This document shows positions 1 through 64,000 of a DNA stretch of 64,000 nucleotides, piece after piece (within the stretch, counting starts at the first letter, position 1; each line of letters starts with the position of its first letter). The DNA lies in NCBI GenBank assembly GCA_049969495.1, contig JBMFOT010000002.1, forward strand, positions 4,406 through 68,405. Direction: 5' to 3'. The notes under the pieces were generated by a model. The model saw only the letters and a program-made list of their open reading frames with translations. It made no database searches and had not been told where the DNA came from. A program made the position numbers and the translations under genes. The stretch is from Armatimonadota bacterium. Its GTDB lineage: Bacteria > Armatimonadota > HRBIN16.

Positions 1-2
1 CT

Positions 3-761
3 TTGCGCGACGAGGACGTGGATATCCGCCGCGCGGCAATCAGCCAGCTGCGTTTCGCAAACGACAAGCGTGTGGTGCCTGCGGTGATACCGCTTCTGGA
101 CGACTACGATCAGACCACCCGCTTTTTTGCGCTGGGCGTGTTGCGCAAGCTGACCGGCAAACCCTACTTTGCCAGAACCGCTGACCCGCCTGAAAAGCAG
201 CAGGTGGTGATTCGCCAGTGGAAGCAGTGGTGGGCAAAAGAGCGAGCGCGCTGGGCAGATGAACAGCGATGGGCAACCGTCAAGCCGGTACATCCGAAGC
301 GCACCGACCCTGCGCCTCCATTCACCCTGAGAAGCCTCGACGGCGCGCAGCTGCGTCACCAGGAGATGAGGGGCAAGATTCTCTTGCTCCACTTCTACGG
401 CACCTGGTGCGCCCCTTGTGAAGTAGAGATGCCCGAGCTGGTGCGCCTGCGCCAGGTTTATCCCGAAGAGGTTCTCATCATGATAGGCGTTGCGGTCAAT
501 GAAACCCAGGGCGAGCGTGCGGTGCGCGAGTGGATAGAGAGGTTCAAAATCACCTACCCGCAGGCTCTGGCGACATCCGAGATTGTCTCTGCATACTGGA
601 TACAGGGCGTGCCGATTACCTATGTCATTGACCACGAAGGACGCATCCGCTACCGCTTCGAGGGCGAGCGAGATTTCGAAACGCTGCGCAAAGCGGTCGA
701 GCGCGTGCGGGCAGAGGCTACCGTCACAGGTTCATCAACCACACCAGCAACGGCGCAATAA
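3..761 (+). CDS. HEAT-repeat / TlpA-like thioredoxin-fold thiol:disulfide oxidoreductase (5' truncated by window edge)
   Basis: The ORF runs off the window start. N-terminal HEAT-like repeats are followed by a thioredoxin fold with a WCAPC active-site motif (FYGTWCAPCEVEMPEL), typical of TlpA/ResA proteins. Confidence 0.7.
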   Translation: MRDEDVDIRRAAISQLRFANDKRVVPAVIPLLDDYDQTTRFFALGVLRKLTGKPYFARTADPPEKQQVVIRQWKQWWAKERARWADEQRWATVKPVHPKRTDPAPPFTLRSLDGAQLRHQEMRGKILLLHFYGTWCAPCEVEMPELVRLRQVYPEEVLIMIGVAVNETQGERAVREWIERFKITYPQALATSEIVSAYWIQGVPITYVIDHEGRIRYRFEGERDFETLRKAVERVRAEATVTGSSTTPATAQ

Positions 762-1407
762 GCAATGCGGGCAGGAAGTTCGCCACCGGAATCGGGCGCA
801 GGTTCAGCAGACGGATGCCTAGCCCCAGCATCATCAACCCGCCAGTGGCGAACATCACGTTTTTCATTCCTTCGGTAAGCACGTTGCCTATCCAGCCTGC
901 GCCCAGCGTCAGCGTGCCCTGTACCACCAGCACCGTGCCCGCCGAGAACAGCACGCCCCAGCCCAGCGCAGCGGTGAAGAAGGCAGAGGAAACGCCGTCC
1001 AGCAGGCTTTTGACCAGTAACAGGCTGTAATTACCTGTTAATCCGTCCTGAATACAACCCATGATGGTCATAGGCCCGACGCAGAAGAGGATGCTGGTAC
1101 TAACGAACGCCTGGCTGAACGTGCTACCGCCTTCGTTGCTGAAGCGTTGCTGCAGGGCGTTACCCAAGGCGTCCAATTTCCCCTCGATATCCAGACCTTC
1201 ACCGATAATCGCACCGAGCAACAGACTTGCCAGCGGTAAGAGGGGGTTCTTTTCGCTCAGGCTCATCTGCACCCCGATCATGAGCGTCATCAAGCCGATG
1301 ATTTGCATGGTGGTTTCGCGCAGGCGCGGCTTGAGGAAACGTCGTGCGGTCAAGCCCACGCCCGTGCCGACCACTACCGCTGCCGTGTTGATGAAGGTGC
1401 CGATCAT
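724..1407 (-). CDS. DUF554 (YqgA-like) inner membrane protein
   Basis: 227 aa, polytopic and hydrophobic. The N-terminus MIGTFINTAAVVVGTGVGL is typical of the DUF554 family. It overlaps the 3' end of the thioredoxin gene convergently. Confidence 0.55.
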   Translation of the reverse strand: MIGTFINTAAVVVGTGVGLTARRFLKPRLRETTMQIIGLMTLMIGVQMSLSEKNPLLPLASLLLGAIIGEGLDIEGKLDALGNALQQRFSNEGGSTFSQAFVSTSILFCVGPMTIMGCIQDGLTGNYSLLLVKSLLDGVSSAFFTAALGWGVLFSAGTVLVVQGTLTLGAGWIGNVLTEGMKNVMFATGGLMMLGLGIRLLNLRPIPVANFLPALLIAPLLVWLMNL

Positions 1408-2939
1408 CCTGCGCCCGCGCCCTGCTCCTGCTCCACTTCCTTGCGCAACAGGCGCTTGAGAATCTTGCCTGTGCCGGACTTGGGTAGCGACTCGCGGAAC
1501 TCCACACGCCGCGGTACCTTGAAATTCGCCAGTCGCTGGCGGCAGTAGCGAATGATTTCACGCTCGGTTGCCTCTGCACCGGGCTTCAGCACCACGTAAG
1601 CCACCGGAGCCTCACCGCGTAGTTCGTCGTACTCCCCGACAACAGCCGCCTCTGCTACTGCCGGATGAGTGTGCAGCACCTCCTCCACCTCGCGTGGGTA
1701 GACGTTCAGCCCCCCCACGATAATCATGTCCTTCTTGCGGTCCACGATGTAGAAGTAGCCGTCCTCATCCATCTTGCCGATGTCGCCGGTGTGGTACCAG
1801 CCATTGCGCATCGCTTCGGCGGTGGCTTCGGGGAGGTTATAGTAGCCCAGCATCACGTTCTCGCCGCGCACCACAATCTCGCCCAGCTCGCCCACCGGCA
1901 CTTCGTTGTCGTTGTCGTCGAAAATTTTCATCTCCACACCGGGGATAGGCAGTCCGATACTGCCCGGCTTGCGCACGCCTTTCAGAGGGTTGACCGCTGT
2001 CACCGGCGAGCACTCGGTAGGTCCGTCGCCCTCTAAGATGACCACGTTGAACCGCTTCTCGAAGGCTTCCATGACCGCCACCGGCATCGGTGCACCGCCC
2101 GACACGCAGATGCGCAGAGACGACAGGTCATACTCTCGCGGCAGCTGGTAGTGCAGGATGGCGGCATACATCGTCGGCACTGCCGGGAAGATAGTGCAAC
2201 GATGTTTCTCTATCGTTTCCAGCACGCCGTCGGGGGTGAACCGCTCTACCAGCGTGCTGGTACAGCCCACGTAGATAGAGAGGTGCATACACACCGTGCC
2301 TGCGAAAGCGTGAAACAGCGGCAACACGGTCACGAAATTATCGGAGGGCGTCATCTCTAGCACCGACACGCACGATTCGCAGTTGGCAATCAGGTTGCGG
2401 TGACTGAGCATACAACCTTTGGGGAGGCCCGTCGTGCCGGAGGTGTATAGGAACACGGCAGGATGCTCGCGCGGGTTAAAATCCGGCGGGGTAGGCACGG
2501 GGGCAGGCTGTTGCCACAAGGCGTCGAAAGACAGAAAGTCCGGAGCCTCGCCGCCTGCCAGCAGGAGATGTTGCAAGGAGGGTACCTGTGGCTTCACCGC
2601 CCGCAACACATCCGCCAGCATCGGTATCGTCACCGCCGCTTTGACACCGGCGTCGTTGTAGATGTAGCGCAGCTCGTCCGGTTTGAGCAAGGGGTTCGCT
2701 GGTACCGCAATCGCCCCCAGTGCTTGACAGGCGTAATACGCCATGACGAACTGCGGCACGTTCGGAAGCAGAATCGCTACCCGGTCGCCCTTTCCGATAC
2801 CCAGTTCTTGGAGCCCCTTCGCGACCCCGCTCACCGCGCCGAGCAGCTGTCCGTAAGAGATCGGCTTATCACGGAAGATGAGAGCAGTTTGATCTGGATG
2901 GCGCTGGGTGGTTTGTAAAAGCATTTCGAAGAGATTCAT
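1404..2939 (-). CDS. Long-chain-fatty-acid--CoA ligase (AMP-binding enzyme family)
   Basis: AMP-binding motifs YTSGTTGLPKG and TGDIGKMDEDGYFYIVDRKKDMII are present. I place the start at the internal Met (MNLFEMLL), which has an AGGAGG Shine-Dalgarno about 8 nt upstream. The longer ORF (to 3068) would start at TTG inside the upstream divergent gene's RBS. Confidence 0.85.
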   Translation of the reverse strand: MNLFEMLLQTTQRHPDQTALIFRDKPISYGQLLGAVSGVAKGLQELGIGKGDRVAILLPNVPQFVMAYYACQALGAIAVPANPLLKPDELRYIYNDAGVKAAVTIPMLADVLRAVKPQVPSLQHLLLAGGEAPDFLSFDALWQQPAPVPTPPDFNPREHPAVFLYTSGTTGLPKGCMLSHRNLIANCESCVSVLEMTPSDNFVTVLPLFHAFAGTVCMHLSIYVGCTSTLVERFTPDGVLETIEKHRCTIFPAVPTMYAAILHYQLPREYDLSSLRICVSGGAPMPVAVMEAFEKRFNVVILEGDGPTECSPVTAVNPLKGVRKPGSIGLPIPGVEMKIFDDNDNEVPVGELGEIVVRGENVMLGYYNLPEATAEAMRNGWYHTGDIGKMDEDGYFYIVDRKKDMIIVGGLNVYPREVEEVLHTHPAVAEAAVVGEYDELRGEAPVAYVVLKPGAEATEREIIRYCRQRLANFKVPRRVEFRESLPKSGTGKILKRLLRKEVEQEQGAGAG

Positions 2940-3053
2940 TATCCTGTTACACCTCCTCTCTGGTGAATTCGCAAAAAGAGGAGCTTTTTCCTGCGAAAGG
3001 GAAGATTGCTGCGCTGACGCTCGAAATGACACAGACGGAAAGGAGGTACAAGG

Positions 3054-4085
3054 ATGGCATTCGAGCAATGGGGTATCGGCATCGTTGGTTTAGGCGGCAT
3101 TGCCAATATACACCTGCAAGCCTACCGCAACCTGGGACTAAAGGTGGTGGGTGGTGCAGACATCGACCCCGAACGAGTCAAACTGATGCAGGCGAAATGG
3201 GAACTGTCCATCGCCACCACCGATGTGGAGTCTCTCATCGCCCATCCCGAGGTGAAGATTGTGGATGTGGCGGCGCCGCATTTCCTGCATGTGCGCGAAC
3301 CGATTTTCCGCTCGGCAGCGAAGTACGGCAAAGCGTTGTTCGTGCAGAAACCGCTGGAGCAGTATTATGAGAACGCCAGAAAACTGGTGCGCATTGCCGA
3401 AGAGGCGGGCATCCCGCTGATGGTGAATCAGAACTCGGTATTTGTGCCCGGCTTTCAGGTGATAGAGCGGTACCTACGCGAGGGGACTATTGGCAAGCCG
3501 TACTACTGCCAGATCGAAAACCGCAACTGGATTGACCTGAGCGCGCATCCCTTCTACGGAAAGCAGGAGCGCTGGGTGCTCAGCGACATGGGGGTGCACC
3601 ATCTCGCGCTGGTGGTGCACTGGTTCGGCAGCTGGCAGAGCGCATACGCCATGATGGGGCGCGATCCCTCGCAAAAAGGCATTGTCGGCGACACATGGAA
3701 CGTGATGAACATCCGCTTCGAGAGCGGGACGCAGGCGTGCATCATCAATAACTGGTGCTACCGTGGACATTTGCCACGCCCACATTCTGTGGAGGAGGTG
3801 GTGATTCAGGGGGATCAGGGAGCGATCACAGGCACCAGCGAGGAGGTGGTCATCGTGACTGCCGACCCGCCTGCCGAGATACGCCCACGGTTCGCTGGCA
3901 AATGGTTTCCTGACGCTTTCTCCAACGCCATCTCGCACTATATCCGCTCTCTGGAAGAGGGCAAGCCCTACCTGTGCAGCGGCAGACACAACCTGCAGGT
4001 GGTCGCGCTCATTGAAGCGGGCTACCGCTCGGTGCAGGAAGGACGCGAGGTGACCCGTAAAGAGATAATGGGCGAAGATGCCTGA
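3054..4085 (+). CDS. Gfo/Idh/MocA family NAD(P)-dependent oxidoreductase
   Basis: N-terminal Rossmann motif GIGIVGLGGIANIHLQAY. An AGGAGG Shine-Dalgarno lies 7 nt upstream. It is paired with a downstream ThuA-like gene. Confidence 0.8.
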   Translation: MAFEQWGIGIVGLGGIANIHLQAYRNLGLKVVGGADIDPERVKLMQAKWELSIATTDVESLIAHPEVKIVDVAAPHFLHVREPIFRSAAKYGKALFVQKPLEQYYENARKLVRIAEEAGIPLMVNQNSVFVPGFQVIERYLREGTIGKPYYCQIENRNWIDLSAHPFYGKQERWVLSDMGVHHLALVVHWFGSWQSAYAMMGRDPSQKGIVGDTWNVMNIRFESGTQACIINNWCYRGHLPRPHSVEEVVIQGDQGAITGTSEEVVIVTADPPAEIRPRFAGKWFPDAFSNAISHYIRSLEEGKPYLCSGRHNLQVVALIEAGYRSVQEGREVTRKEIMGEDA

Positions 4086-4111
4086 AAACGGAAGCCATAC
4101 GGAGGAGAAAA

Positions 4112-4861
4112 ATGAGCAAACTGCGTGTTCTGGTATGGGATGAGAACCCGCCTCATGCGCCCAAAGCATTGTACCCGAACAGCATCAACGGCGCAGTGGC
4201 AGAAGGGCTGAAAGAGCTAGACCAAGAGGGGGTGCTGGAGGTGCGCACCGCCAACCTCGACGAACCGGAGCAGGGCTGCCCCGCTGACTTGCTGGCGAAC
4301 ACCGATGTGCTGATGTGGTGGGGGCACGCCCGGCACGGCGAGGTGAAAGACGAACTGGCATCACGCATCGCGGAGCGTGTGCAGCAGGAAGGCATGGGCT
4401 TCATCGCCCTGCACTCGGCACACTATTCCAAGCCGTTCCGAGCGGTGCTGAACTGCACTGGCCACCTGAAAGGCGGTTGGCGCGAACACGAGCCGCCGGA
4501 GGATGAGCACATTCGGGTGTGCGCCCCTTGGCATCCGATTGCCAAAGGCGTGGAGGACTTTGTCTTGAACGGTGAGGAGATGTACGGCGCGCCGTTTGAC
4601 GTGCCGCCGCCGCTGGTGGTGATACTGCAGTCCTACTTCCCGCTGGGCGGCGAGACCTTCCCGTCCGGCTTGTGCTGGACGGTAGGCAAAGGCATAGACC
4701 CGAACTTCACCTCAGGGCCCGGTGGTGGCGTCGGGCAGGGCGAAGGCATCGGGCGTGTGTTCTACTTCCGCCCGGGGCACGAGACCATGCGCACCTATTT
4801 CCATCCCATCGTGCGCCGCATCCTGTACAACGCGGTACTGTGGGTAGGAAAGAGAGTTTAG
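4112..4861 (+). CDS. ThuA-like (trehalose-utilisation / glutamine-amidotransferase-like) protein
   Basis: About 250 aa. Composition and motifs (VLMWWGHARHGEV, ALHSAHYSKPF) fit the ThuA family. A GGAGGAG RBS is present. A ThuA partner next to a Gfo/Idh/MocA dehydrogenase is a common arrangement. Confidence 0.65.
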   Translation: MSKLRVLVWDENPPHAPKALYPNSINGAVAEGLKELDQEGVLEVRTANLDEPEQGCPADLLANTDVLMWWGHARHGEVKDELASRIAERVQQEGMGFIALHSAHYSKPFRAVLNCTGHLKGGWREHEPPEDEHIRVCAPWHPIAKGVEDFVLNGEEMYGAPFDVPPPLVVILQSYFPLGGETFPSGLCWTVGKGIDPNFTSGPGGGVGQGEGIGRVFYFRPGHETMRTYFHPIVRRILYNAVLWVGKRV

Positions 4862-4870
4862 ACCTATCCC

Positions 4871-5005
4871 CCCAACCCCCTTCCCCACAGGGGAAGGGGG
4901 AGCATTGCTCACGCGTATCCCAATTTCGGTAGACTTGCACCCCCCAACCCTCTTCCCCCTAGGGGGAGGGGGGAGCATTGCCCCTCTCCTTGTCGGAGAG
5001 GGGAC
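4871..5005. repeat. Tandem pair of GC-rich hairpin (REP-like) elements plus a third hairpin, between convergent genes
   Basis: The unit CCCCAACCCCCTTCCCCACAGGGGAAGGGGGAGCATTGC is repeated about 72 nt downstream with a few substitutions. Each unit forms a 10-bp stem (CCCCTTCCCC/GGGGAAGGGG). A third hairpin CCCCTCTCC-ttgtc-GGAGAGGGG follows. Together they probably act as a bidirectional terminator for ThuA(+) and GH51(-). Confidence 0.5.
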
Positions 5006-5019
5006 GGCGGTGAGGTTCT

Positions 5020-7422
5020 CTATCTCTCCTTCAGCACTATCACCGTCAACGAATGCCTGGGGAAAATATATCGGAATTGTGGAGCAACCCCGCTCAGCCC
5101 GCGTTCGACCGGCGCAACGCGCATGGGGTTTTCCAGTGAGTTCTCGTCGTCAAGGCTCTCGCTGGTGAGAGTCACCGCTTTGCCTAACGGATGCACCGAG
5201 CGCACACCCTGCAGGCGAATCTCCGTCTCTAGCGCCCTGTCGGAGACGTTCACCACTTTCAGAATCATCTCACGGGTCCGGTGGTTCCGGCTGGCAACGG
5301 CGTAGAGGGCAGGTAGCGGTTTGTCCTCGAAGTCGTGTATCAATTTCTCGTCCAGATAGCATCGGATGCGTGCGCCCTGTACCTCGATGCGGATGTCGTA
5401 CCATCGCCCTGTTTCGATACTGCCGGGCACCTCGTTGCTCACGATGCTCTTGCCGCCGCCAACGCACTTCTCCACAGCGTGTTTGGAGTTGCCCCAACCG
5501 CCGAGGTTCCACCAGTACCAGTTGTTATCGTCGCGCACGCGGAACATAATGAGAAAGCCTTCTGCTCCCCCGATCTTGCGCGCGCGCAGCGTCAGGGTGT
5601 AATCTGCCCAATTGGGGTCGCCCACAACCGCACGGCAATCGGTGGTCAGGCTGTTCTGGCGATAGCTGCCATCCACGACCTGCCAGTCGCCTCGTACCAC
5701 ACGCCAGCCGGCGGTTCCCTGCGCAAAATCGGCGGCAAATAGGGTCTGCCCGTGATGAGTGACCTTCACATCCCGGTACTCTGCTTGTGTCGCCCACGTG
5801 CCCAGCCCGATTGCCCCGCGTGTTTCGGTGACCGCTATGGCAGGTGCATCTACCTTCAAGGGCAGCACGTGTGTGCCACGGTAAACGCTGAACAGCTTCT
5901 GCACGTAATAAGAGGGCGTGCCATACACGCGCGAGCTGTCAAAACCGATCAGGTCGGGGTTCCACTGTCGGGCATTCACGTTCACAAACAAGGGTGCATA
6001 CGCCGCCATAATAACGATATCGCTGTTGCGCTCTATACCCGTCATGAAAGCGGCTTCGGCGATTGCCGCGCGCAGGTTGCCTGTTCCACAGCCCTGAGTG
6101 ACGGCGTACTCGCCGACAAAAATCTTCGGTCCCTTGCGGTCGTAGCGGTCGTAACGGTTCGCTTGTGAGATGAACCACTCGGGGCTGGAGTAGTAGTGCT
6201 CGTCCAGAATGTCCATCGGTCGGCTGCGTACCGGCGAGTTGGCGATAACCTGAATATGGGGAAAGCGCGCCTTGATGGCGTCGTAAAAGCGGGCGTATCG
6301 CTCCTCGTAGGCGGACCCCCAGTTCTCGTTGCCGACCTCCACGAATCGCAAGGGGAAGGGTTTGGGATGTCCGTTTCTCGCCCGCAGCGCGCCCCACTTG
6401 CTGGTAGGCGGCCCAATAGCGTATTCAATGGCAGCGAGCGCGTCCTCGATCCACTCGTCCAGTGTGTCCATCGGCACAACATCGCCGTTACGATACTGGC
6501 ATGCCATCCCGCAGTTGACCACAAGCAGAGGTTCTGCGCCCAGATCCTCGCACATCTGCAGGTACTCGTGCAAGCCCAGTCCCTGCGTGGTGGTATAGCC
6601 CCACACGCACCAGCGCGCCGGGCGTTCGGCGATGTCGCCCAGCGTATTGCGCCAGCGCAGCGCATTGCTCATGCGGTCCCCTTCTACAAAGCAACCGCCC
6701 GGAAAGCGCAGGAAGGAAGGCTTGAGCTCCGCCAGCATCTGCGCAAGGTCTTTACGTAAGCCGTTTGGTCGCCCCTTGAAGGTGTCTACCGGCATCAGTG
6801 AAACCATGTCCAGCCACAACACACCCGGCGACGTTGCCGTGATGACCAGTCGGGCCCGGGCATCGGTCGCGCGAGATGTCAGGGTTGCCACAAACCGTTT
6901 CCATTCCCTACCGATGTTCCGTACCCTGTGCTGGGCATATACCTCACCGTCTGCTGCTTGCAGACTAACCACCAGCTCGCCGCGAAAGCGGTTGTCGCAC
7001 CGCGCATACAGCGACAGCCGGTACCGCTCGCCCTTTTCTATCCCGATGCCCCAGTAGCCCTCGTTGACCAGACTGACTCGCGGCGATCCCTCCCCTATCT
7101 CCCAGCGCAGACTGCGCAGGTTGCGTGCGTTCAGGGGATAGTCGCTGTCTACCGCGATATGCGACTTACCCCTATCGCCCCCGACGAGAGTCCACGCTTG
7201 CGGAACGGGAGCGTCCTCGAAAGAGCGATTGCGCACCAGTTCGGCGTAGATTCCCCCGTCGCCCGCGTGGTTAATCTCCTCGAAGAAGATGCCCCATAGT
7301 ACAGGGCTGATAGGGGTACCCTGTGCAGAAGCATCCACTTCCACTACCGACTTTTGAGCCTGCACGAGAACAGAGGGCAGAATCATGCAGGTCAGGATGA
7401 TGAGGAGTCTAACCAACCGCAC
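5020..7422 (-). CDS. Secreted GH51 alpha-L-arabinofuranosidase with accessory (CBM-like) domains
   Basis: Signal peptide MRLVRLLIILTCMILPSVLVQAQ, with a GTG start and a GGAGGG RBS. GH51 signatures FLRFPGGCFVEG and VEVGNENWG are present. At 800 aa it is longer than a core GH51, so it carries extra N- and C-terminal domains. Confidence 0.75.
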   Translation of the reverse strand: MRLVRLLIILTCMILPSVLVQAQKSVVEVDASAQGTPISPVLWGIFFEEINHAGDGGIYAELVRNRSFEDAPVPQAWTLVGGDRGKSHIAVDSDYPLNARNLRSLRWEIGEGSPRVSLVNEGYWGIGIEKGERYRLSLYARCDNRFRGELVVSLQAADGEVYAQHRVRNIGREWKRFVATLTSRATDARARLVITATSPGVLWLDMVSLMPVDTFKGRPNGLRKDLAQMLAELKPSFLRFPGGCFVEGDRMSNALRWRNTLGDIAERPARWCVWGYTTTQGLGLHEYLQMCEDLGAEPLLVVNCGMACQYRNGDVVPMDTLDEWIEDALAAIEYAIGPPTSKWGALRARNGHPKPFPLRFVEVGNENWGSAYEERYARFYDAIKARFPHIQVIANSPVRSRPMDILDEHYYSSPEWFISQANRYDRYDRKGPKIFVGEYAVTQGCGTGNLRAAIAEAAFMTGIERNSDIVIMAAYAPLFVNVNARQWNPDLIGFDSSRVYGTPSYYVQKLFSVYRGTHVLPLKVDAPAIAVTETRGAIGLGTWATQAEYRDVKVTHHGQTLFAADFAQGTAGWRVVRGDWQVVDGSYRQNSLTTDCRAVVGDPNWADYTLTLRARKIGGAEGFLIMFRVRDDNNWYWWNLGGWGNSKHAVEKCVGGGKSIVSNEVPGSIETGRWYDIRIEVQGARIRCYLDEKLIHDFEDKPLPALYAVASRNHRTREMILKVVNVSDRALETEIRLQGVRSVHPLGKAVTLTSESLDDENSLENPMRVAPVERGLSGVAPQFRYIFPRHSLTVIVLKER

Positions 7423-7641
7423 CGCTATTTCCCTCCCGATCTCGCAATGTATTGTTTCTTCGCTCAGTCTTCTTCTTTGGGTGGCGAATCTCCTGTTGAG
7501 CCAATGGAGCCTGCATCATGTATAGTTAGGAAAGAGACGCTATGAGGTAAAATGGAGATGATAGAAAAGTAACCTATCGCCACCTATCTGCGTCTTAATA
7601 AATGGAAACCTCTATCGCGCGCGACAGGGGAGGTGAGACCA

Positions 7642-8472
7642 ATGCGTATGAAGTGGCTGTGGGTTCTGGCGTTGCTTGTGCTTGTTCTGGGCACAGTGAG
7701 CCCGGCGTACAGTCAGCAGGAAGGCGGACAACAACCGCCTCGCATCACCTTGAATCTGGAGTCCGCCAGCATCGCCGACGCCTTGAAGCTGTTGTTCCGC
7801 TCCGTCGGCTACAACTACACGCTGGACGAGTCGGTGGTGGGAGGTTACGTCACCGTCTCGCTGAAGGACGTCACCTTCGAGACGGCGCTGCGTACCATTC
7901 TGCGCGCTGCGAACCCGCCATTGACTTACCGCGTGGACGGCGGGGTGTACATCATCACGCCCAAGGTAGAGACGTACGAGACCGGCGTTGCAGAGCCTAC
8001 GGTGGAGGAACAGCCACAACCCCAGGTTCGCACCGAGAAAATCATGTTGCAGCATCTGGACTCCCTGGCGGTTGCCCAGCTGCTCGGCGGAACCGCGGTT
8101 GCGCTCAATCAGACCGGCTGGACGTATAGCGGTGGCTTCGGCGGTTTCGGCGGCTACGGCGGCTATGGCGGCTACGGCGGTCTTGGAGGCTATGGCGGCT
8201 ATGGCGGCTTCGGTGGCGGCCTCGGCGGCTGGGGCGGTAGCGGCTGGGCTGGCGGCGGCTGGGGCGGCCTTGGCGGCTTCGGCGGCGGCCTTGGCGGCTG
8301 GGGTGGTGGCCTCGGCGGTTGGGGCGGTGGCTTCAACCGCGGCGGCTGGGGCGGCGGCTTCGGCGGTTGGGGCGGGGGCTTCAACCGCGGCGGCTGGGGC
8401 GGCGGTTGGGGCGGTGGCTTCAATCGCGGCGGCTGGGGCGGTGGCTTCGGCGGTTGGGGGCGTGGCTTTTAG
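7642..8472 (+). CDS. Secreted protein: secretin-N (STN/NolW-like) domain followed by a Gly/Trp/Tyr/Phe-rich low-complexity tail
   Basis: The ATG at 7642 has a GGAGGTGA Shine-Dalgarno 7 nt upstream (an in-frame GTG sits at 7633). Signal peptide MRMKWLWVLALLVLVLGTVSPAYSQQ. Residues about 35-110 (ITLNLESASIADALKLLFRSVGYNYTLDE...VTVSLKDVTFETALRTILRAANPPLTYRVDGGVYIITPK) fit the Secretin_N pattern. The C-terminal roughly 130 aa are repeats such as GGFGGYGGYGG and GGWGGGFNRGGWGGGF. A strong rho-independent terminator follows. Confidence 0.6.
   Translation: MRMKWLWVLALLVLVLGTVSPAYSQQEGGQQPPRITLNLESASIADALKLLFRSVGYNYTLDESVVGGYVTVSLKDVTFETALRTILRAANPPLTYRVDGGVYIITPKVETYETGVAEPTVEEQPQPQVRTEKIMLQHLDSLAVAQLLGGTAVALNQTGWTYSGGFGGFGGYGGYGGYGGLGGYGGYGGFGGGLGGWGGSGWAGGGWGGLGGFGGGLGGWGGGLGGWGGGFNRGGWGGGFGGWGGGFNRGGWGGGWGGGFNRGGWGGGFGGWGRGF
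8100..8470 (+). repeat. Coding tandem repeats (about 48-nt unit, GGCTTCAACCGCGGCGGCTGGGGCGGCGGCTTCGGCGGTTGGGGCGGG-like) encoding the Gly-rich tail
   Basis: At least three near-identical DNA units are visible (GFNRGGWGGGFGGWGGG x3), preceded by shorter GGYGG units. These repeats also produce spurious Ala-rich and Pro-rich ORFs on other frames. Confidence 0.7.
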
Positions 8473-8563
8473 CCCGCTCTCGTGAGCGACGGCTACCCGG
8501 CGCATTGCGTCCCCACAGCAAACCAGCCTTGCCTGGAGAGTATCCATGTCCAGAACCCTAAAA

Positions 8564-8592
8564 GCACCGGACGGACTGTCCGGTGCTTTTTT
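8564..8592 (+). terminator. Rho-independent terminator (bidirectional position)
   Basis: GCACCGGAC-ggact-GTCCGGTGC followed by TTTTTTG. It lies between the convergent 7642..8472(+) and 8609..11068(-) genes. Confidence 0.75.
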
Positions 8593-8608
8593 GCGTGCTC
8601 GCTGGGTA

Positions 8609-11068
8609 CTACTCCCCAACCCGCCACTCCAGGATGCCTGCAGAGAACCCTGCTCTGAGCTCTGCCTCAATGCGAATAGCCGTCGTCACCACAGGCGTGA
8701 ACTCCACGCGGTTGAAGGCGTCCCTACGCATCTCGGCACTCTGCACGTTCTGCACAGGATGCCATTGCTGACCGTCAAACCAGAGCACCCGCCACCGCTC
8801 GGGAAGTCGGCACTGCCCTCCTGCCGGCTCGTCGTCGAACCAGTACACCTCGCACCACGAGAGGCGGCGCGGCTTCGCGAAGACGTACTGCACCCATTCT
8901 GTAGTACCGACGTGGTCCCACCAGGTGAAACGGGGGATACTCATGTCGGCGGAAGAGGAGGGAACACGCCCATCATTGAGCGCGAGCACTGTGTCCAGAT
9001 GCCAGCAGTGCGAGGCTTCAGCGTATACCGCATCGGTCTCCTGCCAGACCTTTGCGTCCGGTGCCTCGCTGATTTGAGGAAACGCCGACACCCTCAATCG
9101 GGCACATCCCATCGGAATCAGGGTGATTTGCTCTATCGGCTCGTCCGAGCGCACGGGCGAATCCTGCACCTCGCCAATAAGACCGTTCGCCTCCAGACGC
9201 CACTGCGGGATGCGCTTGCCTTTCGCCTTGAGCAAGACAGGTGCGTTGTCGGCAGTAAACGGCTGCTCGGCGACCTTGCCCGGCTTTTTGACCAGTTCAA
9301 AGGAGCTTTGCGGATTATTCACGTCGACCACTAATCCGTAGTTCCACGCGGTAGTGGGGAAGACCTCGTATGCCGGGAAACGGTCTGTGCCGCCATAGCG
9401 TGCCCACCGCTCACCGATCAGCAAGGAGAACGCCAGCGGTCCGCGATGCACCGAGATGGTATGGCGGTTCTTCTCCCATACCTTCAGGTACAGAGGCATC
9501 GGTAGGGTCAGCTTCACGTGGTCACCGTGACGCCATTCGCGCTGCAAGACAATCCAGCCCTTCGCAGGGGCGGGCACAGCTTGCCTGCGTCCGTTCACTT
9601 CCACCGCTGGCGTCGCGCACCAGCCCGGCACGCGCAATACCAGCGGGAATCGCACCGGTTTCGGGGTGCTGACCGCGAAGGAAATCTCTTCCCCAAAGGG
9701 ATAGTCTGTCTCTTCGCGGATTTCTACCGTCTCTCCGTTGCCCACCTTCGCCTTTACCCGACTGGGCGCATAGAGTACGGCTGCCAGTCCGTTGCCCGCC
9801 GTTGCCATCCACAGGTGCTCGGCAAAGTAGGGCCACCCATGCGAGACGTTGTGCTGGCAACAGCGGTAATCGTAAGGGTTGTAGGAGAGCATATCGCCGG
9901 CGTTCTGCAGCATCGGCGACTTGCTCTGACGGTCCAGCTGCACCATGTTGGGCGCGGTAAGGTAGTGTAGACCTTTCAGGTCAGGCGTCATCGAGGCGGG
10001 CAGCGAGTTGAACGCTACCTCTTCGCAGCGGTCTGCCCACTTCGTGTCGCCCGTGATGCGGGTGAGCAGCTCGTGGCTGTACATCATCTCCACCATCGAG
10101 CAGGTCTCTGCCGCCTGTCGGGGACCGGTGAAGCCGGGGCGAGCGTTCTCATCCGCGCCAAACATACCGCCCGGCACCTGTCCGTAGATGCCCATCACCG
10201 TGTCGTACACCCGCTCGGTGGCTTTCAGGTAGCGGATGTCTGCTGTTTGCTGGTAGTACTGTGCCGGTTCGCGGAAGCCCTGGCTGATGTTGACGCCGTG
10301 CCAGGTGGGGATGTTGCCTGTCCAGTCGGCAGTGCGTTCGTGTGTGACGCGCGCAGCATCCAGCAGCCACTTTTCGCCCGTCAGGTTGTACAGCCAGTGG
10401 ATGGAGTCCAGATTATCACCGCCGCGAAACTTCTGCCAGCTGCCCGGCAGGAACTTCTCCAGCGGTATGGTCATCTGCCAGCGGAAATATTTGAGCATAA
10501 AAGGGATGACCCGTTTATCGCCGGTAGCCTCGTAGTGGGTGCGCAGAGCGTAAAGGGCTATCATGTTGGGCCAGAGGTCCATCTCCTTCAGGTTGCTTTC
10601 AGGACCAAAGTAACCGTCCTCACGCTGGCTGGCAAGGATGGCGTCTATCCACCTCCTCGATTCGGCGATAATACGTTCCTCACCCAGTAGGTAACCCAGC
10701 GAGGTGAATCCCTTCAGCCAGTAGGGGAGCTCTTCCCAACCACGTTCGCCCTCGCCTTTCGGGTGCGCCCATGCACTACCTTCCCATCGGCACCAGGGGC
10801 TGATTTCGGTGAGGCGACCGGTGAAGCCCTCCGCCATCAGCTCCAGCTGGTGACGCAGCCAGCCCTCCGGGCGGATAGAGCCGGTAGGCAGCTTGATGAG
10901 CGGACTGGGCAGCAAAGGGGCACGGTTGCCCGCGTAATATCGGTTTGCAGGAGCGGTTGGAGGTGTTGCTACCACTTTCATTGTTGTTTCCCTCGTGTGA
11001 GAAATGGTTTGGGCGTATGTGAGTACAGCCTGGTGTGCGACTAACAACGTCAGAAGCCACGCTTTCAT
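8609..11068 (-). CDS. Secreted GH127/GH146-like (DUF1680) beta-L-arabinofuranosidase-like hydrolase with C-terminal discoidin-like domain
   Basis: Signal peptide MKAWLLTLLVAHQAVLTYAQ. An E-x-C motif (AAETCSMVEMM) and a CC pair (YDYRCCQHN) sit about 77 residues apart. This matches the Zn-binding Glu/Cys and Cys-Cys catalytic arrangement of GH127 HypBA1. The C-terminal ...GFSAGILEWRVGE resembles an F5/8 type C domain. Confidence 0.65.
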   Translation of the reverse strand: MKAWLLTLLVAHQAVLTYAQTISHTRETTMKVVATPPTAPANRYYAGNRAPLLPSPLIKLPTGSIRPEGWLRHQLELMAEGFTGRLTEISPWCRWEGSAWAHPKGEGERGWEELPYWLKGFTSLGYLLGEERIIAESRRWIDAILASQREDGYFGPESNLKEMDLWPNMIALYALRTHYEATGDKRVIPFMLKYFRWQMTIPLEKFLPGSWQKFRGGDNLDSIHWLYNLTGEKWLLDAARVTHERTADWTGNIPTWHGVNISQGFREPAQYYQQTADIRYLKATERVYDTVMGIYGQVPGGMFGADENARPGFTGPRQAAETCSMVEMMYSHELLTRITGDTKWADRCEEVAFNSLPASMTPDLKGLHYLTAPNMVQLDRQSKSPMLQNAGDMLSYNPYDYRCCQHNVSHGWPYFAEHLWMATAGNGLAAVLYAPSRVKAKVGNGETVEIREETDYPFGEEISFAVSTPKPVRFPLVLRVPGWCATPAVEVNGRRQAVPAPAKGWIVLQREWRHGDHVKLTLPMPLYLKVWEKNRHTISVHRGPLAFSLLIGERWARYGGTDRFPAYEVFPTTAWNYGLVVDVNNPQSSFELVKKPGKVAEQPFTADNAPVLLKAKGKRIPQWRLEANGLIGEVQDSPVRSDEPIEQITLIPMGCARLRVSAFPQISEAPDAKVWQETDAVYAEASHCWHLDTVLALNDGRVPSSSADMSIPRFTWWDHVGTTEWVQYVFAKPRRLSWCEVYWFDDEPAGGQCRLPERWRVLWFDGQQWHPVQNVQSAEMRRDAFNRVEFTPVVTTAIRIEAELRAGFSAGILEWRVGE

Positions 11069-11110
11069 TGTATCCCTCCAATCCTAAGGCGATTTTGCGT
11101 CTTCACCATG

Positions 11111-11184
11111 TTTGTTATGCTGAGCGTCAGCGAAGCATCTCAGAGTGGCGGTAATACGAGATTCTTCGCTTTGCTCAGAACGAC
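11111..11184. repeat. Inverted pair of a 27-nt interspersed repeat unit (family A; GTCATTCTGAGCGnAGCGAAGAATCTC-like), forming a long imperfect hairpin
   Basis: The left arm is TGCTGAGCGTCAGCGAAGCATCTC. The right arm is GAGATTCTTCGCTTTGCTCAGAAC (reverse complement GTTCTGAGCAAAGCGAAGAATCTC), with a 16-nt loop. The same unit recurs at about 24782, 55392, 55432 and, weakly, 62501. Confidence 0.5.
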
Positions 11185-11338
11185 AGCAAAGCAGAACCAC
11201 TCCGCCCATATCCAAATAATCAAGATGGACGAACCACGGGCGTGCCGACATCGTAAAGTTTCGAGGCAACACGGGAGAATGCCTGCAGGATCGAGGCGAC
11301 GGCAAACCTGCCGATGAGTCGAAAACCGTTGCATCATC

Positions 11339-11366
11339 ACGGCTCGGCAGGAGCTTCGCTCGTTGC
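11339..11366. repeat. Family B short repeat copy (CGGCTCGGCAGGAGCtTCGC..., partial)
   Basis: It shares the core CGGCTCGGCAGGAGC with the copies at 26900 and 62422. It lies immediately upstream of the 11363(+) gene. Confidence 0.4.
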
Positions 11367-13507
11367 CGGTGAACCCCAAAAACATGAAGAAGAGACGCGC
11401 GGACAAAAAGCCTGTCGAACCTCCGCAACCCCTGCGACGGGAGTTCAGTCTCTCCACATGGCTGTTGAGCGCGGCAGTGGTACTCGCGCCGCTGACTGCC
11501 GGTCGGCTGGAGGTGGGCAGCGAGCCAGTAGAACCCTCCCTGCGCGGGGTAGTAACCGCCCTGTTTACCACCGGAGCGCTGTTGCCGCTCGCCATCTGGT
11601 GGATTACCCTGCTTGCGCTCGCTGCCGCCATCTGGGAATGGAAACAGTGTCCCGCTGGCGATGACGCGGTTCCGCGTGCTGCGCGCGTGCTGGCGACTCT
11701 GTTCGTGCTGTGGATGCTGGCATCGGTAGCGGTTTCGGTGTATCGTTGGGGTACGGTGGTCGCATGGAGCCACTGGGCGGTAGTCATCGCCACGGCGTGG
11801 CTCTTCTCGCGGAGGCGTGGAGAACAGGCGTTGACGGTTGCCCTTGCGCTGGCGTTAGCGGGCACTCTTGCTGCCGCCTTCGCCATGCGTGAGTACGCGG
11901 AGAACGCGCGCATCGTGCCGAACTGGCGCGTGTTCGGCACTTTCTTGAACCCCAATTTCCTGGCGGGCTACCTCTGCCTCACCATGCCCGTCACGTTGGG
12001 TTTGGCTCTCGCTCCCTGCCCCACGCAAACCTTGTCTTCTCCCAAAGGGGGAGGGGAACTGCGCTGGCTGTTGGGCTTCGGCGCATGGATGCAGATGGCG
12101 GCGATACTGCTCACGGGCTCGCGATTCGGTACGGCGAGCGCAGTGCTGGCTCTGATGGTACTGGCGGGATGGATGGCGTTCAACCGATCATGGAACCGCC
12201 AGCGTGCGCTGGTGTTCGGTATCGTCTGCCTGCTGGTGCTTGGCACAGCGTTCTTTACTGCCCGCTCGCTCGCCTCGCGTGTGACGACTCAGGCGGTGCA
12301 GGAAGGCGAACACTCAGGCGGATTTCGTGTGTGGACGTGGCGAGGCACGTTGCGTATGGCGCGGGCGCATCCTCTGCTGGGCACAGGGTTGGGAACCTAT
12401 GAGATAGCCTACCCGCGCTACGCCTTCGTGGGATTCACCCGAATGGCGCACAACTCCTATCTGCAGATTGCCGCCGAAGCGGGGTCGCCTGCGCTGATTC
12501 TGCTACTGGGCACGCTCGGCGTGCTGGCATGGACGGTATTGCGCACCGAGGTGCGCAATATGAATGGGATAATCGTGGGAAAATGGGATGCTCGCGTGCT
12601 CCGCGCGGGGCTGGCAGCAGCCATCGCCGCCGGGCTCGCACGCAACCTGATAGACTCCGACTGGTACATCTTTGCCTGCCTGTTCACCTTCTGGGCGATA
12701 GTGGGACTGATGCTCTCTGTCATCCCTCTCCCCTCAGGAGAGAGGCGGAAGGCAAGCGTCAACCGTCTCTATCTTGCCCACACCACCCTGCTGGCTGTTG
12801 CCTGGGTTGTGCTGACCTTGCGCATGGGGGGCGCGCTCAGCGCAAACAGCGCAAGCTGGAACCTGTCTCAGGGAATCCCCGACGAAGAGGGCTATCGGCA
12901 TGCACTGCGCTGGGAACCTTTCAACGGCGACCACTACCTCAGTTTGGGCATGCTCTCTATGAGCATGGCGCGTGCAGGTGACCTCTCGCGTGCAGAGGAC
13001 GCCCAAAAGTGGCTACGCCGCGCGGCAGAGCTGACGCCGCTCTCCAAAACGTGGTATCATCTGGGCAACCTGTATCGGGACATGCTGGGCGACCGCGACA
13101 GAGCCGTCGAAGCCTATCGCCATGCGCTGGAACTGGACCCGCACGCGCTGCGCGTCATGGCGGAGCTGGGCAAAACGCTGGAGCAACAGGGTAAACTGCA
13201 AGATGCGGAGAGGGTGTACCGGCGAATGCTGGAGATGGAATCGAGCGTATATAATCAGGTGCGTGCGGTGCCCGAGCTGCCCGAGGTGGACTACGCCTTC
13301 GCCTACGCCGGTCTGGCGCGGATCGCGAGGCAACAGGGCAAGCCGGGGAGCGAGGTGCGTGAGATGTACTCTCGCGCCCTGCGGATTCTGGACACCGACC
13401 GCGCTGCCCGAGAGAACAAGGTGATGTTATGGTCGCTGGTGCGTGCCCCGGAACGACAGCGCGCCCTGGATGAGTTACGGCAGGAGTGTGAACGCGCCCT
13501 GCGGTGA
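11363..13507 (+). CDS. Polytopic membrane protein with O-antigen ligase (Wzy_C)-like domain and C-terminal TPR repeats
   Basis: The RMAHNSYLQIAAEAGSPALILLLG motif is characteristic of Wzy_C. There are multiple TM helices and C-terminal TPR-like repeats (AVEAYRHALELDPHALRV...). The start is uncertain: TTG at 11363 per the ORF track, with an in-frame ATG 21 nt downstream. Confidence 0.6.
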   Translation: MPVNPKNMKKRRADKKPVEPPQPLRREFSLSTWLLSAAVVLAPLTAGRLEVGSEPVEPSLRGVVTALFTTGALLPLAIWWITLLALAAAIWEWKQCPAGDDAVPRAARVLATLFVLWMLASVAVSVYRWGTVVAWSHWAVVIATAWLFSRRRGEQALTVALALALAGTLAAAFAMREYAENARIVPNWRVFGTFLNPNFLAGYLCLTMPVTLGLALAPCPTQTLSSPKGGGELRWLLGFGAWMQMAAILLTGSRFGTASAVLALMVLAGWMAFNRSWNRQRALVFGIVCLLVLGTAFFTARSLASRVTTQAVQEGEHSGGFRVWTWRGTLRMARAHPLLGTGLGTYEIAYPRYAFVGFTRMAHNSYLQIAAEAGSPALILLLGTLGVLAWTVLRTEVRNMNGIIVGKWDARVLRAGLAAAIAAGLARNLIDSDWYIFACLFTFWAIVGLMLSVIPLPSGERRKASVNRLYLAHTTLLAVAWVVLTLRMGGALSANSASWNLSQGIPDEEGYRHALRWEPFNGDHYLSLGMLSMSMARAGDLSRAEDAQKWLRRAAELTPLSKTWYHLGNLYRDMLGDRDRAVEAYRHALELDPHALRVMAELGKTLEQQGKLQDAERVYRRMLEMESSVYNQVRAVPELPEVDYAFAYAGLARIARQQGKPGSEVREMYSRALRILDTDRAARENKVMLWSLVRAPERQRALDELRQECERALR

Positions 13508-13513
13508 GCGGAT

Positions 13514-16366
13514 ATGCCTGTAGAGTTCGCACGCCCGTGGATGTTGCTCTTGCTGGCGATGTTGCCCGCTTTCTGGTGGGTACACCGGCACAGCCTTGCC
13601 GCTCTGCCCCGCTGGCAGAAGCAGGCTTCGCTGTGGCTGCGTTTGCTGCTGGTGACGCTGGTGGTGTTCGCCCTGGCGGGAATCCGCTGGGTACGCACCA
13701 CCACCGCGCAGGCGGTGTTCTTCGTGGTAGATGGCAGCGCGAGCGTGGAGCCGCAGCAACGCGAAACCGCTCTGCAGTTCATCCAGGAGGCAGTGCGCCA
13801 TATCCGCGAGGACGACATGGCGGGCGTCATCATCTTCGGTAGCGACCCGCAGGTGGTCACTCCGCTGAGCTCGCGCCCCGACCTCAGCCGAATACCTGCC
13901 AGCAACTCGCCGGAAATGACCGACATTGGGCGTGCCATCAGCCTCGCGCTTGCCACCTTCCCCGAAAACGCAGGCAAGCAGATTGTGCTCTTCTCCGACG
14001 GCAACGCCAACGCGGGTGACACGGTGGCGCAGGCGTTGCAGGCAGCGAGCCGCGGCGTGAAGATACATGTAGTTCCCTTCCCGCGAGAGGTGCGCACCGA
14101 GGCGCTGGTGGAACGGGTACAGGCTCCCACGCTGGTTAAAGAGGGCGAGCCGTTCGACCTGCGCTTATGGATACAGTCCACCCACGCACAATCGGCGGAG
14201 ATGACCCTGCTGCGAGACGGACAGCCCGTCAAGACGCAGGCGGTAGCGCTCAAGCCGGGCAAGAATCTGGTGCGTCTGACACACCGCGAGGATGTTGCAG
14301 GGCAGTACCGCTACCAGGTGTCGCTGCTGGCTTCCGTCGATACCTATCCCCAGAACAACCGCGGCGCAGGCTATGTGCGCGTGCAGGGCACTCCCCGCGT
14401 GCTGTACGTCACCGGTAGCGGAAAGCCCACGCCGTTGTCCACCGCCGCACAGTCACAGCGCATCCGCGTGGAGGTGGTCAATCCGCAGGGCATGAAAACA
14501 CAGCCGGCGCAGTTGCAGGCGTACGATGCGGTGATTCTGCACAACGTGCCTGCCTACGAACTGGGCATCCCCGCCATGCGAGCCCTGCAAACCGCCACGC
14601 GCGAGCTGGGTGTGGGGCTGGGTATGGTGGGTGGCGAGGACAGCTTTGGTGCAGGCGGCTACTTTGAAACGCCTGTGGAGGAGACCCTGCCCGTGTCGAT
14701 GGACGTGCGCAAGTACCACTCGTTCCCCAGCGTGGGCATCGTGCTGGTGGTGGACGATTCGGGCAGTATGGCGATGCCGGAAGGCGGAACCACCAAAATG
14801 GAGCTGGCAAACCGCGCCGCGGCGACGGTGGTGCGCTTTCTGACAGCGCAGGACGAGGTAGGCGTTATCGCCGCCGGCTCCGACTGCCGCGCGGTGGTGC
14901 CGATGTGGCGTGTGGGCGAGAAGAAGGAGCAGATTCTGCGTGCCATTGCCGCCTTTCAGCCCGGTGGAGGGGGCATCTACGTGCGCCCGGGCATGGAAGC
15001 GGGGGCGAAGCTGCTGCAGGTGAGCCGGGCTAAACTGAAGCACATGATTGTGCTGGCGGACGGCGACGACTGCGATGACCAGGAAGGTGCCATACCGCTG
15101 GCAGCCAAGCTGCGTCAGGCGGGAATCACCGTCACCGTCGTCTGCTTCGGGCACGGCAAGGACGAAGCGTTCCTGCAGCAGCTGGCGAAGGCTGGGGGCG
15201 GACGCTACTACTTCACCGACCGCATGGCGAACCTGCCCCAGATTTTCACCAAAGAGGCGATGATAGCCAGCAAAGCGCAGTATATCGAGGAGCCGTTCTT
15301 CGTGCGCTATACCGGCGATGAAATCGTTTCGGGCTTGGATTGGGAGAGCTCTCCCCCCTTGCTGGGCTACAACACCACCACCGCCAAGCCGGGGGCGCAG
15401 GTAGGCTTGCTCTCCCATAAAGACGACCCCATCTTCGCGGTGTGGCAGTACGGGGTGGGGCGCAGTATGGCGTTCACCTCGGACGGACGGGCGAAGTGGT
15501 GCGCGCAGTGGGTGAAATGGGCAGGGTTTCCCGCTTTCGCCGCGCGCACCATGCGCACCATCCTGCGCAGCCTGCCCGCCGAAGACCTGCGCACGCAGGT
15601 AAGCATCTCGGGCGGTAAAGGATACGTGAGCGTAGACCTCCTGCGCCAGCCTGCGACCGCAAACGCCAGCGCGCTTTCGCCAGCTGCCAAACTGCTCCTC
15701 CCAACCGGCCAGGTGGTTCCACTGGTGCTCTCGCAGACGGGAGCCACCCGCTACGAAGCCGCGTTTGACGCGCGGGGCTACGGAACCTACGTGGTTGCCG
15801 TGCAGTATCGCCACCCCAACGGCACAATAGCGCTCAGCACCGGCACAGACACCGTAGCCTACTCACCCGAATACCGTGACTTGAAGAGCAACAGAGCACT
15901 TCTGGAACAGGTTGCGCGTCTCACCGGCGGGAAGCAACAGCCGTCGCCGCAGGACATCTTTGGCGCTCAGCGTGCCCCGGTGCGGGTGCCGTCGGAAGCG
16001 AGCATCCCCCTGCTGTTTGTGGTGCTGTTCTTGTTGCCGGTGGACGTTGCGCTGAGGCGCATCGTGTGGCAGATGGAAGCACTTCCCGAGTGGCAACAAA
16101 CATGGGCTCGTGTGTTGGCGCGTCTCCATTTGAGGCACAGGGTGACTTCTACTGCTCCCGCAACTTCACGGCTTCTGCAGCGCAAAGAGCGTCTGCGCGA
16201 GAAGTATGCCCCCACCGGAACAACCCCGCCATCATCGCCATCCGAGGAGCCGGCGGTGTCCACAGAGCCGACATCCGCTCGCCCTGCCGCTCCACAACCT
16301 TCCACCTCTGGCGAACAAATCGGCAGGTTGCTGGATGCAAAGAAGCGGGCGCACAAGAGAGAATAA
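13514..16366 (+). CDS. BatA-like membrane protein with two von Willebrand factor A domains and Pro-rich C-terminus (950 aa)
   Basis: The N-terminal TM pair plus VFFVVDGSASV (VWA MIDAS motif) is BatA-like. A second VWA domain (IVLVVDDSGSM) follows. There is a C-terminal TM segment (IPLLFVVLFLLPV) and a Pro/Ser-rich tail. Confidence 0.6.
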   Translation: MPVEFARPWMLLLLAMLPAFWWVHRHSLAALPRWQKQASLWLRLLLVTLVVFALAGIRWVRTTTAQAVFFVVDGSASVEPQQRETALQFIQEAVRHIREDDMAGVIIFGSDPQVVTPLSSRPDLSRIPASNSPEMTDIGRAISLALATFPENAGKQIVLFSDGNANAGDTVAQALQAASRGVKIHVVPFPREVRTEALVERVQAPTLVKEGEPFDLRLWIQSTHAQSAEMTLLRDGQPVKTQAVALKPGKNLVRLTHREDVAGQYRYQVSLLASVDTYPQNNRGAGYVRVQGTPRVLYVTGSGKPTPLSTAAQSQRIRVEVVNPQGMKTQPAQLQAYDAVILHNVPAYELGIPAMRALQTATRELGVGLGMVGGEDSFGAGGYFETPVEETLPVSMDVRKYHSFPSVGIVLVVDDSGSMAMPEGGTTKMELANRAAATVVRFLTAQDEVGVIAAGSDCRAVVPMWRVGEKKEQILRAIAAFQPGGGGIYVRPGMEAGAKLLQVSRAKLKHMIVLADGDDCDDQEGAIPLAAKLRQAGITVTVVCFGHGKDEAFLQQLAKAGGGRYYFTDRMANLPQIFTKEAMIASKAQYIEEPFFVRYTGDEIVSGLDWESSPPLLGYNTTTAKPGAQVGLLSHKDDPIFAVWQYGVGRSMAFTSDGRAKWCAQWVKWAGFPAFAARTMRTILRSLPAEDLRTQVSISGGKGYVSVDLLRQPATANASALSPAAKLLLPTGQVVPLVLSQTGATRYEAAFDARGYGTYVVAVQYRHPNGTIALSTGTDTVAYSPEYRDLKSNRALLEQVARLTGGKQQPSPQDIFGAQRAPVRVPSEASIPLLFVVLFLLPVDVALRRIVWQMEALPEWQQTWARVLARLHLRHRVTSTAPATSRLLQRKERLREKYAPTGTTPPSSPSEEPAVSTEPTSARPAAPQPSTSGEQIGRLLDAKKRAHKRE

Positions 16367-16372
16367 TAAAAA

Positions 16373-16403
16373 CCCCTCTCCCCGCAGTGCGGGAGAGGGG
16401 ACA
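16373..16403 (-). terminator. Rho-independent terminator for the 16416..17363 gene (bidirectional position)
   Basis: A 12-bp stem CCCCTCTCCCGC/GCGGGAGAGGGG with a 3-nt loop. On the minus strand it is followed by TTTTTATTATT. Confidence 0.65.
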
Positions 16404-16415
16404 CACGGTGAAGCA

Positions 16416-17363
16416 CTACCTGTATTCGCCTGCTACGAGCAGCTGGGCAACGTTACGGCACGTATCGGGGTCAGGCTGACGGCAGTTGTAGATGTTGTTG
16501 TCGTAGCCGTCGAACGGGAAGGTGCGCTCGCCAGGACGGCGGAAGCAGGTCCACTTCCAGAGATTGTTGGCGATGGCGCCCTGAATGCGTGTCCACTTCA
16601 CGTGCCCATCCGCAAACACGAAATGGACGCCCTTCAGGTGATTGACCAACCAGCCATACTGGCGTACTTTGCCATCCAGGCAGGGCGAGCCTGGAGCAGG
16701 CACATCTCCGCCAAATGGGTCACCTGGTGGGTTGCACCAGCAGCGTGCCAGAGCCCACGGACCGGTGTCCGGCTCGTAGTTCTTGCCGTCCTGCATCCAG
16801 ATGGTCTCCGCGGGCACATCGAGGTCAGCCAGCTTTCTGGGAGGATCCGCGTAGCCGGATTGATAGGCAGCAAGGTTGAAAACGGCGCCGTTGACCGTGT
16901 AACCACGCGGGAACCACAGATTTTGACTGCGAGGAACGTCGCACAGCGGATCACTGCGCAGCCAAGGCGAGCTCGGATGGCAGTGTGCCCAAGTCTCATC
17001 CATTGGTGAACCACGCCACGCATTGACGTTGTCGCCCAGCATCCGGGAGATTTGCGCCTTCGCATTGGGGCACTCATAGACCGGGAGGTTCTTGACGTAC
17101 GGAAAGATGCCGTACTTCCAGTTCGACCACGTCGCCCCGCCGTTACCGATGAACCGATTGTAGGGGAATGTCTCGTCGTAGTCCTGCACATACATCATCA
17201 CTCCCGTGCCCACCTGTTTGAGGTTGCTTAGGCAGGATGCTTGTCGCGCCTTCTCGCGCGCTTGGGCGAACACAGGGAACAGGATCGCCGCCAGTATCGC
17301 GATAATCGCGATGACCACCAGCAGCTCAATGAGCGTAAAGCCGCGCTTCATGACTGTACGCAC
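16416..17363 (-). CDS. DUF1559 protein with prepilin-type N-terminal cleavage/methylation domain (pseudopilin-like)
   Basis: The N-terminus [46 protein letters not shown] is the class III signal/pilin motif. The C-terminal [10 protein letters not shown] fits the DUF1559 H-X9-DG region. Confidence 0.8.
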
Positions 17364-17491
17364 CTCCCATCGGTGATTTTGCCCGGTAAGTTAAGGGCAT
17401 AACTTGTTTTTATTATAGAAAAATCCTTGAACGCTTGTCAATGCTTTCCGCTGGGTTGAGCTCAAAAATCGTCGAAAAATAGGTATTTCTC

Positions 17492-17818
17492 TCATAGCAC
17501 AGAAGGGAAGTTCACTGTACCAGTCATAGCACATACCCGTGAATAGGCTGGCTGACGATACCGGTATGAACAAGGGACAGACAGACGCCGCTTCCTTCCT
17601 CAGAAAGCCAGCGATGGGAATGGTGAGTTACTCTTGGATATAGTGACTATTATCAGATTTTTGTTGTCTCTACATGGTATCAAAAGAGGATCTTGCTTTT
17701 TGCTTTCCATTTTCACCGATTTTTCCCAAAACCCCGCACAAAAGGGGAAAAACCCCTTGACAAACGGCTTAACATCGTGTAGAGTATAAGCAATGGGATT
17801 ATCATAGCAGTCATAGCA
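17492..17818. promoter_or_regulatory. Four copies of the motif TCATAGCA in the divergent promoter region (candidate operator sites), plus a sigma70-like promoter TTGACA-17-TAGAGT at about 17757..17785
   Basis: CTCATAGCAC is at about 17491 and GTCATAGCAC at about 17523, near the minus-strand DUF1559 gene start. A tandem ATCATAGCAGTCATAGCAA is at 17802-17818, between the predicted TSS and the regulator's GTG start. Confidence 0.4.
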
Positions 17819-17833
17819 AAGGACTGAGAGAAA

Positions 17834-18940
17834 GTGATACCGTTGCATCTGAACTCGCGTTTGCGCACACCGCTCTACGTGCAAATCGTGGAGCAAGTGG
17901 AAGCAGCGGTCAGCTCGGGGCAGTTGACGCCGGGCACGCCGCTGTGGTCTGCTCGCGCCATCGCCCGACACTACGGCATCAGCTACCAGACCGCCGAGCG
18001 AGCGTTGACCCTGCTGGCGCGACGGGGGGTGGTGGAACGGACTCGACGGGGAACCATCATCGCCGCCAGCCGTCCGAAACAGCCGGTGCAACAGCACCTG
18101 GTTGCCCTCATCTACACGTGGCAGATACCGGGCGCACGTCCCTCCTACTCGGTGGGCGAGATGCGCATGTTGCATGCCGCCGCAGAGGAGTGCGCCCGGC
18201 ATCTATGGGGAAGCCTGCTACTCCATTTCCCCGATAAAAGCGCGTCCGCCAGCTACCTGCAGGAATGGGAACGGCATCACCGTTTCGACGCCGCGCTGGT
18301 GTTCGGCCCCCTGCACGACGAGGGGTTATTGTGGATGCAGCGAAGGGGGTACCCGGTGGTGGTCATTGATGCCGAGCCCGAGGTTCCGGTTCCCCGCGTG
18401 GTGCAGGCGAACCGTGAAGGCACCTATCTGGCGGTACGTGAGCTGATTCGGCTGGGACATCGACGCATCGGCTTCTTCACCGGTCACTATATGCCGCATT
18501 ATGCCCAGCGATTTGAAGGCTACATGCAGGCACTGCAAGAAGCGGGCATCACCCCCGAGGCAAATTGGGTGATGCAGCACGGTCAGCCTCGTCCTACCGT
18601 CCAGGAGGCGTTGAAGCGGCTGCTGGAAGTGCGTCCACCCCTGACGGCTATCGTGGGAGCGTCGGACATCCTGCTGGCGTTCGCCTATCCCGCGATTACG
18701 GAGATGAACGTGCGGGTGCCGGAAGAGCTCTCGCTCATCGGTTTCGATGACGAGCCTTTCTGCACCACCATGCAGCCGCCTCTATCGTCGGTGCGCGTCG
18801 ACCTCGAGCAACTGGCGCGCACGGGTGTGCGCCTGCTGATGGATATGATGGAAGGCAAACCGGTTCCACAGCGGGTAGAGATACCTGCTCAGGTGGTGCT
18901 GCGCGATTCGTGCGCACCGCCACACTCGCAGACGACTTGA
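17834..18940 (+). CDS. Transcriptional regulator with N-terminal GntR-type wHTH and C-terminal LacI/GalR-type periplasmic-binding-fold domain (AraR-like architecture)
   Basis: GTG start. The HTH segment is ARAIARHYGISYQTAERALTLLARRGVVER. The C-terminal part (LIGFDDEPFCTTMQPPLSSVRVDLEQL) resembles a LacI-family sugar-binding domain. Confidence 0.65.
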   Translation: MIPLHLNSRLRTPLYVQIVEQVEAAVSSGQLTPGTPLWSARAIARHYGISYQTAERALTLLARRGVVERTRRGTIIAASRPKQPVQQHLVALIYTWQIPGARPSYSVGEMRMLHAAAEECARHLWGSLLLHFPDKSASASYLQEWERHHRFDAALVFGPLHDEGLLWMQRRGYPVVVIDAEPEVPVPRVVQANREGTYLAVRELIRLGHRRIGFFTGHYMPHYAQRFEGYMQALQEAGITPEANWVMQHGQPRPTVQEALKRLLEVRPPLTAIVGASDILLAFAYPAITEMNVRVPEELSLIGFDDEPFCTTMQPPLSSVRVDLEQLARTGVRLLMDMMEGKPVPQRVEIPAQVVLRDSCAPPHSQTT

Positions 18941-18970
18941 CAACCTGAAAACGAGAAGGAGGGTCTCACG

Positions 18971-19681
18971 ATGAAATCACGTCGCGGTTTTACGCTGATT
19001 GAGCTGTTGGTTGTTATCGCGATTATCGCGATACTGGCAGCGATCCTGTTCCCGGTCTTTGCACAGGCCCGGGAGAAGGCGCGGCAAACTTCGTGCTTGT
19101 CCAACATGAAGCAGATCGGTACTGCAGCGCGGATGTACGTGGAAGATTATGATGGCATGTCCATTTGGGATACGTACTGGCAGTTCACCCATTTCCCCAA
19201 CACATGGTCTGGGTTTATTCTGCCATACGTGAAGAATGAGGACATTTTCCGTTGTCCCAGTCATGCGGTACCGCGCAAGCCGTGGAACACCGACCCCTAC
19301 GATTGGGTACCTGAGTGGTACTACAAGAGCTACGGGATCAACGTCTACGGTGCGGTGATCTACATAAAACCGGACAATACCGTTAGCGAGTTCATGCTCG
19401 ACCTCATCAAACGTCCGGCGGAGCGCATCTGGTTCTTTGAGGTGTACGATGCGGACGATAACGACCAAGGATTGGGCTACAACGCCACTTGGGGACCCAG
19501 TCACTGGGCATTTCGTCATACAGACGGAATGAACGTTACATTCATAGATACCCATGCTAAGTATGTGACACGAAAGACGCTAGAAGGGTGGTGGAACGAT
19601 CGCTCACGCAACCCATGTACCGGGCGCTACCTGTACATCTACTATCCCTGGTCATCGGACAACTCGTGTCCAGGGCTGTAG
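18971..19681 (+). CDS. DUF1559 protein with prepilin-type N-terminal methylation domain
   Basis: [61 protein letters not shown] is present. It starts 30 nt after the regulator's stop, so it is probably co-transcribed. Confidence 0.8.
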
Positions 19682-19690
19682 GAGAAGACC

Positions 19691-19867
19691 ATGAACAGGA
19701 AGATAAGCCCAGTATGGCTCTTGGTAGCCATCGTAGCGATAGTGGCTGGTTTCTTAGTGCTATTTCTCAAGTCTGGGGTGACACCACCGCCCCAAACGAG
19801 TGAAAGCAAGCTAAAGAGCCACTATCCAGCGCCAAAGGTACCTCCTTTGGAAGCACCGCCGCGTTAA
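19691..19867 (+). CDS. Small (58 aa) single-TM membrane protein (not in ORF track, below length cutoff)
   Basis: A GGAGAAG RBS is 3 nt after the preceding stop. The sequence is MNRKISPVWLLVAIVAIVAGFLVLFLKSGVTPPPQTSESKLKSHYPAPKVPPLEAPPR. A GC hairpin follows at about 19876-19903. Confidence 0.35.
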   Translation: MNRKISPVWLLVAIVAIVAGFLVLFLKSGVTPPPQTSESKLKSHYPAPKVPPLEAPPR

Positions 19868-19910
19868 CTAGTCAGAAGGGGGGAGGGTCATACCTCCCCC
19901 CCAACGTTGA

Positions 19911-20312
19911 TTAAGGGCGTATAAACATACCAGAGTGGTAGGTAAAGCGTCTACCATCAGCTATGGTGACGATAAAGGTGTAGCCGTATTTGGCGCCTTG
20001 ACTCAAAAATGCTGAGTATGGGAGTTGGGTTGTATAGATTTCCCAGTATGTGGTTTCAAGAGCTGTGGTACCCTGTGCTACTCTATAGTATGGCATAGGT
20101 ATGCCTGCGTCTTCTGACCAGTGTCCTATCCATAATTCCCAACCACGTATCTGCTCGCCCGGAACGGAGGGCATTGCACGAGCAATGATTACATCAGGAA
20201 GCGTTCCGTATGGGCGGCTTGCACTGAAAAATATATCGTAAGCGTAGGCAAATCTGCACGAAAAGGTCAGGATGACTAAGATTAGAATCAGCAACAAAGT
20301 TGCTCTTCTCAT
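19911..20312 (-). CDS. Small secreted hypothetical protein in a low-GC islet
   Basis: Signal peptide MRRATLLLILILVILTFSCRFAYA. A GGAGGT RBS is present. Local GC is about 47%, against about 63% in the flanks. Confidence 0.5.
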   Translation of the reverse strand: MRRATLLLILILVILTFSCRFAYAYDIFFSASRPYGTLPDVIIARAMPSVPGEQIRGWELWIGHWSEDAGIPMPYYRVAQGTTALETTYWEIYTTQLPYSAFLSQGAKYGYTFIVTIADGRRFTYHSGMFIRP

Positions 20313-20489
20313 TGTTTACCTCCATTTGCAAGGATTAACAAACGGCAAGATATAAGGTAACAGATGTTTGTAGACAAGTCAAGAATATTGGGGGGAGGGT
20401 GTTCGATAATTGTTGAGAAGTTGGATGCAGCGCAAGTACGAGGAGAGGGAAGGGCGGCTCTGACACCGCCCTTGCCGTGCTTTTGCGCC

Positions 20490-20518
20490 TCGACAAGGCA
20501 GGGAGGGATGTGTATAAT
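20490..20518 (+). promoter_or_regulatory. Sigma70-type promoter TCGACA-17-TATAAT upstream of the substrate-binding protein gene
   Basis: A perfect -10 TATAAT at about 20513-20518, with a 17-nt spacer and a -35 TCGACA. This leaves a leader of about 55 nt to the ATG at 20579. Confidence 0.55.
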
Positions 20519-20578
20519 GTTTATCGCGCTCTTTGTGGCAGAGGAAGACGAAGACTGGATAGAATACCGGGAGGAAAA

Positions 20579-21409
20579 ATGCCGCTAGCAGCATTTCCAC
20601 GTCGCGTGACCGATTTTCGTGGCAAGACGTTGGTTCTGAAATCGCCACCCCAGCGCATCGTATCGCTGACGCCCGGCACGACGGAGGTGCTCTTCGCAGT
20701 CGGCGCGGGCAAGCAGGTGGTAGGCGTTACCAGCTACTGCGACTATCCACCCGAAGCGAAGCGACTTCCCAAAGTAGGCGACATGCGCACGAACGTGGAG
20801 GCAGTGGTTGCCCTGCGGCCCGACCTGGTGGTGGCGGATGGCGTGCTGAATCGCCGCTTCATCCCCACGCTGGAGAGGCTAAAGCTTCCCTTGCTGGTGA
20901 TCGCCCCCAAAACGTGGCTGGATGTTGCACGGGTCATCCGCCTGCTGGGCGCGGCAACAGGACACGACAAACAAGCCGAATCTCTGGCGCAGCGGTTCCA
21001 TCAGGCGGAAAGAGCGGCACGCTCGCGCTCTACGTCGGCGACCAGACCCGGCGTGCTGTTTACGCTGAACGTGGAGCCTCTACCGATGTGGGTGGCGGGG
21101 CGCGACCTGTTTGTGGACGATATGATTCGCCTGGCGGGTGGACGCAATGTAGCCGCCGATGGCGGAACGAACTATTACCCCCTCTCTGCAGAGGCGTTGC
21201 TGGTGCGCAATCCCGACGTGATCATCACCACCGTGCCCGAAAACCGCCTGTCTCCGCTATACGAGCACTCCGTGTTGAAGCGTCTCAGAGCGGTGCAGAA
21301 CAGGCAGGTGTACAGCGTGGACTCCAACCTGTTCGTACGCCCTACGCCCCGTCTGCTGAGGGGACTGGAACTGCTGAAGAAAATCCTTTCGCACGCGCAG
21401 AAGGGTTGA
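20579..21409 (+). CDS. ABC transporter periplasmic substrate-binding protein, BtuF/FhuD-like (class III, iron-siderophore/cobalamin type)
   Basis: The sequence KTLVLKSPPQRIVSLTPGTTEVLFAVGAGKQVVGVTSYCDYPPEAKRLPKVGD is characteristic. The start is set at the internal Met, which has a GGAGGA RBS. No obvious signal peptide is present from that start. Confidence 0.65.
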   Translation: MPLAAFPRRVTDFRGKTLVLKSPPQRIVSLTPGTTEVLFAVGAGKQVVGVTSYCDYPPEAKRLPKVGDMRTNVEAVVALRPDLVVADGVLNRRFIPTLERLKLPLLVIAPKTWLDVARVIRLLGAATGHDKQAESLAQRFHQAERAARSRSTSATRPGVLFTLNVEPLPMWVAGRDLFVDDMIRLAGGRNVAADGGTNYYPLSAEALLVRNPDVIITTVPENRLSPLYEHSVLKRLRAVQNRQVYSVDSNLFVRPTPRLLRGLELLKKILSHAQKG

Positions 21410-21413
21410 ACCG

Positions 21414-22424
21414 ATGCCGGCGTCTTCGCGCAGGCATTACGCAGTGGTTGGGTTGCTGCTCTGTGTGCTTGCAGTGGTCACAGCGGTTGCGGCGCTATGC
21501 CTGGGCAGTGAACTTTTGCTACCCCAGCAGGTGTGGCGCATCCTGCAGGAAGGCGGTTCCGCTAGCGATAGCGCAAGCGTGATAATATGGCAGTTGCGCC
21601 TGCCCCGCATGACGATGGCGGCGATGGTGGGCGTGTTGCTCAGCGTGGCTGGCGTGATCCTGCAGGGCTTACTGCGCAACGACCTCGCCGACCCCTACAC
21701 GATTGGCGTCTCCTCCGGTGCGGCGATGGGTGCGTCGGCAGCGGTGCTGGCGGGGTGGGAGGCAAGATGGCACGGTTTCGGTGTGCCGCTGGCCGCTTTT
21801 GTGTGCGCGATTGCCGCCACCGCGCTGGTGCTGATGGTAGCGCGGCGGGGGGGAGTGTTGCGCGTGTCGGTGTTCCTGCTGGCAGGGATTGTGGTGGGGT
21901 CGTTCATGTGGTCGGCAGTGACGTTGATGCTGACGCTGGCGGGGGCGGACGTGGGGCGTGTGTTGTTCTGGCTGATGGGCAGTTTCGCCGATGCCGAGTG
22001 GACGCGCGTGCGATTGCTCCTGCCGTTTGTGGTGCTGGGCTTTGTGGGACTACGTGCGATGGCTTACGGTTTGAACGCCTTCGCTCTGGGCGAAGAGAGC
22101 GCGGCGCATCTGGGCTTCGAGGTAGAGAAACTGAAGCGGTGGGCGATTGTGCTGGCGGCGTTGTGCACCGCGGCGGCGGTGTCGGTCAGCGGTATCATCG
22201 GGTTCGTGGGGCTGGTGGTTCCGCACATCGCGCGACGGCTATTCGGTGCCGACCATCGGCAGCTGTTCTGGAGCGCGGCGGTGCTGGGCGCGGTGCTGAT
22301 GGTATGGGCGGATACGCTGGCGCGAAGCGTTGCACGCCCTGCGGAGATACCGGTTGGCGTGATTACCGCCCTGTTGGGCGCACCGTTCTTTATCGCTCTG
22401 CTCAGGCGGGAGAGGCTGGTGTGA
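21414..22424 (+). CDS. FecCD-family iron-chelate/cobalamin ABC transporter permease
   Basis: 336 aa, about 9 TM helices. The motif LRLPRMTMAAMVGVLLSVAGVILQGLLRNDLADPYTIGVSSGAA is typical of BtuC/FecCD. Confidence 0.8.
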   Translation: MPASSRRHYAVVGLLLCVLAVVTAVAALCLGSELLLPQQVWRILQEGGSASDSASVIIWQLRLPRMTMAAMVGVLLSVAGVILQGLLRNDLADPYTIGVSSGAAMGASAAVLAGWEARWHGFGVPLAAFVCAIAATALVLMVARRGGVLRVSVFLLAGIVVGSFMWSAVTLMLTLAGADVGRVLFWLMGSFADAEWTRVRLLLPFVVLGFVGLRAMAYGLNAFALGEESAAHLGFEVEKLKRWAIVLAALCTAAAVSVSGIIGFVGLVVPHIARRLFGADHRQLFWSAAVLGAVLMVWADTLARSVARPAEIPVGVITALLGAPFFIALLRRERLV

Positions 22425-22429
22425 GGGTA

Positions 22430-22945
22430 ATGATGGCACGGAAGACGGATGGTGAACGCAAACCAACAACCGAACAGGCGATTATCGAACAAGCGCAGCG
22501 TGAACTGCGCCTGATATGGTGGCGATTCACCCTGTGGATAACCGTCCTGATGTTCGTGGCGCCGCTGGTGATGACCGTTCTGGCGGCACTGCTGAGGATG
22601 GGGCAGGTAAGCTTTTTGCTGGTAAACTTCGTTGTGGTGTTCGTGCTGGTGCAGATGATGCTATACCATGTGCGCCAATCGTACAACCGCTTAAAGCAGC
22701 TGGGGCGGACGGCGGTGCAAAAACACCTGTGGCGGGCGGCGCGCGTAGCGCTCGAGCCGTTCTCGCGCTTCGGCAATCGGGGTTTTGACTGGGATGGGGA
22801 GGCGCACTACCTGCTGATGCGCACCTATCTGTCTTCAGGTGATGTGCAGCGGGCGGCGAAAGTGCGCGATTTCCTATTGCGCTATCGACGGGGCAAATGG
22901 GTAGAGCGTGCTCGCAAGGCTATTGCTTCGGGTGAGGATGGCTAG
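22430..22945 (+). CDS. Hypothetical 2-TM membrane protein with helical C-terminal domain
   Basis: This is the in-frame continuation of ORF 21587..22945. Its MMARK start is 5 nt after the permease stop. Two hydrophobic helices are followed by a charged helical region. No ABC ATPase gene follows. Confidence 0.4.
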   Translation: MMARKTDGERKPTTEQAIIEQAQRELRLIWWRFTLWITVLMFVAPLVMTVLAALLRMGQVSFLLVNFVVVFVLVQMMLYHVRQSYNRLKQLGRTAVQKHLWRAARVALEPFSRFGNRGFDWDGEAHYLLMRTYLSSGDVQRAAKVRDFLLRYRRGKWVERARKAIASGEDG

Positions 22946-23289
22946 CCCTCTTCCTCCTCGTTCTCGTCTTCGAAGTCGAAGCCTTCGATATCTTCCATGT
23001 CCATGCTGGGGTCGGTATAGCGTCCGATCTCCTCGGCGCGGAAGACGTGCACCACGAAGTCTTCCCGCTCGAAGCGAGGCATATAGCTCGACACGATGTC
23101 CTCGTCGATCATCGCCACCAGGGTCTCTTCCTGTTCTGGGGCGAAATCGTCCTCCAGCAGCAAGGTGGCGTAGATAGTACCAGCAGCATAGTGGATGTCT
23201 ACTTGCCCTACTCGCTCGTTGTTGCGCCATATCAGATAGATTTCCGAGCTTTCGGTACGAACTAAACGGTTCAGACGCACGTTGTTCAT
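22942..23289 (-). CDS. Small acidic hypothetical protein (115 aa)
   Basis: An AGGAGAAGAGG RBS is present. It starts 11 nt after the FapA-like gene's stop on the same strand. The C-terminus is poly-acidic (DMEDIEGFDFEDENEEEEG). Confidence 0.45.
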   Translation of the reverse strand: MNNVRLNRLVRTESSEIYLIWRNNERVGQVDIHYAAGTIYATLLLEDDFAPEQEETLVAMIDEDIVSSYMPRFEREDFVVHVFRAEEIGRYTDPSMDMEDIEGFDFEDENEEEEG

Positions 23290-23299
23290 GCCTCTTCTC

Positions 23300-24670
23300 C
23301 TAGAGCTTGTCCAGTGGTCTCATCTGCACTCGCGCCTCACCACGCGCGACGAAAAAGCGAACGGCTTGCAAATCGCTTTCTACCAGATAGCTGTATTTGC
23401 CGATAGTCACCTTCACGCCCGGGTAAATCGCGCCCCGCACCACTACTTCCGCCCGGGTGGGTGCATTGACCTGTATGGTGATGGCGCGCTTCTCGTGTTG
23501 CAGTTCCTTCAGCCTCGCCTCCAGACGTCGGCGATGTGTCATCAGTCGCTGGATAGCCTCTTTCTTTTCGGACGAGGCGACCTCTGCGGTGACCGACACG
23601 TACGGGCGCAGGGCGGCGTTGATTTTTTGTATATTATCCTCACATTGGCGCATCTCCTCTGCAATCTCAAAGAGCCGTTCATCGCCCAGAGTGTCCACTC
23701 CCACTACCACCTCGGTAGGCGTCCACGCAGGTGTACCTATAGTATACGCCTCTATGCCCTCAAATGCCACTATGCGCCCACCTGCAATCTGCACGTTTGC
23801 GTTCAGCGCAATCACTCGATGGCGGGTGCAGAGGGTGCAATCCATGACACTGGCGCCTAGCAGGATGTTCCCATCGGCGGCTATATCCGAACGTTGTGCC
23901 CCGCCGCGCAGGTAGCAGGTACCCCTGGCATGGAGAGAGCTCCCTTCGCATCGCCCCCCGACTGCCACATCGCCATGCACGCGCACCTGCGCACCCGGCA
24001 GGAGATTGCCTTTGAGCACCAGCGTCTCGGTAAACTCTTGCGCTCCCCGCAGGTCGCCCGCTATCGGCTGCGCCGGTAGTAAGATCAGCTTGTCGCCGGA
24101 GAGGTGCACATAGCCCGACTTCTGCGCGGTGAACTGCAGGTTATCGTCGGAGGCAAGCACGTTCTCCCCCGCACGCAGGTTAGCGTCTCTGCCGGGGCGT
24201 TGAGGCACATTTTGTGGCGGAAAGGTTAACGTGCGCCCCGGGCGACCATGCTGTGCCGGTACGACGGTGGCAATCAGTTGTCCCGCCTGAATGTAACGCG
24301 CCGGGTCTAACTGGAGATAGTCGATGCTTCCATCGAGCAGCAGGGGTAATGGACGTAACACCGCCTCCTCCGGTAAACGGTAAATCACTTTTGCGTCGGT
24401 TCCGTGAACGGGTGGCACGCCCTGCGCAACGACCGCCTGCACCTTGCTCGCAAGGTTTGTGGCGCGCTCTATCGTATCGCGGATGGCGTGTTCGTCGATG
24501 CCGTAAGCAACCCCCATCTCTTCCAGTGCACGCACGACCTCCGCCACCCGCACAGGGTTGCCGTCGCCCTGAGGCGGCGCAACCAGCAGTATCGCTTGAG
24601 TCTTATCTTCGTTAAAGAACACCCAGAAGCTGCCGTCTACAGAAGCCCGCAACGAAGGCTTCAGTGCCAT
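23300..24670 (-). CDS. FapA-like (DUF342) protein
   Basis: About 457 aa from the internal Met, which has a GGAGGT RBS. There is an N-terminal domain, repeated beta-helix-like G-rich segments and a coiled-coil. The C-terminal ...IYPGVKVTIGKY is typical of the FapA/DUF342 family. Confidence 0.5.
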   Translation of the reverse strand: MALKPSLRASVDGSFWVFFNEDKTQAILLVAPPQGDGNPVRVAEVVRALEEMGVAYGIDEHAIRDTIERATNLASKVQAVVAQGVPPVHGTDAKVIYRLPEEAVLRPLPLLLDGSIDYLQLDPARYIQAGQLIATVVPAQHGRPGRTLTFPPQNVPQRPGRDANLRAGENVLASDDNLQFTAQKSGYVHLSGDKLILLPAQPIAGDLRGAQEFTETLVLKGNLLPGAQVRVHGDVAVGGRCEGSSLHARGTCYLRGGAQRSDIAADGNILLGASVMDCTLCTRHRVIALNANVQIAGGRIVAFEGIEAYTIGTPAWTPTEVVVGVDTLGDERLFEIAEEMRQCEDNIQKINAALRPYVSVTAEVASSEKKEAIQRLMTHRRRLEARLKELQHEKRAITIQVNAPTRAEVVVRGAIYPGVKVTIGKYSYLVESDLQAVRFFVARGEARVQMRPLDKL

Positions 24671-24781
24671 GAGTGACCTCCGCAATCTGTTCCAAAATGG
24701 ATTATCAATGCAGCACCAGAGCAGTTGATCTGCAAAACCGATGCACATGTCAAACGCTGCCTCTTTGATTATCGGAAGAGG

Positions 24782-24826
24782 TTGCCTCGTTTCTGAGACA
24801 GAAGGATTCTTCGCGCCCGAGAGGCA
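24782..24826. repeat. Hairpin element related to family A (TTGCCTCG...GATTCTTCGCG...CGAGAGGCAA)
   Basis: An 8-bp imperfect stem encloses TTTCTGAGACAGAAGGATTCTTCGCGCC. It shares the TTCTGAG ... GAAGAAT core of family A. Confidence 0.35.
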
Positions 24827-24876
24827 ATTAAACGATTAAGAAACGAGATTTCGTCGCAGATTGCAGAGGCTAGCCG

Positions 24877-26898
24877 ATGCTTTCCTGGCGTAAGTGGACG
24901 GTGCCTTATTCTCCCAGCGTAGCGGGGGCGCGTGTGCAGGAACCTGCAGCCACAGCGATAGCCGCCCCAGGGCGCACCCTCACGCTAAGAGCGTGGATGA
25001 TTGGTATCCTCTGTGTGACACTGGTGGACCTGTGGATACACTGGGCGGAGCTGGTGCTGGGCGGACGCGGGCACACCGCGCTGGCGAACACCTCTATCCC
25101 TGTTGGGGCGTTCAACGCGCTGGTCGCGCTGGTGGTGATGAACTTGCTGTTACGGCGAGTAGCAGCGCGATGGGCGCTAACCCCTCAGGAACTGCTGGTC
25201 ATCTATGTCATGATGACCGTCGCCACGGTGCTGTCCTCCTCGGGCGCGTTGCACTTCATCGTACCGACGGTGACCGCCGCCTTCTATTACGCCTCTGCCG
25301 AAAACCAGTGGGCTCAGCTCTTTCATCGCTACATCCCCGATTGGCTGGCGCAGAAGAATGAGTTCGCGCTGAAATACTTTTACCAGGGCGACGCGCCTGT
25401 GCCGCTGGGCTTGTGGTGGAAGCAAATCGGTGCGTGGACGCTGTTCATGACCGTGTACACCTTCACCTGCCTGTGCTTGATGGCGATTATGCGCAGGCAA
25501 TGGGTGGAGCGTGAGCGGCTGACCTTCCCGACGGTTGCACTGCCTCTTGCACTCATCCGCGAACCGCAATCGCTGTTCAGTAGCCGATTATTGTGGCTGG
25601 GTTTTGCCATCCCCTTTAGCCTGGGCACGATGAACACCATCCACCTGAACTATCCGGCGGTTCCTGAAATACCTCTACGCGCCACCAGCCACCTGGACCT
25701 CGCACAATGGGTGACCACGCCGCCGTGGAACGCCATCGGCTACACCCCGATGTCCTTCTACCCCTTCGTCATCGGCATCGCCTATCTGCTGTCGCTGGAC
25801 GTGACGTTCAGTTGCTGGTTCTTCTATCTGGTGACCAAGATCGAGCTGGTGCTGGGTTCGGCGATGGGCTGGACGGCAGCAGCGGGAGGCGCAGCGCAAA
25901 GCGTCTATCCCTGGACAGGTCATCAGGGCGCGGGAGCCTTTCTGGGGTTGGCGGCTATCAGCCTTTATCTGGCGCGCAAGCACTTGAAAGAGGTGTGGCA
26001 AACCGCCTGGCGCGGTCAAGGTGACGATAGCGACGAACCGATGCCGTATCGCTGGGCAGTGGTTGGTTTCTTCCTGGGGTTACTGGGCAGTATGATGTTT
26101 TGTGTGGTAGCGGGCATGAGCTGGGGCGCGGCGGCGATACTGGTGCTGCTCGCCCTTTCCTACATGATGGCGGCGACGCGCACCCGTGCTGAAAGCGGTA
26201 ACGCCTGGCTGTTCGGTCCCAGTGTAGACGTATACCAGCTCATGACCACCACCTTCGGCACAACGGGCTTTCGCGTGCAGGACCTGACCATCCTGGCTTA
26301 CATGCGTGCTCCGCTGGCGAATTTCGACCTGCGTTGTATCTCCATGCCTCACCAGCTGGACGGCTTCAAGATGGGCGGTGAGGTGCGTGCTAACCTGCGT
26401 CAGGTGGCGATGGCGATGATGACGGCGATCGCGGTGGGGTTCATCGTCTCGTTCGTGATTGCGCTGGCGATATGGTACCACTTCGGCGCGGGCGCAAAGA
26501 CCGACGCCTGGCGCACCTACATGGGACGAACCCCCTTCGACGCGCTGGCGGACGCTATCAAAACGCCCTTGAAAGCGGATACCAACGGCTCCATCGCGGT
26601 AGTATTCGGTTTGTTGATTACACTGGTGCTTGCGATACTGCGTACACAGCTTGCCTGGTTCCCCTTCCATCCTGTTGGCTATGCAATCGCCCACACGCTG
26701 ACCATGCAGATGGTGTGGTTGCCCTTCATTATCGCGTGGGTCATCAAGTGGGTGGTGCTGCACTTCGGCGGGATGAAGCTCTACCGCCAGTCCTTGCCGT
26801 TCTTCTTCGGGCTGATACTGGGCGACTTCCTGAACGGCGGCTTCTGGACGCTGGTCGGGTGCTTTACCAATATCAGCGTCTACCCGATTAACTGGTAG
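24877..26898 (+). CDS. Large polytopic membrane protein (about 14 TM), unknown family
   Basis: 673 aa. Hydrophobic helices run throughout and aromatic residues are abundant. There are no recognisable catalytic motifs. The start is uncertain. Confidence 0.5.
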   Translation: MLSWRKWTVPYSPSVAGARVQEPAATAIAAPGRTLTLRAWMIGILCVTLVDLWIHWAELVLGGRGHTALANTSIPVGAFNALVALVVMNLLLRRVAARWALTPQELLVIYVMMTVATVLSSSGALHFIVPTVTAAFYYASAENQWAQLFHRYIPDWLAQKNEFALKYFYQGDAPVPLGLWWKQIGAWTLFMTVYTFTCLCLMAIMRRQWVERERLTFPTVALPLALIREPQSLFSSRLLWLGFAIPFSLGTMNTIHLNYPAVPEIPLRATSHLDLAQWVTTPPWNAIGYTPMSFYPFVIGIAYLLSLDVTFSCWFFYLVTKIELVLGSAMGWTAAAGGAAQSVYPWTGHQGAGAFLGLAAISLYLARKHLKEVWQTAWRGQGDDSDEPMPYRWAVVGFFLGLLGSMMFCVVAGMSWGAAAILVLLALSYMMAATRTRAESGNAWLFGPSVDVYQLMTTTFGTTGFRVQDLTILAYMRAPLANFDLRCISMPHQLDGFKMGGEVRANLRQVAMAMMTAIAVGFIVSFVIALAIWYHFGAGAKTDAWRTYMGRTPFDALADAIKTPLKADTNGSIAVVFGLLITLVLAILRTQLAWFPFHPVGYAIAHTLTMQMVWLPFIIAWVIKWVVLHFGGMKLYRQSLPFFFGLILGDFLNGGFWTLVGCFTNISVYPINW

Positions 26899-26899
26899 G

Positions 26900-26926
26900 G
26901 GCTCGGCAGGAGCCTCGCCCTCCAGA
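26900..26926. repeat. Family B short repeat copy GGCTCGGCAGGAGCCTCGCCCTCCAGA
   Basis: It matches the copy at 62422-62449 in 27 of 27 positions. It contains the hairpin GGCTC-ggcag-GAGCC. It sits immediately after the stop of 24877..26898 and upstream of the 27034 gene. Confidence 0.6.
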
Positions 26927-27033
26927 CGACTTTGGGCGGCTTGCTCGCACTTTACAAAATCTTTATCCGCTGAGTATAATTTGTGGGGTGTTCAACCCGA
27001 TAATGCGAAATCATGCGCCTGGGAGGTGATGGA

Positions 27034-28137
27034 ATGCAAGGGATTATTATCGCCGGCGGATTCGGCACCCGTTTCCGCCCACTCACTTACACCCGTCCGA
27101 AACCTCTCATGCCCATCTTGAATCGCCCACTGCTGGAATATCAGGTCGCTCTGCTGAAGGCGCACGGTGTGACGGAGATTGTGTTTGCCACCAACTATAT
27201 GGCTGATGCGATTGAAGAGCACTTTGGGGACGGCAGCCGATTCGGCGTGAAGATGCGTTATGCGCAGGAGCACCAGCCTCTCGGCACAGCGGGAGCCATT
27301 CGCAACGCCGCGAAGAGCCTCTGGAGGCGAGAGACGGTGGTGGTTTTCAACGGCGATATTGTGACCGATTTTGACCTGAGCGCGGTGATAGACCTGCACC
27401 GACGACGAGGTGCGCGTGCCACCATCGCGCTGAAGGCAGTGCCCAGCCCCAACCCATACGGCGTGCTGGAGCTGGATAACGACGGCAGGGTTCTGGCGTG
27501 GCTGGAGCCAACAGAAGAGCAGAAAAAGGCACTGGCGGCGAATCCCAATGTGGAACAGACCGGCTGGGATTACATCAACGCGGGTTTCTACGTGCTGGAG
27601 CCGGAGGTGATAGAGAGTATCCCCGATGGCAGAGCGGTGTCCATAGAGCGCGAAATCTACCCGCGCATGATTGCACAGGGCGAAGGTTTATACGGCGCGC
27701 CTGCTGAAGGCTACTGGGTGGACGTCGCCGGTCCCACGCATTACTGGAAAGTGACCAACGACCTGCTGCGGGGGCGCGTGAACGTTCCCTTGCCCGGCAC
27801 ACCTCGCTCGGAGGGCCTGTGGTGCATGGAGCGTGCGCAGGTACATTGCACCCTTGACGTGGGCGCAGTAGCGCACATCGGTGAAGGGGCAGTCGTAGAG
27901 AAAGAGGTGCACCTGCGCGGGACGGTTGTGGTTGGCGCAGGCTGCCATATCGAGCGGGGATGCGTGCTGGAAGATTGTGTGCTGCTGGAAGGGGTACACG
28001 TTGGCGAGGGAACCAGCCTGACCCGCGTCCTCTGCGACCGCGATGTATCTATTGCCGCGGGTAGTCGTATCACCGATGCGGTGATAGCGGCAAGCAGTCA
28101 TATCGAGCGCGAAAGCCGATTGGGGGCAAGTTGGTAA
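27034..28137 (+). CDS. NDP-sugar pyrophosphorylase (mannose-1-phosphate guanylyltransferase-like) with C-terminal left-handed beta-helix
   Basis: GIIIAGGFGTRFRPLTYTRPKPL (nucleotidyltransferase G-x-G-T-R motif). Hexapeptide-repeat-like segments are at the C-terminus. A GGGAGGTG RBS precedes the internal Met. Confidence 0.75.
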   Translation: MQGIIIAGGFGTRFRPLTYTRPKPLMPILNRPLLEYQVALLKAHGVTEIVFATNYMADAIEEHFGDGSRFGVKMRYAQEHQPLGTAGAIRNAAKSLWRRETVVVFNGDIVTDFDLSAVIDLHRRRGARATIALKAVPSPNPYGVLELDNDGRVLAWLEPTEEQKKALAANPNVEQTGWDYINAGFYVLEPEVIESIPDGRAVSIEREIYPRMIAQGEGLYGAPAEGYWVDVAGPTHYWKVTNDLLRGRVNVPLPGTPRSEGLWCMERAQVHCTLDVGAVAHIGEGAVVEKEVHLRGTVVVGAGCHIERGCVLEDCVLLEGVHVGEGTSLTRVLCDRDVSIAAGSRITDAVIAASSHIERESRLGASW

Positions 28138-28150
28138 AGAGGACATCATC

Positions 28151-29278
28151 ATGGACAAAACCTTTCAGGTACCTATAGCTGACCTTCAGGCGCAGTACCG
28201 CGCCCTGCGTCCGGAGATAGATGCTGCCGTTGCTCGTGTGCTGGAGAGCGGACGGTTTATTCTGGGGGAGAACGTGCAGCGTCTCGAGGAGGAGGTAGCC
28301 GCCTGCTGTGGGGCGCGTTTTGGGATCGGTGTGGCTTCCGGCACCGATGCGCTGGAGCTGTCACTGGCAGCACTGGGTATCGGACCGGGGGACGAGGTCA
28401 TTACCACCCCCTTCACTTTCGGAGCCACCACCGAGGTCATCGTTCGGCTGGGTGCAAAACCGGTCTATGTAGATATTGACCCCGATACCTATAATATCGA
28501 TGTGAACGCGATTGAACGCGCCATCACGCCGCGCACGCGCGCCCTCCTACCGGTAGACCTGTTCGGGCAGATGGCAGACCGGCAGGCGCTATGGCGCATC
28601 GCACAGGAGCACGGTCTTTACCTGGTAAACGACTCGGCGCAGGCTATCGGGGCGCAGCAGAACGGCGTTCCGGTCGCGGCGGTGGGTCATGCGACTGCGC
28701 TGAGTTTCTACCCCACGAAAAACCTGGGAGCATTCGGCGATGGCGGCATCGTATTGACCAGTGATGAGCAGATAGCCCGGCGAGTGAGGCAACTGCGCGT
28801 GCACGGCGCGGAAGGCGGGGCGTATTTTTACAAGATGCCGGGCTATTGCAGTCGTCTGGACGAGGTGCAGGCGGCGATACTACGGGTGAAACTGCGCTAT
28901 CTGGAGGAGTGGAACGAGCGTCGCCGCCAAAATGCCCGCCGATACATGGAACTGCTGAAGGGCACCCAAACAGTTCTCCCTGTGACCGCGCCGGGCAACC
29001 TGCACACCTATCATCAGTTTACCGTCCGGCATCGTCAGCGCGATGCGCTGCAGGCATACCTGAAGGAACATGGCATCGCGACTGCCGTGTATTATCCGCT
29101 GCCGCTACACCTGCAAGAGGCGTACCGGTGCCTGGGCTACAAACGCGGTGACTTCCCCCATGCGGAACGCGCTGCCGAGCAGGTACTTTCCCTGCCGGTG
29201 CATCCGGAGCTGAGCATGGAGCAAATCGAGTATGTCGCCGCGATGGTGCGGCGATTCGAGGAGGAACAGACGCCATGA
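28151..29278 (+). CDS. DegT/DnrJ/EryC1/StrS-family PLP-dependent sugar aminotransferase
   Basis: Classic N-terminal IADLQAQYRALRPEIDAAVARVLESGRFILGENVQRLEEE ... GTDALEL, with the PLP lysine region downstream. Confidence 0.85.
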   Translation: MDKTFQVPIADLQAQYRALRPEIDAAVARVLESGRFILGENVQRLEEEVAACCGARFGIGVASGTDALELSLAALGIGPGDEVITTPFTFGATTEVIVRLGAKPVYVDIDPDTYNIDVNAIERAITPRTRALLPVDLFGQMADRQALWRIAQEHGLYLVNDSAQAIGAQQNGVPVAAVGHATALSFYPTKNLGAFGDGGIVLTSDEQIARRVRQLRVHGAEGGAYFYKMPGYCSRLDEVQAAILRVKLRYLEEWNERRRQNARRYMELLKGTQTVLPVTAPGNLHTYHQFTVRHRQRDALQAYLKEHGIATAVYYPLPLHLQEAYRCLGYKRGDFPHAERAAEQVLSLPVHPELSMEQIEYVAAMVRRFEEEQTP

Positions 29279-30330
29279 AGGCGATGATTCTGGCGGCCGG
29301 GGTAGGGTCACGTCTGGACCCGCTCACCCGAAACGTGCCTAAGCCGATGGTTCCCATTGTGAACCGCCCGGTGATGGAGCACATTGTGGAACTGCTGAAG
29401 CGACACGGCTTCAACGAGATTATGGTGAATCTGTACTACCTAGGCGACCAAATAGAAAGCCACTTCGGAGATGGCTCCAAATGGGGCGTGCGCATCCACT
29501 ATTCGAAGGAAGACCGCCTGTGGGGAGACGCCGGTAGCGTCAAACGGTGCGAGCACTTCTTCGATGACACCTTCATCGTCATCGGTGGCGACGACATCAC
29601 CGATTTAGACCTCACCCGCCTGCTTCGCTACCACAGGGAGAAACGCGCTATCGCCACCATCGCCCTGTCGCTGGTCGACGACCCCTCGGAGTACGGTATC
29701 GCCCTGCTGAACGAGCGGGGACGCATCACCCGCTTCCTTGAGAAACCGCGCGGAGAGGTTATCTTCTCCAACGCGGCGAACACCGGCGTGTACGTGTTCG
29801 AGCCGGAGATATTTGACCTCATCCCCCGCGGCGTAACCTACGGATTCGGCGCGAACCTGTTGCCCTTGCTGCTTGAACAGCGTCGCCCCTTCTTTGGCTT
29901 TCTCACTTCCTCGTACTGGAAGGACGTCGGCAACCTGCGCACCTATCAGCAGACGCACGTGGATGCCATGCAGGGTAGGGTTTCTCTGCGAATACCCTAC
30001 CCCGAAACGCGCAAGTATGTGTGGATTGGTAACAACGTGAAGATCGACCCCACCGCCGAAATCGGCTATCCGGTGGTGATTGGCAACAACTGCGAAATCG
30101 GTCCGGGCGCGAAGGTGCTGGAGTACAGCGTGCTGGGCGATAACTGCGTGGTAGAAGATAACGCCACGGTGCAGGAAAGCATCCTGTGGGAGGGGGCAGT
30201 AGTGATGCGCGATACGATGCTGGTACGCTGTGTGGTGGGCAGAGGCTGTCGCGTGAAGTCCAACGCGGCGGTGTTCGATGGAGTGATTGTAGACCCCGTG
30301 AGAAAGAATAACCACGTGGGCACTGGATAG
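29275..30330 (+). CDS. NDP-sugar pyrophosphorylase (second copy) with C-terminal LbH domain
   Basis: MKAMILAAGVGSRLDPLTRNVPKPMVPIVNRPVMEHIVELL. It overlaps the aminotransferase stop by ATGA. Confidence 0.75.
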   Translation: MKAMILAAGVGSRLDPLTRNVPKPMVPIVNRPVMEHIVELLKRHGFNEIMVNLYYLGDQIESHFGDGSKWGVRIHYSKEDRLWGDAGSVKRCEHFFDDTFIVIGGDDITDLDLTRLLRYHREKRAIATIALSLVDDPSEYGIALLNERGRITRFLEKPRGEVIFSNAANTGVYVFEPEIFDLIPRGVTYGFGANLLPLLLEQRRPFFGFLTSSYWKDVGNLRTYQQTHVDAMQGRVSLRIPYPETRKYVWIGNNVKIDPTAEIGYPVVIGNNCEIGPGAKVLEYSVLGDNCVVEDNATVQESILWEGAVVMRDTMLVRCVVGRGCRVKSNAAVFDGVIVDPVRKNNHVGTG

Positions 30331-30364
30331 TAAAGGATAGGTTAACAACCTTACAGAGACATAG

Positions 30365-32622
<2,258 letters not shown>

Positions 32623-32715
32623 CAGAGCGAGTCTTGTTGCGATCCATCAGGCATTCGTGATCGCTTGATGGCACGGCGCCCCCCGCGATGAGACGTGTTT
32701 CGGGCAAGTCGCTCT

Positions 32716-33354
32716 CTACGTGCTGAGCACGAACGGGTTGAAGTTGGTATCGTAATCGTAGTAGTCTTCCTGTTCCGCCTTCTTCAGAAAGCCTACTACC
32801 GCGTAGGTGATGGGCGTTGCCAACGCTTCATAGAGCACCTTCGCGGTGTAGTTCCACAGGATAACCCGCAGTAGCAATCCCGTATCCCATACCCCGGCAA
32901 AGGCGATGGTCTGAAAAAGTATCGTGTCTACCGCCTGCCCCACCACCGTGCTGCTGATGGTGCGCGTCCACAGGAACTGCCCGCCGGTGAAAATCTTCAG
33001 CTTCGCCATCACGTACGAGTTGACGAACTCGCCGCACCAGAAGGCGATGAGGCTGCCCGCTACAATACGCGGCGTTTGCCCCAGAATCATCGCGAACGCG
33101 CTCTGCATCTGCCACTCAGGCGAAGGGGGCAACATCACAATCACCCAGAGGAGCAACGCCGCCAGCAGGTTGAAACCAAAACCCATCCAGATAACCCGCC
33201 GCGAACGGGCATAGCCATATACCTCTACCAGCACATCGCCAAAAATATACGAAATGGGGAATAGAAGGGTGCCGCCGTCCAGATCCAGATGCAAGAAGTT
33301 AAACAGGCGCACAGGCTTCACCGCCACAATGTTGGACAGCAATAGTATCACCAC
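32716..33354 (-). CDS. Queuosine-precursor transporter YhhQ/DUF165 family (start codon unresolved)
   Basis: Six-TM pattern. The YRYLDIITVSFVVILLLSNIVAVK region aligns with the E. coli YhhQ N-terminus (RYKALFWLSLFHLLVITSSN). The conserved segment extends upstream of the first in-frame GTG (33354) without any ATG, GTG or TTG. The candidate start is CTG at about 33402, with a GGAGGT Shine-Dalgarno 8 nt upstream. Confidence 0.55.
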   Translation of the reverse strand: MVILLLSNIVAVKPVRLFNFLHLDLDGGTLLFPISYIFGDVLVEVYGYARSRRVIWMGFGFNLLAALLLWVIVMLPPSPEWQMQSAFAMILGQTPRIVAGSLIAFWCGEFVNSYVMAKLKIFTGGQFLWTRTISSTVVGQAVDTILFQTIAFAGVWDTGLLLRVILWNYTAKVLYEALATPITYAVVGFLKKAEQEDYYDYDTNFNPFVLST

Positions 33355-33398
33355 GAAGCTGACCGTGATAATGTCCAGGTATCGGTAAGGGCGAGTTG

Positions 33399-34784
33399 TC
33401 AGATGTCATCACCTCCCAGCAACTTTCTGGCGAGCGCGATTTGTTGCCGCACCGCTTGCGGGGAAGTGCCCCCGTCAGAGCGCCTGGCTTGCATCACCGC
33501 TTCTGGCTGGAGTATCTGCACCGCGTCGGCGTCGAAGAGATTGCTGAACGCGCGCAGCTGTTCCACGCTCAGGTCCTCCAGCGCAACACCTTGTTTCAGG
33601 CAGTACTGCACCGCGCGCCCTACCACCTCATGCGCCTGCCGGAAGGGCATCCCCTTGCGCACCAGATAGTCGGCGAGGTCGGTGGCATTGGAGAAGTCAC
33701 CGCGAACCGCCTGACGCATCCGTTCGGTACGAAACTGCGCCCGCGATAGCATGAGATGCATGAGCGCGACGCTAGAAAGGGCGGTATCCAGCGCATCGAA
33801 CAGGAAGCCTTTATCCTCTTGCAGGTCGCGGTTATAAGAAAGGGGCAGCGCTTTGAGCATCACCAGCGCGCCGGTCAGGTCTGCCACCACGCGCCCAGTA
33901 CGCGCTCGTATCAGCTCCGCCACGTCGGGGTTCTTCTTCTGGGGCATGATACTGCTGCCAGTGGTCACGCTGTCGTCCAGTTCCACGAAGCCGAATTCGG
34001 GGGTGTTCCACAGGATCAGCTCCTCCGCCAGACGCGAGAGGTGCACCATCACCAGCGCGGCGCAAGAAAGGAACTCCACCACAAAATCGCGGTCGGAGAC
34101 GGCGTCCATGCTGTTCTCGCATATCCCTTCGAAGCCCAGCTCCTGCGCCACCATCTGCCGGTCTACCGGGAAGGACGTGCCCGCCAGCGCAGCGCTGCCC
34201 AGAGGGAGCTGATTGACCCTCCTGCGGCAGTCCGTCAGCCGCTCGCGGTCACGCTGAAGCATCCAGAAGTACGCCATCAGATGGTGGGCGAGGCTCACCG
34301 GTTGCGCGTGCTGCAGGTGCGTACAGCCCGGCAGAATGGTGTGCAGATGGCTTTCGGCGGTATCTACCAGCCACTGCTGCAGCTGCCGTATTTCCTCAAG
34401 CAGGGCATCGATGCCTTCCCGCAGGTAGAGGCGCGTATCGGTAGCTACCTGGTCGTTGCGGCTGCGGGCAGTGTGCAGTTTGCCTGCTACCGCGCCGATG
34501 CGCTCGGTGAGCAGTCGCTCTATCTCGGAGTGAACGTCCTCTGCCTTCGGGTCGAAGGTGACCTTACCCGCCGAGATGTGCTCGCGTAACGCCTGCAACC
34601 CCAAGAGGATGGCGTCTGTCTCCTCTGGCGTCAGCACGCCGATTTTGCCCAGCATCCGCGCGTGGGCGATGCTGGCGCGGATATCGGCATCCCACAGCCG
34701 CGCGTCCACACCGAGTGAGGTCGTGAACGCCTCTACCGCCTCATCGGTCTGTTTTTCGAAACGTCCTCCCCACAGTTTGCTCAT
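33399..34784 (-). CDS. argH: Argininosuccinate lyase
   Basis: MSKLWGGRFEKQTDEAVEAFTTSLGVDARLWDADIRASIAHARML and the fumarate-lyase signature GSSIMPQKKNPD. Confidence 0.9.
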   Translation of the reverse strand: MSKLWGGRFEKQTDEAVEAFTTSLGVDARLWDADIRASIAHARMLGKIGVLTPEETDAILLGLQALREHISAGKVTFDPKAEDVHSEIERLLTERIGAVAGKLHTARSRNDQVATDTRLYLREGIDALLEEIRQLQQWLVDTAESHLHTILPGCTHLQHAQPVSLAHHLMAYFWMLQRDRERLTDCRRRVNQLPLGSAALAGTSFPVDRQMVAQELGFEGICENSMDAVSDRDFVVEFLSCAALVMVHLSRLAEELILWNTPEFGFVELDDSVTTGSSIMPQKKNPDVAELIRARTGRVVADLTGALVMLKALPLSYNRDLQEDKGFLFDALDTALSSVALMHLMLSRAQFRTERMRQAVRGDFSNATDLADYLVRKGMPFRQAHEVVGRAVQYCLKQGVALEDLSVEQLRAFSNLFDADAVQILQPEAVMQARRSDGGTSPQAVRQQIALARKLLGGDDI

Positions 34785-34786
34785 CG

Positions 34787-35995
34787 TTACGAACTTTTCT
34801 GCCCTTCCCGCTTCTCCTTCAGCGCATGGTACATGCGCGCCTGCAAACCGAAAATCTTTACCATGCCCGTGCTCTCACGCTGGTCAAAGGCGGTGGTGTC
34901 GAACGAAGCCAGCTCCTCCGAGTACAGCGCCCACGGACTGCTTCGCCCTACTACCTGCAGGCTCCCCTTGTACAGGCGCAGCCACACCGTACCGGTCACG
35001 CGCTTCTGCGTGCTGGCGATAAACGCCTCGAGGTCTTCCTTGAAGGGGTCAAACCACAGTCCGTAGTACGCCAGCTGCGCCCACTCGGCATCCACCAGAG
35101 CCTTGAAGCGCAGTTCCTCGCGCGTCAACACCAGCGCCTCCAGGGCGTGATGCGCGGTCAGGATGGTGACCGCCGCGGGGCACTCGTAATTTTCGCGCAC
35201 CTTCAGCCCCAGCATCCGGTCTTCCATGATGTCGATACGCCCCACACCGTTTTCGCCAGCGATGCGGTTGAGTTTGGCAATCAGTGCGGCGGGGGAAAGC
35301 GGTTCACTATCTATCGCTACCGGCACGCCCTGCTCGAAGTCTATTTTCAGCTCGCGTGGCGCATCGGGCGCCTCCAGTGGATTGCGCGTCCAGCGATAAA
35401 TCTCCTCAGGCGGGGCGTAGTCGGGTTCTTCCAGGCGACCGCCTTCGATGGAACGCCCCCACAAGTTCTCGTCGATGCTCCAGATTTTCTCCACGCTCTG
35501 GGTGATGGGCACGCCGCGCGATTTGGCGTATTCAATCTCCCACGAGCGGGTCATATTGCGCTCGCGAATCGGGGCGTGGATAACCGCATCGGGCATCAGG
35601 GCACGAATGGTGAATTCGATGCGGAACTGGTCGTTGCCTTTGCCCGTGCAACCGTGTGCGAACGCGGATGCACCTACCTGCTTCGCCACTTCCACCGCCT
35701 TCGCCGCGATAAGCGGGCGGGCTATCGAAGTGCTGACAGGGTAGCCTTCGTAGCTGGCGTTGGCTCGCACCGCCGCGAAGCAGTAATCGCGGGCAAACTC
35801 CTCTTTGGCGGGCACAGTATAGTGCTCGGTACCCAGCGCACGCGCCTTTTCCGCCGCTTCCTGAATGTCCTCCTCCGGCTGCCCCACGTCCACCGTCACG
35901 GTAATGACGTGATCGTAGCCATACTCTTCACGCATCAGGGGAATGCACACCGAGGTGTCCAGCCCCCCGGAATAGACCAGAACCACTTTTTTCAT
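34787..35995 (-). CDS. argG: Argininosuccinate synthase
   Basis: MKKVVLVYSGGLDTSVCIPLM (PP-loop SGGxDTS), 402 aa. It sits immediately upstream of argH on the same strand. Confidence 0.9.
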   Translation of the reverse strand: MKKVVLVYSGGLDTSVCIPLMREEYGYDHVITVTVDVGQPEEDIQEAAEKARALGTEHYTVPAKEEFARDYCFAAVRANASYEGYPVSTSIARPLIAAKAVEVAKQVGASAFAHGCTGKGNDQFRIEFTIRALMPDAVIHAPIRERNMTRSWEIEYAKSRGVPITQSVEKIWSIDENLWGRSIEGGRLEEPDYAPPEEIYRWTRNPLEAPDAPRELKIDFEQGVPVAIDSEPLSPAALIAKLNRIAGENGVGRIDIMEDRMLGLKVRENYECPAAVTILTAHHALEALVLTREELRFKALVDAEWAQLAYYGLWFDPFKEDLEAFIASTQKRVTGTVWLRLYKGSLQVVGRSSPWALYSEELASFDTTAFDQRESTGMVKIFGLQARMYHALKEKREGQKSS

Positions 35996-36083
35996 CGTCC
36001 GTGCTCCTCTGTGGGATAACGGTTAGATTATACGGGAAGAGGGGCTGTGAACGCAACGTGGTCGGTGTAGGTCACAACCGTGT

Positions 36084-36112
36084 TTGCACTTTTCCCGCTT
36101 TCGCCATATAAT
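36084..36112 (+). promoter_or_regulatory. Sigma70-type promoter TTGCAC-17-TATAAT for the GGDEF gene
   Basis: A perfect -10 hexamer with a 17-nt spacer and a -35 TTGCAC. The predicted TSS is about 25 nt upstream of the start. Confidence 0.55.
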
Positions 36113-36145
36113 ATCCACAAGAGCCTGAAGCGAGGTACTTAATCG

Positions 36146-37795
36146 GTGCGCGGTCTCCATCCGAAGCTGTGGAGGATATGGTCGCTTGCCCTCATCGGGC
36201 TGCCGGTATGCTGGTGGCTACAGCCTGTACCGGCGCTTCATCCTCTCCCCGTGTTACTGCTCCTGCTGTTGACCGTCTTGACGATGGCTCTGCCCGTTGG
36301 TCGGTTGGGCACGCGCAGGGTTCGCTTTGGCAGTGCGGTGGTTTTCTACGCTGCGCTACTGTACGGTGCGTGTGTGGGTGCAATGATTAGCCTGCTTGCC
36401 GGTGTAGCCGCACAGAGGCTGCGCCAGAGGGAGCAAAACGATATTGCTCTATACGCACCTGCGTTCGCTCTGTCCGTTCTGGTCAGCGGGGCGTTTTATT
36501 ACTATCGCAGACAGGCTTATGGCGTCGTCCCCCAAAGCTGGTCGGATTGGCTGCGCCTGTTGGTGACGGCGGCATTATTCGTTGGGCTGCGTGTGGTATT
36601 GCTATGGTGGGGTGAAGGGAGGCGAAATGCTCACTGGCGACAGGTGGCGCGCGTCGAGCTCATTGTAGAGGCAGTGACGCTACCCACCGTGCTGGCAGCG
36701 TTGCTGGCGCAGAAGCAGTGGGGGTGGCTGTCGGTATTACCGGCGTGCTCGGCAGGGGCAGTAGGACTGGTGGCGACGCGCGCAATCATTCATGCTCACC
36801 AGGCGCAGCGTCAGGTGCGCGCTTTGCGAACGTTGCACTACCGCCTGATCGCCCATCTGCATCCAGACCGTTTGCTCCAGGACGTGGGCGAGGAGTTGCG
36901 TCGCCTGCTGGTTTTTGACCGACTGAGCCTGTGGATCTACTCGCGTCAGGAGGCGCACCTCCAGATTGTGGGTGTACATCCCCAGCGGGAACGGGCGGCT
37001 TTCCTCGCTTATCTTCCGGTGGAGGGTATTTTCAGCAAGGCGATAGACCAGCGCAAGCCTCTGGTACTCTCAGACATGTTGCGCGCACGTTTGCACGAGG
37101 TCGCCGAGCACTTCGAAGGGCATCTGTTGATTATCCCGCTGACAGTGCACGAGTATCCATGGGGTATGCTGGTACTGGAACGCATGGCGCAACGCGAACC
37201 GTTTACGCACTCGGATTACGAGGCAATCCAGGTGCTGGTAGACCACCTGGCGATTCTGCTCGAGAACATGCGTCTCTACCGGCAGACGGCGGACATGGCG
37301 ATGCGTGACGGTCTGACAGGACTGCTGAACCACCGATGGCTGTACGAACGGCTGCAGGAAGAGACCTCTCGCTCGTCGCGTTACCACCACCCCATGACGC
37401 TGCTGATGATAGACGTGGACTACTTCAAACGCTACAACGACACATACGGTCACCAGCAGGGTGATGAACTACTGCGCGTTCTGGCAAAGATACTTCAGCA
37501 GAACGTTCGCCAGAGCGACATAGTGGGCAGGTACGGTGGCGAGGAGTTCGCCATTATCTTGCCTGAAACCGATAAGGAGTGCGCTGGGGCTCTTGCCCGG
37601 AGGCTGTGCGAAGTAGTCGCAAGCACACCCTTCCCCGGCTACCCGGGTGGCGCACCGGTGCGTTGCACCATCAGCATCGGTGTGGCAAGCTATCCTGAGG
37701 ATGGATTAACCGTCTCCGATCTGGTCGCCGCTGCAGATGCTGCCCTTTATCGGGCAAAGCGGCACGGCAGGAACCGGGTGGTGGTAGCGCCGTGA
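36146..37795 (+). CDS. Membrane-anchored sensor diguanylate cyclase (multi-TM N-terminus, GAF-like domain, GGDEF domain)
   Basis: A GGEEF active site (RYGGEEFAIILPETD), the RxGGDEx context and the I-site-like RQSD are present. About 6-7 N-terminal TM helices are predicted. Confidence 0.8.
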   Translation: MRGLHPKLWRIWSLALIGLPVCWWLQPVPALHPLPVLLLLLLTVLTMALPVGRLGTRRVRFGSAVVFYAALLYGACVGAMISLLAGVAAQRLRQREQNDIALYAPAFALSVLVSGAFYYYRRQAYGVVPQSWSDWLRLLVTAALFVGLRVVLLWWGEGRRNAHWRQVARVELIVEAVTLPTVLAALLAQKQWGWLSVLPACSAGAVGLVATRAIIHAHQAQRQVRALRTLHYRLIAHLHPDRLLQDVGEELRRLLVFDRLSLWIYSRQEAHLQIVGVHPQRERAAFLAYLPVEGIFSKAIDQRKPLVLSDMLRARLHEVAEHFEGHLLIIPLTVHEYPWGMLVLERMAQREPFTHSDYEAIQVLVDHLAILLENMRLYRQTADMAMRDGLTGLLNHRWLYERLQEETSRSSRYHHPMTLLMIDVDYFKRYNDTYGHQQGDELLRVLAKILQQNVRQSDIVGRYGGEEFAIILPETDKECAGALARRLCEVVASTPFPGYPGGAPVRCTISIGVASYPEDGLTVSDLVAAADAALYRAKRHGRNRVVVAP

Positions 37796-38598
37796 GGGAA
37801 GAGCTGGCAGCGGTAGTCACGGCGGGGGGGCGTATCGGCTGGGCGGACTTCTCACTCGCTGCCACACCGCTGGAATATGCTTCCTATGAAGAGTATCCCT
37901 ACGACTATCACGAGATTAAAGCGCTGCTTAAGGTGAGGGAGCGCACTCTCTTGGAGACGGTGCTGGACGCAATATGGCATACCGGAAGAGTGGAAGAGGT
38001 GGTGGTGGTCGGTAGTCCGTTTTTGCGCTACTGGGTAGACAGAGCCGGGGAGAGGTTGATACCGGAGAAGTTAGAAGCTCATGAAAACCTCATCGCCGGC
38101 TTACAGGCGGTAGCATATTATCCCAGAGTGCTGTATATCACCTCCGACCTGCCCTTCGTGACCGCAGAGGCAATCAATCACTTCATCGATGCCTGTCCGC
38201 TAGATGTCCAGCTTTGCTACGCGATAGTGCGGCGTGAGGCATTTGACGCGCGTTTCCCCAACTCACCCACCACCTACGCCCGCCTGAAGGATGGCGAGTT
38301 CGTGGCGGGGTGCGCCGTGATGATAGAGCCTGTTTCCCTGCTGGAGCGCGTGGAATGGATACGCCGGGTGGCACAGCGGCGGAAGAGCCTCTGGCGGTTG
38401 GCGCTGCTGGCGGGCTTCCGCGTGCTCTGGAGATATGCTACTCATCAGCTGACGGTAGCGGATGTGGAACGTCGTGCGGAGCAGCTTCTGGGGATGCGCT
38501 GTCGGGCGGTAGAAAGCGAGCCGGAGCTGGCTTACGATATCGACACGCCGCAGGAGTACGCGTACGCACGGAGGCTCGCCGATGGCGGAGCTGACTAA
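37792..38598 (+). CDS. MobA-like NTP-transferase domain protein
   Basis: The GTG start overlaps the GGDEF stop. The N-terminal AAVVTAGGRIG resembles the nucleotide-binding loop of MobA/IspD-like transferases. This is a weak call. Confidence 0.4.
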   Translation: MREELAAVVTAGGRIGWADFSLAATPLEYASYEEYPYDYHEIKALLKVRERTLLETVLDAIWHTGRVEEVVVVGSPFLRYWVDRAGERLIPEKLEAHENLIAGLQAVAYYPRVLYITSDLPFVTAEAINHFIDACPLDVQLCYAIVRREAFDARFPNSPTTYARLKDGEFVAGCAVMIEPVSLLERVEWIRRVAQRRKSLWRLALLAGFRVLWRYATHQLTVADVERRAEQLLGMRCRAVESEPELAYDIDTPQEYAYARRLADGGAD

Positions 38599-39448
38599 GC
38601 GCGTGCTGACCGCGCTGATCGGTATTCCGGTGTTCCTGCTCGCGCTGGCGGCACCGGCGGGGGGCACCTGGGTTGTGCTGGTGATGCTGATAGCGCTGCT
38701 GGGCACGGTGGAAATGCTGTCGGCGATAGAGAGAAGGTATCCCGAGGTGCGGGTAAACCGCCTGCTGGCGATGTTATCGGTATATCTGCCCTTCGACGTC
38801 TGGCTGGACGCGCAACAGCAGGCTTCCTTTCTCTCATCCGCCCGGCTCACCGCTGTCGGCGCAGTGCTGGTGGCTTTCGCGTGGGAAGTATGGCAGGCGG
38901 AAAGGCGAAAGGGGTTATACGTGTGGCGAAACGTGGGTGCCGCCGCGCTCATCGCTTTATACCTCGGACTGCTACTGAGCACATGGGTGCATTTGCGTCT
39001 AATGAGCATGGGGTGCGCTCTGCAAGGGGAATGGTTATCGGATGGCGTTCGGCTGGTGCTGTTGACCTGTGCGTCGGTATGGGCGTGTGATACGGTAGCG
39101 TACTTTGTGGGCAAGCGGTTCGGGCAGAGGCGGATGGCTCCTTTGCTCAGCCCCAGCAAGAGCTGGGAAGGGGCGGGCGCAGGCGTGCTCGGCGGAACGG
39201 TAGCGGCTGTTCTGGTAGCGCCGTGGACAGGATTGTCACCGATATCTGCGCTGGTGCTGGGAGTGGCGTCGGCGTGCGCTGGGCAAATAGGCGACCTGTT
39301 CGAAAGCGCGCTGAAGCGCGAGCTGGAGGTGAAAGACTTCGGCGGACTGCTTCCCGGTCATGGCGGGGTGATGGACCGACTGGATAGCCTGCTGTTCGCT
39401 TTACCGGTTGTTTACTTGCTGAGCCATTTTGTGCCGATTTGCTCGTAG
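38582..39448 (+). CDS. cdsA: Phosphatidate cytidylyltransferase
   Basis: CTP_transf_1 signature KDFGGLLPGHGGVMDRLDSLLFALP. About 8 TM helices are predicted. Confidence 0.8.
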   Translation: MAELTKRVLTALIGIPVFLLALAAPAGGTWVVLVMLIALLGTVEMLSAIERRYPEVRVNRLLAMLSVYLPFDVWLDAQQQASFLSSARLTAVGAVLVAFAWEVWQAERRKGLYVWRNVGAAALIALYLGLLLSTWVHLRLMSMGCALQGEWLSDGVRLVLLTCASVWACDTVAYFVGKRFGQRRMAPLLSPSKSWEGAGAGVLGGTVAAVLVAPWTGLSPISALVLGVASACAGQIGDLFESALKRELEVKDFGGLLPGHGGVMDRLDSLLFALPVVYLLSHFVPICS

Positions 39449-39518
39449 CTCTACCAGACAGTGAATCTCCTTGCGTGTGGAACGCCACTGATGAAGATTT
39501 CTAGAGAGAGGATTACGC

Positions 39519-40415
39519 ATGGCTGTTCTTTTAGCGGAGAGCATTGTGGTGCATCAGCCTCCTGCATGGTGGCAGCGCGCGCTGGCAGCCGACGGACAGT
39601 CGTGGATATGGACAGGCACGCTGGTTATCAGCCTCACGCTCATCTCTATCCTTGCTTTGCGCTACGTGTACTTCCTCTGGTGGCTACACCGCATTCGCCT
39701 TCTGCGCGGACAGGGGTTGATATCCTCTTCGGAATTGCACATCGGGCAGTGTGCTTACCTGCAGCTGCTGGAAGGTACCGAGGAAGAACGCCTTCGCCGC
39801 TGGCGCACGATGGTGCGTCATCTGCGTCCTGATACGGTAGAAGTGGACCTGCCCATACCCGAAGAAGACAGCAAACGGTTTGCTCCGGGCACACGGGTTG
39901 TGCTTGCGGTGAACGCGATAGACAGCCTGTACATGATGGAAACCGAGGTGCTGGGTGTCGGGAGCGATGGGCCCCGCACTCTCAACCTGCGCAGGCAACC
40001 TCTGTTGCACCGGCTGCAGCGACGGCAGTTCGCGCGTGTAGAAGTGTTCGCGCCGGCTACAGTGGAGGTGGTTGGTGGCAAAGGCATCGGCCGGTACGCG
40101 GGGGTGGTGCTGGACATCGGAGGGGGAGGTGTATGCCTGCAGGTACCGGTTGCCCCTGCGGTGGGAAGCGTAGTGCGTCTAGAGGCGCCGGAGCTATCCG
40201 GTATCTTGCCAGAGTCGACGCGCCTGACAGTGGTTGGAGTCTCAGAAACGATGGTGGACGGACATCTGGAGTACCGTTTGCACTGTGCCTTTGCAGACCT
40301 GGACGCGGAGCACCTCGAGCACGTAGCGCGGTTTGTCCTGCAGAAGCAGCACGAAGCGATGGCGCAGCGGAGATGGCACGTGTCACAAGGCATGGGCACA
40401 CAACGCGTTCGCTAA
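39519..40415 (+). CDS. Membrane-anchored PilZ-domain c-di-GMP receptor (YcgR-like)
   Basis: An N-terminal TM segment. The RxxxR motif (LQRRQFARVEV) and D-x-S-x-GG motif (GVVLDIGGGGVCLQV) of PilZ domains are present. An AGAGAGG RBS is present. Confidence 0.6.
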   Translation: MAVLLAESIVVHQPPAWWQRALAADGQSWIWTGTLVISLTLISILALRYVYFLWWLHRIRLLRGQGLISSSELHIGQCAYLQLLEGTEEERLRRWRTMVRHLRPDTVEVDLPIPEEDSKRFAPGTRVVLAVNAIDSLYMMETEVLGVGSDGPRTLNLRRQPLLHRLQRRQFARVEVFAPATVEVVGGKGIGRYAGVVLDIGGGGVCLQVPVAPAVGSVVRLEAPELSGILPESTRLTVVGVSETMVDGHLEYRLHCAFADLDAEHLEHVARFVLQKQHEAMAQRRWHVSQGMGTQRVR

Positions 40416-40483
40416 ACTGAAATTTCTTCTCTCTCCATCCGATAATTGCTACAGTAACATTTATAGCCAAGGGCGATGTTCCT

Positions 40484-41116
40484 GTGTTCCAGACAGGCGA
40501 CCCGGTAGAGATACACTTCAAGATGGGGGATGCTCCCGTCACACTGCGCGGGAAGCTGGTTCAGATGGCACGTCCTCTGCTGGGGGTTCAGCTGACGAAC
40601 TCTCCGGCATGTGACGGCTCGATAAGACCCGGTATGACCGTGCTCATCGCCATCAGTGGGGGCACAGGGGTGTACACCTCAGAGGTTGTTGTCCAGCGCT
40701 GCGACATGACGTTGGGACAGCTTATTGTATCGGTGAACGGCTCGTTCCGCTTCCAGCAAAGGCGCCAACATGAACGTTACCCGTGCGACATGCAGGTGCG
40801 CCTGCGTGTGGTTGGAGACACCGAATGGACAAACGGGGTGTGCCGCGACATCTCGGCGGGAGGCGCCCGCATCTACCTGTCCCAGCAGTTTGTTCTGCGC
40901 TCCAACACGCTGGAAGTGGTTTTTATCTCGCCTACCAGCCAGCAGGCGGTGCGCGCCATCGCGGAGATAGTCAGAACAAGCAAACTGCTTAACGACAGCG
41001 GATGGGAAATCGGCATACGCTTCACCGAGATGAACCGCATGGAGAAAATCCAGTTCGCGCGCCTACTACAACACTGGGCATCCCGTCAACAGCGCGATCC
41101 GGTGCGTCCTGATTAA
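40484..41116 (+). CDS. PilZ-domain protein (YcgR-like: PilZN + PilZ)
   Basis: QRRQHERYPCDMQVRL (RxxxR) and GVCRDISAGGARIYL (DxSxGG) are present. The start codon is GTG. Confidence 0.65.
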   Translation: MFQTGDPVEIHFKMGDAPVTLRGKLVQMARPLLGVQLTNSPACDGSIRPGMTVLIAISGGTGVYTSEVVVQRCDMTLGQLIVSVNGSFRFQQRRQHERYPCDMQVRLRVVGDTEWTNGVCRDISAGGARIYLSQQFVLRSNTLEVVFISPTSQQAVRAIAEIVRTSKLLNDSGWEIGIRFTEMNRMEKIQFARLLQHWASRQQRDPVRPD

Positions 41117-41877
41117 CCCGACGTCAGCTCCGCCAGCTTCTCCACCAGAACCGGCCCCTCAAACATCAGCGTTCCCTCCCCTATCGCCACCCGCTCGATA
41201 CGAACAGGCGCCTTGATACCGGAGAGGTCTATCAGCGGGCGATTCAGGAACATGTCCGAAAGCAACTCGCGTACCTTCTCGGGCACGGAAAGCCCCACCA
41301 CTTTGACCTCAGAGGCTTCAAACCACATCTGCGTACCCTCTTTCAGACGAAGTACGCCGCTCAACTCACCGGATATCTTCACGCCGAGACGGGTATGCAC
41401 GTCAACAGATAGCCTGACCTCGCCCGCACGACTGCGCACACGCAGGTTATCCAAACGAGAGACCACCAGATTCCACGGCGAGCGAACGGGCGGTAACAGA
41501 TCACTCAGGTAGGACTGCAGTACCTCGTCGCCCAACACGGCATGGAAAGAGCCTTGCTTCGCTTTGAGAGGGGAACCCCGGCGGTACTCCACCTCCTCCA
41601 GCTCTACTACCAGCTCACGCAGGGTGAGCCCCGGTTGAATCTCCACCCCCTCGCCCACGATTCGCGCCGCCTTCACCTTTCCCTGAAACATGCGCTCGTG
41701 CCTCCCCAGAAGAGTTGCGCGGTAACGCTTTGCCGGACCGATGAGACGAGGCAGCTGTGCTTCCACGCGCTTCTCCACCAATCGGCGCGGGTTGATACCA
41801 CAGCCGCTAATCGCCAGTGCTACAAGTAGACAAACCCCAAGCAGGATATGTTTCTGCTCTCGGATGGCGTTTTCCAT
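41113..41877 (-). CDS. Putative lipoprotein (DUF2993/LmeA-like)
   Basis: Signal plus lipobox LVALAISGCG. The remainder is a beta-rich soluble domain. Confidence 0.45.
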   Translation of the reverse strand: MENAIREQKHILLGVCLLVALAISGCGINPRRLVEKRVEAQLPRLIGPAKRYRATLLGRHERMFQGKVKAARIVGEGVEIQPGLTLRELVVELEEVEYRRGSPLKAKQGSFHAVLGDEVLQSYLSDLLPPVRSPWNLVVSRLDNLRVRSRAGEVRLSVDVHTRLGVKISGELSGVLRLKEGTQMWFEASEVKVVGLSVPEKVRELLSDMFLNRPLIDLSGIKAPVRIERVAIGEGTLMFEGPVLVEKLAELTSG

Positions 41878-42139
41878 AGAAGCGATGTCAAAACCCCGTA
41901 CCAGTATACCCGATACCTGTTACGCGCTAAGTGGATGCGCATGAACATTTCAACGTGGCACACCCGGCTAAAGTCGTTTGCTTGCAAACGAAACCATGCC
42001 TTCGCAGGGTTCTTAGCCAGCGCAGGCTGGCTTCGTTGGAGAAGGCGCGGCTGTGGCCGCAGACAGGTCGTGCCATTGGGTGAGGGGGCAACCCCGATTA
42101 CGGTGTTTGATAATTTTCAAAAAATTTTTCAAAATTTTA

Positions 42140-42168
42140 CCATAATCCCTTGATTTTTTGAATATGTT
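42140..42168 (+). promoter_or_regulatory. Sigma70-type promoter TTGATT-17-TATAAT in an AT-rich upstream region with TTTTCAAAA direct repeats
   Basis: There is an AT-rich tract about 40 nt upstream (TTTTCAAAAAATTTTTCAAAATTTT) in an otherwise 63% GC genome. The perfect -10 sits about 34 nt before the DUF2089 start. Confidence 0.5.
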
Positions 42169-42201
42169 CATGTATAATCTAAAACAGTGGAGGTGATAAC
42201 G

Positions 42202-42603
42202 ATGTACTCCGTTCCTGCGAGATGCCCGGTATGCAACGGCAGTTTGCAAATTCGGGAAGTGGTGTGCGAAAGCTGTGGGACGCAGCTGCGTGGTCAGTTC
42301 TCAGCATCCACCTGCCGGTACTGCGGTCTGGATGCGGAGCAACGGCAGTTTCTGGAGGTGTTTCTGCGCTGTCGCGGTGTGTATAACTGCGTGGAGCGCG
42401 AACTGAACATCTCCTACCCGACGGTGAAAGCGCGGCTGGAGTCGCTATTGCAGGCGCTTGGGCTGTCGGCGGTTGGCGAAGAGAAGGCTGAAGAGATGGA
42501 TGTGCAGGAACGCCGGAAGGCGATTCTGGATGCGCTGGAGCGCGGCGACATCACCGCAGAAGAAGCGGCGGAAGAGCTGCGCCGGTTGCAGCAGGAGGTG
42601 TGA
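42202..42603 (+). CDS. DUF2089 protein (N-terminal zinc ribbon + HTH)
   Basis: MYSVPARCPVCNGSLQIREVVCESCGTQLRGQF (C-x2-C ... C-x2-C) followed by EQRQFLEVFLRCRGVYNCVERELNISYPTVKARLESLLQALG. A GGAGGTGA RBS is present. Confidence 0.7.
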   Translation: MYSVPARCPVCNGSLQIREVVCESCGTQLRGQFSASTCRYCGLDAEQRQFLEVFLRCRGVYNCVERELNISYPTVKARLESLLQALGLSAVGEEKAEEMDVQERRKAILDALERGDITAEEAAEELRRLQQEV

Positions 42604-42607
42604 ACTC

Positions 42608-43780
42608 ATGAATGAGGAGCTGCAGAGAATCTTGCGCATGGTGCGCGAAGGTAAGTTGACCCCTGAACAGGCGCAGATGCTCATCGAGGCGTTGATGGCG
42701 AAGCCGGGCGGAGGGAGGGGCAAACGCAAGGAAGAGACCGCTTTCGAAGAGGCGATGGAGCAGCTGCGTAAGGCCTTTCAGGGCGTGGACTGGCGGCGCA
42801 TTCAGCACGAGTGGCGGCGTATCAGCGAGGAGATCCGCGAACAGACCCGCCGCGGCTGGGAGGAGGCTCAACGCGCCTTCCGCGGTATGGGACGCTGGGA
42901 CATCGACTTGCGACTGGGCACGGTGCAGGATGTGGAGTTTGACCAGACGATAGACATTCCCGCGAGCGCACGCCTGATTGTGCAAAACGTGCTGGGTGAC
43001 GTGCGCGTGCGTGGACAGGAGGGCGCCACACAAATGCGCGTGCACGCCGAGGGTGCTATCCGCGCTGAGGGTCCCGAACAAGCCGAACAGGGCGCAGGCG
43101 CATGGGCGCCGGTAATCGAACAGCGCGGCGACGTGGTCTTCGTGCGTGTGGCGCGGGCAGGCAAATTCGCCTCCGCCGACGTGGATATTACCGTGCCGAC
43201 AGGCATCTCGGTGGAGATTCAATCCACAGCGGGCGACGTGACTGTGGAGGGCACGCGGGCGGCGGTCAGCGTGGAAAGCGCGAGCGGCGACATCACCGTG
43301 CGTGAGGCAACCGACAAGGTGCGCCTTATCTCCGCCAGCGGCGACATCGTGCTGGAGCGAGCCGCAGCCGACAATGTGGACGTGCAAACACAAAGCGGCG
43401 ACATCCGGTGCGATTCGTGCACCGGCGGGGAAGAGCTGCGGGCGCGCACGGCCAGCGGCGACATCGTCGCGCAGCAGCTGAGCGCAAAACGGGTTTCGCT
43501 CACTTCCGCCAGCGGCGATATTCGTCTGGAGTTCAGGGAGCCTTTCAGCGGAGAGGCGCACCTGCAGACCGCCAGCGGCGATGTGGCGGTGAGCCTGCCG
43601 CAGGGTTCGTACTGTACCGTGCGAGTCATCTCCACCGATGGGGAGGTGCAGAACCAGCTTGGCATCGCCCTGACGCGGAACGAACGCGGTGAATGGGAGG
43701 GCACATTCGGCACAGGTGTGGAGGCTGGCACGCTGGTAGCCCGGACTATTCGCGGCGATGTGATACTGCGCGCGGTCTAA
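42608..43780 (+). CDS. DUF4097 (putative adhesin / YvlB-LiaG-like beta-repeat) protein with N-terminal SHOCT-like helix
   Basis: The start is 4 nt after the DUF2089 stop. The N-terminus is EGKLTPEQAQMLIEALM. The C-terminal half is made of SASGDI repeats (ESASGDITVRE, ISASGDIVLER, TQSGDIRCD, TASGDIVAQQ, TSASGDIRLEF, TASGDVAVSL). Confidence 0.7.
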   Translation: MNEELQRILRMVREGKLTPEQAQMLIEALMAKPGGGRGKRKEETAFEEAMEQLRKAFQGVDWRRIQHEWRRISEEIREQTRRGWEEAQRAFRGMGRWDIDLRLGTVQDVEFDQTIDIPASARLIVQNVLGDVRVRGQEGATQMRVHAEGAIRAEGPEQAEQGAGAWAPVIEQRGDVVFVRVARAGKFASADVDITVPTGISVEIQSTAGDVTVEGTRAAVSVESASGDITVREATDKVRLISASGDIVLERAAADNVDVQTQSGDIRCDSCTGGEELRARTASGDIVAQQLSAKRVSLTSASGDIRLEFREPFSGEAHLQTASGDVAVSLPQGSYCTVRVISTDGEVQNQLGIALTRNERGEWEGTFGTGVEAGTLVARTIRGDVILRAV

Positions 43781-43835
43781 GCCTTTATCGCAACAGAACA
43801 ACAACATACCCCCTGACCTTGGACGCTGGAAACAC

Positions 43836-43866
43836 CCAGCGTCTTTTTTCTTGCTGCATGGTTGAC
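43836..43866 (+). terminator. Rho-independent terminator after DUF4097 gene
   Basis: GACGCTGG-aaacac-CCAGCGTC followed by TTTTTTC. Confidence 0.7.
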
Positions 43867-43924
43867 AGCACTGCGCCCGACGTGTTATCTTAAACACGTA
43901 TAATCCGTTCAAGGGGGTCCAGCC

Positions 43925-44680
43925 ATGGCACAGCCGACCCGTGCTGAAGTGATCGAGGCGGAGCTGCAGCGCATTATCCCCATCGTCATCGTGGGGATTG
44001 TGGTGCTCCTTGTCGGGCTGTTTCTGCTATATCTGTCCACCATTGCTGCGTGGATGCCGTTTATCATCGGGGTGATTGTGACCATCGCGGGGGTGGGTAT
44101 TGCAGGATACGGCGGGTGGCAGTATATGCAGCTGAATAACCTGCCCTCCTATCGGGCGATATGCCCCTACTGCGAGCAGCCGACGTTATTCCTTGCTCCA
44201 CCAACGGAGGACTACTCCTGTGAGCACTGCCACAGGATCGTGGCAATAGAGGGAGGACAGGTGGTGCCGCCGCTGGTGCTGGTGTGCCGGCACTGTGGCA
44301 CCCCACAGAAGGTGTCGCCTCGCGCGAAGATGTTTATCTGCGACAACTGTAACGGACAAAATGACCTCAAGCCCGCCAAACCCGACGTGGCAGCGGCTCC
44401 TGTGGGGGCAGCGGAAGAGAGCCTGGAGTACACCACTTATGACCTTGTGCTGGTAGATGCCGGACATAACACGGAAGAGGTTCTGGAGATACTTTGCGCC
44501 ATCTTGTCGGCGCCACGCGACCACTGTCGGGGTATTCTAAAAGACCTGCCGATGGTGATTCTGGTAGACCTGCCCCGGCGCAAGGCGGATTCCTATCGCC
44601 GAATGCTGCGTGAAGCAGGGGCAACTGCTGAGGTGCATCCCACCGGACAGTATCGCCCGCCCGCAAAGCAGGGTATGTAA
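43925..44680 (+). CDS. Membrane protein with two zinc-ribbon motifs and a C-terminal ClpS/L7-L12-CTD-like domain
   Basis: Two N-terminal TM helices. Cys motifs are ICPYCEQP...CEHCHR and CRHCGTP...CDNCNG. The C-terminus TYDLVLVDAGHNTEEVLEILCAILSAPRDHCRGILKDLPMVILVDLPRRKADSYRRMLREAGATAEVHP resembles ClpS-like adaptors. Confidence 0.45.
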   Translation: MAQPTRAEVIEAELQRIIPIVIVGIVVLLVGLFLLYLSTIAAWMPFIIGVIVTIAGVGIAGYGGWQYMQLNNLPSYRAICPYCEQPTLFLAPPTEDYSCEHCHRIVAIEGGQVVPPLVLVCRHCGTPQKVSPRAKMFICDNCNGQNDLKPAKPDVAAAPVGAAEESLEYTTYDLVLVDAGHNTEEVLEILCAILSAPRDHCRGILKDLPMVILVDLPRRKADSYRRMLREAGATAEVHPTGQYRPPAKQGM

Positions 44681-44687
44681 CAAAAAA

Positions 44688-44716
44688 GCCCCCCTTCTAC
44701 AGAAGGGGGTATGACA
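44688..44716 (-). terminator. Rho-independent terminator for the 44753..45502 gene (bidirectional position)
   Basis: CCCCCTTCT/AGAAGGGGG stem. On the minus strand it is followed by TTTTTTG. Confidence 0.7.
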
Positions 44717-44752
44717 TTTCAACGCACTATATGCAGGAGGAACTCGTAAGAC

Positions 44753-45502
44753 TCAATCGCGGGTGAAGTGAGCGTCGGTCATCTGCGTCTGGCTCATCGG
44801 CTTCACGTGCCCGTCGCAGAAGACGATGTTCGCGAACCCGCGATGTTTTACCACTTGGTTACCGGTGTCCACGTCCTTACGGTTATCGATGTGACGGAAA
44901 TCCACCGTGGGGTTACCCCACCACATGGAGGGCGGGTCAATGTAGGGTGTTTCCCACATGGTGCCGTCGCCACCGTACCAGGGCACATTGTAGAAACCAC
45001 TGTCGGCGAACATCACCTTTTCCGCAGGACGTGAGAGCGCGGATTCGGAGGCAGGGTTGCGCAGGTTGGGCCAAGTGCTCCAGTTGAAGGTGATGTAGAT
45101 GTCCGAGCCGATATAACCCCAGTTGTAACCGTAGCCGTTACCGTCGCCAAAGCGGGTGCGTCCACCCCAGCTGGGACAGCGTTGAATCTGCCCGTTTTTC
45201 ATGTAGGGGTAGAGCAAGCTCTGCGTTTTGTCCCACACGCCTGCCTGCGTTTCCTTGCCGAACCAGCACTGTCGCAGAGAACCACTGTAGGCGTACTGGG
45301 CAATGGGGTAGGTCTCGTCGTAGTCCTGGAGGTACATCAGCGTTGCCAGACCCAGCTGCTTCAGGTTGCTCTGGCAGCTCGCCTGACGGGCTTTCTCGCG
45401 TGCCTGCGCGAAAACAGGGAACAGAATCGCTGCCAGTATCGCGATAATCGCGATAACTACCAGCAGCTCAATCAGCGTGAAAGCGTTGCGTTGGCGGAAC
45501 AT
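44753..45502 (-). CDS. DUF1559 protein with prepilin-type N-terminal methylation domain
   Basis: The start is at the internal Met ([49 protein letters not shown]), which has an AAGGAGGG RBS. Confidence 0.8.
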
Positions 45503-45939
45503 ACTTCCCTCCTTACCAAAAAATTCACCGCTCACGACGCGCGGAGGGAAACGTCGGAAGCGGTGTGTGCTTTCGGCGCGTCAATAAAAAACCTGATGCC
45601 CTTCCGCACCAGGTTGGTTGAAACGCGCCCGATTCACCTTCGGGTCACGTCCCCCTCCCTCCGCGAAGGGGGCCCTGCGATGTGCAGGGCGTGACCAGCC
45701 GTCGCCGGGCATTCGGGCTTATCTCCCCGTGTGGGAGACACACCGCAGCGGGCCTGCGCCGGATTCTCACCGGACTTCCCCCGATATTTCAGCCCCGATG
45801 CGATCGGGGCGCAGACGGCTCACCCTTATGTGATTTGGTAATACTATATCACAGCCGCGCGGGGCTGTCAAGCGTTTTCGCAGCGACTTTGGAGATTTTT
45901 TGTACCCGGCGAGGAAAACTGCTTGCACCGAGGCGAAAC

Positions 45940-46995
45940 ATGAAAGGGAGTAAAGGGGTAGTAGGTAGTGTTGAGATGAGCTTTCCACTGACAGTAGAAG
46001 CGTTGGAGCGTGTCGAGAAGACCCTGCGCGTTCCGAACAGCCCGATGTATCGCGAGAGGCTGTCCGGGGCAAGCCTGCCGTACGCTACCCTGTGGCCGCT
46101 CAGCATGTATCACTCCGCCCTGATTACGGCGGCGGAGTATGACCCCAAACGCTACTTGCACGCGCTCAAGCGGCTACAGCAAACCCTGCTTGCCTACTGG
46201 GATGACAGGCATCAACCGCCGGGATTCGACGCCTACCCGAAGGGCAACGATAAGTACTACGACGATAACGCCTGGATGGCGTTGAACTACCTGCGATTGT
46301 ATATCTTGACGCGCGAGAGGGAATGGCTGTGCTGGGCGCAGGATGTACACCGCTTCGTATGGAGCGGCTGGGATGAGCAACTGGACGGTGGTATCTATTG
46401 GCATCAGAGCCGAAAAAGCAAAAACACCTGCTCTAACGCACCTGCGCTGGTATCTGCTTTATGGCTCTATTCGCTCACGCGCGCTGAGGAGTACCTGGAG
46501 CAAGCAAAGCGAATACATACGTGGCTAAGCGCGCATCTCCAGGACCCGGAAGACGGGTTGTTCTGGGACAGTGTTCAGATGGATGGGCGAGTAGACCGCA
46601 CCAAGTTCGCTTACAACAGCGCACTGATGATTCAGGCGAACCTGTGGTGGTACCGAATCACCCGGCGCGAAGAGTACCTTCGCGAGGCGATTCGTCTGGC
46701 GCGTGTGTCGGAGAAGACGTGGTTCGGCTGGCGTAGCAGAGCGTTAGAAGGTTACGCACCTTTCGTGGTCAAGCTATGTGAGGCGTATCGGCAGCTGGCA
46801 GCGGTCACCGGAGATAGCCGGTGGGCAGTGCTGGTGGAGCGCACGGTGAAGTTCGTGAAAACACTTCGCTCACCGGAAGGAGACTATCCTGATGACTGGT
46901 ACGCGGAAGGGAAGCGGGAGCCGGTTACCAGCTTGATGGCGCTTGCCTCAGCCGCCTGTTTATTCGGGCTGGCAGCTGAGCGGCATACCTCTTAA
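45940..46995 (+). CDS. GH76-like (alpha-1,6-mannanase family) glycoside hydrolase, cytoplasmic or start uncertain
   Basis: YYDDNAWMALNYLRLY (GH76 DD catalytic pair context) and GGIYWHQS (GGxxW motif) are present. There is no signal peptide. An alternative start is at 45976 (MSFPL). Confidence 0.5.
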   Translation: MKGSKGVVGSVEMSFPLTVEALERVEKTLRVPNSPMYRERLSGASLPYATLWPLSMYHSALITAAEYDPKRYLHALKRLQQTLLAYWDDRHQPPGFDAYPKGNDKYYDDNAWMALNYLRLYILTREREWLCWAQDVHRFVWSGWDEQLDGGIYWHQSRKSKNTCSNAPALVSALWLYSLTRAEEYLEQAKRIHTWLSAHLQDPEDGLFWDSVQMDGRVDRTKFAYNSALMIQANLWWYRITRREEYLREAIRLARVSEKTWFGWRSRALEGYAPFVVKLCEAYRQLAAVTGDSRWAVLVERTVKFVKTLRSPEGDYPDDWYAEGKREPVTSLMALASAACLFGLAAERHTS

Positions 46996-47044
46996 AAAGA
47001 GGGTACAATATAGTGTGCTATCACGTTCATGGAGGCTTCATACC

Positions 47045-47293
47045 GTGTGGAAGTTTCTCAACAGTTTCACCGGTCTGGCGGTGCTGCTGTTCATCATCGG
47101 CGCTGTGGGGCTGGTGTATGGAGCAGATGCCATCCGCGATCCGGGGCAACCGCATGACCCCCTGCTGCCATGGTTGTATTTTGGAGCTGCAGCGCTGATG
47201 ATTGTGAACGCCATTCTCTCTGTGCGCCACTATGAGCAGAAGATGAAGGAGCAGGAGCAATCATCCAAAAAGAAGGAGGAAGCCCGCAAATGA
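47045..47293 (+). CDS. Small 2-TM membrane protein
   Basis: GTG start with a GGAGG RBS 9 nt upstream. It has two hydrophobic helices and a Lys/Glu-rich tail. The ORF-track ORF 46943..47293 would overlap the previous gene, so I shortened it. Confidence 0.4.
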   Translation: MWKFLNSFTGLAVLLFIIGAVGLVYGADAIRDPGQPHDPLLPWLYFGAAALMIVNAILSVRHYEQKMKEQEQSSKKKEEARK

Positions 47294-47559
47294 GCGCGGT
47301 CGTGTGTGTAGACTGCGGTAAGCCGTTGGAGAAAATCCCTGTCTGGTTGGCTGGCGTCAAGGTCAAGTTCACGTGCGAAGAGTGCCGCACCAAGCACCGT
47401 CCCCCGATGGTGATTGTAGACGACCTGCCCCCTCTGCCCGAGGAGCCTGCCGAGGATATAGACATTATCGAGCGCGAGGAGGGGCTGGACACCACCTCGC
47501 TGGAGGAGCTGGCTCAGGAAGAGGAAAAAGGGCTGGAAGAAGAGGAAGAAGAGGTGTAA
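47290..47559 (+). CDS. Small zinc-ribbon protein with poly-acidic C-terminus
   Basis: CVDCGKP...CEECRTKH (C-x2-C ... C-x2-C), then EEEKGLEEEEEEV. It overlaps its neighbours by ATGA. Confidence 0.45.
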   Translation: MSAVVCVDCGKPLEKIPVWLAGVKVKFTCEECRTKHRPPMVIVDDLPPLPEEPAEDIDIIEREEGLDTTSLEELAQEEEKGLEEEEEEV

Positions 47560-47565
47560 CCGACG

Positions 47566-48654
47566 ATGTGGGGCAGGCTTGCCCTGCTGATTGGCGTGTT
47601 GTGTCTTTTTCTGCCCAGTGGTGCAGGAAGCGCAAGCGACTATCGCATCAGCGCGGGCGACACGCTGGAAGTTGCTGTTTGGGGGTATGAAGACCTCTCC
47701 CGCACGGTCATCGTACGCCCCGACGGCAACATCTCCTTGCCGGTGGTGGGCGAACTGCGCGCGCAGGGCATCACCCCGGACGAACTGGCGCGACAGGTTG
47801 CCGGTTCCCTTTCCCGCTGGGTGAAAAATCCCCGCGTCAGCGTCATCGTCAAATCTTTCGCGCAACATCAGATTTTCGTGCTCGGAGCGGTGGCTCGTCC
47901 GGGCGTCTATCCTCTGCAGCCCGGCTTAACCGTCGCCGAAGCAATTGCGCTGGCAGGGGGATTCACCGCCAATGCCGACCGCAACCACCTCACCGTTCTG
48001 CGCAGAGAGCAGGCGCAAGACGTAAAGTTCTCCGTGAGGTTTACCGATAATCTCTCACGAGAGGATTCAGCGGTACGCTTCGTGCTTCAACCGGGTGATA
48101 ACCTGATTGTCTCTGAAGCCGCTTTCACCGTCACCGGTGCGGTGGCACGTCCGGGAGTGTATTCGGTAGGCACGCTACGAAACCTGGAAGAAGCACTGGC
48201 GACCGCCGGAGGCACCTTGACATTCGGAGACCCGTCTCGCGCTGAGGTGCAAGTGGGTGAAAGGACGGAGGTGGTAGACCTACTGGATGCCGGCGTGCGC
48301 CAACGACCGCTCCAGCCAGGCATGACCATCCGCGTGCCGGAACGGGAAAATACCCTGTTCGTTATCGGTGAGGTCGCGAGGGCAGGAGCATACGGCTGGG
48401 CAAAGGGACGCTGCGAGACGCTAATGGATGCGCTGACTGCCGCAGGAGGTCCCACCCGCGAGGCACGGCTGGAGCGCGTGGTGGTGAACCGTGGCAACCA
48501 GTTCCTGCAGGTGAACGCGACCACCCCGCAGGGAGCGCGCTTTCCCCTGCAGCCGACCGACGTGGTGATTGTGCCCTCGCGCCCCAGACCCAATTACGAA
48601 TGGACGGCGGTACTTGGCACGCTGCTGGCGGTCTATTCGGTGTTCCGACGTTAG
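47566..48654 (+). CDS. Polysaccharide export protein (Wza/GumB-like; Poly_export + SLBB domains)
   Basis: A signal peptide. ISAGDTLEVAVWGYEDLSRTVIVRPDGNISLPVVGELRAQGITPDELARQV is the Poly_export motif. Two SLBB-like segments follow. Confidence 0.75.
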   Translation: MWGRLALLIGVLCLFLPSGAGSASDYRISAGDTLEVAVWGYEDLSRTVIVRPDGNISLPVVGELRAQGITPDELARQVAGSLSRWVKNPRVSVIVKSFAQHQIFVLGAVARPGVYPLQPGLTVAEAIALAGGFTANADRNHLTVLRREQAQDVKFSVRFTDNLSREDSAVRFVLQPGDNLIVSEAAFTVTGAVARPGVYSVGTLRNLEEALATAGGTLTFGDPSRAEVQVGERTEVVDLLDAGVRQRPLQPGMTIRVPERENTLFVIGEVARAGAYGWAKGRCETLMDALTAAGGPTREARLERVVVNRGNQFLQVNATTPQGARFPLQPTDVVIVPSRPRPNYEWTAVLGTLLAVYSVFRR

Positions 48655-48661
48655 CCCCATC

Positions 48662-49480
48662 ATGATAGACCTCCACACCCACATTCTGCCCGGCGTCGAT
48701 GACGGTCTCCAGGACATCAGCGAGGCGCTGCTCATGGCGGAAGATGCGGTCGCACAGGGCGTGAGCGTCATGGTAGCAACACCGCACCTCCGCTGGGGCG
48801 AGCGACAGGAGCTGGACGCCTTGCGGATTCGGCGCGAGGTGGCTGACCTGAACGCTCTGATGCAGGCGAAGGGTGTTCCGATAGAGATACTGCCCGGTTG
48901 CGAGATCCCGTTAACCGCCGACCTGCCGGAGCGATTACAGCGTGATGAGTGGATGTCGCTGGGCGACAGCGGGCACGCAGTGCTGGTGGAACCACCTTGG
49001 GAGCAATGGCCGCCTTTCGGCAAGGCAGTCATCCAGAGTCTGCTGGACGCGGGCTGGAGCGTGGTGCTAGCGCATCCCGAACGCCACCGCTTCTTCCAGA
49101 ATCACCTGGGCTTGCTGGAGGAGCTGGTGCAGATGGGCGTGCATTTGCAAGTGACCACCGGCTCTCTGATACCGGGCAAGGCTTCGCCAGCGGCGGCACG
49201 ATGCGCCTACGAGCTGACGGAGCGACGGCTGGTCAGCGTGGTGGCTTCGGATTGCCACGGTGTGACACACCGCCGGTGCGATCTGGGCGAGGCGGCGGAA
49301 CTGCTCCGACGCACATACGGACCGCACGTAGCGCGAATGCTGACCGACGGCGTGCCCCGCGCGTTGTTGCGAGGAGAGAGGGTGGAACCGGCGCAAATCT
49401 GGAAAAACGCGCCGACAGACGAAAGCCGATGGAAACGATTGTTGCGGGCTGTTTTGAGGAGGGAAACCGATGACGGATAA
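48662..49480 (+). CDS. CpsB/YwqE-type manganese-dependent protein-tyrosine phosphatase (PHP family)
   Basis: MIDLHTHILPGVDDGLQDISEALLMAEDAVAQGVSVMVATPH is the classic CpsB N-terminus. It starts 8 nt after the wza-like stop. Its stop overlaps the flgB start. Confidence 0.75.
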   Translation: MIDLHTHILPGVDDGLQDISEALLMAEDAVAQGVSVMVATPHLRWGERQELDALRIRREVADLNALMQAKGVPIEILPGCEIPLTADLPERLQRDEWMSLGDSGHAVLVEPPWEQWPPFGKAVIQSLLDAGWSVVLAHPERHRFFQNHLGLLEELVQMGVHLQVTTGSLIPGKASPAAARCAYELTERRLVSVVASDCHGVTHRRCDLGEAAELLRRTYGPHVARMLTDGVPRALLRGERVEPAQIWKNAPTDESRWKRLLRAVLRRETDDG

Positions 49481-49868
49481 GCTGTTTGGCGGAAATTACC
49501 CCTTGCTGAAGCAGGCACTTCATGCATGTGCTCTGCGGCAGGAAGCGATTGCGCACAACATCGCGAACGTGAACACCCCCGGCTACCGGCGAATCGACGT
49601 GTCCTTTGAAGAGTTTCTGCGCGCTGCCCAGCAAACACCTCTGCAGACTACCCACCCGCGTCACTACGCACTGTCGCCTCCCCGGCTGGCAAAACCTCAA
49701 GTAACCCCTGATGAGGATGCGCCTATGCGCCCCGACGGGAACACGGTGGATATCGACTACGAGATGGCGCAACTCGCCGAAAACCAGATACGCTTCCAGG
49801 CGCTCAGCCAGCTGATTACCGGTCGCTACCAGAGCCTGAAAACGGTCATCACGGGTGGAGGGAGGTAA
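49470..49868 (+). CDS. flgB: Flagellar basal-body rod protein FlgB
   Basis: ...AIAHNIANVNTPGYRRIDVSFEEF (rod N-terminal motif), 132 aa. Confidence 0.85.
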   Translation: MTDKLFGGNYPLLKQALHACALRQEAIAHNIANVNTPGYRRIDVSFEEFLRAAQQTPLQTTHPRHYALSPPRLAKPQVTPDEDAPMRPDGNTVDIDYEMAQLAENQIRFQALSQLITGRYQSLKTVITGGGR

Positions 49869-49874
49869 GCACAC

Positions 49875-50318
49875 GTGAGCATCTTTAACTCCTTACGCAT
49901 CAGCGCATCCGGCTTGACTGCCGAGAGGTTGCGTCTGGACGTTATCGCCGATAACCTGGCAAACGTCAACACCACGCGCACAGCGACAGGAGGTCCCTAC
50001 CGGCGCAAGGTGGCGATACTGGAAGAGCGTCCCACCGGTTTTGCGGACCTGCTGGGCATCCAGTCCGCGCCGGCGATGGGCAGGGGCGGCGTGCGTGTGG
50101 CGGCGATAGCAGAAGATACAAGCCCTCCTCAGCGTGTGTACAATCCGGGGCACCCCGATGCCGACGCCGACGGTTATGTGCTGATGCCCAACGTGAACGT
50201 GGTAACCGAAATGGTGGAGATGATTACCGCTACGCGGGCGTACGAGGCAAACGTCACCGCGATGAACGCGGCGAAGCAGATGGCTTTGCGCACGCTGGAC
50301 ATCGGCAGGAACGCATAA
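49875..50318 (+). CDS. flgC: Flagellar basal-body rod protein FlgC
   Basis: MSIFNSLRISASGLTAERLRLDVIADNLANVNTT. GTG start with a GGAGGT RBS. Confidence 0.85.
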   Translation: MSIFNSLRISASGLTAERLRLDVIADNLANVNTTRTATGGPYRRKVAILEERPTGFADLLGIQSAPAMGRGGVRVAAIAEDTSPPQRVYNPGHPDADADGYVLMPNVNVVTEMVEMITATRAYEANVTAMNAAKQMALRTLDIGRNA

Positions 50319-50328
50319 GGGGGAGTAG

Positions 50329-50634
50329 ATGATGGACATTCGCTTGAACTCTGTGCTGCCGGGGGCAACAGGAGCTCTTCTCCCCTCTCCCACAGAGTCG
50401 GGCGAGGGAACAGAATTCTCCTTCACCGACGCGCTCAAGGATGCGTTTGACAGGATAAACCAGATGCAGAACGACGCCGCCGAGCTGGCCCGGCAGTTCG
50501 CGGCAGGCGAGACCGACGACCTGGTACGCGTGGTCACCGCGGCGGAGGAAGCCTCTATCGCCCTGCAGCTGGCGATGCAGGTGCGCAACAAGGTGGTAGA
50601 GGCGTATCAGGAAATCATGCGGATGCAGGTATAG
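50329..50634 (+). CDS. fliE: Flagellar hook-basal body complex protein FliE
   Basis: 101 aa. The C-terminal ...AEEASIALQLAMQVRNKVVEAYQEIMRMQV is typical of FliE. Confidence 0.8.
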   Translation: MMDIRLNSVLPGATGALLPSPTESGEGTEFSFTDALKDAFDRINQMQNDAAELARQFAAGETDDLVRVVTAAEEASIALQLAMQVRNKVVEAYQEIMRMQV

Positions 50635-50637
50635 CCG

Positions 50638-52260
50638 ATGCTGGAACGAGTGCGCGAGTGGTGGCAGACCAGTGACCGCCAGACCCGGCTGATCGCCGTT
50701 GCTTCGGCAGTGGGGCTGGTCATCGTGATGATAGCCCTCTCCTTCTGGGCGACTCAGCCGGAGTGGGACGTGCTGTACACCGGCTTATCGCCGTCGGACT
50801 CCGGCGCCATCGTCGCGCGGCTGAAGCAGGCGAAGGTCCCTTATCGTCTCTCCGCCGGGGGCAGCACGATCGAAGTGCCCGCCCGAAACCGTGATGAGAT
50901 GTTACTCTCTCTGGCGGCGGAGGGATTGCCCAATCAGGGCACGCTGGGCTACAGCCGGCTGGAGAAGCTGGGCTTCGGTACCACTCAGACGGTGGAACAG
51001 GAGACCACCCGTATCGCGCATGAAGAGGCTCTCCAGAACACCATCTCGCGCCTGCAGCCGGTAGCGGGCGCGCGCGTGCATATCACCCCTGCCATCGATT
51101 CGCCTTTCGTCGGCGAGAAGAAGCCTGCCAAAGCGAGCGTGATGGTAGACCTCAAACCGGGGCAGCAGCTCACACGCGAGCAGATTGCCTCCATCGTCTT
51201 CCTCGTATCGCGCAGCGTGGTAGGGCTGTCGCCGGACAACGTCTCGGTGGTGGACGAATATGCCAACCTGCTCTGGGATGGCTCGCAGGCTTCGGATATG
51301 GCGCCCGGCGTGGCAAGCAACAAGCTGGAACTGGAACGCGCGTATGCGGAGACCATCCAGCGCCAGCTCCAGCAGCAGCTCGACGCGGTGCTGGGACCGG
51401 GCAAATCGAGGTTGACGGTCACCGCCGAACTGGACCTGGACCGCGAGGAGGTCAACCAGAAGCAGATCGAAACCGGACCTGACGGGCAGGGCACGCCTGT
51501 GAGCGAGACACGCACCGAAGAGACCGTGCGCGGCGCCGCACCGCGCGGGGGAAGCGGTACTGCAGGCGTGCCAACATACCCCACAACGCCCGCAGGAGCA
51601 CCCGGCGAATACAAACACTCCTCTACCACCACGAACTACGAGGTGGGACAGAGCACTATCCACCGTGTGAAGACGCCCGGCAGGGTGGTACGTATGTCGG
51701 TGGCGGCCATGATAGACGCTTCGGTGCCGCAGGAGCAGGTGGAGAAGGTGCGTACCTTCCTGGAGGGTGCGGTCGGCGCGGACCAGAGCGACCCCAATCG
51801 TCGGTTCCGCGTGATTGTGGAAAGCATCCCCTTCGACAACACGCTGGCGAAGGAGGCGGAAGCTGCCCGCAAACAGTTTGCCAGCCGTCAGCTGATAGAC
51901 ACCGCACTGCGCTATCTCCCTCTGGCGATGTTGTTGATTGTGCTGTTGCTTCTGGCGAAGGCGTTGCGACCGGCGCGTGTGGCGCAGACGCCCGAGGGCG
52001 TGGTTATGTCGTTGCCGGGGGGCAGCGTGCCTGAGGAGGCTGCGGGAACCGAGGGAGCGGACGGGGATCTGCCCGAGCAAGCAGCGGCGGAGATGCGGAA
52101 GACACACCGTACAGATGCCCTGTCTGAAGAAGAAGTGGAAATCACCCCCATTCGCGAGCGCGTGGACGTGAATCTGGAGAGCGTCATCCGGCTGGCAGAC
52201 CAGAAGCCGGAGAAGGTTGCCATGTTGATTAAAGGCTGGTTGGCGGAGGACGAGCGATAA
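50638..52260 (+). CDS. fliF: Flagellar M-ring protein FliF
   Basis: 540 aa. An N-terminal TM, a YscJ/FliF domain (VLYTGLSPSDSGAIVARLKQAKVPYRL) and a C-terminal TM are present. Confidence 0.9.
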   Translation: MLERVREWWQTSDRQTRLIAVASAVGLVIVMIALSFWATQPEWDVLYTGLSPSDSGAIVARLKQAKVPYRLSAGGSTIEVPARNRDEMLLSLAAEGLPNQGTLGYSRLEKLGFGTTQTVEQETTRIAHEEALQNTISRLQPVAGARVHITPAIDSPFVGEKKPAKASVMVDLKPGQQLTREQIASIVFLVSRSVVGLSPDNVSVVDEYANLLWDGSQASDMAPGVASNKLELERAYAETIQRQLQQQLDAVLGPGKSRLTVTAELDLDREEVNQKQIETGPDGQGTPVSETRTEETVRGAAPRGGSGTAGVPTYPTTPAGAPGEYKHSSTTTNYEVGQSTIHRVKTPGRVVRMSVAAMIDASVPQEQVEKVRTFLEGAVGADQSDPNRRFRVIVESIPFDNTLAKEAEAARKQFASRQLIDTALRYLPLAMLLIVLLLLAKALRPARVAQTPEGVVMSLPGGSVPEEAAGTEGADGDLPEQAAAEMRKTHRTDALSEEEVEITPIRERVDVNLESVIRLADQKPEKVAMLIKGWLAEDER

Positions 52261-53285
52261 TGACTACACGAACTGCGACGCCACAGCTCACACATCGCCA
52301 GAAAGCGGCGGTGATGATTGTGGCGATGGGGCCCGATGTGGCAGGCAAGGTACTGCGCCATCTGGATGAGGACGAGGTAGAACAAATCACCCTCGAAATC
52401 GCCCGCATGGGCAAAATCCCGCCAGAGGTGCGCGAAGCGATTATCGAGGAGTTTCACGACCTCTGTGTGGCACAGGAGTATATCGCGGAGGGCGGTTTGC
52501 AACACGCCCGGCAGGTGCTGGAGAACGCTTTCGGTCCCGAAAGAGCCAACGAGCTCATCACCCGCGTCATTCAGGCGATGCAGATTGTGCCGTTCGACTT
52601 CATCAAGAAAACGGACCCCAGCCAGCTGCTGAACTTCATTCAGGATGAGCACCCGCAAACCATTGCGCTGATACTGGCTTACCTTCCTCCCAATCAGGCA
52701 GCGCAGGTGTTGCAAGGGCTACCTCCCGAATTGCGGGCGGAGGTGGCACACCGCATTGCCATCATGGATCGCACCCCGCCCGACGTGATTCGGGAGGTAG
52801 AGAAGGTGCTGGAGCGCAAGCTCTCCTCGGTGATTTCGCAGGATTTCACCACCGCCGGCGGTGTGAAGGCGCTGGTGGAACTGCTCAACTGGGTAGACCG
52901 AACCAGCGAGCGCATGATACTGGACAGCCTTTCCGAGACCAACCCTGAGCTGGCGGAAGAGGTCAAGAAGATGATGTTCGTGTTCGAGGACATCGTGCAG
53001 CTGGACGACCGCTCCATCCAGGCGGTGCTCAAGGAGGTGGACATGAAGGAGCTTGCGCTCGCACTCAAGGGTTGCAGCGAGGAGGTGCGTCAGCGTATCT
53101 TCAAGAACATGTCCGAACGCGCCGCCAACATGCTCAAAGAGGATATGGAGTTCATGGGTCCGGTGCGCCTGCGCAACGTGGAAGAGGCTCAGCAGCGCAT
53201 CGTCGCCATCATCCGACGCATGGAGGAGGCTGGCGAAATCGTCATCGCGCGTGGTGGCGGCGGTGCGGAAGAGATGGTGGTGTAA
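52260..53285 (+). CDS. fliG: Flagellar motor switch protein FliG
   Basis: 341 aa. FliG N, middle and C domains are present (LTHRQKAAVMIVAMGPDVAGKVLRHLDEDEVEQITLEIARM ...). Confidence 0.9.
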   Translation: MTTRTATPQLTHRQKAAVMIVAMGPDVAGKVLRHLDEDEVEQITLEIARMGKIPPEVREAIIEEFHDLCVAQEYIAEGGLQHARQVLENAFGPERANELITRVIQAMQIVPFDFIKKTDPSQLLNFIQDEHPQTIALILAYLPPNQAAQVLQGLPPELRAEVAHRIAIMDRTPPDVIREVEKVLERKLSSVISQDFTTAGGVKALVELLNWVDRTSERMILDSLSETNPELAEEVKKMMFVFEDIVQLDDRSIQAVLKEVDMKELALALKGCSEEVRQRIFKNMSERAANMLKEDMEFMGPVRLRNVEEAQQRIVAIIRRMEEAGEIVIARGGGGAEEMVV

Positions 53286-53288
53286 CCG

Positions 53289-53993
53289 ATGCTGGGGCAG
53301 GTACTCAAGGGCAACCAGCTGGCTCGCTTCACCCGATGGGTGGGGTCTCCTCTGCGGGTTATCCAAACACCCTCCGAACCGCAGGAGCAAGAACATGAAT
53401 CGACAGGTCCCACCCCCGAAGAGTTGCTGGCGGAAGCGAAGCGCGTTCTGGCGGAAGCGCACCGGCAGGCGGACCAGATGCGCCAGGATGCGGTGCGCAA
53501 GGGCTATGAAGAGGGCTTGCAGCTGGGGCGTGAGGAAGGGTTACGCCACTATCAACAAGCGATAGAAGCTCTGGGTAGCGAGGTGCAAAAGCTGGTGGAC
53601 GCCATCCTCGCCGAGCGACAGCGACTTTGGGAGGAGATGGAGCCGCAGGTAGTAGACCTTGTGCTGGAAATCGCCCGCAAGGTGCTGCGCGAGGAGATTC
53701 AGGCGCGTCGTGAAGCTACCCTGTCCATCATTAAGCACGCCCTGCGGCGCGTGGTGGACACCGAACACGTACGTATCCGGGTGCATCCCGACGACCTGCG
53801 GATTGCCAGGGAGCATCGGGAGGACTTCCTCGCCGTGTGCGACGGGGTAAAGCAGATAGAGATTGTAGACGACCAGCGTGTAGGCGGTGGTGGTTGTATT
53901 ATTGAGACGCCCAGCGGTACTATCGACGCTTCTTTGCGCACACAAATACAGTCGGTAGAGAAATCGCTACGGCAGGAGGATCAGGCGGCGTAA
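53289..53993 (+). CDS. fliH: Flagellar assembly protein FliH
   Basis: A charged coiled-coil N-terminus and a C-terminal FliH domain. Its position between fliG and fliI supports the call. Confidence 0.7.
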   Translation: MLGQVLKGNQLARFTRWVGSPLRVIQTPSEPQEQEHESTGPTPEELLAEAKRVLAEAHRQADQMRQDAVRKGYEEGLQLGREEGLRHYQQAIEALGSEVQKLVDAILAERQRLWEEMEPQVVDLVLEIARKVLREEIQARREATLSIIKHALRRVVDTEHVRIRVHPDDLRIAREHREDFLAVCDGVKQIEIVDDQRVGGGGCIIETPSGTIDASLRTQIQSVEKSLRQEDQAA

Positions 53994-54012
53994 CGGATAG
54001 GGGTGAGCGAAG

Positions 54013-55359
54013 ATGCGGAACGCGCCTGAAAACCTGCTACCATTATCTCCACCCGACCTGTCGGCAGCGCGGGAGCGATTGCGCCTGCTGGACCCGATAA
54101 AGGTGCACGGTCGGGTGCAACAGGTTATCGGGCTGGTCATAGAAAGCGTCGGACCCGCTGCGCGTGTAGGTGAGGTCTGCGAGATTCACTTCCAGCGCAC
54201 ACGCCCTCCCATCTTTGCGGAGGTGGTGGGCTTTCGGCAGAACCGCGTGCTGTTGATGCCTTTGGGGGAGATGGAGGGTATCACGCCCGGCAGTCAGGTG
54301 GTAGCAACGGGCATGGTACACAAAGTACCTGTCGGCGAATGCCTGCTGGGGCGCGTGCTGGACGGGTTGGGCAGACCGATGGACAGCGGGCCACCGATTA
54401 CTCCAGACACCCTGTATCCGGTGAACCGCCAGCCCCCGAATGCCCTGGCTCGCAAACGCATTACCGAAGCGGTCAGTCTGGGGGTACGGGCGATTGACGG
54501 GTTGCTTACCGTCGGCAAGGGGCAACGTATCGGCATCTTCGCCGGCTCCGGTGTGGGCAAAAGTACCCTGCTGGGCATGATTGCCCGCTACACCAGCGCG
54601 GATGTGAACGTCATCGCCCTCACCGGCGAGCGTGGGCGTGAGGTACGCGAGTTCATAGAAGAGGACCTGGGTGAGGAAGGGCTAAAGCGGTCGGTGGTGG
54701 TGGTCGCGACGTCCGATCAGCCTGCGCTGCTGCGCATTAAAGCGGCGATGGTCGCCACAACCATTGCCGAGTACTTCCGGGATCAGGGGCTGGATGTGTT
54801 GCTGATGATGGATTCGGTCACACGCCTTGCGCTGGCGCAGCGCGAGGTGGGATTGGCTATCGGCGAACCGCCTGCCACACGCGGCTACACGCCCTCGGTG
54901 TTTGCCATTCTGCCTCGTCTGCTGGAACGCGCGGGCACATCGGATAAGGGCACAATTACCGGGCTGTACACCGTGCTGGTGGAAGCCGATGATATGAACG
55001 AGCCGGTCGCCGACACCGTGCGGGGCATCCTGGACGGGCACATTGTGTTGTCGCGTGCGTTGGCGCACCGCAACCACTATCCTGCCATTGATGTGCTGGC
55101 AAGCGTCTCGCGCGTGATGCCCCAAATCACCGATGAGGAACATCGGCAGGCGGCGGCGCAGGTGCGTAAGGTGCTGGCGGACTACACCGAGGCGGAAGAC
55201 CTGATTAACATCGGCGCGTACCAGCAGGGCAGTAACCCCGATATCGACTACGCCCTGCGCTACATCGGCAAGGTGCGTGAGTTCTTGCAACAGGGCAAGA
55301 TGGAGGGATGCCCGCTGGAGCAGACGATACAGCGGTTGAAAACATTGTTCGTTGATTGA
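54013..55359 (+). CDS. fliI: Flagellum-specific ATP synthase FliI
   Basis: Walker [24 protein letters not shown] and Walker [10 protein letters not shown], 448 aa. Confidence 0.9.
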
Positions 55360-55391
55360 TAAATTGATTGGGTTGATTGCGTGCGTGTTGA

Positions 55392-55477
55392 TGAGCGTTT
55401 ATGGGCTTTTGTCATCCTAACAGCGTATCGGTGAGCGTTTGTGCGCTTGTGTCATTCTGAACGGAGCGAAGAATCTC
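55392..55477. repeat. Tandem imperfect duplication of family A repeat (..TGAGCGTTTrTGsGCTTkTGTCATyCTrAmmGsG..), second copy GTCATTCTGAACGGAGCGAAGAATCTC
   Basis: Two units of about 42 nt sit head-to-tail in the fliI-fliJ intergenic region. The second unit is the best match to the family consensus. Confidence 0.5.
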
Positions 55478-55489
55478 ATTACCAGTGCT

Positions 55490-55966
55490 ATGCGACGATT
55501 TGAGTTCTCTCTACAAAAAGTTCTGGACTACCGTCAACGGCGGGAAGAGCAGGCGGTGCGTGCCTTTACACAAGCGCAAGCGCAGCTACTGCACGAGCAG
55601 GCGGTGTTGCACAAACTGGTTGTGGAACGCGAAGAGTGTCTGCGCCGTTCGCATCGTCAGCAGCGTCTGACGGTGGAACTGCTGGATGTAGAACAAACCT
55701 ATCTGTCCGCTCTGGAAGAGCGCATCGAGGCACAGCGCGAACGGGTGGCAGAGGCAGAGAAGGTGCTGGAAGAGAAACGACAGGCTTTGACGCAGGCACA
55801 GCGCGAACGCAAAGCACTGGAACGCTTGCGAGAGAAGCACTACGAACAGTGGCGTCAGGAAATATTGCGCATCGAGCAGAAAGCACTGGATGAGCTTGCG
55901 ACGGCGCGATCGGTGCGATCACCGGGCGTTTTGACCTTACACACAGGGGGTGAGGAGCGTGAGTAG
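55490..55966 (+). CDS. fliJ: Flagellar export chaperone FliJ
   Basis: MRRFEFSLQKVLDYRQRREEQAVRAF... is a coiled coil of about 158 aa. The internal ATG is chosen over the TTG at 55439. Confidence 0.7.
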   Translation: MRRFEFSLQKVLDYRQRREEQAVRAFTQAQAQLLHEQAVLHKLVVEREECLRRSHRQQRLTVELLDVEQTYLSALEERIEAQRERVAEAEKVLEEKRQALTQAQRERKALERLREKHYEQWRQEILRIEQKALDELATARSVRSPGVLTLHTGGEERE

Positions 55967-56492
55967 CCTGTACGCACAGGCGATTGCCCGAATGCAAGCC
56001 CTGTGGCAAAGGGTGGAGCAGTTATCTATTGCTACGCCTTCCGTCAGCCCGTCCTCCGGGTTCGCGCAGGCACTGCGGGTGGCGCAGCGGAGCGCTACCG
56101 CTATGTTACCGGCTGCAATCGGCGAGTTGATAGCGCGCGTGGCGCAGGAAGAGGGGGTGGATGAGGCACTGGTGCGAGCGGTGGTACGGGCAGAATCCGG
56201 CGGCAACCCCAACGCGGTTTCGCCGAAGGGAGCAATGGGTTTGATGCAGCTGATGCCGGGTACCGCCGAAGCGATGGGCGTCAGCAATCCCTTTGACCCC
56301 GAGCAGAACCTGCGTGGTGGTGTGCGCTTGCTGCGGGGGCTACTGAATGAGTTCGGCGATGTGCGCCTCGCGCTGGCGGCGTACAACGCGGGAGGACCGG
56401 CAGTGCGCCAGTATGGGGGCATCCCCCCGTATGCGGAAACCCAGAAATTCGTGCAGAGGGTGATGGAGCTGTGGCAGGGTGAGCGCCGATGA
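55950..56492 (+). CDS. Lytic transglycosylase (SLT domain), flagellum-associated
   Basis: ESGGNPNAVSPKGAMGLMQLMPGTA (SLT catalytic motif). GTG start. Confidence 0.7.
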   Translation: MRSVSSLYAQAIARMQALWQRVEQLSIATPSVSPSSGFAQALRVAQRSATAMLPAAIGELIARVAQEEGVDEALVRAVVRAESGGNPNAVSPKGAMGLMQLMPGTAEAMGVSNPFDPEQNLRGGVRLLRGLLNEFGDVRLALAAYNAGGPAVRQYGGIPPYAETQKFVQRVMELWQGERR

Positions 56493-56986
56493 AGCGGTTG
56501 TTGCTGGTGCTGATACTTCTGCTGGCACTACTGGGGGTTGCGTACGGACTGGCGAAGATGGGCGTTATTCCGGTGGCGAAGCTGACGGCGAAAAACCCCG
56601 CGCTGGCGAAGTTCGCCCGCACGGTGGGACTACTCCCCCGCAAGCAGGCGGTCAAAGCCGATACGAAGGAAGAGCACTCTTCCAGCCCCGCTCCTGAAGC
56701 CTCTCGCCCCATGAAAGTTGCTGAACCGCCCCGTCCCGCCGTGCAGCCGCCGGTAACCGCTCCCGCTTCTGCTGGCGATAACGCCGGTCGGCAGATTGGC
56801 TGGGTGGCGAAGGTGTATGAGAACATGGAGCCTGAGGAGGCGGTGCGTATCATGGAGAAGATGGACGACCGCGAAGTGGTGCCTCTGTTGCGTCGCATGA
56901 AACAGCGGCAGGTGGCGCAAATCCTCGCGCTGATGCCTCCCGACCGCGCCGCTCGCCTCTCACGCACCCTGATGATTCAGAGGTAA
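56489..56986 (+). CDS. FlbB/YlxF-like flagellar protein (MgtE_N-like domain)
   Basis: An N-terminal TM or signal. The C-terminal MEPEEAVRIMEKMDDREVVPLLRRMKQRQVAQILALMPPDRAARL is a MgtE_N-type helical repeat. Confidence 0.55.
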   Translation: MKRLLLVLILLLALLGVAYGLAKMGVIPVAKLTAKNPALAKFARTVGLLPRKQAVKADTKEEHSSSPAPEASRPMKVAEPPRPAVQPPVTAPASAGDNAGRQIGWVAKVYENMEPEEAVRIMEKMDDREVVPLLRRMKQRQVAQILALMPPDRAARLSRTLMIQR

Positions 56987-57034
56987 AAAGCACAACAGCT
57001 TCCCATCTCGCCTCTGGTGAGGTATAATGAAAGC

Positions 57035-57841
57035 ATGAACCCCTTCCCCGGAATGAACCCGTATCTGGAACGCTACTGGCGGGACGTGCACGCCTCGCTC
57101 ATTGTGTACGCTCGTGAGGCGTTGCAGATGCAGCTTCCGCCCGGCATGGTGGCACGTATTGAGGAGCGCGTGTACGTGGACGTGCCCCATGACGGTATCC
57201 GCCGCATCATCTATCCCGACGTACATGTCTCCGAGTCCCGAGAACCCGTCGGCGGGGGAGGCACGGCAACCACTACCGCCGTGCTGGAAGAAGTGGCCAC
57301 TCAACGGCTCATTATCGAGGTAGAAGAGGAGCCGATTACGGAGACCTATATCGAGGTGGTAGACCTGTCGGGTGGGAGGGTCATTACGGTAATCGAGGTG
57401 CTCAGCGTGGCTAACAAGCTGCCTGGGGAGGGTCAGGATGTCTATTTGCGCAAACAGAGAGGGGTTATTGAAGCGGGAGTGAACCTGGTAGAGATTGATC
57501 TGCTGCGCACCGGTCAATGGGTGCTGAGTATTCCGTTTGGGAACATCCCGCCGGAGCGGCACACCCCCTACTTCGTGGTTGTCTATCGCAGCTGGCAGCC
57601 GAAAAAGCGCGAGGTCTACCCGATTGCCCTCAATCAGAGGCTGCCTCAAATCGCCATCCCCCTGCGCCCTACGGACCAGGACGTGCTGCTGGACCTGCAG
57701 GAACTGGTGAACCGCTGTTATGAGGTCGGGCGGTATGACCTGTGGATAGACTACTCCCAGGAGCCGGAACCTCCCTTGCCACCGGAAGGGGCAAAGTGGC
57801 TACATCGGCTGCTGGTGGAGAAGGGCAAACGAAGCGCGTGA
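57035..57841 (+). CDS. DUF4058 family protein (Uma2-like restriction-endonuclease fold)
   Basis: MNPFPGMNPYLERYWRDVHASLI matches the DUF4058 N-terminus. The core IEVLSVANK...D...K...GVNLVEIDLL fits the Uma2/PD-(D/E)xK pattern. Confidence 0.6.
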   Translation: MNPFPGMNPYLERYWRDVHASLIVYAREALQMQLPPGMVARIEERVYVDVPHDGIRRIIYPDVHVSESREPVGGGGTATTTAVLEEVATQRLIIEVEEEPITETYIEVVDLSGGRVITVIEVLSVANKLPGEGQDVYLRKQRGVIEAGVNLVEIDLLRTGQWVLSIPFGNIPPERHTPYFVVVYRSWQPKKREVYPIALNQRLPQIAIPLRPTDQDVLLDLQELVNRCYEVGRYDLWIDYSQEPEPPLPPEGAKWLHRLLVEKGKRSA

Positions 57842-57855
57842 AACAAGCCGGGCGT

Positions 57856-57884
57856 TTGACAAAATGTTGCTTGGTTGTTATAAT
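57856..57884 (+). promoter_or_regulatory. Perfect consensus sigma70 promoter TTGACA-17-TATAAT with about 120-nt structured leader
   Basis: TTGACA at about 57856-61 and TATAAT at about 57879-84. The leader contains the palindromes ACGCGG-gac-GCCGCGT and GGTGCACC before the GAGGAGGTG Shine-Dalgarno. Confidence 0.6.
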
Positions 57885-58009
57885 CGGGGCAGCAATACGC
57901 GGGACGCCGCGTGAGTGCAAAATATCAGACTATCGACCCGTCTCCACAGCCTTGATGTAGCACGCAGGTGCACCACGCAGCGGCGCGTTCGTGTAGAGGA
58001 GGTGCTGAC

Positions 58010-58570
58010 ATGCTACGAACGTACGCTGACTGGTTACACCGCAATTTCTGTGCCGTTCCTACCCCTGTTGTCGCCTCCGCCGTAAAGGGCGGGTTGGTGC
58101 TGGAGCGTGTGGCGGGTGAGCCGCGCACCGACCACGAGTACAGCGCGTTGGGGTTGCCTCGTCACTCGCAGATGTGGCTGGTTTCCGCCGAACATTGCCA
58201 TCAGATGCTGTCCCAGCCGGAGATTCAAGAAGAGGTGGTGGTAGAAGCGGGCTTCATCATCTACCGCGACGGCGACGAGCGTATCTGGTTAGGACTGGAA
58301 CCCCGTGAAGCGGAGCTGGACCTGTCCGTGGATACCATGCTGGAGCGCCACATTAAACCGCTATACCATATCCTGCATGGGGAGGAAGAGGTCGCCAAGC
58401 TGGCAACAGTGGAGTACCGTATCGTGCGCACCACCGACGACCGCCTGATGGAACAACACCTGAACGAGCTGGTGTCGCATGGTTGGGAAATCACCCACTT
58501 CCAGGCGGTGATTATACAGGAAACGCGCTCCACGTTGTTCGTCGCTCTACTGCGAAAGAAGACGGAGTAG
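58010..58570 (+). CDS. Hypothetical protein with C-terminal DUF4177-like region
   Basis: GAGGAGGTG RBS, 186 aa. The C-terminal VEYRIVRTTDDRLMEQHLNELVSHGWEITHFQAV...LFVALLRKK resembles DUF4177. Confidence 0.45.
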   Translation: MLRTYADWLHRNFCAVPTPVVASAVKGGLVLERVAGEPRTDHEYSALGLPRHSQMWLVSAEHCHQMLSQPEIQEEVVVEAGFIIYRDGDERIWLGLEPREAELDLSVDTMLERHIKPLYHILHGEEEVAKLATVEYRIVRTTDDRLMEQHLNELVSHGWEITHFQAVIIQETRSTLFVALLRKKTE

Positions 58571-59884
58571 CTACAGGTCACCCATCGCGCGCAGCAGGCG
58601 AGCCTGCGCCATGGACTGCTCGGTTTGCGCTTCCAGTAGCCGGGTGCGTGCTTCGGTCAGCGCGGCAAGGGCGTCGATTTGCTCCACCAGAGGGGCTTTA
58701 CCCTCGTGTACGCGCAGTGCAGCAACGCGATACGCTTCTTCGGCGTCTTTCAGCGCAGCATCAGCGGTGGCAAGGTTGGCGGTGGCGGTCTGGATGTCCA
58801 GCCACGCCTGTCGCACCTCACTTTCTACCTGCAGTTGCAGGGCACGTGAGATGGCCGTTTCCGCTTGCTCGCGGGAGGTGGCTTCGCGTACCTGCGCCTG
58901 TAGCTGTCCACCCGTCCAAATCGGCACGCTGACCATCAGCGCTACTGTGTAGCCTGACTGTGCTTTCATCCCCTCTTCTTTCATCCAGTCCTGCGAAGCG
59001 GTCAGGTACGCCTGTGGCAACAGTGCCCCCTCCGCAGCCCGACGCTCCAGTGTTGTCATACGGAGGCGTGCCTGTTGAGATTGCAGCAAAGCGCGTCGCT
59101 GCAAACCGCGCTTGACCGCTCCCTCCAGCGTATCGGGCAATGTGAAGGCGGGGGGTTCCAGCTGCTGGGGCAGGACCACCTCGCCGGTCGGCGATAATCC
59201 GATACTCACCTGCAGGTCAATTAAGCTCTTGTGGAAGTCGTTGGCGGCAGTGGTCAACGCTTGTTTCGCATCCGCTTCCGCCGCACGACTGCGCAACACA
59301 AACGCCAGAGGCGCCTTGCCGGTCTCATACATCTGTTCCATAATACGCGTTTGCTCTTGCTGGGCTTCATATCGCTTCTTTGCCACTTCTACCAGCTCCC
59401 GGCGCAGCAACGCCTGCAAATAGCGCATGATAACCTCCAGGCGCACCTCCTGGTGCATCTCCTGCACCTCGGCGGACATCGCTTCGGTTTCGGCACGGGC
59501 GGCGCGCGCCATCATCTGCAGTCTCCCACCGGTGAACAGCGGCAGGGAAAGCTTTACCTGCGACGAGGCAAAGCCGTCGCGTGACGCCATGCGCATAGAG
59601 TCGGGCATCACCCCTGGCGCAGACGCCAGCATGTTGTCTACCGTGCCCTGCGCCAGCCAGCCCGATACGGAAACCTGCGGCGATAACATGGCAGATGCTG
59701 CCCGGGCGCGAGCAACCGACTCATCCCGACGCGCCTGCACTGCTTGCAGGCGCGGATTGTGCTTTTCTGCCAACGATAGCGCTTCCTGCAAAGAGAGCAC
59801 CTGCTGCGCCCATGATGGTGTAGACAACAGGAGCAACCACCCAACCACGAACAGGCTTCGATAGCGCACGATATACCTCCTCAT
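58571..59884 (-). CDS. TolC-like outer membrane efflux protein (OEP family)
   Basis: Signal peptide MRRYIVRYRSLFVVGWLLLLSTPSWAQQ. Two OEP repeats have the coiled-coil / beta-barrel pattern. Confidence 0.7.
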   Translation of the reverse strand: MRRYIVRYRSLFVVGWLLLLSTPSWAQQVLSLQEALSLAEKHNPRLQAVQARRDESVARARAASAMLSPQVSVSGWLAQGTVDNMLASAPGVMPDSMRMASRDGFASSQVKLSLPLFTGGRLQMMARAARAETEAMSAEVQEMHQEVRLEVIMRYLQALLRRELVEVAKKRYEAQQEQTRIMEQMYETGKAPLAFVLRSRAAEADAKQALTTAANDFHKSLIDLQVSIGLSPTGEVVLPQQLEPPAFTLPDTLEGAVKRGLQRRALLQSQQARLRMTTLERRAAEGALLPQAYLTASQDWMKEEGMKAQSGYTVALMVSVPIWTGGQLQAQVREATSREQAETAISRALQLQVESEVRQAWLDIQTATANLATADAALKDAEEAYRVAALRVHEGKAPLVEQIDALAALTEARTRLLEAQTEQSMAQARLLRAMGDL

Positions 59885-60049
59885 TTCCACATTTCTACAG
59901 CCAATAGAATAATACGCATCTATTGTACGCAATGTCTCCCGAGAGGTCAAGGAGCAATCCGCCTGCTTGTCCACCGAAATGTCGGATCGTTCGTCGCTAC
60001 CGGAGCTGTGAAGGGGGGTTCCTGCTTAATCGTCGGTGAACCCCTTTAC

Positions 60050-60979
60050 TTATTCCTCGCTCTTCGCCCGTGGGTGTGCCTTTCGGTAAACCTCTTTCAA
60101 CCGTTCGCGACTGACGTGGGTGTAAATCTGCGTGGTAGTCAGGTTGGCGTGTCCCAGCAGTTCCTGCACGGTGCGCAGGTCGGCTCCGCTATCCAGCAGG
60201 TGCGTGGCAAACGAGTGGCGCAGGGAGTGTGGTGTGGGCTTGAAGTCGCTGTTCAAGCCCGGCGCATAGCGGTCTATCACCCGGCGCACACTGCGGTCGG
60301 TCAAGCGCGTTCCGCGTGCGTTCAGAAAGAGCCAGCCTTCCTCTTTTGCCTGCCCCTTTGCCAGCAGACGCGGGCGGGCACGGCTCACCCATTCGCTTAA
60401 CGCCTCCTGCGCTGCCCGCCCGAAGAGCACGATTCGCGCCTTGTTCCCTTTGCCCAACACCTGGATAGCGTTCTGGCTCCAGTCGATATCCTGCAGGCGC
60501 AGGCTGGTCAACTCACCTACGCGCATACCGGTAGCGTAGAGCAGCTCCAGAATCGCCCTGTCGCGAACCGAGAGCGGGTCGTCGCCGTCGGGGGCGGTGA
60601 GAAGCCGGTTGACTTGCTGTTGTGCCAGCACCTTGGGCAGCTGCTGGTCGTGACGGGGAGCGTGTACAGCCTGCGCAGGGTTGCTGGACACGATGCCGCG
60701 ATGTTGCAGATACTTGAAGAACGCCCGCAGGGCGGCGATTTTGCGCTCGATACTGCGCGGCGACATCGCCAGTCGGTGCAGCTCCGCCAGAAACGCGCGC
60801 ACGGTGGCAGGTTGTACATCCTGCCAGCGCGTCCGGGGATATTCTCGTTCCAGAAACTCTGTGAACTGCACGATATCTCGTGCGTAGCCACGCAGGGTGT
60901 TCTCGGAGGCGCGTCGGCGGTGCCGCAGGTCGGCGGCGAAGGCATCTATCCAGGCGTAGAGGTTATCGGCGGATTGCAT
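60050..60979 (-). CDS. Tyrosine recombinase XerC/XerD family (chromosome dimer resolution)
   Basis: The catalytic region is RHSFATHLLDSGADLRTVQELLGHANLTTTQIYTHV. The start is at the internal Met, which has a GGGGGAG RBS. It is conserved next to trmFO, as in the Bacillus gid-codV arrangement. Confidence 0.8.
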   Translation of the reverse strand: MQSADNLYAWIDAFAADLRHRRRASENTLRGYARDIVQFTEFLEREYPRTRWQDVQPATVRAFLAELHRLAMSPRSIERKIAALRAFFKYLQHRGIVSSNPAQAVHAPRHDQQLPKVLAQQQVNRLLTAPDGDDPLSVRDRAILELLYATGMRVGELTSLRLQDIDWSQNAIQVLGKGNKARIVLFGRAAQEALSEWVSRARPRLLAKGQAKEEGWLFLNARGTRLTDRSVRRVIDRYAPGLNSDFKPTPHSLRHSFATHLLDSGADLRTVQELLGHANLTTTQIYTHVSRERLKEVYRKAHPRAKSEE

Positions 60980-62288
60980 CGAGAAACTCCCCCAGCGACC
61001 GCTGTGCTCTTTCCACCTTCGCAGCAACACGTGCGTGACGGTCGCGCACGGGCGGTTCCGGCTCCGGTAGCAAGCCAAAGTTCGCGTTCATCGGCTGGAA
61101 TTCCTTGCCTGCGTAATGGCTGATGTAGTCCAGCAGTGCTCCCATCATGGTGTCCGGCGGCGGTGCTACCGGTGGCATTCCCTTCACCAAACGCGCGGCA
61201 TTCAGCCCGGCAACGATACCGCACATCGCGCTCTCGATATAGCCTTCCACGCCCGTAATCTGCCCCGCGAAGAAGATGCCGGGCTCCGAGCGCAGCTGAA
61301 GGGTCGGCTCCAGCAGGGTCGGGGAGTGGATATAGGTATTGCGGTGCATCACACCGTAGCGTACAAACTCCGCGTTCTCCAGGCCGGGCACCAGGCGGAA
61401 CACGCGCTTCTGCTCGCCCCACTTGAGGCGTGTTTGACAGCCCACCAGCCCGTACAGCGTGCCCTGCAGGTTCTCCTGGCGCAGCTGCAGCACCGCATAG
61501 GGACGTTTGCCCGTGCGCGGGTCTACCAGACCAACCGGTTTGAAACGGCTGAAGCGGAGGGCGTCCCTGCCTCGCGCAGCAATCTCTTCGATGGGCAGGC
61601 AACCCTCGAAGTAACGGGGCTCCTCGAAGTCGTGTGGTTGTACCGTCTCCGCCGACAGCAGGGCGTCTACGAAGGCTTCGTACTCCTCGCGCGTCATGGG
61701 ACAGTTCAGGTAGGCGGCGTCGCCCTTGCCGTAGCGCGAGGCGACGAAGATGCGTTCCATATTCAGCGTGAGGGCATCCACGATAGGGGCAACCGCGTCG
61801 TAGAAGTAGAGGCGTTTACTGCCGGTGAGCCTGCCTATCGCCTGCGCCAGCGCATCGGAGGTAAGCGGACCGGTGGCGATGATGAGCGGGCGGTCAGGCG
61901 GGATGTCGGTGACCTCTTCGCGCACAATCTCTATCAGCGGATGGGCTTCCAGCCGCTGTGTTACCACCTGGGCGAACAGCTCGCGGTCCACCGCCAGTGC
62001 CTCACCCGCAGGCACAGCAACCTCCTCCGCGCACGCCAGCACTATCGAGCCGAGCTGGCGCATCTCCCACTTTAGCAAACCGGAGGCGGTGGTGACGAGA
62101 TTAGACTTGAAGGAGTTCGAGCAGACCGGCTCGGCGAGGTATGCGGTGTGGTGCACTGGCGTCTGACGCACCGGACGCATCTCGTACAGGCGCACTCGCA
62201 CGCCCGCCTGCGCCGCCGCCCACGCCGCCTCCGAACCGGCGAAACCGCCTCCGATGATGGTAATATGGGTCGTTGCGCTCATCCTCAT
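60963..62288 (-). CDS. trmFO: Methylenetetrahydrofolate--tRNA-(uracil54-C5)-methyltransferase TrmFO
   Basis: The FAD-binding ITIIGGGFAGSEAAWAAAQAGVRVRLYEMRP and overall length match. The start is placed at MRMSATT. Confidence 0.85.
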   Translation of the reverse strand: MRMSATTHITIIGGGFAGSEAAWAAAQAGVRVRLYEMRPVRQTPVHHTAYLAEPVCSNSFKSNLVTTASGLLKWEMRQLGSIVLACAEEVAVPAGEALAVDRELFAQVVTQRLEAHPLIEIVREEVTDIPPDRPLIIATGPLTSDALAQAIGRLTGSKRLYFYDAVAPIVDALTLNMERIFVASRYGKGDAAYLNCPMTREEYEAFVDALLSAETVQPHDFEEPRYFEGCLPIEEIAARGRDALRFSRFKPVGLVDPRTGKRPYAVLQLRQENLQGTLYGLVGCQTRLKWGEQKRVFRLVPGLENAEFVRYGVMHRNTYIHSPTLLEPTLQLRSEPGIFFAGQITGVEGYIESAMCGIVAGLNAARLVKGMPPVAPPPDTMMGALLDYISHYAGKEFQPMNANFGLLPEPEPPVRDRHARVAAKVERAQRSLGEFLDAIRR

Positions 62289-62345
62289 CGTTGAAAGGTC
62301 ATGCTCCGTCGCCATTACCACTTTAGTGTACCCCACTCTGGCATC

Positions 62346-62449
62346 TGACGCTCTAACTATTAGAGCGTCAATGATGAATCTTGGCTTCGCCCCTCTGGAG
62401 GGCGAACATCACATACCATAACGGCTCGGCAGGAGCCTCGCCCTCCAGA
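62346..62449. promoter_or_regulatory. Cluster of palindromes and a repeat in the divergent trmFO / DUF1559 intergenic region
   Basis: A perfect 11-bp inverted repeat TGACGCTCTAA-cta-TTAGAGCGTCA (about 62346-62370). A hairpin TTCGCCC-ctctgga-GGGCGAA (about 62386-62406). The family B repeat CGGCTCGGCAGGAGCCTCGCCCTCCAGA (62422-62449). TTGACA is at about 62459. Confidence 0.5.
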
Positions 62450-62542
62450 AGAATGAGCCTTGACAGACCACTGTGGCTATTGTAACCATCATCCCTGCTG
62501 TGTCATCATAAAGGATGGATCTTTTATTCTCAGGAGCGAGCC

Positions 62543-63136
62543 ATGAACCGCCGGACAATCGCTTTTACGCTGGTGGAGCTGCTCGTCGTGATTGCTATCA
62601 TCACGCTACTGGCGGCGATACTGTTCCCTGTGTTCGCGCAGGTGCGAGCGAACGCCCGACGCGCCTTGTGCATGAGCCAGCTGCGCCAGATAGGGATGGC
62701 GGCACGCATGTACCTGCAGGATTACGATGCCCTCCCACCCCGATTGAGCGCACTGTATCCCGCGTACCAGCCCTCCACGCCGCTGTTCATCTGCCCATCC
62801 GACTCGCAGAAGGGGCAACATCCGGGTAACCCGCGCCTCGAGGGCAACCTATACCTGCTGACGGGGGTCAGCTACGACTACATTCCCAATTGGGGCATTG
62901 CGCACGAACTGGGCTGGTGGCAGCCGTTCCCCAACTACGGCGAGGGCAAATGGGGCGAGCAGACCCCGCTGGTGGACTGCAACTGGCACTGGGCGACCTT
63001 CTTCAAGCTGGAGAACCGCCGCGACACCCCGCCGTCGGGTGCGGGGGGGTGGGTACTGGTGCTGTTACAGTCTGGCACGGTGAAGCCGGTGCATCTATCG
63101 TTGTACCCCGACAAGTTCAGCCCAGATGGGTCGTAG
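62543..63136 (+). CDS. DUF1559 protein with prepilin-type N-terminal methylation domain
   Basis: [49 protein letters not shown]. An AGGAG RBS is present. Confidence 0.8.
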
Positions 63137-63206
63137 TCGCAGGAGGCTTTCCTTCTCTCGCGAATCCAGAGTTGATACACATTCGCGATGAGGAGGTTCA
63201 TGCACG

Positions 63207-64000
63207 GTGAAACGTATTCGGGTTGGAGCCATCGGCACGGGGGGCATCTTTCGTGGAGCGCACCTGTCTGCCTATCCCGACCTGCCTTCCTGCCAGCTGG
63301 TGGCTTTGTGTGACGTTTCGGAGCAGAGCCTGGCCGCTGCCGAGCGGCGCATGAAGGAGCTGTACGAACAGAAAGCACAACAGGCGGAAGAGCGCGGCGA
63401 CAAGGAGACCGCCGAACGCCTGCGACAAGACATTCAGGCGGTGAAGCTGTATCAGGACGTGCAGACGATGCTAAAAGAGGCACGCCTAGACCTGGTGGAC
63501 ATCTGCACGCAACCGAACCTGCACGCGCCGATGGCGATTGCCGCGCTGGAGGCAGGCGTGCACGTGATGTGCGAGAAGCCGATGGCGCGTACGTGGCTGG
63601 AGTGTGTGCGTGTGGTGGAGACCGTTCAACGTACGGGCAGGCTGTACCAGCACAATGAGAACTGGCTGTGGGACCCCTTCTATTACACCGCAAAGAAGCT
63701 GATTGACGCCGGTTGGATAGGCGAGCCGGTGATGATGTTTCTGGCGACGGCGCACGGCGGACCGGAAGGTAACCCCAACTTCTGGAACGCCGAAACGGGC
63801 GGAGGTGGCTCCCTGCTGGATAACGGCATTCACGCCGTCGGCGCGTCGTGGTATCTATCCGGGCTGGAGAAGCGACCGACCACCGTCAAAGCCGCCGAGC
63901 CGATAGGCATCACCATCCGCATGCCCCAACGCATCCTGTCCGGGCAGTTCCAGCAGGTGCGTGTGGAAGACGATGGGCACATCCTGATACGCTTCGAACA
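63207..64000 (+). CDS. Gfo/Idh/MocA family oxidoreductase (3' truncated by window edge)
   Basis: This ORF is not in the ORF track because there is no stop before the window end. GTG start with an AGGAGG RBS 10 nt upstream. VKRIRVGAIGTGGIFRGAHLSAYPDLPS is the Rossmann motif and EKPMA is the typical Gfo/Idh/MocA motif. Confidence 0.65.
   Translation, partial: MKRIRVGAIGTGGIFRGAHLSAYPDLPSCQLVALCDVSEQSLAAAERRMKELYEQKAQQAEERGDKETAERLRQDIQAVKLYQDVQTMLKEARLDLVDICTQPNLHAPMAIAALEAGVHVMCEKPMARTWLECVRVVETVQRTGRLYQHNENWLWDPFYYTAKKLIDAGWIGEPVMMFLATAHGGPEGNPNFWNAETGGGGSLLDNGIHAVGASWYLSGLEKRPTTVKAAEPIGITIRMPQRILSGQFQQVRVEDDGHILIRFE

What the first reader, a model, noticed from the sequence alone, without database searches (positions are those of the whole stretch)
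7642..8472. Secreted secretin-N-like domain fused to a Gly/Trp/Tyr/Phe low-complexity tail, embedded in an arabinan-degradation locus
The protein has a clean signal peptide, a consensus Shine-Dalgarno and a strong terminator, so it is very likely expressed. Its N-terminal domain of about 80 aa reads like a secretin-N/STN (NolW-like) module. That module normally occurs in outer-membrane secretins and TonB-dependent receptors, not as a stand-alone protein. The C-terminal roughly 130 aa are almost pure G/W/Y/F/N/R repeats (GGYGG, then GGWGGGFNRGGWGGGF x3), encoded by near-identical 48-nt tandem DNA units. This composition resembles eukaryotic glycine-rich structural or phase-separating proteins and is rare in bacteria. 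It could be a self-assembling matrix, tether or pilotin-like component. It sits between the GH51 and GH127 genes.
Basis: partly seen in the sequence, partly recalled or inferred. Interest (0 to 1): 0.72.

Follow-up and report, generated by a model that had tools for sequence, protein, structure and literature searches.

The report
Stand-alone PilQ-N0 paralogue with glycine/aromatic tail
This gene is a real, selected, exported protein that copies the front end of the type IV pilus outer-membrane channel (PilQ) and ends in a floppy glycine/aromatic tail. It is a displaced second copy of a gene that normally sits inside the pilus-machine operon of Armatimonadota, so its position between arabinan-degrading enzymes is probably neighbourhood, not function.

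Summary
ORF 7642-8472 (+) encodes 276 aa: a signal peptide, an STN/N0 domain (Pfam above gathering score; best fold matches are PilQ N0), the first strand-helix of an N1 domain, and a 113-aa tail (about 62% Gly, 23% evenly spaced Trp/Phe/Tyr, no acidic residues).

It is not a one-off. It belongs to an uncharacterised family in which every named member comes from Armatimonadota. The ancestral gene lies between the PilP-position gene and pilQ in a pilM-N-O-P-X-pilQ-aroK-aroB operon. X is collinear with the first ~170 residues of PilQ. Its tail starts where these PilQ proteins carry their own Gly-rich insertion inside N1. The PilN-, PilO- and PilP-position proteins also carry low-complexity segments.

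The window gene is a second, displaced paralogue ("type A", Trp-enriched tail). It is fixed at a GH51-PfkB-X-GH127 locus in one clade, and 7 of 9 species representatives carry both copies. Its N-terminal part is under strong purifying selection (dN/dS 0.03-0.10).

Best reading: a periplasmic accessory subunit of the type IVa pilus secretin/alignment complex. A link to arabinan degradation is unsupported. Repeat number is assembly-sensitive.

The parts
7528..7641 (+). Conserved 5' region (presumed promoter and 5'UTR), including the Shine-Dalgarno GGAGG at 7629-7633
   Evidence: Homology to relative L015 resumes at window 7528, after a 200-bp stretch that replaces the PfkB gene found in relatives. 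GGAGG lies 8 nt before the ATG. No sigma-70 consensus was found.
7642..8472 (+). CDS of the N0-stub-tail protein (276 aa), a 'type A' displaced paralogue
   Evidence: It is 100% identical to NCBI MGC8782856.1, 'STN domain-containing protein [Armatimonadota bacterium]', which is annotated from the second Met.
7642..7713 (+). Sec signal peptide (residues 1-24, no lipobox)
   Evidence: Sequence inspection. Relatives also have hydrophobic N-termini, but type A and type B signal peptides are unrelated in sequence.
7738..7965 (+). Secretin-type N0 / STN domain (residues 33-108; beta-alpha-beta-beta-alpha-beta-beta)
   Evidence: Pfam STN above gathering score. PDB PilQ N0 hits. AF2 pLDDT 89-96. Foldseek top hits are 4ar0 and 4av2, the latter at rmsd 2.0 A over 77 columns and 30% identity. 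dN/dS is 0.03-0.10.
7966..8025 (+). Variable acidic, Pro/Gln-rich linker (residues 109-128)
   Evidence: Least conserved part of the N-terminal region in the alignments. Low pLDDT.
8026..8130 (+). N1 stub: first strand and helix of a secretin N1 domain (VRTEKIMLQHLDSLAVAQLLGG...GWTYS, residues 129-163)
   Evidence: K133, I134, Q137, H138, D140 and G150 are invariant in the family. The stub is collinear with R[TE]EK[IM]xLQ[HY] at the start of N1 in the cognate PilQ proteins. NCBIfam PilQ and PDB 6w6m alignments extend through it. AF2 predicts strand plus helix at low confidence.
8131..8469 (+). Gly/Trp/Phe/Tyr low-complexity tail (residues 164-276), ending in the conserved R-G-F
   Evidence: Composition and conserved C-terminal motif. 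Aromatic residues are evenly spaced (gap 4.4 +/- 1.3; 0 of 5000 shuffles as even), never adjacent, and there is no D/E. AF2 predicts coil with pLDDT below 40.
8293..8468 (+). 48-nt tandem repeat (3.9 copies, 81% matches) encoding GGWGGGFGGWGGGFNR
   Evidence: TRF. Repeat number is uncertain in short-read assemblies.
8560..8592 (.). Hairpin flanked by an A-run and a T-run between the convergent genes, read here as a bidirectional intrinsic terminator
   Evidence: RNA fold -24.9 kcal/mol, z = -3.3. It lies between the stop at 8472 (+) and the GH127 stop at 8609 (-). Use in both directions is inferred from the flanking A- and T-runs.

Best explanation
The gene encodes a Sec-exported, soluble periplasmic accessory subunit of the type IVa pilus (T4aP) secretin/alignment complex.

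Origin. It arose by an old partial duplication of the 5' end of pilQ, covering the signal peptide, the N0 domain, the linker and the first beta-alpha of N1. The copy is truncated inside the Gly-rich loop that these PilQ proteins carry within N1.

Proposed mechanism (inferred).
- The conserved N1 stub is a fold-upon-binding element. It may pack against the split N1 of PilQ.
- The disordered tail has evenly spaced aromatic residues separated by glycines and a basic-aromatic C-terminus. It would make weak multivalent contacts with the similar low-complexity segments of the PilN-, PilO- and PilP-position proteins and PilQ, or with peptidoglycan. This would add a flexible layer around the periplasmic conduit.

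The window copy. It is a second paralogue (type A, Trp-enriched tail). It left the operon and became fixed at a GH51-PfkB-X-GH127 locus in one Armatimonadota clade. It most likely still serves a secretin machine, not arabinan breakdown.

Shown: domain identity, paralogy to PilQ, operon context of the sister copy, co-residence of both copies, purifying selection, and conservation of the tail type.
Inferred: localisation, binding partners and the role of the tail.
For: 1. N0 identity. Pfam STN is above its threshold. The best sequence and fold matches are PilQ N0 domains.
2. Operon context in five divergent lineages. X lies in pilM-N-O-P-X-pilQ-aroK-aroB in L001/L002, L005, L006, L008 and L031. 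L031 is a 5.19-Mb contig recorded as ctg82166l in assembly ERZ21831265. Consecutive accessions or locus tags give the same adjacency in two more lineages (MCS6830571/2; ACYC1M_18090/18095).
3. PilQ keeps its own N0, so X is an extra paralogue, not a split secretin.
4. X and the PilQ N-terminus are collinear through the N1 start motif. BLASTP gives 30% identity over 117 aa (E = 1e-7). X-X identities (24-76%) exceed X-PilQ identities (21-28%), which fits one old duplication.
5. PilQ carries an insertion of roughly 100-130 aa, Gly-rich in part, exactly where X's tail begins. The PilN-, PilO- and PilP-position proteins carry Gly/Met/Pro or Ser-rich tails in the four lineages whose sequences were read.
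6. Both copies occur in one MAG, GCA_052745455.1, and in 7 of 9 species representatives.
7. dN/dS is 0.03-0.10 within type A at dS 0.7-1.0, as tight as the operon copy at 0.03-0.05.
8. Tail length (77-117 aa), composition and the C-terminal R-G-(G)-F motif are maintained in frame.
9. Published work shows PilQ N0 binds the PilP C-domain (PMC3441751). A Gly/Pro-rich flexible PilP analogue, PilW, is proposed to bridge the Thermus machine (PMC13039148).
Against: - The window copy is not in a pil operon, and the 64-kb window has no pil genes.
- Type A has kept its synteny with GH51, PfkB and GH127 across nine species. A locus-related function therefore cannot be excluded.
- No interaction, localisation or expression data exist.
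- The PilP-position protein could not be confirmed as PilP/HR by sequence. Pfam hits were weak and there was no PDB hit.
- The N1 stub is modelled at low confidence.
- The role proposed for the tail rests on composition and patterning only. Even aromatic spacing follows trivially from tandem repetition.
Confidence: 0.6

Rival explanations
1. Regulatory decoy or assembly factor, not a structural subunit. The free N0 domain competes with PilQ N0 for the PilP-position protein, or chaperones PilQ protomers before ring assembly. This would tune how many machines assemble. The two paralogues would give differential control.
For: The evidence is the same homology and operon context as for the main explanation. 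X lacks any membrane anchor or secretin domain. A second copy outside the operon, with its own 5' region and terminator, would suit independent regulation.
Against: A decoy has no obvious need for a conserved 80-120-aa tail with a conserved C-terminal motif. The gene lies inside the operon just before pilQ, so the two may be co-expressed. That fits a component made alongside PilQ better than an inhibitor. There are no direct data either way.
Confidence: 0.15
2. Type A has been recruited to carbohydrate use. The Trp/Tyr/Phe-rich tail binds arabinan or plant-wall polysaccharide, or tethers the neighbouring secreted GH51/GH127 enzymes. Alternatively the N0 domain couples them to a secretin-dependent export route.
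For: GH51-PfkB-X-GH127 synteny is conserved in all nine species with type A. The tail shifted from Phe-rich (type B) to Trp-rich (type A). Both GHs begin with hydrophobic, signal-peptide-like N-termini. Aromatic side chains are typical sugar-stacking residues (general knowledge).
Against: X runs convergent to GH127 and divergent from GH51, so it is not co-transcribed with either. The mature N0 and stub stay close to the operon copy (dN 0.10-0.14) under the same constraint. No carbohydrate-binding module was detected. The synteny spans only shallow divergence (85-97% identity), so it may simply be inherited.
Confidence: 0.1
3. Cell-surface-signalling type STN module, as in the TonB-dependent transducer / FecR system, acting as a periplasmic signalling adaptor.
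For: The STN fold is shared with the FecA, PupA and FoxA signalling domains and with FecR/PupR C-domains, and these appear lower in the Foldseek list.
Against: The best sequence and fold hits are PilQ-type N0 domains at 27-30% identity, against 14-23% for TonB-dependent receptors and anti-sigma factors. The sister copy is embedded in pilMNOPQ. No plug, barrel, FecR or sigma genes are adjacent to X in the window.
Confidence: 0.03
4. Decaying remnant of a pilQ duplication, with a simple-sequence expansion or assembly artefact and no function.
For: Tail length varies from 77 to 117 aa among the complete genes. Assemblies often break or carry N-gaps in the repeat.
Against: dN/dS is 0.03-0.10 at dS up to about 1. 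The reading frame and the C-terminal R-G-F motif are preserved in all complete copies. The architecture persists across relatives at 35-45% identity, including a multi-megabase contig. The Shine-Dalgarno sequence and terminator are intact.
Confidence: 0.03

Closest known systems
PilQ (type IVa pilus secretin), N-terminal N0-N1 region
   Same: It has the same N0 fold and detectable sequence homology (27-30% identity to N. meningitidis and V. cholerae PilQ N0). It is collinear with the cognate Armatimonadota PilQ from the signal peptide through the first beta-alpha of N1. The sister copy is encoded immediately upstream of pilQ.
   Different: It has no secretin (PF00263) domain and no complete N1, and it cannot form an outer-membrane channel. 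It ends in a free low-complexity tail. It is a separate polypeptide present in addition to a PilQ that keeps its own N0.
Thermus thermophilus PilW / PilP (periplasmic connector between PilNO and PilQ)
   Same: The sister copy is encoded between pilO and pilQ. PilW is rich in Gly/Pro flexible sequence and is proposed to bridge a wide periplasm and stabilise PilQ (PMC13039148). X is likewise an operon-encoded periplasmic protein with long flexible Gly-rich sequence.
   Different: PilW and PilP carry an HR/GspC-like beta-domain and a membrane anchor. X carries a secretin N0 domain and a cleavable signal peptide. The Armatimonadota operon has a separate PilP-position gene as well as X.
Neisseria PilQ small basic repeats (SBRs)
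   Same: These are polymorphic low-complexity repeats within a T4P secretin-complex protein, and they influence the efficiency of pilus formation (PMC3441751).
   Different: SBRs are short basic repeats inside PilQ between its beta-domains. Here the repeats are Gly/aromatic, about 110 aa long, sit at the C-terminus of a separate N0 protein, and have counterparts in all the periplasmic subunits.
Sticker-and-spacer low-complexity domains (FG-nucleoporins, prion-like/RGG domains) and the GroEL C-terminal GGM tails
   Same: Composition and patterning match: Gly spacers with evenly spaced, never adjacent aromatic residues, a few Arg and no acidic residues. GGM repeats occur in the PilQ, PilN-position and X proteins of some lineages. 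The comparison to these systems rests on general knowledge.
   Different: There is no homology. The resemblance is compositional only. The setting is the bacterial periplasm. No evidence exists for phase separation, gelation or a barrier function.

Membership tests
Pfam STN (PF07660) / secretin N0 domain | Profile score at or above the curated gathering threshold | tested here: met
   36.7 bits against a gathering score of 28.4, residues 65-108.
Pfam STN (PF07660) / secretin N0 domain | beta-alpha-beta-beta-alpha-beta-beta fold superposable on solved N0 domains | tested here: met
   The AF2 N0 core has pLDDT 89-96. Foldseek top hits are PilQ N0 (4ar0; 4av2 at rmsd 2.0 A over 77 columns), LspD, XcpQ and V. 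cholerae PilQ.
Secretin (PilQ/GspD) family | C-terminal secretin domain (PF00263) forming the outer-membrane channel | tested here: not met
   No PF00263 hit even at E <= 10. The protein ends in the Gly-rich tail. NCBIfam PilQ and GspD scores are far below their cut-offs.
Secretin (PilQ/GspD) family | Complete N1 (Secretin_N, PF03958) domain after N0 | tested here: not met
   Only the first strand and helix are present (residues 129-150). There is no PF03958 hit.
T4aP pilMNOPQ gene cluster component | Encoded within the pilM-N-O-P-Q operon | tested here: not met
   The window copy lies between GH51 and GH127, and no pil genes occur in the 64 kb. The type B paralogue in the same genomes is in the operon.
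T4aP pilMNOPQ gene cluster component | Physical association with PilQ or PilP in the machine | not testable with these tools
   This needs AF-multimer, pull-down or cryo-ET. N0-PilP binding is known only for PilQ itself (PMC3441751).
Secretin pilotin (PilF/PilW/Tgl, GspS type) | Outer-membrane lipoprotein (lipobox Cys), TPR or small pilotin fold | tested here: not met
   The whole protein contains no Cys, so there is no lipobox. No TPR or pilotin family hit was found.
TonB-dependent transducer / FecR cell-surface signalling | STN fused to plug plus barrel, or to a FecR anti-sigma domain, with ECF sigma context | tested here: not met
   STN is the only Pfam domain. Neighbouring genes are GH51, GH127, ThuA and an oxidoreductase. 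TonB-dependent receptor and FecR structures rank below PilQ N0.
Phase-separating / hydrogel-forming low-complexity domains | Demonstrated condensate or gel formation driven by aromatic stickers | not testable with these tools
   Only composition and even aromatic spacing were shown. AF2 predicts disorder.

The most novel reading that the evidence does not exclude
In Armatimonadota the periplasmic half of the type IVa pilus machine is built around a cohesive low-complexity meshwork. Every periplasmic subunit examined (the PilN-, PilO- and PilP-position proteins and the PilQ N1 loop) contributes a Gly-rich segment. A dedicated extra subunit, this N0-stub-tail protein present in one or two paralogues, exists mainly to load 12-15 more sticker-and-spacer tails onto the secretin ring. 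The tails would form a gel-like sleeve or seal around the pilus conduit, analogous to FG-nucleoporins or the GroEL GGM tails. Alternatively they would act as an elastic connector across a wide periplasm. The Trp-rich type A paralogue would tune the sleeve's properties.
Probability: 0.15. Interest if true: 0.8.

Novelty: new variant of a known kind. Interest (0 to 1): 0.5.

Why it matters
T4aP machines are described as PilMNOPQ plus a pilotin or TsaP. This work indicates a conserved sixth operon-encoded periplasmic component in a poorly studied phylum. The component was made by copying the secretin's own docking domain and attaching a disordered Gly/aromatic tail.

Together with the low-complexity segments on the other periplasmic subunits examined, this raises a testable question. 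Do disordered, weakly cohesive sequences play a structural or barrier role inside a bacterial trans-envelope machine?

It also has practical value. It corrects a misleading genomic-context inference (arabinan locus). It gives annotators a rationale for naming these 'STN domain-containing / HofQ-like' proteins. It flags that their repeat tracts routinely break or collapse in short-read assemblies.

Tried and rejected
- AF2 on the full-length protein with 26 close homologues gave a poor model (pLDDT 40.6). It was redone on residues 23-167 with a 56-sequence diverse alignment.
- 'Split PilQ' was my first idea. I rejected it because the downstream PilQ keeps its own N0/STN (L006 scores 43 bits).
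- The sigma-70 promoter scan found nothing and the terminator scan missed the real hairpin. The hairpin was confirmed by folding.
- An exact look-up of the window protein's contig failed because it is not on record.
- I tried to locate the window lineage's pilQ through PilQ homologues P0067 and P0069. Those Logan contigs all start about 30 nt upstream of pilQ, because assembly breaks in the repeat. The question was solved through accession proximity, then a same-MAG look-up and the genome scan.
- A PDB sequence search with the PilP-position protein gave only a spurious low-complexity hit. Its PilP/HR identity remains positional, with weak Pfam hits.
- The cluster look-up of ten distant representatives returned no taxonomy. 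Taxonomy came from the third homologue search instead.
- Four literature searches found no description of this family.
- I asked whether tail composition co-varies between X and the other subunits within a genome. There is no strict matching. In L008, for example, X is G/S/N/F while PilQ is GGM.
Full report
**1. What is in the sequence**

The ORF at 7642-8472 (+) is real. GGAGG lies 8 nt upstream of the ATG. An alternative GTG at 7633 sits inside that Shine-Dalgarno sequence, so the ATG is the likely start.

The product has 276 aa, arranged as follows:
- a hydrophobic signal peptide with no Cys (residues 1-24);
- a folded domain (about residues 33-108);
- an acidic, Pro/Gln-rich linker;
- a short conserved segment, VRTEKIMLQHLDSLAVAQLLGG...GWTYS (residues 129-163);
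- a 113-residue tail with about 62% Gly, 10% Trp, 9% Phe, 5% Tyr, 4 Arg and no Asp/Glu.

TRF reports a 48-nt unit, 3.9 copies and 81% matches at 8293-8468. The units are similar but not near-identical.

A 13-bp hairpin with a U-tract at 8560-8592 folds at -24.9 kcal/mol (z = -3.3). It sits between this gene and the convergent GH127 gene. The flanking genes are GH51 (5020-7422, -) and GH127 (8609-11068, -). The long antisense and alternate-frame ORFs across the repeat are by-products of GC-rich repeat DNA.

**2. The N-terminal domain is a secretin N0 domain of the PilQ type**

- Pfam STN scores 36.7 bits against a gathering score of 28.4.
- The NCBIfam PilQ model aligns residues 34-149 with its own N-terminus.
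- The best PDB sequence hits are N. meningitidis PilQ N0 (4ar0, E = 1e-5) and V. cholerae PilQ (6w6m). The 6w6m alignment runs on into N1.
- A first AF2 model of the whole protein was poor (pLDDT 40.6) and predicted the tail as coil.
- A second model of residues 23-167, built on 56 diverse homologues, gave pLDDT 89-96 for a beta-alpha-beta-beta-alpha-beta-beta core.
- Foldseek placed PilQ N0 (4ar0; 4av2 at rmsd 2.0 A over 77 columns and 30% identity), LspD and XcpQ N0 at the top. TonB-receptor signalling domains and FecR-type domains ranked lower.

The protein has no secretin domain and no complete N1. It is not a secretin.

**3. The architecture is a family trait**

A first search found 41 clusters. 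Every hit that carries an organism name is from an Armatimonadota MAG. Apart from truncated entries and one chimera (P0041), those whose sequences were read are 194-274 aa and carry a Gly/aromatic tail, down to a 38%-identical relative with a GGM/GGY tail.

A profile search of 1.84 billion cluster representatives gave 4164 hits at E <= 1e-3 and 981 at E <= 1e-10. About 30 short single-domain hits were inspected. Nearly all repeat the same plan:
- a signal peptide, N0 and a linker;
- a 'KIxLNFADAxDIAxAFGG' stub;
- a low-complexity tail (GGF, GGM, GGY, GN or SN types) that usually ends in a basic and/or aromatic residue.

Other hits carry two to six tandem N0 copies. In a third search with a trimmed profile, every hit with an organism name more specific than 'bacterium' was Armatimonadota. 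I found no paper describing the family.

**4. Genomic context of relatives**

In five divergent lineages the gene (called X here) lies in a conserved cluster, pilM - pilN-like - pilO-like - PilP-position gene - X - pilQ - aroK - aroB. The lineages are:
- L001/L002 (73% identity to the window protein);
- L005 (78%);
- L008;
- L006 (38%);
- L031, a 5.19-Mb contig recorded as ctg82166l in assembly ERZ21831265.

Consecutive accessions or locus tags show the same X-pilQ adjacency in two more lineages.

The downstream PilQ (560-593 aa) retains its own STN/N0, Secretin_N and Secretin domains. X is therefore an additional N0 protein, not a split secretin.

**5. Origin**

X is collinear with the first ~170 residues of its cognate PilQ. 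The match covers the signal peptide, N0, the linker and the N1 start motif R[TE]EK[IM]xLQ[HY] with its following helix. BLASTP of the window protein against L005 PilQ gives 30% identity over 117 aa (E = 1e-7).

X proteins resemble each other (24-76%) more than any PilQ (21-28%). This fits one old duplication.

In these PilQ proteins, N1 is interrupted straight after that helix by an insertion of roughly 100-130 aa, Gly-rich in part. The insertion is G/F/Y-rich in L005 and pure GGM in L008. The rest of N1 ('IIAVDVDNSLIV...') follows it. X's tail begins at exactly that position.

The simplest history is a 5' partial duplication of pilQ truncated within the loop.

**6. A system-level oddity**

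In the four lineages whose sequences were read, the PilN-, PilO- and PilP-position proteins also end in, or contain, long Gly/Met/Pro or Ser-rich low-complexity segments. X is one of several carriers of such sequence in this machine.

**7. The window gene is a displaced second paralogue**

The 64-kb window has no pil genes. Accession proximity suggested that single MAGs hold two copies, and this was confirmed. GCA_052745455.1 carries:
- a window-like copy at GH51-PfkB-X-GH127 (L013);
- an operon copy at pilMNOP-X-pilQ-aroKB (L014).

A scan of GTDB species representatives found 16 loci in 9 genomes, and 7 genomes carry both types. All type A loci share the GH51(-)-PfkB(+)-X(+)-GH127(-) arrangement wherever the contig extends far enough.

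The window has lost PfkB. About 1.2 kb in relative L015 is replaced by 200 bp at 7328-7527. Homology resumes 114 nt upstream of the start codon.

**8. Selection and the tail**

Nei-Gojobori estimates on the N-terminal 163 codons are:

| Comparison | dN/dS | Note |
|---|---|---|
| Within type A | 0.03-0.10 | dS 0.7-1.0 |
| Within type B | 0.03-0.05 | |
| Type A vs type B | 0.06-0.11 | mature part |

The displaced copy is as constrained as the operon copy.

Tails are 77-117 aa long where complete. The frame and a C-terminal R-G-(G)-F motif are preserved. Type A tails are Trp-enriched (9-14% W, 3-9% F). Type B tails are Phe-enriched (3-7% W, 12-16% F).

Aromatic residues are evenly spaced (gap 4.4 +/- 1.3). 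None of 5000 shuffles was as even, and aromatic residues are never adjacent. This is partly a trivial result of tandem repetition.

A caveat applies to repeat number. Five of the 25 loci examined run off the contig inside the tail. Two have 100-N gaps there. Four Logan contigs begin about 30 nt upstream of pilQ. Repeat number in any short-read assembly, including this window, is therefore uncertain. The intact gene on the multi-megabase L031 contig indicates that such tails are not assembly artefacts.

**9. Mechanism (inferred)**

Secretin N0 domains are the docking sites for the HR-type domain of PilP or GspC. This has been shown for N. meningitidis PilQ N0 and PilP (PMC3441751).

In Thermus, the Gly/Pro-rich PilW at the PilP position is proposed as a flexible connector needed for PilQ assembly or stability (PMC13039148).

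I therefore propose that X is a periplasmic accessory subunit with three working parts:
- The N0 domain binds the PilP-position protein and/or the PilQ N0 ring.
- The conserved but poorly modelled N1 stub folds on binding, possibly against the split N1 of PilQ.
- The tail makes weak multivalent contacts with the other low-complexity segments or with peptidoglycan.

Type A probably plays the same role with altered tail chemistry or separate regulation. A decoy or assembly-factor role is the main variant.

A carbohydrate-related role for type A cannot be excluded, because its synteny is conserved. It has no positive support beyond adjacency and Trp enrichment. The gene is also not co-transcribed with either GH.

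**10. Verdict**

- The arabinan context is most likely incidental, and stand-alone STN proteins are common in this phylum.
- This is an uncharacterised variant of a known kind: a stand-alone PilQ-N0 paralogue with a low-complexity tail, serving as a sixth conserved gene of the pilMNOPQ cluster in Armatimonadota.
- Interest is moderate. It would rise if the low-complexity segments prove to form a functional meshwork in the machine.

Noticed in passing
L005:7181-9891 and 10840-12546; L006:318-1989 and 2901-4661; L008:6217-9069 and 10001-11782; L031:4244-6892 and 7695-9377: The periplasmic T4aP alignment proteins (PilN-, PilO- and PilP-position) carry long Gly/Met/Pro or Ser-rich low-complexity segments. 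The L005 PilO- and PilP-position proteins end in EEY. PilQ has an insertion of roughly 100-130 aa, Gly-rich in part, splitting its N1 domain; in L008 it is pure GGM repeats.
   Followed up: partly
window 7328-7527 (compare L015:6695-7895): The PfkB-family sugar kinase gene lies between GH51 and X in the other type A loci that extend that far. It is missing here, with about 1.2 kb replaced by 200 bp. No PfkB homologue was found elsewhere in the window.
   Followed up: yes
L009-L012 (start about 30 nt upstream of pilQ); L016, L017, L021, L022, L027 (contigs end inside the tail); L013 and L014 (100-N gaps inside the tail): Short-read assemblies break or are gapped at the GGC-rich tail repeat. Tail lengths in databases, and possibly in this window, are unreliable, and many entries are annotated as 'partial'.
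   Followed up: partly
P0162 (410 aa), P0163 (637 aa), P0166 (315 aa): Relatives carry 2-6 tandem N0/STN copies. In P0162 and P0166 these are followed by the same N1 stub and a Pro/Gly-rich tail ending in IILGL or TIIGL. This is a multi-N0 branch of the family with unknown context.
   Followed up: no
window 16416-17363 (-), 17834-18940 (+), 18971-19681 (+): Two prepilin-type N-methylation plus DUF1559 (pseudopilin-like) genes flank a GntR/LacI-type regulator about 8-11 kb downstream. No other pilus or secretion machinery genes were found in the part of the window that was annotated.
   Followed up: no
P0041 (175 aa, ENA, 958-nt contig): The first 48 residues of an X homologue are joined to an ABC-transporter ATPase fragment (PF00005). 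This is probably a chimeric contig or a local rearrangement.
   Followed up: no
L005:5823-7158: pilM is called as two overlapping ORFs (243 and 209 aa) in GCA_026003175.1, where relatives have one gene of 443-446 aa. This is either a frameshift or an assembly error.
   Followed up: no
window 5020-7422 (-): The GH51 arabinofuranosidase carries an N-terminal CBM_4_9 module. It also has a 3-keto-disaccharide-hydrolase-like (PF06439) module inserted within its C-terminal domain. This architecture is shared by the type A loci L004 and L013.
   Followed up: no
window 13514-16366 (+) and 11363-13507 (+): A 950-aa protein with VWA and GATase1-like domains lies next to a 714-aa O-antigen-ligase (Wzy_C) plus TPR membrane protein. 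Both sit just beyond GH127 and appear unrelated to the finding.
   Followed up: no

What the first reader, a model, noticed from the sequence alone, without database searches (positions are those of the whole stretch)
11111..11184. Interspersed 27-nt repeat family A (GTCATTCTGAGCGnAGCGAAGAATCTC-like) present as an inverted pair, a tandem pair and degenerate singles
Related units occur at 11111-11143 (forward) and 11158-11184 (reverse), which together form a stem-loop of about 24 bp. Others are at 24782-24826 (embedded in an 8-bp hairpin), 55392-55425 and 55432-55477 (head-to-tail upstream of fliJ) and, weakly, at 62501-62542. All copies are intergenic and close to gene starts. Some overlap an RBS, for example GGAGCGAAGAATCTC is 13 nt before the fliJ ATG. 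The pattern suggests a MITE/REP-like element or a shared cis-regulatory or RNA-structure motif, not chance.
Basis: seen in the sequence. Interest (0 to 1): 0.55.

Follow-up and report, generated by a model that had tools for sequence, protein, structure and literature searches.

The report
TGTC-tagged REP-like mini-hairpin repeats
The repeat is real: it is a small, apparently mobile, hairpin-forming DNA element of the REP kind. Close relatives of this bacterium lack it at the same sites, and the same 25-base core occurs in bacteria of at least 14 phyla and in phages, with no known enzyme that moves it.

Summary
The window holds three statistically solid units: 11111-11143 (+), 11156-11187 (-) and 55448-55479 (+). 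The sites at 24782-24826 and 62501-62542 are not supported.

The unit is T-GTC-AT-NNN-GA-GC-GNA-GC-GA-NNN-AT-C-TC. It has a 5-bp stem that covaries, a tandem G·A internal loop and a GCGNAGC mini-hairpin. The NNN/NNN triplets are Watson-Crick in about 284 of 314 unbiased matches.

Both main window sites are filled-versus-empty polymorphisms against relatives. The pair at 11.1 kb is one copy of an ~80-nt doublet with the tags outside. That doublet is dispersed, sometimes in tandem arrays, in related metagenome contigs.

Units lie mostly between genes, in either orientation to them, without target-site duplication and with no transposase nearby. The core occurs in at least 14 bacterial phyla and in tailed phages. 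It is absent from Rfam and from E. coli.

The best fit is a new variant of the CGTC/TGTC-tagged REP superfamily of Di Nocera et al. 2013. How it spreads is unknown. A cis-regulatory RNA reading is poorly supported.

The parts
11111..11143 (+). Family-A unit 1 of the doublet. TGTT head (a variant of TGTC) at 11113-11116; stem ATGCT 11117-11121 paired with AGCAT 11134-11138; tandem GA at 11122-23 and 11132-33; GCGTCAGC mini-hairpin at 11124-11131; tail CTC.
   Evidence: CM 31.9 bits, E 2.8e-5. The stem carries a compensatory change relative to the other copies (ATGCT/AGCAT against ATTCT/AGAAT). It is the left half of the dispersed doublet.
11144..11155 (.). Central part of the doublet spacer. 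The full spacer between the two unit cores is AGAGTGGCGGTAATAC, about 11142-11157.
   Evidence: The spacer is conserved among doublet copies in L259, L261, L263 and L264 (consensus CAGAGTGGCGrTACAAC).
11156..11187 (-). Family-A unit 2 of the doublet, inverted so that its tag points outward. Core on the - strand: GTCGTTCTGAGCAAAGCGAAGAATC (11184-11160).
   Evidence: CM 35.4 bits, E 4.4e-6; pattern hit with 2 mismatches.
11188..11237 (.). Tail that travels with some doublet copies (AGCAAAGCAGAACCACTCCGCCCATATCCAAATAA...), running to the end of the segment that differs from relative L248.
   Evidence: The tail is shared with the L259, L261(-) and L264 copies. Homology to L248 resumes at about 11238.
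55360..55487 (+). Lineage-specific insertion of about 127 nt between the fliI stop (55357-55359) and the fliJ ATG (55490). It also rewrites the last two fliI codons.
   Evidence: Three relatives with 92-94% identical FliI have only 4 nt between fliI and fliJ.
55448..55479 (+). Family-A singleton unit. Core GTCATTCTGAACGGAGCGAAGAATC at 55451-55475; A·C mismatch in the inner 2-bp stem.
   Evidence: CM 42.3 bits, E 1.1e-7; pattern hit with 1 mismatch. It is the only part of the insertion that matches other loci.
55390..55431 (+). Tandem partial duplicate: a leader (GATGAGCGTTTATGGGCTTTT) followed by a 5' half-unit (GTCATCCTAAC...). The 3' half is missing.
   Evidence: Alignment. The model does not detect it. 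The same arrangement, half-units upstream of a full unit, recurs in L012, L019, L021, L047 and L250.
3000..3033 (-). Decayed unit TGTCATTTCGAGCGTCAGCGCAGCAATC. The head, 5' stem strand, GA and GCGTCAGC are kept; the 3' stem strand is degenerate.
   Evidence: CM 12.4 bits, E 0.92 on its own. GAGCGTCAGCG occurs only here and at 11122-11132 (0.11 expected). The unit lies exactly where homology to relative L260 breaks.
24782..24826 (.). Claimed degenerate copy. Not supported as a family member; it is an ordinary local hairpin.
   Evidence: Not found by the model at E<=10. The shared 11-mer occurs at chance frequency. Fold z -0.75 to -1.7.
62499..62542 (+). Claimed weak copy. At most a relic: a TGTCAT head followed by an unrelated short hairpin.
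   Evidence: CM 11.4 bits, E 1.6.

Best explanation
The window carries copies of a non-coding, non-autonomous repeated DNA element of the REP type. Each unit has an unpaired 5' tag (T/C)GTC. A 5-bp stem follows that always starts A-T, T-A and then covaries. Next come a symmetric tandem G·A internal loop in the 5'-Y-GA-R-3' context, a 2-bp G-C stem closed by a GNA (or GNNA) loop, which is the d(GCGNAGC) mini-hairpin, and a short C-T-N tail.

Units spread within and between genomes as singletons and, preferentially, as inverted doublets with the tags outside. These doublets resemble REPINs or BIMEs.

Shown here:
- the fold, by covariation;
- gain and loss at orthologous sites;
- copying of a whole ~80-nt doublet to different loci and into tandem arrays in the window's lineage;
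- a mainly intergenic location in either orientation to genes;
- no target-site duplication;
- no transposase gene next to the copies.

Inferred:
- the active form is the folded G/A-rich single DNA strand;
- a trans-acting enzyme recognises it together with its tag; an HUH/Y1-type or other single-strand DNA transposase or recombinase is the model, but none was identified;
- the very stable mini-hairpin also promotes replication slippage, which would explain the truncated 5' half-units stacked upstream of full units, as at 55390-55479;
- once inserted, copies may act secondarily as 3'-end or intercistronic hairpins in transcripts.
For: Fold. In matches to GTCATNNNGAGCGNAGCGANNNATC, where the N positions are free, the two triplets are fully Watson-Crick in 142 of 151 viral hits and in 142 of 163 genome hits. 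At least 10 triplet types occur; chance would give 1 in 64. The inner pair also covaries (G-C to A-T, GAACGNAGTGA; 12 of 70 distinct units). Expanded and nested variants keep the GA...GA frame. The loop is G-N-A with N free (A 118, C 105, G 51, T 40). That matches the published rule that only GNA forms the d(GCGNAGC) mini-hairpin, with Tm 70-76 C as DNA. The one RNA counterpart the review quotes, r(GCGAAAGC), melts at 39 C against 76.5 C for d(GCGAAAGC) (PMC13037366).

Mobility. The fliI-fliJ spacer is 4 nt in three relatives and about 131 nt here. At the GH127/wzy intergenic site a relative with 94% protein identity has a different TIR-bounded insert in place of the doublet. The subfamily pattern finds 7 further copies in 6 metagenome contigs. 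Similarity ends at about TTGTCAT on one side and ATGACAGG on the other, and L261 carries four or more tandem doublets. In a podophage family, units occupy different junctions in related genomes.

Arrangement. Tags-outside doublets number 83 against 14 tags-inside, and 43% of units in genome loci sit in such doublets. There is no target-site duplication. Orientation to flanking genes is unbiased (63 sense against 56 antisense; 8 against 8 and 14 against 23).

Abundance and spread. A flexible scan gives 504 units against 17 in a reversed-sequence control.

Literature. The CGTC/TGTC-tagged REP superfamily has the same tag, A-T/T-A at the first two stem positions, mainly tags-outside dimers and no dedicated transposase (PMC3733652). 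Heads here are TGTC in 294 and CGTC in 49 of 368 units.
Against: No mobilising enzyme was found. RAYT-like genes occur in only 2 related loci out of 2.2 Mb (L035, L053), and there they are flanked by a different, GTAG-headed REP. Genes flanked by family-A units on both sides are ordinary.

Nearest-neighbour folding does not rate single units as unusually stable (z about 0 to 1). The review says conventional thermodynamic models do not account for the stability of these mini-hairpins (PMC13037366).

A 25-nt core shared across at least 14 phyla is unusual for REPs, which are normally lineage-specific. Such conservation could point to a host function.

In one phage family the sense orientation predominates. 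The tail is CTN, not the CCA reported for CGTC REPs. I could not see Figure 2 of Di Nocera et al., so I cannot say whether this exact consensus is already listed there.

My gene calls are crude, so the orientation and intergenic counts are approximate.
Confidence: 0.72

Rival explanations
1. A structured cis-regulatory or processing RNA element in 5' UTRs or intercistronic regions. It would act only when transcribed in the sense orientation, for example as an mRNA stabiliser, an RNase site or a translation modulator.
For: The three window units are close to gene starts (43 nt from the GH127 start; 12 nt before the fliJ ATG). In a podophage structural operon, units fill stop-to-RBS spacers mostly in the sense orientation, where relatives carry other hairpins. 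The stems covary.
Against: There is no sense/antisense bias overall. Inverted doublets are the commonest form in cellular genomes. Among mismatched stem positions, U·G (8) is no commoner than C·A (10) out of 942 pairs. The G-N-A loop with N free fits the DNA mini-hairpin rule; the one RNA counterpart quoted, r(GCGAAAGC), is far less stable than the DNA form. The element is absent from orthologous sites in relatives with 92-94% protein identity. No Rfam family matches. The neighbouring genes are unrelated to one another.
Confidence: 0.1
2. A host-beneficial DNA or RNA punctuation element that is not itself mobile. It would be kept by selection as a bidirectional terminator, a 3'-end protector or a binding site for a universal host factor such as gyrase, IHF, primase or SSB exclusion. 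This would explain the conservation across phyla.
For: Units lie nearer the end of the upstream gene than the next start (medians 15-32 nt against 42-63 nt). Convergent contexts outnumber divergent ones, 11 against 2 among genome singletons. In dense genomes doublets flank genes on both sides (L166, L177, L218). Doublets fold strongly on both strands. REPs and CGTC REPs have been proposed to have such roles (PMC3733652). Mini-hairpins bind SSB poorly and lie at primase sites of ssDNA phages.
Against: This does not explain the tag and tail conservation, the copying of whole doublets with their spacer to unrelated loci, the tandem arrays, or the rapid gain and loss between close relatives. There is no T-run after the hairpin. 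The window's fliJ copy splits an operon junction that is tightly coupled in relatives. This reading can coexist with mobility as a secondary role.
Confidence: 0.13
3. Recombination target (att-like) sites for site-specific elements, as Neisseria dRS3 (a CGTC-1 REP) is said to be for filamentous prophages and IS110-type recombinases. The repeats would be landing pads, not the mobile entity.
For: The same intergenic spot holds a family-A doublet in the window and an unrelated TIR-bounded insert in relative L248. A decayed unit lies at a synteny break against L260. Di Nocera et al. equate CGTC-1 with dRS3. The targeting of dRS3 rests on my own recollection and was not tested here.
Against: No recombinase or IS110-like gene recurs next to units. 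Most units have ordinary genes on both sides. This does not explain how the units themselves multiply.
Confidence: 0.05

Closest known systems
CGTC/TGTC-tagged REP superfamily (Di Nocera, De Gregorio & Rocco 2013, PMC3733652). It includes Neisseria dRS3 and Rickettsia RPE-4 and RPE-6.
   Same: An unpaired terminal tag CGTC that is 'changed to TGTC in many repeats'. [quoted passage not shown] A short unpaired tail. Mainly HH dimers (tags outside), often heterodimers, with 20-100-nt spacers. An extragenic location. No dedicated transposase. Occurrence in several phyla.
   Different: The inner stem is not a continuous 8-9-bp Watson-Crick helix. It is a tandem G·A pair followed by a 2-bp stem with a GNA triloop. 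The tail is CTN (CTC 153 of 368), not CCA. The paper reports 5 phyla, mostly alpha-Proteobacteria; here there are at least 14 phyla plus tailed phages. The query found no S. meliloti or A. tumefaciens replicon in the plasmid collection. I could not check the consensus figure.
GTAG-tagged REP / REPIN-RAYT systems (E. coli REP/BIME; Pseudomonas REPINs)
   Same: Imperfect palindromes of 20-40 nt. Inverted doublets as the unit that is copied. Tandem clusters like BIMEs. Presence/absence variation. No target-site duplication.
   Different: There is no GT[AG]G head. No RAYT gene is flanked by the units. The one RAYT-like gene seen (L035/L053) is flanked by its own GTAG REP instead. The core is shared across phyla rather than being lineage-specific.
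d(GCGNAGC)/d(GCGNNAGC) DNA mini-hairpins (Hirao and co-workers; review PMC13037366)
   Same: The apical 7-8 nt of the unit is exactly this motif. G and A of the loop are conserved and N is free.
   Different: The mini-hairpin is a physical motif described at replication and transcription origins, such as the complementary-strand origin of phage G4. It has not been described as a dispersed genomic repeat family. Here it caps a longer tagged hairpin.
Subterminal hairpins of IS200/IS605 elements and their miniature derivatives (PATEs)
   Same: Small hairpins thought to act as single-stranded DNA. No target-site duplication. A model for mobilisation in trans.
   Different: Both hairpins of those elements fold on the same strand, whereas here the doublet halves are inverted. 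No tnpA or tnpB gene is adjacent.
Classical bacterial MITEs (Correia/NEMIS, ERIC, RUP)
   Same: Short, non-coding, dispersed, with terminal inverted symmetry (TGTCAT...ATGACA).
   Different: There is no target-site duplication. Singleton 28-nt units are abundant. Each arm folds on its own, with its own compensatory changes.

Membership tests
CGTC/TGTC-tagged REP superfamily (Di Nocera 2013) | Unpaired terminal CGTC motif, often TGTC | tested here: met
   The base before GTC is T in 294 and C in 49 of 368 canonical units. Window heads are TGTC, TGTC and TGTT.
CGTC/TGTC-tagged REP superfamily (Di Nocera 2013) | Stem begins with complementary A-T, T-A pairs | tested here: inconclusive
   In the distinct-unit alignment the pair at columns 7/27 is A-U in 70 of 70 and the pair at 8/26 is U-A in 69 of 70. 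These positions were largely fixed by the search patterns used to collect the units, so that count is not independent. In the window units, found by the model, two of three have A-T, T-A and the third has G·T at the first pair.
CGTC/TGTC-tagged REP superfamily (Di Nocera 2013) | 8-9-bp stem with a 4-5-nt loop | tested here: inconclusive
   The helix spans 9 positions only if the two G·A pairs are counted. The loop is 3 nt (GNA) or 4 nt (GNNA). The published consensus figure could not be read.
CGTC/TGTC-tagged REP superfamily (Di Nocera 2013) | Short unpaired tail, consensus CCA | tested here: not met
   A tail exists, but it is CTC 153, CTG 61, CCC 38, CTT 36, CTA 32 and CCA 7.
CGTC/TGTC-tagged REP superfamily (Di Nocera 2013) | Mainly HH dimers (tags outside); TT rare; HT negligible | tested here: met
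   83 tags-outside, 14 tags-inside and 23 tandem pairs.
CGTC/TGTC-tagged REP superfamily (Di Nocera 2013) | No dedicated transposase next to the repeats | tested here: met
GTAG REP / REPIN-RAYT | 5' GT[AG]G tetranucleotide at the foot of the hairpin | tested here: not met
   The head is (T/C)GTC followed by AT.
GTAG REP / REPIN-RAYT | A cognate RAYT gene flanked by the repeats (REPtron) | tested here: not met
   tblastn with E. coli RayT and the L035 RAYT against 2.2 Mb of loci and the window found only L035 and L053. Both are flanked by GTAG REPs. Whole genomes could not be searched.
GTAG REP / REPIN-RAYT | Inverted doublet copied as a unit | tested here: met
   An ~80-nt doublet with a conserved spacer sits at different loci, and L261 carries tandem arrays.
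Classical MITE (DDE-transposase derived) | Terminal inverted repeats plus a target-site duplication | tested here: not met
   Doublets have inverted ends, but direct repeats of 2-5 nt at their flanks are no more frequent than in shuffled pairings.
Curated RNA families (Rfam 15) | A match to a covariance model | tested here: not met
   The gathering-threshold scan of the window found only a cobalamin riboswitch. A permissive scan of a canonical doublet found only chance miRNA-like hits.
High-copy REP in the source genome | Tens to hundreds of copies per genome | not testable with these tools
   Only 64 kb of the source is available (3 solid units plus 2 relics). Related contigs show further copies.

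The most novel reading that the evidence does not exclude
Family A would be a previously uncharacterised branch of tagged REPs, carried by bacteria of many phyla and by phages. Its near-invariant 25-nt core (TGTC tag, tandem G·A, GCGNAGC DNA mini-hairpin) would be kept by an unknown single-strand-DNA machinery. That machinery could be a widely transferred mobilising enzyme not encoded next to its substrates, or a universal replisome or repair activity acting on ultra-stable hairpins. Identifying it would answer the open question of how 'transposase-less' CGTC-type REPs multiply.
Probability: 0.25. Interest if true: 0.75.

Novelty: new variant of a known kind. Interest (0 to 1): 0.5.

Why it matters
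For this window the repeats are mobile-element scars, not regulators to be annotated. They explain two lineage-specific indels. One of these pushed 127 nt into a fliI-fliJ junction that is only 4 nt long in relatives, and it moved the Shine-Dalgarno sequence those relatives use.

More broadly, the same 25-nt hairpin occurs from candidate-phyla-radiation (CPR) bacteria to Proteobacteria, Firmicutes and tailed phages. It is not in Rfam, is absent from E. coli, and I found no paper that describes it. Its architecture matches the most stable known DNA mini-hairpin. This gives a concrete and very abundant substrate for asking how REPs without a transposase spread. It also probably accounts for a class of spurious 'hypothetical proteins' (VILSEAKNL / RFAQNDK-like peptides); that last point rests on my own recollection.

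Tried and rejected
- Rfam at the gathering threshold on the window, and at a permissive threshold on a canonical doublet: nothing relevant.
- Full-text searches for the sequence and its complement: only unrelated primers.
- Pfam and NCBIfam scans of the repeat's translations, looking for 'spurious ORF' families: no hit.
- Search for an associated gene by all-against-all clustering of about 1,400 neighbouring ORFs: only phage structural genes and common housekeeping families recur.
- Genes flanked by units on both sides: ordinary genes.
- Y1/RAYT search: hits only next to a different, GTAG-headed REP.
- ssDNA-phage (Microviridae) idea for the small viral contigs: rejected, because they encode HK97-type capsid, portal and terminase proteins.
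- Hammerhead, K-turn, promoter and Pho-box resemblances: considered by eye and rejected, because the required elements are missing or the covariation argues for a hairpin.
- Thermodynamic folding of single units: uninformative, z about 0.
- GC-skew test for a replication-strand bias: units lie more often on the C-rich strand (viral 133 against 63; genome 106 against 81, p = 0.08). This is confounded by gene orientation and local composition, so I do not rely on it.
- Elhai 2008 (cyanobacterial small dispersed repeats) could not be read.
- The source contig could not be fetched.

Full report
**1. What is in the window**

No hit is expected in shuffled sequence. Reading the sequence shows a third copy at 11114-11139 (+). 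It has one extra loop base and a different stem that is still complementary (ATGCT/AGCAT instead of ATTCT/AGAAT).

I built a covariance model from 70 distinct units taken from other organisms. Run over the whole window with filters off, it returns exactly three significant matches:
- 55448-55479 +, E 1e-7;
- 11156-11187 -, E 4e-6;
- 11111-11143 +, E 3e-5.

The site at 62499-62525 scores E 1.6. The site at 24782-24826 and the first 'tandem' copy at 55392-55425 are not returned at E<=10. The 11-mer that links 24805-24815 to the family is no commoner than chance.

The first 'tandem' copy is real in a narrower sense. It is a ~40-nt duplicate of the leader plus the 5' half of the unit, without the 3' half.

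The 11-mer GAGCGTCAGCG occurs only there and in the copy at 11.1 kb, against 0.11 expected.

**2. Anatomy**

I scanned public collections with GTCATNNNGAGCGNAGCGANNNATC. This pattern leaves three stem positions on each side free. Both the viral and the genome scans stopped at their limit of 120 loci.

The free triplets are perfect reverse complements in 142 of 151 viral matches and 142 of 163 genome matches. At least ten triplet types occur. This is an unbiased test of a 5-bp stem, AT-NNN paired with NNN-AT.

The 11-nt 'loop' has structure of its own:
- G-C changes to A-T in concert at the inner pair (GAGCGNAGCGA becomes GAACGNAGTGA; 12 of 70 distinct units).
- Many copies replace GCGNAGC with a longer hairpin while keeping the flanking GA...GA, for example GTCATTCC-GA-GGGCAACGCCC-GA-GGAATC. 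Some copies are nested in several tiers.

So the fold is: stem, then a tandem G·A pair, then a 2-bp stem, then a GNA triloop. Both GA steps sit in the 5'-Y-GA-R-3' context. From general knowledge of nucleic-acid structure, that context favours sheared tandem G·A pairs.

The apex GCGNAGC, with G and A fixed and N free (A 118, C 105, G 51, T 40), is the 'mini-hairpin DNA' motif. The review by its discoverers states that only GNA loops form it, and that d(GCGNAGC) melts at 70-76 C. It says the corresponding RNA hairpins are considerably less stable, quoting 39 C for r(GCGAAAGC). It also says conventional thermodynamic models do not account for the stability (PMC13037366). That fits my folding runs, which rate single units as unremarkable.

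Outside the hairpin only a few positions are conserved. The base before GTC is T in 80% and C in 13% of units. The tail is C-T-N.

**3. Behaviour**

Units lie mainly between genes and in either orientation to them. With a crude gene caller, co-directional contexts give 63 sense against 56 antisense. After removing units with an inverted partner, the counts are 8 against 8 in genomes and 14 against 23 in viral contigs. Units sit closer to the end of the upstream gene than to the next start. Convergent contexts exceed divergent ones.

A flexible structural scan finds 504 units, against 17 in reversed-sequence controls. Adjacent units strongly prefer the arrangement with the tags outside: 83 against 14, with a median spacer of 21-30 nt. 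In genome loci, 43% of units are in such doublets. Half of the doublets join units with different stems.

Doublets have no flanking direct repeats. Tandem arrays occur (L110, L135, L261). So do stacks of truncated 5' half-units upstream of a full unit (L047, L012, L019, L021, L250).

**4. Evidence that the window copies are insertions**

The organism belongs to the Armatimonadota. The best named FliI hits are Armatimonadetes and Chthonomonadales, and the GH127 protein is identical to one from an Armatimonadota MAG.

Three relatives with 92-94% identical FliI have fliI and fliJ separated by 4 nt. The window has about 127 extra nucleotides there (55360-55487). The insertion also rewrites the last two fliI codons. 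Only the 28-33-nt unit inside that insertion matches anything else I fetched.

At the divergent GH127/wzy intergenic region, a relative with 94% protein identity shares both flanks. In place of the family-A doublet it carries an unrelated insert of about 270 nt, bounded by 22-bp terminal inverted repeats.

I scanned metagenomes with a pattern specific to the left unit of the window's doublet. It found seven further copies in six contigs. Aligned, they define an ~80-nt element: TTGTCATGCTGAGCGnnAGCGAAGCATCTCAGAGTGGCGrTACAACGAGATTCTTCGCTTsGCTCAGAATGACAGG. Similarity ends at about TTGTCAT on one side and ATGACAGG on the other. One contig has four or more doublets in tandem. Several copies share the extra tail seen in the window up to about 11225.

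One of these contigs (L260) is 90.7% identical to window 4-2998, so it comes from a close relative, yet it carries its copy at a different locus. A relative with 82% protein identity (L250) has an intergenic region packed with units and half-units.

Related podophages carry units at different gene junctions. At the orthologous junctions, other phages have unrelated hairpins or other non-homologous spacer sequence.

**5. What moves it**

I found no answer. Clustering about 1,400 neighbouring ORFs gave only phage structural genes and common families. Genes flanked by units on both sides are ordinary.

The only RAYT-like Y1 genes in 2.2 Mb (L035, L053) are flanked by a different, GTAG-headed REP. 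A published survey of Y1 HUH proteins lists several subclasses with no known REP partner, or with 'atypical secondary structures' as partners (PMC6006769). These are candidates, not findings.

**6. Comparison with what is known**

No Rfam family matches. The core is absent from 5,426 E. coli genomes. In 72,556 plasmids it matched only six records, from Planktothrix, Calothrix and Phocaeicola; five had no annotated feature (or no annotation) under the match and one lay under a 'hypothetical protein'.

The closest description is the CGTC-tagged REP superfamily of Di Nocera et al. 2013. According to that paper:
- the tag is 'changed to TGTC' in many repeats;
- stems 'almost invariably' start with complementary A-T residues in the first and second positions;
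- units have short unpaired tails;
- HH dimers, defined as tags outside, predominate, and many are heterodimers;
- there is no dedicated transposase;
- the repeats occur in five phyla, and Neisseria dRS3 belongs to the superfamily (PMC3733652).

Family A clearly meets the tag, dimer and no-transposase criteria. The A-T stem start fits too, but my search patterns largely fixed those positions, so I count it as consistent and not independently tested. Family A differs in the tail (CTN, not CCA). It differs in the inner helix, which is a G·A tandem plus a mini-hairpin instead of a continuous 8-9-bp stem. It also differs in breadth: the rows shown alone cover at least 14 phyla, and tailed phages carry it too.

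I could not read the paper's consensus figure or its supplements as sequence. I therefore cannot exclude that this consensus is already among its four families.

**7. Verdict**

The window has one doublet, one singleton with a slipped half-copy, and one relic. All of them lie at positions where close relatives differ.

The mechanism I commit to is a repeat that acts as a hairpin in single-stranded DNA and is mobilised in trans. The fold, the polymorphism and the copying of whole units are shown. The single-strand DNA intermediate and the enzyme are inferred.

A dedicated RNA function is unlikely (about 0.1). A secondary host role at transcript ends remains possible.

Noticed in passing
window 11335-11359, 26894-26918, 62417-62441: A second short repeat family, CGGCTCGGCAGGAGC(C/T)TCGC, containing a GGCTC/GAGCC hairpin. 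It is conserved at the orthologous site in relative L248. The same 20-mer occurs in 8 viral contigs, and L260 aligns to the window copy at 62403-62446.
   Followed up: partly
window 4868-4908, 4941-4981, 16374-16401, 50381-50408; L248 about 5270-5560: A third hairpin family of the CCCC(T)TCCCC...GGGGA(A)GGGG type. In relative L248, hairpins of this type lie inside a ~270-nt insert bounded by a 22-bp TIR (ATTGATGAACTTTGAAAAAATA). That insert sits exactly where the window has the family-A doublet.
   Followed up: partly
window 55476-55492: The insertion removed the GGAG that lies about 8 nt upstream of the fliJ ATG in relatives. No Shine-Dalgarno sequence is left within 12 nt of the ATG at 55490. 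An in-frame TTG at 55439 would add 17 residues (MCACVILNGAKNLITSA) that read through the hairpin.
   Followed up: no
window 8111-8468: A long array of 9-nt-period repeats (GGC-GGC-TWC/TGG type). It would encode a Gly-rich Gly-Gly-Tyr/Phe/Trp repeat.
   Followed up: no
window 45687-45831 (-): Cobalamin riboswitch, 42.8 bits against a gathering score of 31.5.
   Followed up: no
window 17163-17339, 18985-19154, 45305-45481, 62560-62729: Four segments of 164-206 nt that are 71-81% similar. The one at 62560-62729 opens a gene with a prepilin-type N-terminal sequence. They produce weak, spurious hits of the family-A model at 17279-17318 and 19010-19049.
   Followed up: partly
L135 3563-4217; L110 3717-3790, 9369-9492, 9663-9747: Tandem arrays in which each period carries one family-A hairpin. 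A Bacteroidaceae MAG has seven 105-nt units between der and the next gene. A phage contig has arrays with 33-nt, 30-nt and 49-nt periods.
   Followed up: partly
L035 1170-1700 (-); L053 1200-1800: A RAYT-like Y1 transposase gene (HuH motif NHVH, Y motif YIERNP) flanked by inverted GTAG-headed REPs (GTAGCGCAGGCTTCAGCCTGTGG). This is a REPtron for a different repeat family, lying beside family-A units.
   Followed up: partly
all fetched loci: Family-A units lie more often on the C-rich strand of their locus: viral 133 against 63; genome 106 against 81; single-orientation genome loci with |skew|>0.03, 26 against 11. This is possibly a replication-strand or gene-strand effect and remains unresolved.
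   Followed up: partly

Follow-up and report, generated by a model that had tools for sequence, protein, structure and literature searches.

Regulators of the AraR type are known for palindromic sites; AraR itself is an autoregulated repressor that has more than one operator per control region and represses cooperatively through paired operators, and DNA looping by LacI and GalR relies on auxiliary operators. AraR of Bacillus subtilis is a chimera of a GntR-type winged helix-turn-helix (wHTH) and a GalR/LacI-type sensor (PMC4494728). Direct-repeat operators are also described in the GntR family, for regulators of the NanR, FarR, NagQ and MocR types (PMC4494728; PMC8012715). In NanR of Escherichia coli, a repressor of the FadR subfamily of GntR with a FadR-type helical effector domain, short direct repeats with a period of 8–9 bp lie over the promoter, and several dimers bind them cooperatively by means of a 32-residue N-terminal extension (PMC8012715).

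Here we analyse a locus in a 64-kb stretch of DNA (the window) from the MAG of an uncultured hot-spring Armatimonadota bacterium. We consider it probable that this locus forms a self-contained operon of three genes under negative autoregulation, coding for a ligand-sensing repressor, a pilin-like protein of the DUF1559 family and a membrane protein of 58 aa, and that the TCATAGCA repeats upstream of it are most likely the repressor’s own binding sites. The inventory given in an earlier note on this DNA, comprising the regulator, two flanking DUF1559 genes, the gap, the motif and the promoter, could be found in full in the sequence.

The regulator gene (17834–18940, + strand, 368 aa) starts with GTG in the window, at a position that is kept across loci as ATG or GTG. 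Pfam assigns to its product an N-terminal GntR wHTH (PF00392, E = 1.1e-12, residues 14–73) and a C-terminal LacI/GalR-type periplasmic-binding-protein-like sensor domain (Peripla_BP_3 PF13377, E = 7e-36; Peripla_BP_1 PF00532, E = 8e-17). The LacI-type HTH (PF00356), which generic LacI homologues do contain, was absent from the Pfam matches and the GntR wHTH stands in its place. The protein had been said to have the AraR domain arrangement. Its architecture, a GntR wHTH fused to a LacI-type sensor with several proposed sites upstream, is indeed like that of AraR, but other proteins in the PDB are closer: the wHTH is nearer to YvoA/NagR (E = 4e-11) than to the AraR wHTH (4egy, E = 6e-4), and the sensor is nearer to LacI/PurR (E = 1e-33 to 1e-22) than to that of B. 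subtilis AraR (3tb6, E = 2.8e-13), which ranks behind about 40 LacI-family chains. We therefore rejected the regulator as an AraR orthologue. The proposed sites also differ, being 8-bp direct repeats rather than a palindrome of the AraR-box kind with a GT...AC core, and the conserved target is a pilin-like gene rather than arabinose catabolism.

The comparison with NanR rests on the proximal repeats, which are likewise short, direct, spaced with a 9-bp period and situated at the promoter and transcription start. Unlike NanR, the regulator senses through a LacI-type domain, with only about 13 residues ahead of its wHTH, and its proposed sites are laid out as two plus two; the repeats of NanR are three in a row, with nothing that corresponds to a distal pair. 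The closest sensor domains are those of the LacI/GalR family (LacI, PurR, GalR), and ligand-induced release of the operator would be expected; unlike these proteins, the regulator has neither a LacI-type HTH nor a C-terminal tetramerisation helix, and its sites are non-palindromic. Because of the sensor domain family, the ligand is most likely a sugar.

A DUF1559 prepilin-like gene with N_methyl and DUF1559/SBP_bac_10 domains (18971–19681, + strand, 236 aa) begins 30 nt after the regulator gene. On the other side, a divergent ORF spans 16416–17363 on the − strand; its likely true start is the ATG at 17351, giving a DUF1559/H-X9-DG prepilin-like protein of 311 aa (16416–17351), for which Pfam and NCBIfam report N_methyl and DUF1559/SBP_bac_10 matches. 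Each of the two proteins carries a class III signal peptide with the prepilin peptidase motif G↓F-x-x-x-E, together with a hydrophobic helix at the N-terminus (N_methyl PF07963, E = 3e-10 and 2e-8; TIGR02532); the downstream protein begins MKSRRG↓FTLIELL and the divergent protein MKRG↓FTLIELL. The products of the DUF1559 genes also have the pilin fold, in which a long alpha-1 helix packs against a head made of a beta-sheet. The divergent protein matches TIGR04294 (E = 4e-5, residues 242–257, H-x9-D-G); the downstream protein has an H-x9-DT variant of the H-X9-DG motif and does not match this model. Unlike type IV pilins and type II pseudopilins (PilA, GspG/EpsG), the DUF1559 protein is larger than GspG and is encoded without assembly machinery, no assembly genes adjoining the regulator–pilin cassette.

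A small ORF of 58 aa (19691–19867, + strand), the probable third gene of the operon, begins 10 nt past the DUF1559 stop codon, with a GGAG ribosome-binding site ahead of it. Its sequence predicts a protein that starts with a basic stretch, spans the membrane with one helix and ends in a tail rich in proline, and it has no Pfam match; a similar small gene follows the DUF1559 gene in related loci (L088, L003 (twice), L004, L214 and Fimbriimonas L213). Between this ORF and a convergent gene (19911–20312), we read from the sequence a GC-rich hairpin at 19878–19901, with a 9-bp stem GGGGGGAGG/CCTCCCCCC and a 6-nt loop, which is the probable end of the operon; its function as a terminator is conjectural, since a scan based on T-runs did not detect it. 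In every related locus a prepilin-like gene follows the regulator at a distance of −4 to +93 nt, and the downstream DUF1559 gene is tied to the regulator in all of the at least 12 related loci examined. Judged by such synteny, the conserved unit is the regulator, the downstream DUF1559 gene and the predicted 58-aa membrane protein, and spacing and synteny together suggest that the three are co-transcribed.

The gap between the regulator and the divergent ORF (17364–17833) is 470 bp long and has a GC content of 42.8%, compared with 60.1% across the window. It contains a predicted sigma-70-type promoter for the regulator operon, TTGACA-17-TAGAGT (17757–17785, + strand; 10/12 positions in the promoter scan), with −35 and −10 elements that are invariant across loci. 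TCATAGCA occurs exactly four times in the 64 kb, always on the + strand and always in this gap, at 17492, 17524, 17802 and 17811. The last two copies form an exact tandem, TCATAGCA-g-TCATAGCA (17802–17818), that is 17 bp long with a 9-bp period, is conserved in every related locus and is our proposed main operator. Given the position of the promoter, the tandem is situated past the expected transcription start but ahead of the GTG start codon; it covers about +10 to +27 of the predicted transcript and lies 16 nt after the −10 element. The coordinates thus bear out the classic autoregulatory operator position claimed for this pair, which is a conserved cis-element that travels with the regulator. 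The distal sites, both exact matches to TCATAGCA(C), lie on the + strand at 17492–17499 and 17524–17531, 32 bp (about three helical turns) apart, the second 278 bp upstream of the tandem. A search of the window that allowed one mismatch returned 25 matches, compared with 37.6 expected by chance, and so gave no sign of degenerate TCATAGCA sites. As for an arabinose context, GH51-like and GH127 arabinofuranosidase genes lie 6–12 kb upstream in the window, but carry no TCATAGCA, and the other loci do not have them as conserved neighbours; a lone TCATAGCG at 7538, in the gap upstream of an arabinofuranosidase gene, was judged a chance match, and that gap has a different repeat.

Synteny with related loci was recovered through the cluster of the downstream DUF1559 protein. 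The comparison covered 11 non-redundant loci (205 kb in total). All exact copies of TCATAGCA in this set (34/34) are confined to the roughly 370 bp that precede the regulator gene, with zero at other positions. In an alignment of seven loci, no intergenic block is invariant apart from the two distal sites, the −35 element, the −10/+1 region and the tandem, and invariant columns make up 30/32 of the motif compared with 49/354 of the other intergenic positions (Fisher p = 4e-21). Since all copies are upstream of the regulator and the motif columns are nearly invariant, the motif is, on this comparative evidence, functional and not due to chance. The tandem is kept even in orthologues that are 42–45% identical (as TCATAGCAaTCATAGCt in L004 and TCATAGCAgTCATAGCt in L214), and in these the recognition helix, SYQTAERAL, is identical to that of the window’s regulator. 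Paralogues at 24–27% identity have other recognition helices, with different, palindromic repeats at their −10 elements.

The distal pair is found in 10/11 close orthologous loci, with a spacing held at 32 bp (31 bp in L001), and is absent from L003; in L004 one distal copy is inverted, whereas the sites of the window’s lineage are all same-strand direct repeats. The distance from the distal pair to the tandem varies across loci (217, 249, 253, 268 and 278–279 bp); it is not phase-locked and hence gives no support for or against looping. The lack of a LacI-like C-terminal tetramerisation helix in the regulator and that of a distal pair in L003 count against the proposed model of regulation.

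The earlier note had named the vicinity of other DUF1559 genes as a place to look for the motif. We found none at the two other DUF1559 genes of the window, at the extra DUF1559 genes of L002, L003 and L214, or in Fimbriimonas, where the pilin-like orthologue is present without such a regulator and with zero TCATAGCA copies. Within these loci, TCATAGCA is no general DUF1559 signal. A metagenome scan for TCATAGCAGTCATAGCA returned L156 and L160 as the only orthologous promoters among the matches listed; 78 of the 80 listed matches were chance or coding-repeat matches in unrelated DNA, and none of those listed was a further regulon site. An exact look-up of the window’s regulator in the sequence collection gave no entry, and a scan of the genome collection with two peptide patterns gave no close relative of it among the matches listed. 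These patterns were too generic, and the loci that they returned, among those listed at least 80 ordinary LacI-family loci of at most 30% identity to the regulator, served as a negative control only; none of the at least 80 listed control loci has a prepilin gene within 4 kb.

The divergent gene must be weighed as a second target. One regulator might govern both flanking DUF1559 genes, with the proximal pair acting on the regulator and the downstream gene and the distal pair acting on the divergent pseudopilin, as the earlier note had proposed. The three-gene arrangement does recur, a divergent-gene orthologue being present upstream in L003, L086–L088 and L156 (absent in L001, L002, L004, L089 and L214); the window’s distal sites lie 51–90 bp upstream of the −35 element of the divergent promoter; and within the GntR family one site in a divergent gap often controls the genes on either side of it (PMC4494728). 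However, the distal pair is kept next to a GH20 gene (L001), a LacI gene (L002) and BcrAD (L089), and is missing from L003 despite the divergent gene there. Its retention beside unrelated upstream genes indicates that it belongs to the regulator’s promoter. The two distal copies exist, as claimed, but they are not especially close to the divergent gene: its start codon is 129–168 bp away from them, and they are situated upstream of its −35 element, at a distance from the divergent promoter that is not conserved, and sites upstream of a −35 element suit activation, not repression. The divergent gene has its own predicted promoter, TTGACA-18-TATAAT (17412–17441, − strand; 12/12 positions in the promoter scan), and downstream of this an invariant leader block, AGTTATGCCCTTA, revealed by the locus comparison and free of TCATAGCA (17392–17404, − strand); a terminator scan placed an intrinsic terminator with a 10-bp stem and a T-run at 16373–16400 (− strand). 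Joint control of both genes is accordingly unlikely in our estimate; the divergent pseudopilin probably falls outside the regulated unit and is most likely under separate control.

We infer that the TCATAGCA sites belong to the regulator from co-occurrence and position, and this link is also where a different transcription factor, such as a broader carbon-source regulator with the GntR/LacI-type protein merely as a target, could enter; direct repeats are, moreover, atypical for dimers with a LacI core. Such a factor seems distinctly improbable given that zero copies lie outside the regulator’s own upstream region in the 205 kb of 11 loci, that the motif accompanies the regulator even in orthologues of 42% identity, whose recognition helix is identical, and that both are missing from Fimbriimonas, and that paralogous regulator–pilin cassettes have different repeats at the same position. 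It is very improbable that the tandem acts as an RNA-level 5′-UTR element in translation or stability and not as a DNA operator. In the window’s lineage it forms part of the predicted transcript, directly next to the ribosome-binding site (AAGGA at 17820), and the leader folds at −18.4 kcal/mol, but the z-score of this folding is only −1.9 and 11/200 shuffles fold as well; we dropped the idea because the leader is not significantly structured. Furthermore, an Rfam scan of 16000–20500 gave no match, the same 8-mer recurs upstream of the promoter (with one inverted distal copy in L004), and the tandems of L004 and L214 start 4 nt past the −10 element, so part of each is not transcribed. To chance or neutral duplication without function we give almost no credence. 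The count over the whole window is not extreme, with four copies reached in 9/100 shuffles, but all four fall into a single gap of 470 bp: when this gap was simulated 50,000 times with a first-order Markov model, an 8-mer that is not of low complexity reached four non-overlapping copies at a frequency of 4e-5 (0.004 in a cruder test that allowed low-complexity words). The copies form invariant islands amid diverged intergenic DNA, and these blocks, together with the exclusive placement upstream of the regulator, refute this explanation.

Under the preferred reading, a self-repressing operon, the regulator, which presumably dimerises via its LacI-type core, would bind the TCATAGCA direct repeats, and occupancy of the tandem, directly downstream of or overlapping the transcription start, would block RNA polymerase and so repress the operon. 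It counts against this model that a symmetric dimer of the LacI type would not usually have direct repeats as its sites. In its most speculative step, the distal pair, 217–279 bp upstream, would probably contribute extra affinity through cooperative binding or DNA looping; the 32-bp spacing places both distal sites on one face of the helix. A small molecule, most likely a sugar, would lower the affinity for DNA and thereby induce all three gene products together. The pilin-like protein would then be cleaved at G↓FTLIE by a prepilin peptidase and become part of a type IV filament or of an assembly that resembles type II secretion.

The pairing recurs beyond this regulator, because three unrelated sugar-sensor regulators also directly precede a prepilin-like gene: one with a LacI-type HTH (L002) and two GntR/LacI hybrids (L091 and L092; 24–27% identity to the window’s regulator), the latter two followed by genes for large secreted or carbohydrate-binding proteins. 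Each of the four independent regulator lineages has its own operator-like repeats. The Fimbriimonas orthologue adjoins an AraC-type sugar regulator, and pilin-like cargoes that are 42–52% identical lie behind regulators that are 86–96% identical. Each genome of the Armatimonadota and Planctomycetes encodes tens to hundreds of DUF1559/H-X9-DG prepilin-like proteins. In Fimbriimonas alone, 79 PulG-like genes were counted (PMC4072686). A full-text literature search yielded only four papers in which DUF1559 is named, and their titles and abstracts point to nothing on its regulation or function.

If the operon is as proposed, the locus is a compact unit that could be transplanted to another host, with a promoter, a 17-bp candidate operator, a repressor, a pilin-like gene and a small partner gene. 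A predicted direct-repeat operator in a two-plus-two proximal and distal layout would widen the range of sites of AraR-type regulators (GntR wHTH with LacI sensor). The repressor’s ligand would reveal the condition under which the pilin-like protein is made, a first functional clue for the DUF1559 family. As a tentative and rather unlikely generalization, each DUF1559/H-X9-DG paralogue with its small proline-rich membrane partner may be a substrate-specific module under its own ligand-sensing repressor, with which the cell re-equips a type IV filament, or an apparatus of the type II secretion kind, to capture, take up or secrete enzymes for one particular glycan. Were this general design true, it would account for the massive expansion of DUF1559 in Armatimonadota and the Planctomycetes-Verrucomicrobia-Chlamydiae (PVC) group, and the function of a paralogue would be readable from the ligand of its regulator, such that pilin-like paralogues could be annotated at scale.

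The gap of 470 bp between the two divergent genes, with a GC content of 42.8% compared with 60.1% window-wide, separates a DUF1559 gene (16416-17363, − strand) from the gene for a 368-amino-acid regulator (17834-18940, + strand), which is followed by a second DUF1559 gene (18971-19681, + strand). The motif TCATAGCA has four exact copies in the 64 kb, all on the + strand and all in this gap: a distal pair at 17492 and 17524 and a promoter-proximal tandem at 17802 and 17811. The earlier note had described this arrangement of a regulator, two flanking DUF1559 genes, a 470-bp gap and four motif copies, and it is confirmed in full. When the gap was simulated 50,000 times with a Markov model, any non-trivial 8-mer occurred four times without overlap at a frequency of 4 × 10−5. 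The predicted regulator promoter (TTGACA-17-TAGAGT) is at 17757-17785 (+); the tandem therefore falls at about +10 to +27 of the predicted transcript, 16 nt ahead of the GTG. Directly 5′ of the −35 element (17727-17756), phased A-tracts are accompanied by a short CCCC...GGGG stem, the sequence of which varies between loci in a seemingly compensatory way (CCGT/ACGG, CTCG/CGAG). This region may function as an UP element, as bent DNA or as a small hairpin.

We retrieved 17 related loci using homologues of the regulator and the cluster of the downstream DUF1559 protein (L001-L005, L086-L090, L156, L160, L214-L217 and L213, a Fimbriimonas ginsengisoli locus). Close relatives of the window genome are ‘bacterium HR16’ and Armatimonadota/Chthonomonadetes metagenome-assembled genomes from hot springs. 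At all loci where the regulator is orthologous, the tandem is present in the form TCATAGCA-(g/a)-TCATAGC(A/T), with a TTGACA-17-TA(T/G)AGT promoter directly 5′ of it. The tandem is kept even in L004 and L214, where the regulators are 42-45% identical to that of the window and the upstream DNA has little in common with it beyond the promoter hexamers and the CATAGC sites. An alignment of seven loci has no invariant intergenic blocks apart from the two distal sites, the −35 element, the −10/+1 region and the tandem, and 30 of the 32 motif columns are invariant compared with 49 of the remaining 354 intergenic columns (Fisher P = 4 × 10−21). Across 205 kb of non-redundant DNA from 11 regulator-bearing loci, all 34 exact copies of TCATAGCA lie within about 370 bp 5′ of the regulator gene, and none was found outside the regulator upstream regions. 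The site consensus (n = 35) is (A/G)TCATAGCA, and distal sites prefer C at the next position. The motif is almost certainly functional and, on these comparisons, the sites make up a cis-element conserved along with the regulator gene. Upstream of its 45%-identity regulator (~4330-4560), L214 also has several unrelated tandem arrays of short direct repeats (two copies each of ggtgtccgcgtaggcgga and gtgtcgcaagg, and three of ccctggcagt), and its second operator repeat makes a perfect palindrome, TCATAGCTATGA.

The 3′ neighbour of the regulator is a prepilin-like DUF1559 gene in all loci, with a junction that ranges from a 4-nt overlap to a 93-nt gap. The 5′ neighbour is the divergent DUF1559 gene in the window, L003, L086-L088 and L156, and otherwise a GH20 (L001), LacI (L002), BcrAD-type (L089), metK (L004) or PGI-like (L214) gene. 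The 5′ neighbour thus varies, the 3′ DUF1559 gene is constant and a small ORF comes after that gene in several loci, so the predicted unit runs from the promoter and operators through the regulator and pilin-like genes to the gene for the small membrane protein. A 9-bp GC hairpin (19878-19901) parts the small ORF from a convergent ORF (19911-20312, −) of 133 amino acids. The convergent ORF has a signal-peptide-like N terminus, an unusually low third-position GC of 0.45 (neighbours, ~0.7) and zero matches in Pfam and NCBIfam searches; L086, L088 and L090 have a gene of 130-131 amino acids at the same position.

The distal pair is present in 10 of the 11 close orthologous loci, 217-279 bp 5′ of the tandem at a distance that is not phase-locked across loci, with an internal spacing of 32 bp throughout (31 bp in L001). 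It stays at the regulator where the divergent DUF1559 gene is absent, and is missing from L003, where that gene is present; it is therefore part of the control region of the regulator. The divergent gene, which encodes a prepilin N-methylation motif and a DUF1559/SBP_bac_10 domain and probably starts at the ATG at 17351 (giving MKRG/FTLIELL), has its own perfect TTGACA-18-TATAAT promoter (17441-17412, −). Just 3′ of this promoter is an invariant 13-nt leader block, AGTTATGCCCTTA (17392-17404, −), found in the same position in L003, L086-L088 and L156 and followed by GGGC(A/G)AAATCAC. The leader block does not contain TCATAGCA and possibly acts, independently of that motif, as an operator of its own or as a leader hairpin. 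The suggestion that one regulator controls both pseudopilins is not upheld.

Its domain architecture assigns the regulator to the AraR subfamily of GntR-type proteins: a GntR-type winged helix-turn-helix (PF00392, residues 14-73, E = 1.1 × 10−12) is joined to a LacI/GalR-type sensor domain (PF13377, E = 7 × 10−36; PF00532, E = 8 × 10−17), and the domain search found no LacI-type helix-turn-helix. This combination of a GntR winged helix-turn-helix and a GalR/LacI domain defines the subfamily (PMC4494728). The protein is, however, not close to Bacillus subtilis AraR: its winged helix-turn-helix matches YvoA/NagR at E = 4 × 10−11 compared with 6 × 10−4 for AraR, and the E-values of its sensor domain are 1 × 10−33 to 1 × 10−22 with LacI and PurR compared with 3 × 10−13 with AraR. 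Metagenome homologues are 85-94% identical, with a single one at 42%. The recognition helix, SYQTAERAL, is the same in the 42-45%-identity orthologues (L004, L214), and that of paralogues with 24-27% identity (L091, L092) is unlike it.

The position, conservation and exclusivity of the sites, their co-occurrence with the regulator and the conserved gene order are observed. Negative autoregulation of the regulator operon is the best-supported reading, in which binding of the sites by the window regulator, repression, ligand response and co-transcription are all predicted from sequence. A repressor on the tandem direct repeats, at or just 3′ of the transcription start, would block RNA polymerase; a ligand of the LacI-type domain would release it, and release would jointly induce the regulator, the pilin-like protein and the small membrane protein. 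It is unlikely that the tandem acts instead at the RNA level: Rfam gives zero matches, the leader has a folding z-score of −1.9, and copies of the motif are also present 5′ of the promoter. Moreover, in L004 and L214 only 4 nt separate the −10 element from the start of the tandem, part of which lies outside the transcript, and one distal copy in L004 is inverted. For repression at the DNA level, the weakest step concerns the distal pair, the fixed 32-bp spacing of which would place both sites on one helix face and suggests cooperative binding or looping. The pair has no fixed helical phase relative to the tandem, and the regulator lacks a LacI-like tetramerisation helix. We know of no case of direct-repeat recognition by a regulator of AraR-type architecture, and the locus combines a putative AraR-architecture repressor with a direct-repeat 2 + 2 operator layout and a pilin-like target. 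GntR-family precedents for direct-repeat recognition are FarR, NagQ, MocR types and NanR (PMC4494728).

The downstream DUF1559 gene (18971-19681) also encodes a prepilin N-methylation motif and a DUF1559/SBP_bac_10 domain. A model of the protein (73-sequence alignment; pLDDT 79, pTM 0.79) has an N-terminal helix of 50 residues and a small beta-sheet head, and by this model the protein is pilin-like and does not have the solute-binding fold implied by the Pfam name. The family has a very large membership, with at least 8,000 hits in a homology search. Regulators that are 86-96% identical precede three types of pilin-like gene (encoding 236, 232 and 252 amino acids) that are mutually only 42-52% identical (genes compared: window 18971-19681; L002 7633-8331; L003 2573-3271 and 3728-4486; and L160). 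This rapid turnover of the cargo gene reflects either swapping or evolution much faster than that of its regulator. The small ORF (19691-19867, +; 58 amino acids) starts 10 nt 3′ of the DUF1559 gene with GGAG ahead of it, and encodes a basic N terminus, one transmembrane helix and a proline-rich tail. Similar genes of 53-65 amino acids lie directly 3′ of the DUF1559 gene in L088 (10721-10894), L004 (12083-12262), L214 (6886-7083) and Fimbriimonas L213 (6973-7149), and L003 has one for each of its two DUF1559 genes (3288-3485 and 4506-4667). A Pfam search with the small gene gave zero matches; its product is a possible, so far unrecognised partner of the DUF1559 proteins in this subgroup.

Both TCATAGCA and a regulator are absent at the other two DUF1559 genes in the window (44753-45502, −; 62543-63136, +), and the idea of a motif common to DUF1559 genes is not supported. 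Of the interpretation in the earlier note, the putative autoregulatory operator and the link to a DUF1559 gene stand; the choice of DUF1559 gene, the role of the distal pair and the generality across DUF1559 genes do not. The gene at 44753-45502 is divergent from a GH76-family glycoside hydrolase gene (~45940-46995, +), another case of a pilin-like gene adjoining a carbohydrate-active enzyme. Elsewhere, the window encodes a GH51-like alpha-L-arabinofuranosidase (5020-7422, −) and a GH127 beta-L-arabinofuranosidase (8609-11068). The gap upstream of the GH51-like gene (7423-7632) has three GATAG(G/A)GT-type repeats, especially at ~7570-7620 (−), a candidate operator distinct from TCATAGCA.

Other ligand-sensor regulators with a prepilin-like gene directly 3′ occur in L002, L091 and L092, each with its own operator-like repeats. 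In L002, a LacI-HTH regulator (4928-5923, −) preceded by three GTAAACGATTAAC-like repeats (~5940-5985) and followed by a DUF1559 gene (3957-4856, −) forms a further regulator-pilin cassette, separated by 600 bp from the one with TCATAGCA; this metagenomic contig also has a cas4-cas1-cas2 adaptation module (350-2336), 1.6 kb from the DUF1559/LacI cassette. The GntR/LacI hybrids of L091 (5001-6801, with the prepilin-like gene) and L092 (5001-6875, likewise) are only 24-27% identical to the window regulator and lie 16-38 nt from the prepilin-like gene, 3′ of which are genes for large secreted or carbohydrate-binding proteins. Palindromic repeats are found at the −10 element in both: L091 has TAATACCGGTATTA with an additional, third GGTATTA, and L092 has ATGTACaataaGTACAT. 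Among the matches listed, no prepilin gene lay within 4 kb at any of 80 ordinary LacI-family loci from other phyla. In Fimbriimonas, the nearest relative of the downstream pilin-like gene (44% identity; L213, CP007139 2056083-2068901) is divergent from a gene for an AraC-family regulator that has a sugar-binding cupin domain and that replaces the GntR/LacI hybrid, and the locus has zero copies of TCATAGCA.

Together, the sequences of these cassettes suggest a recurrent design in which a dedicated sensor regulator is paired with its cognate pilin-like gene. Fimbriimonas has been described as having an expanded set of 79 PulG-like genes, with no link made to regulators (PMC4072686). In the literature searched, DUF1559 is mentioned by only four papers, none of which addresses its regulation according to title and abstract. 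The value of the cassette would be as a handle on the huge, uncharacterised DUF1559 family.
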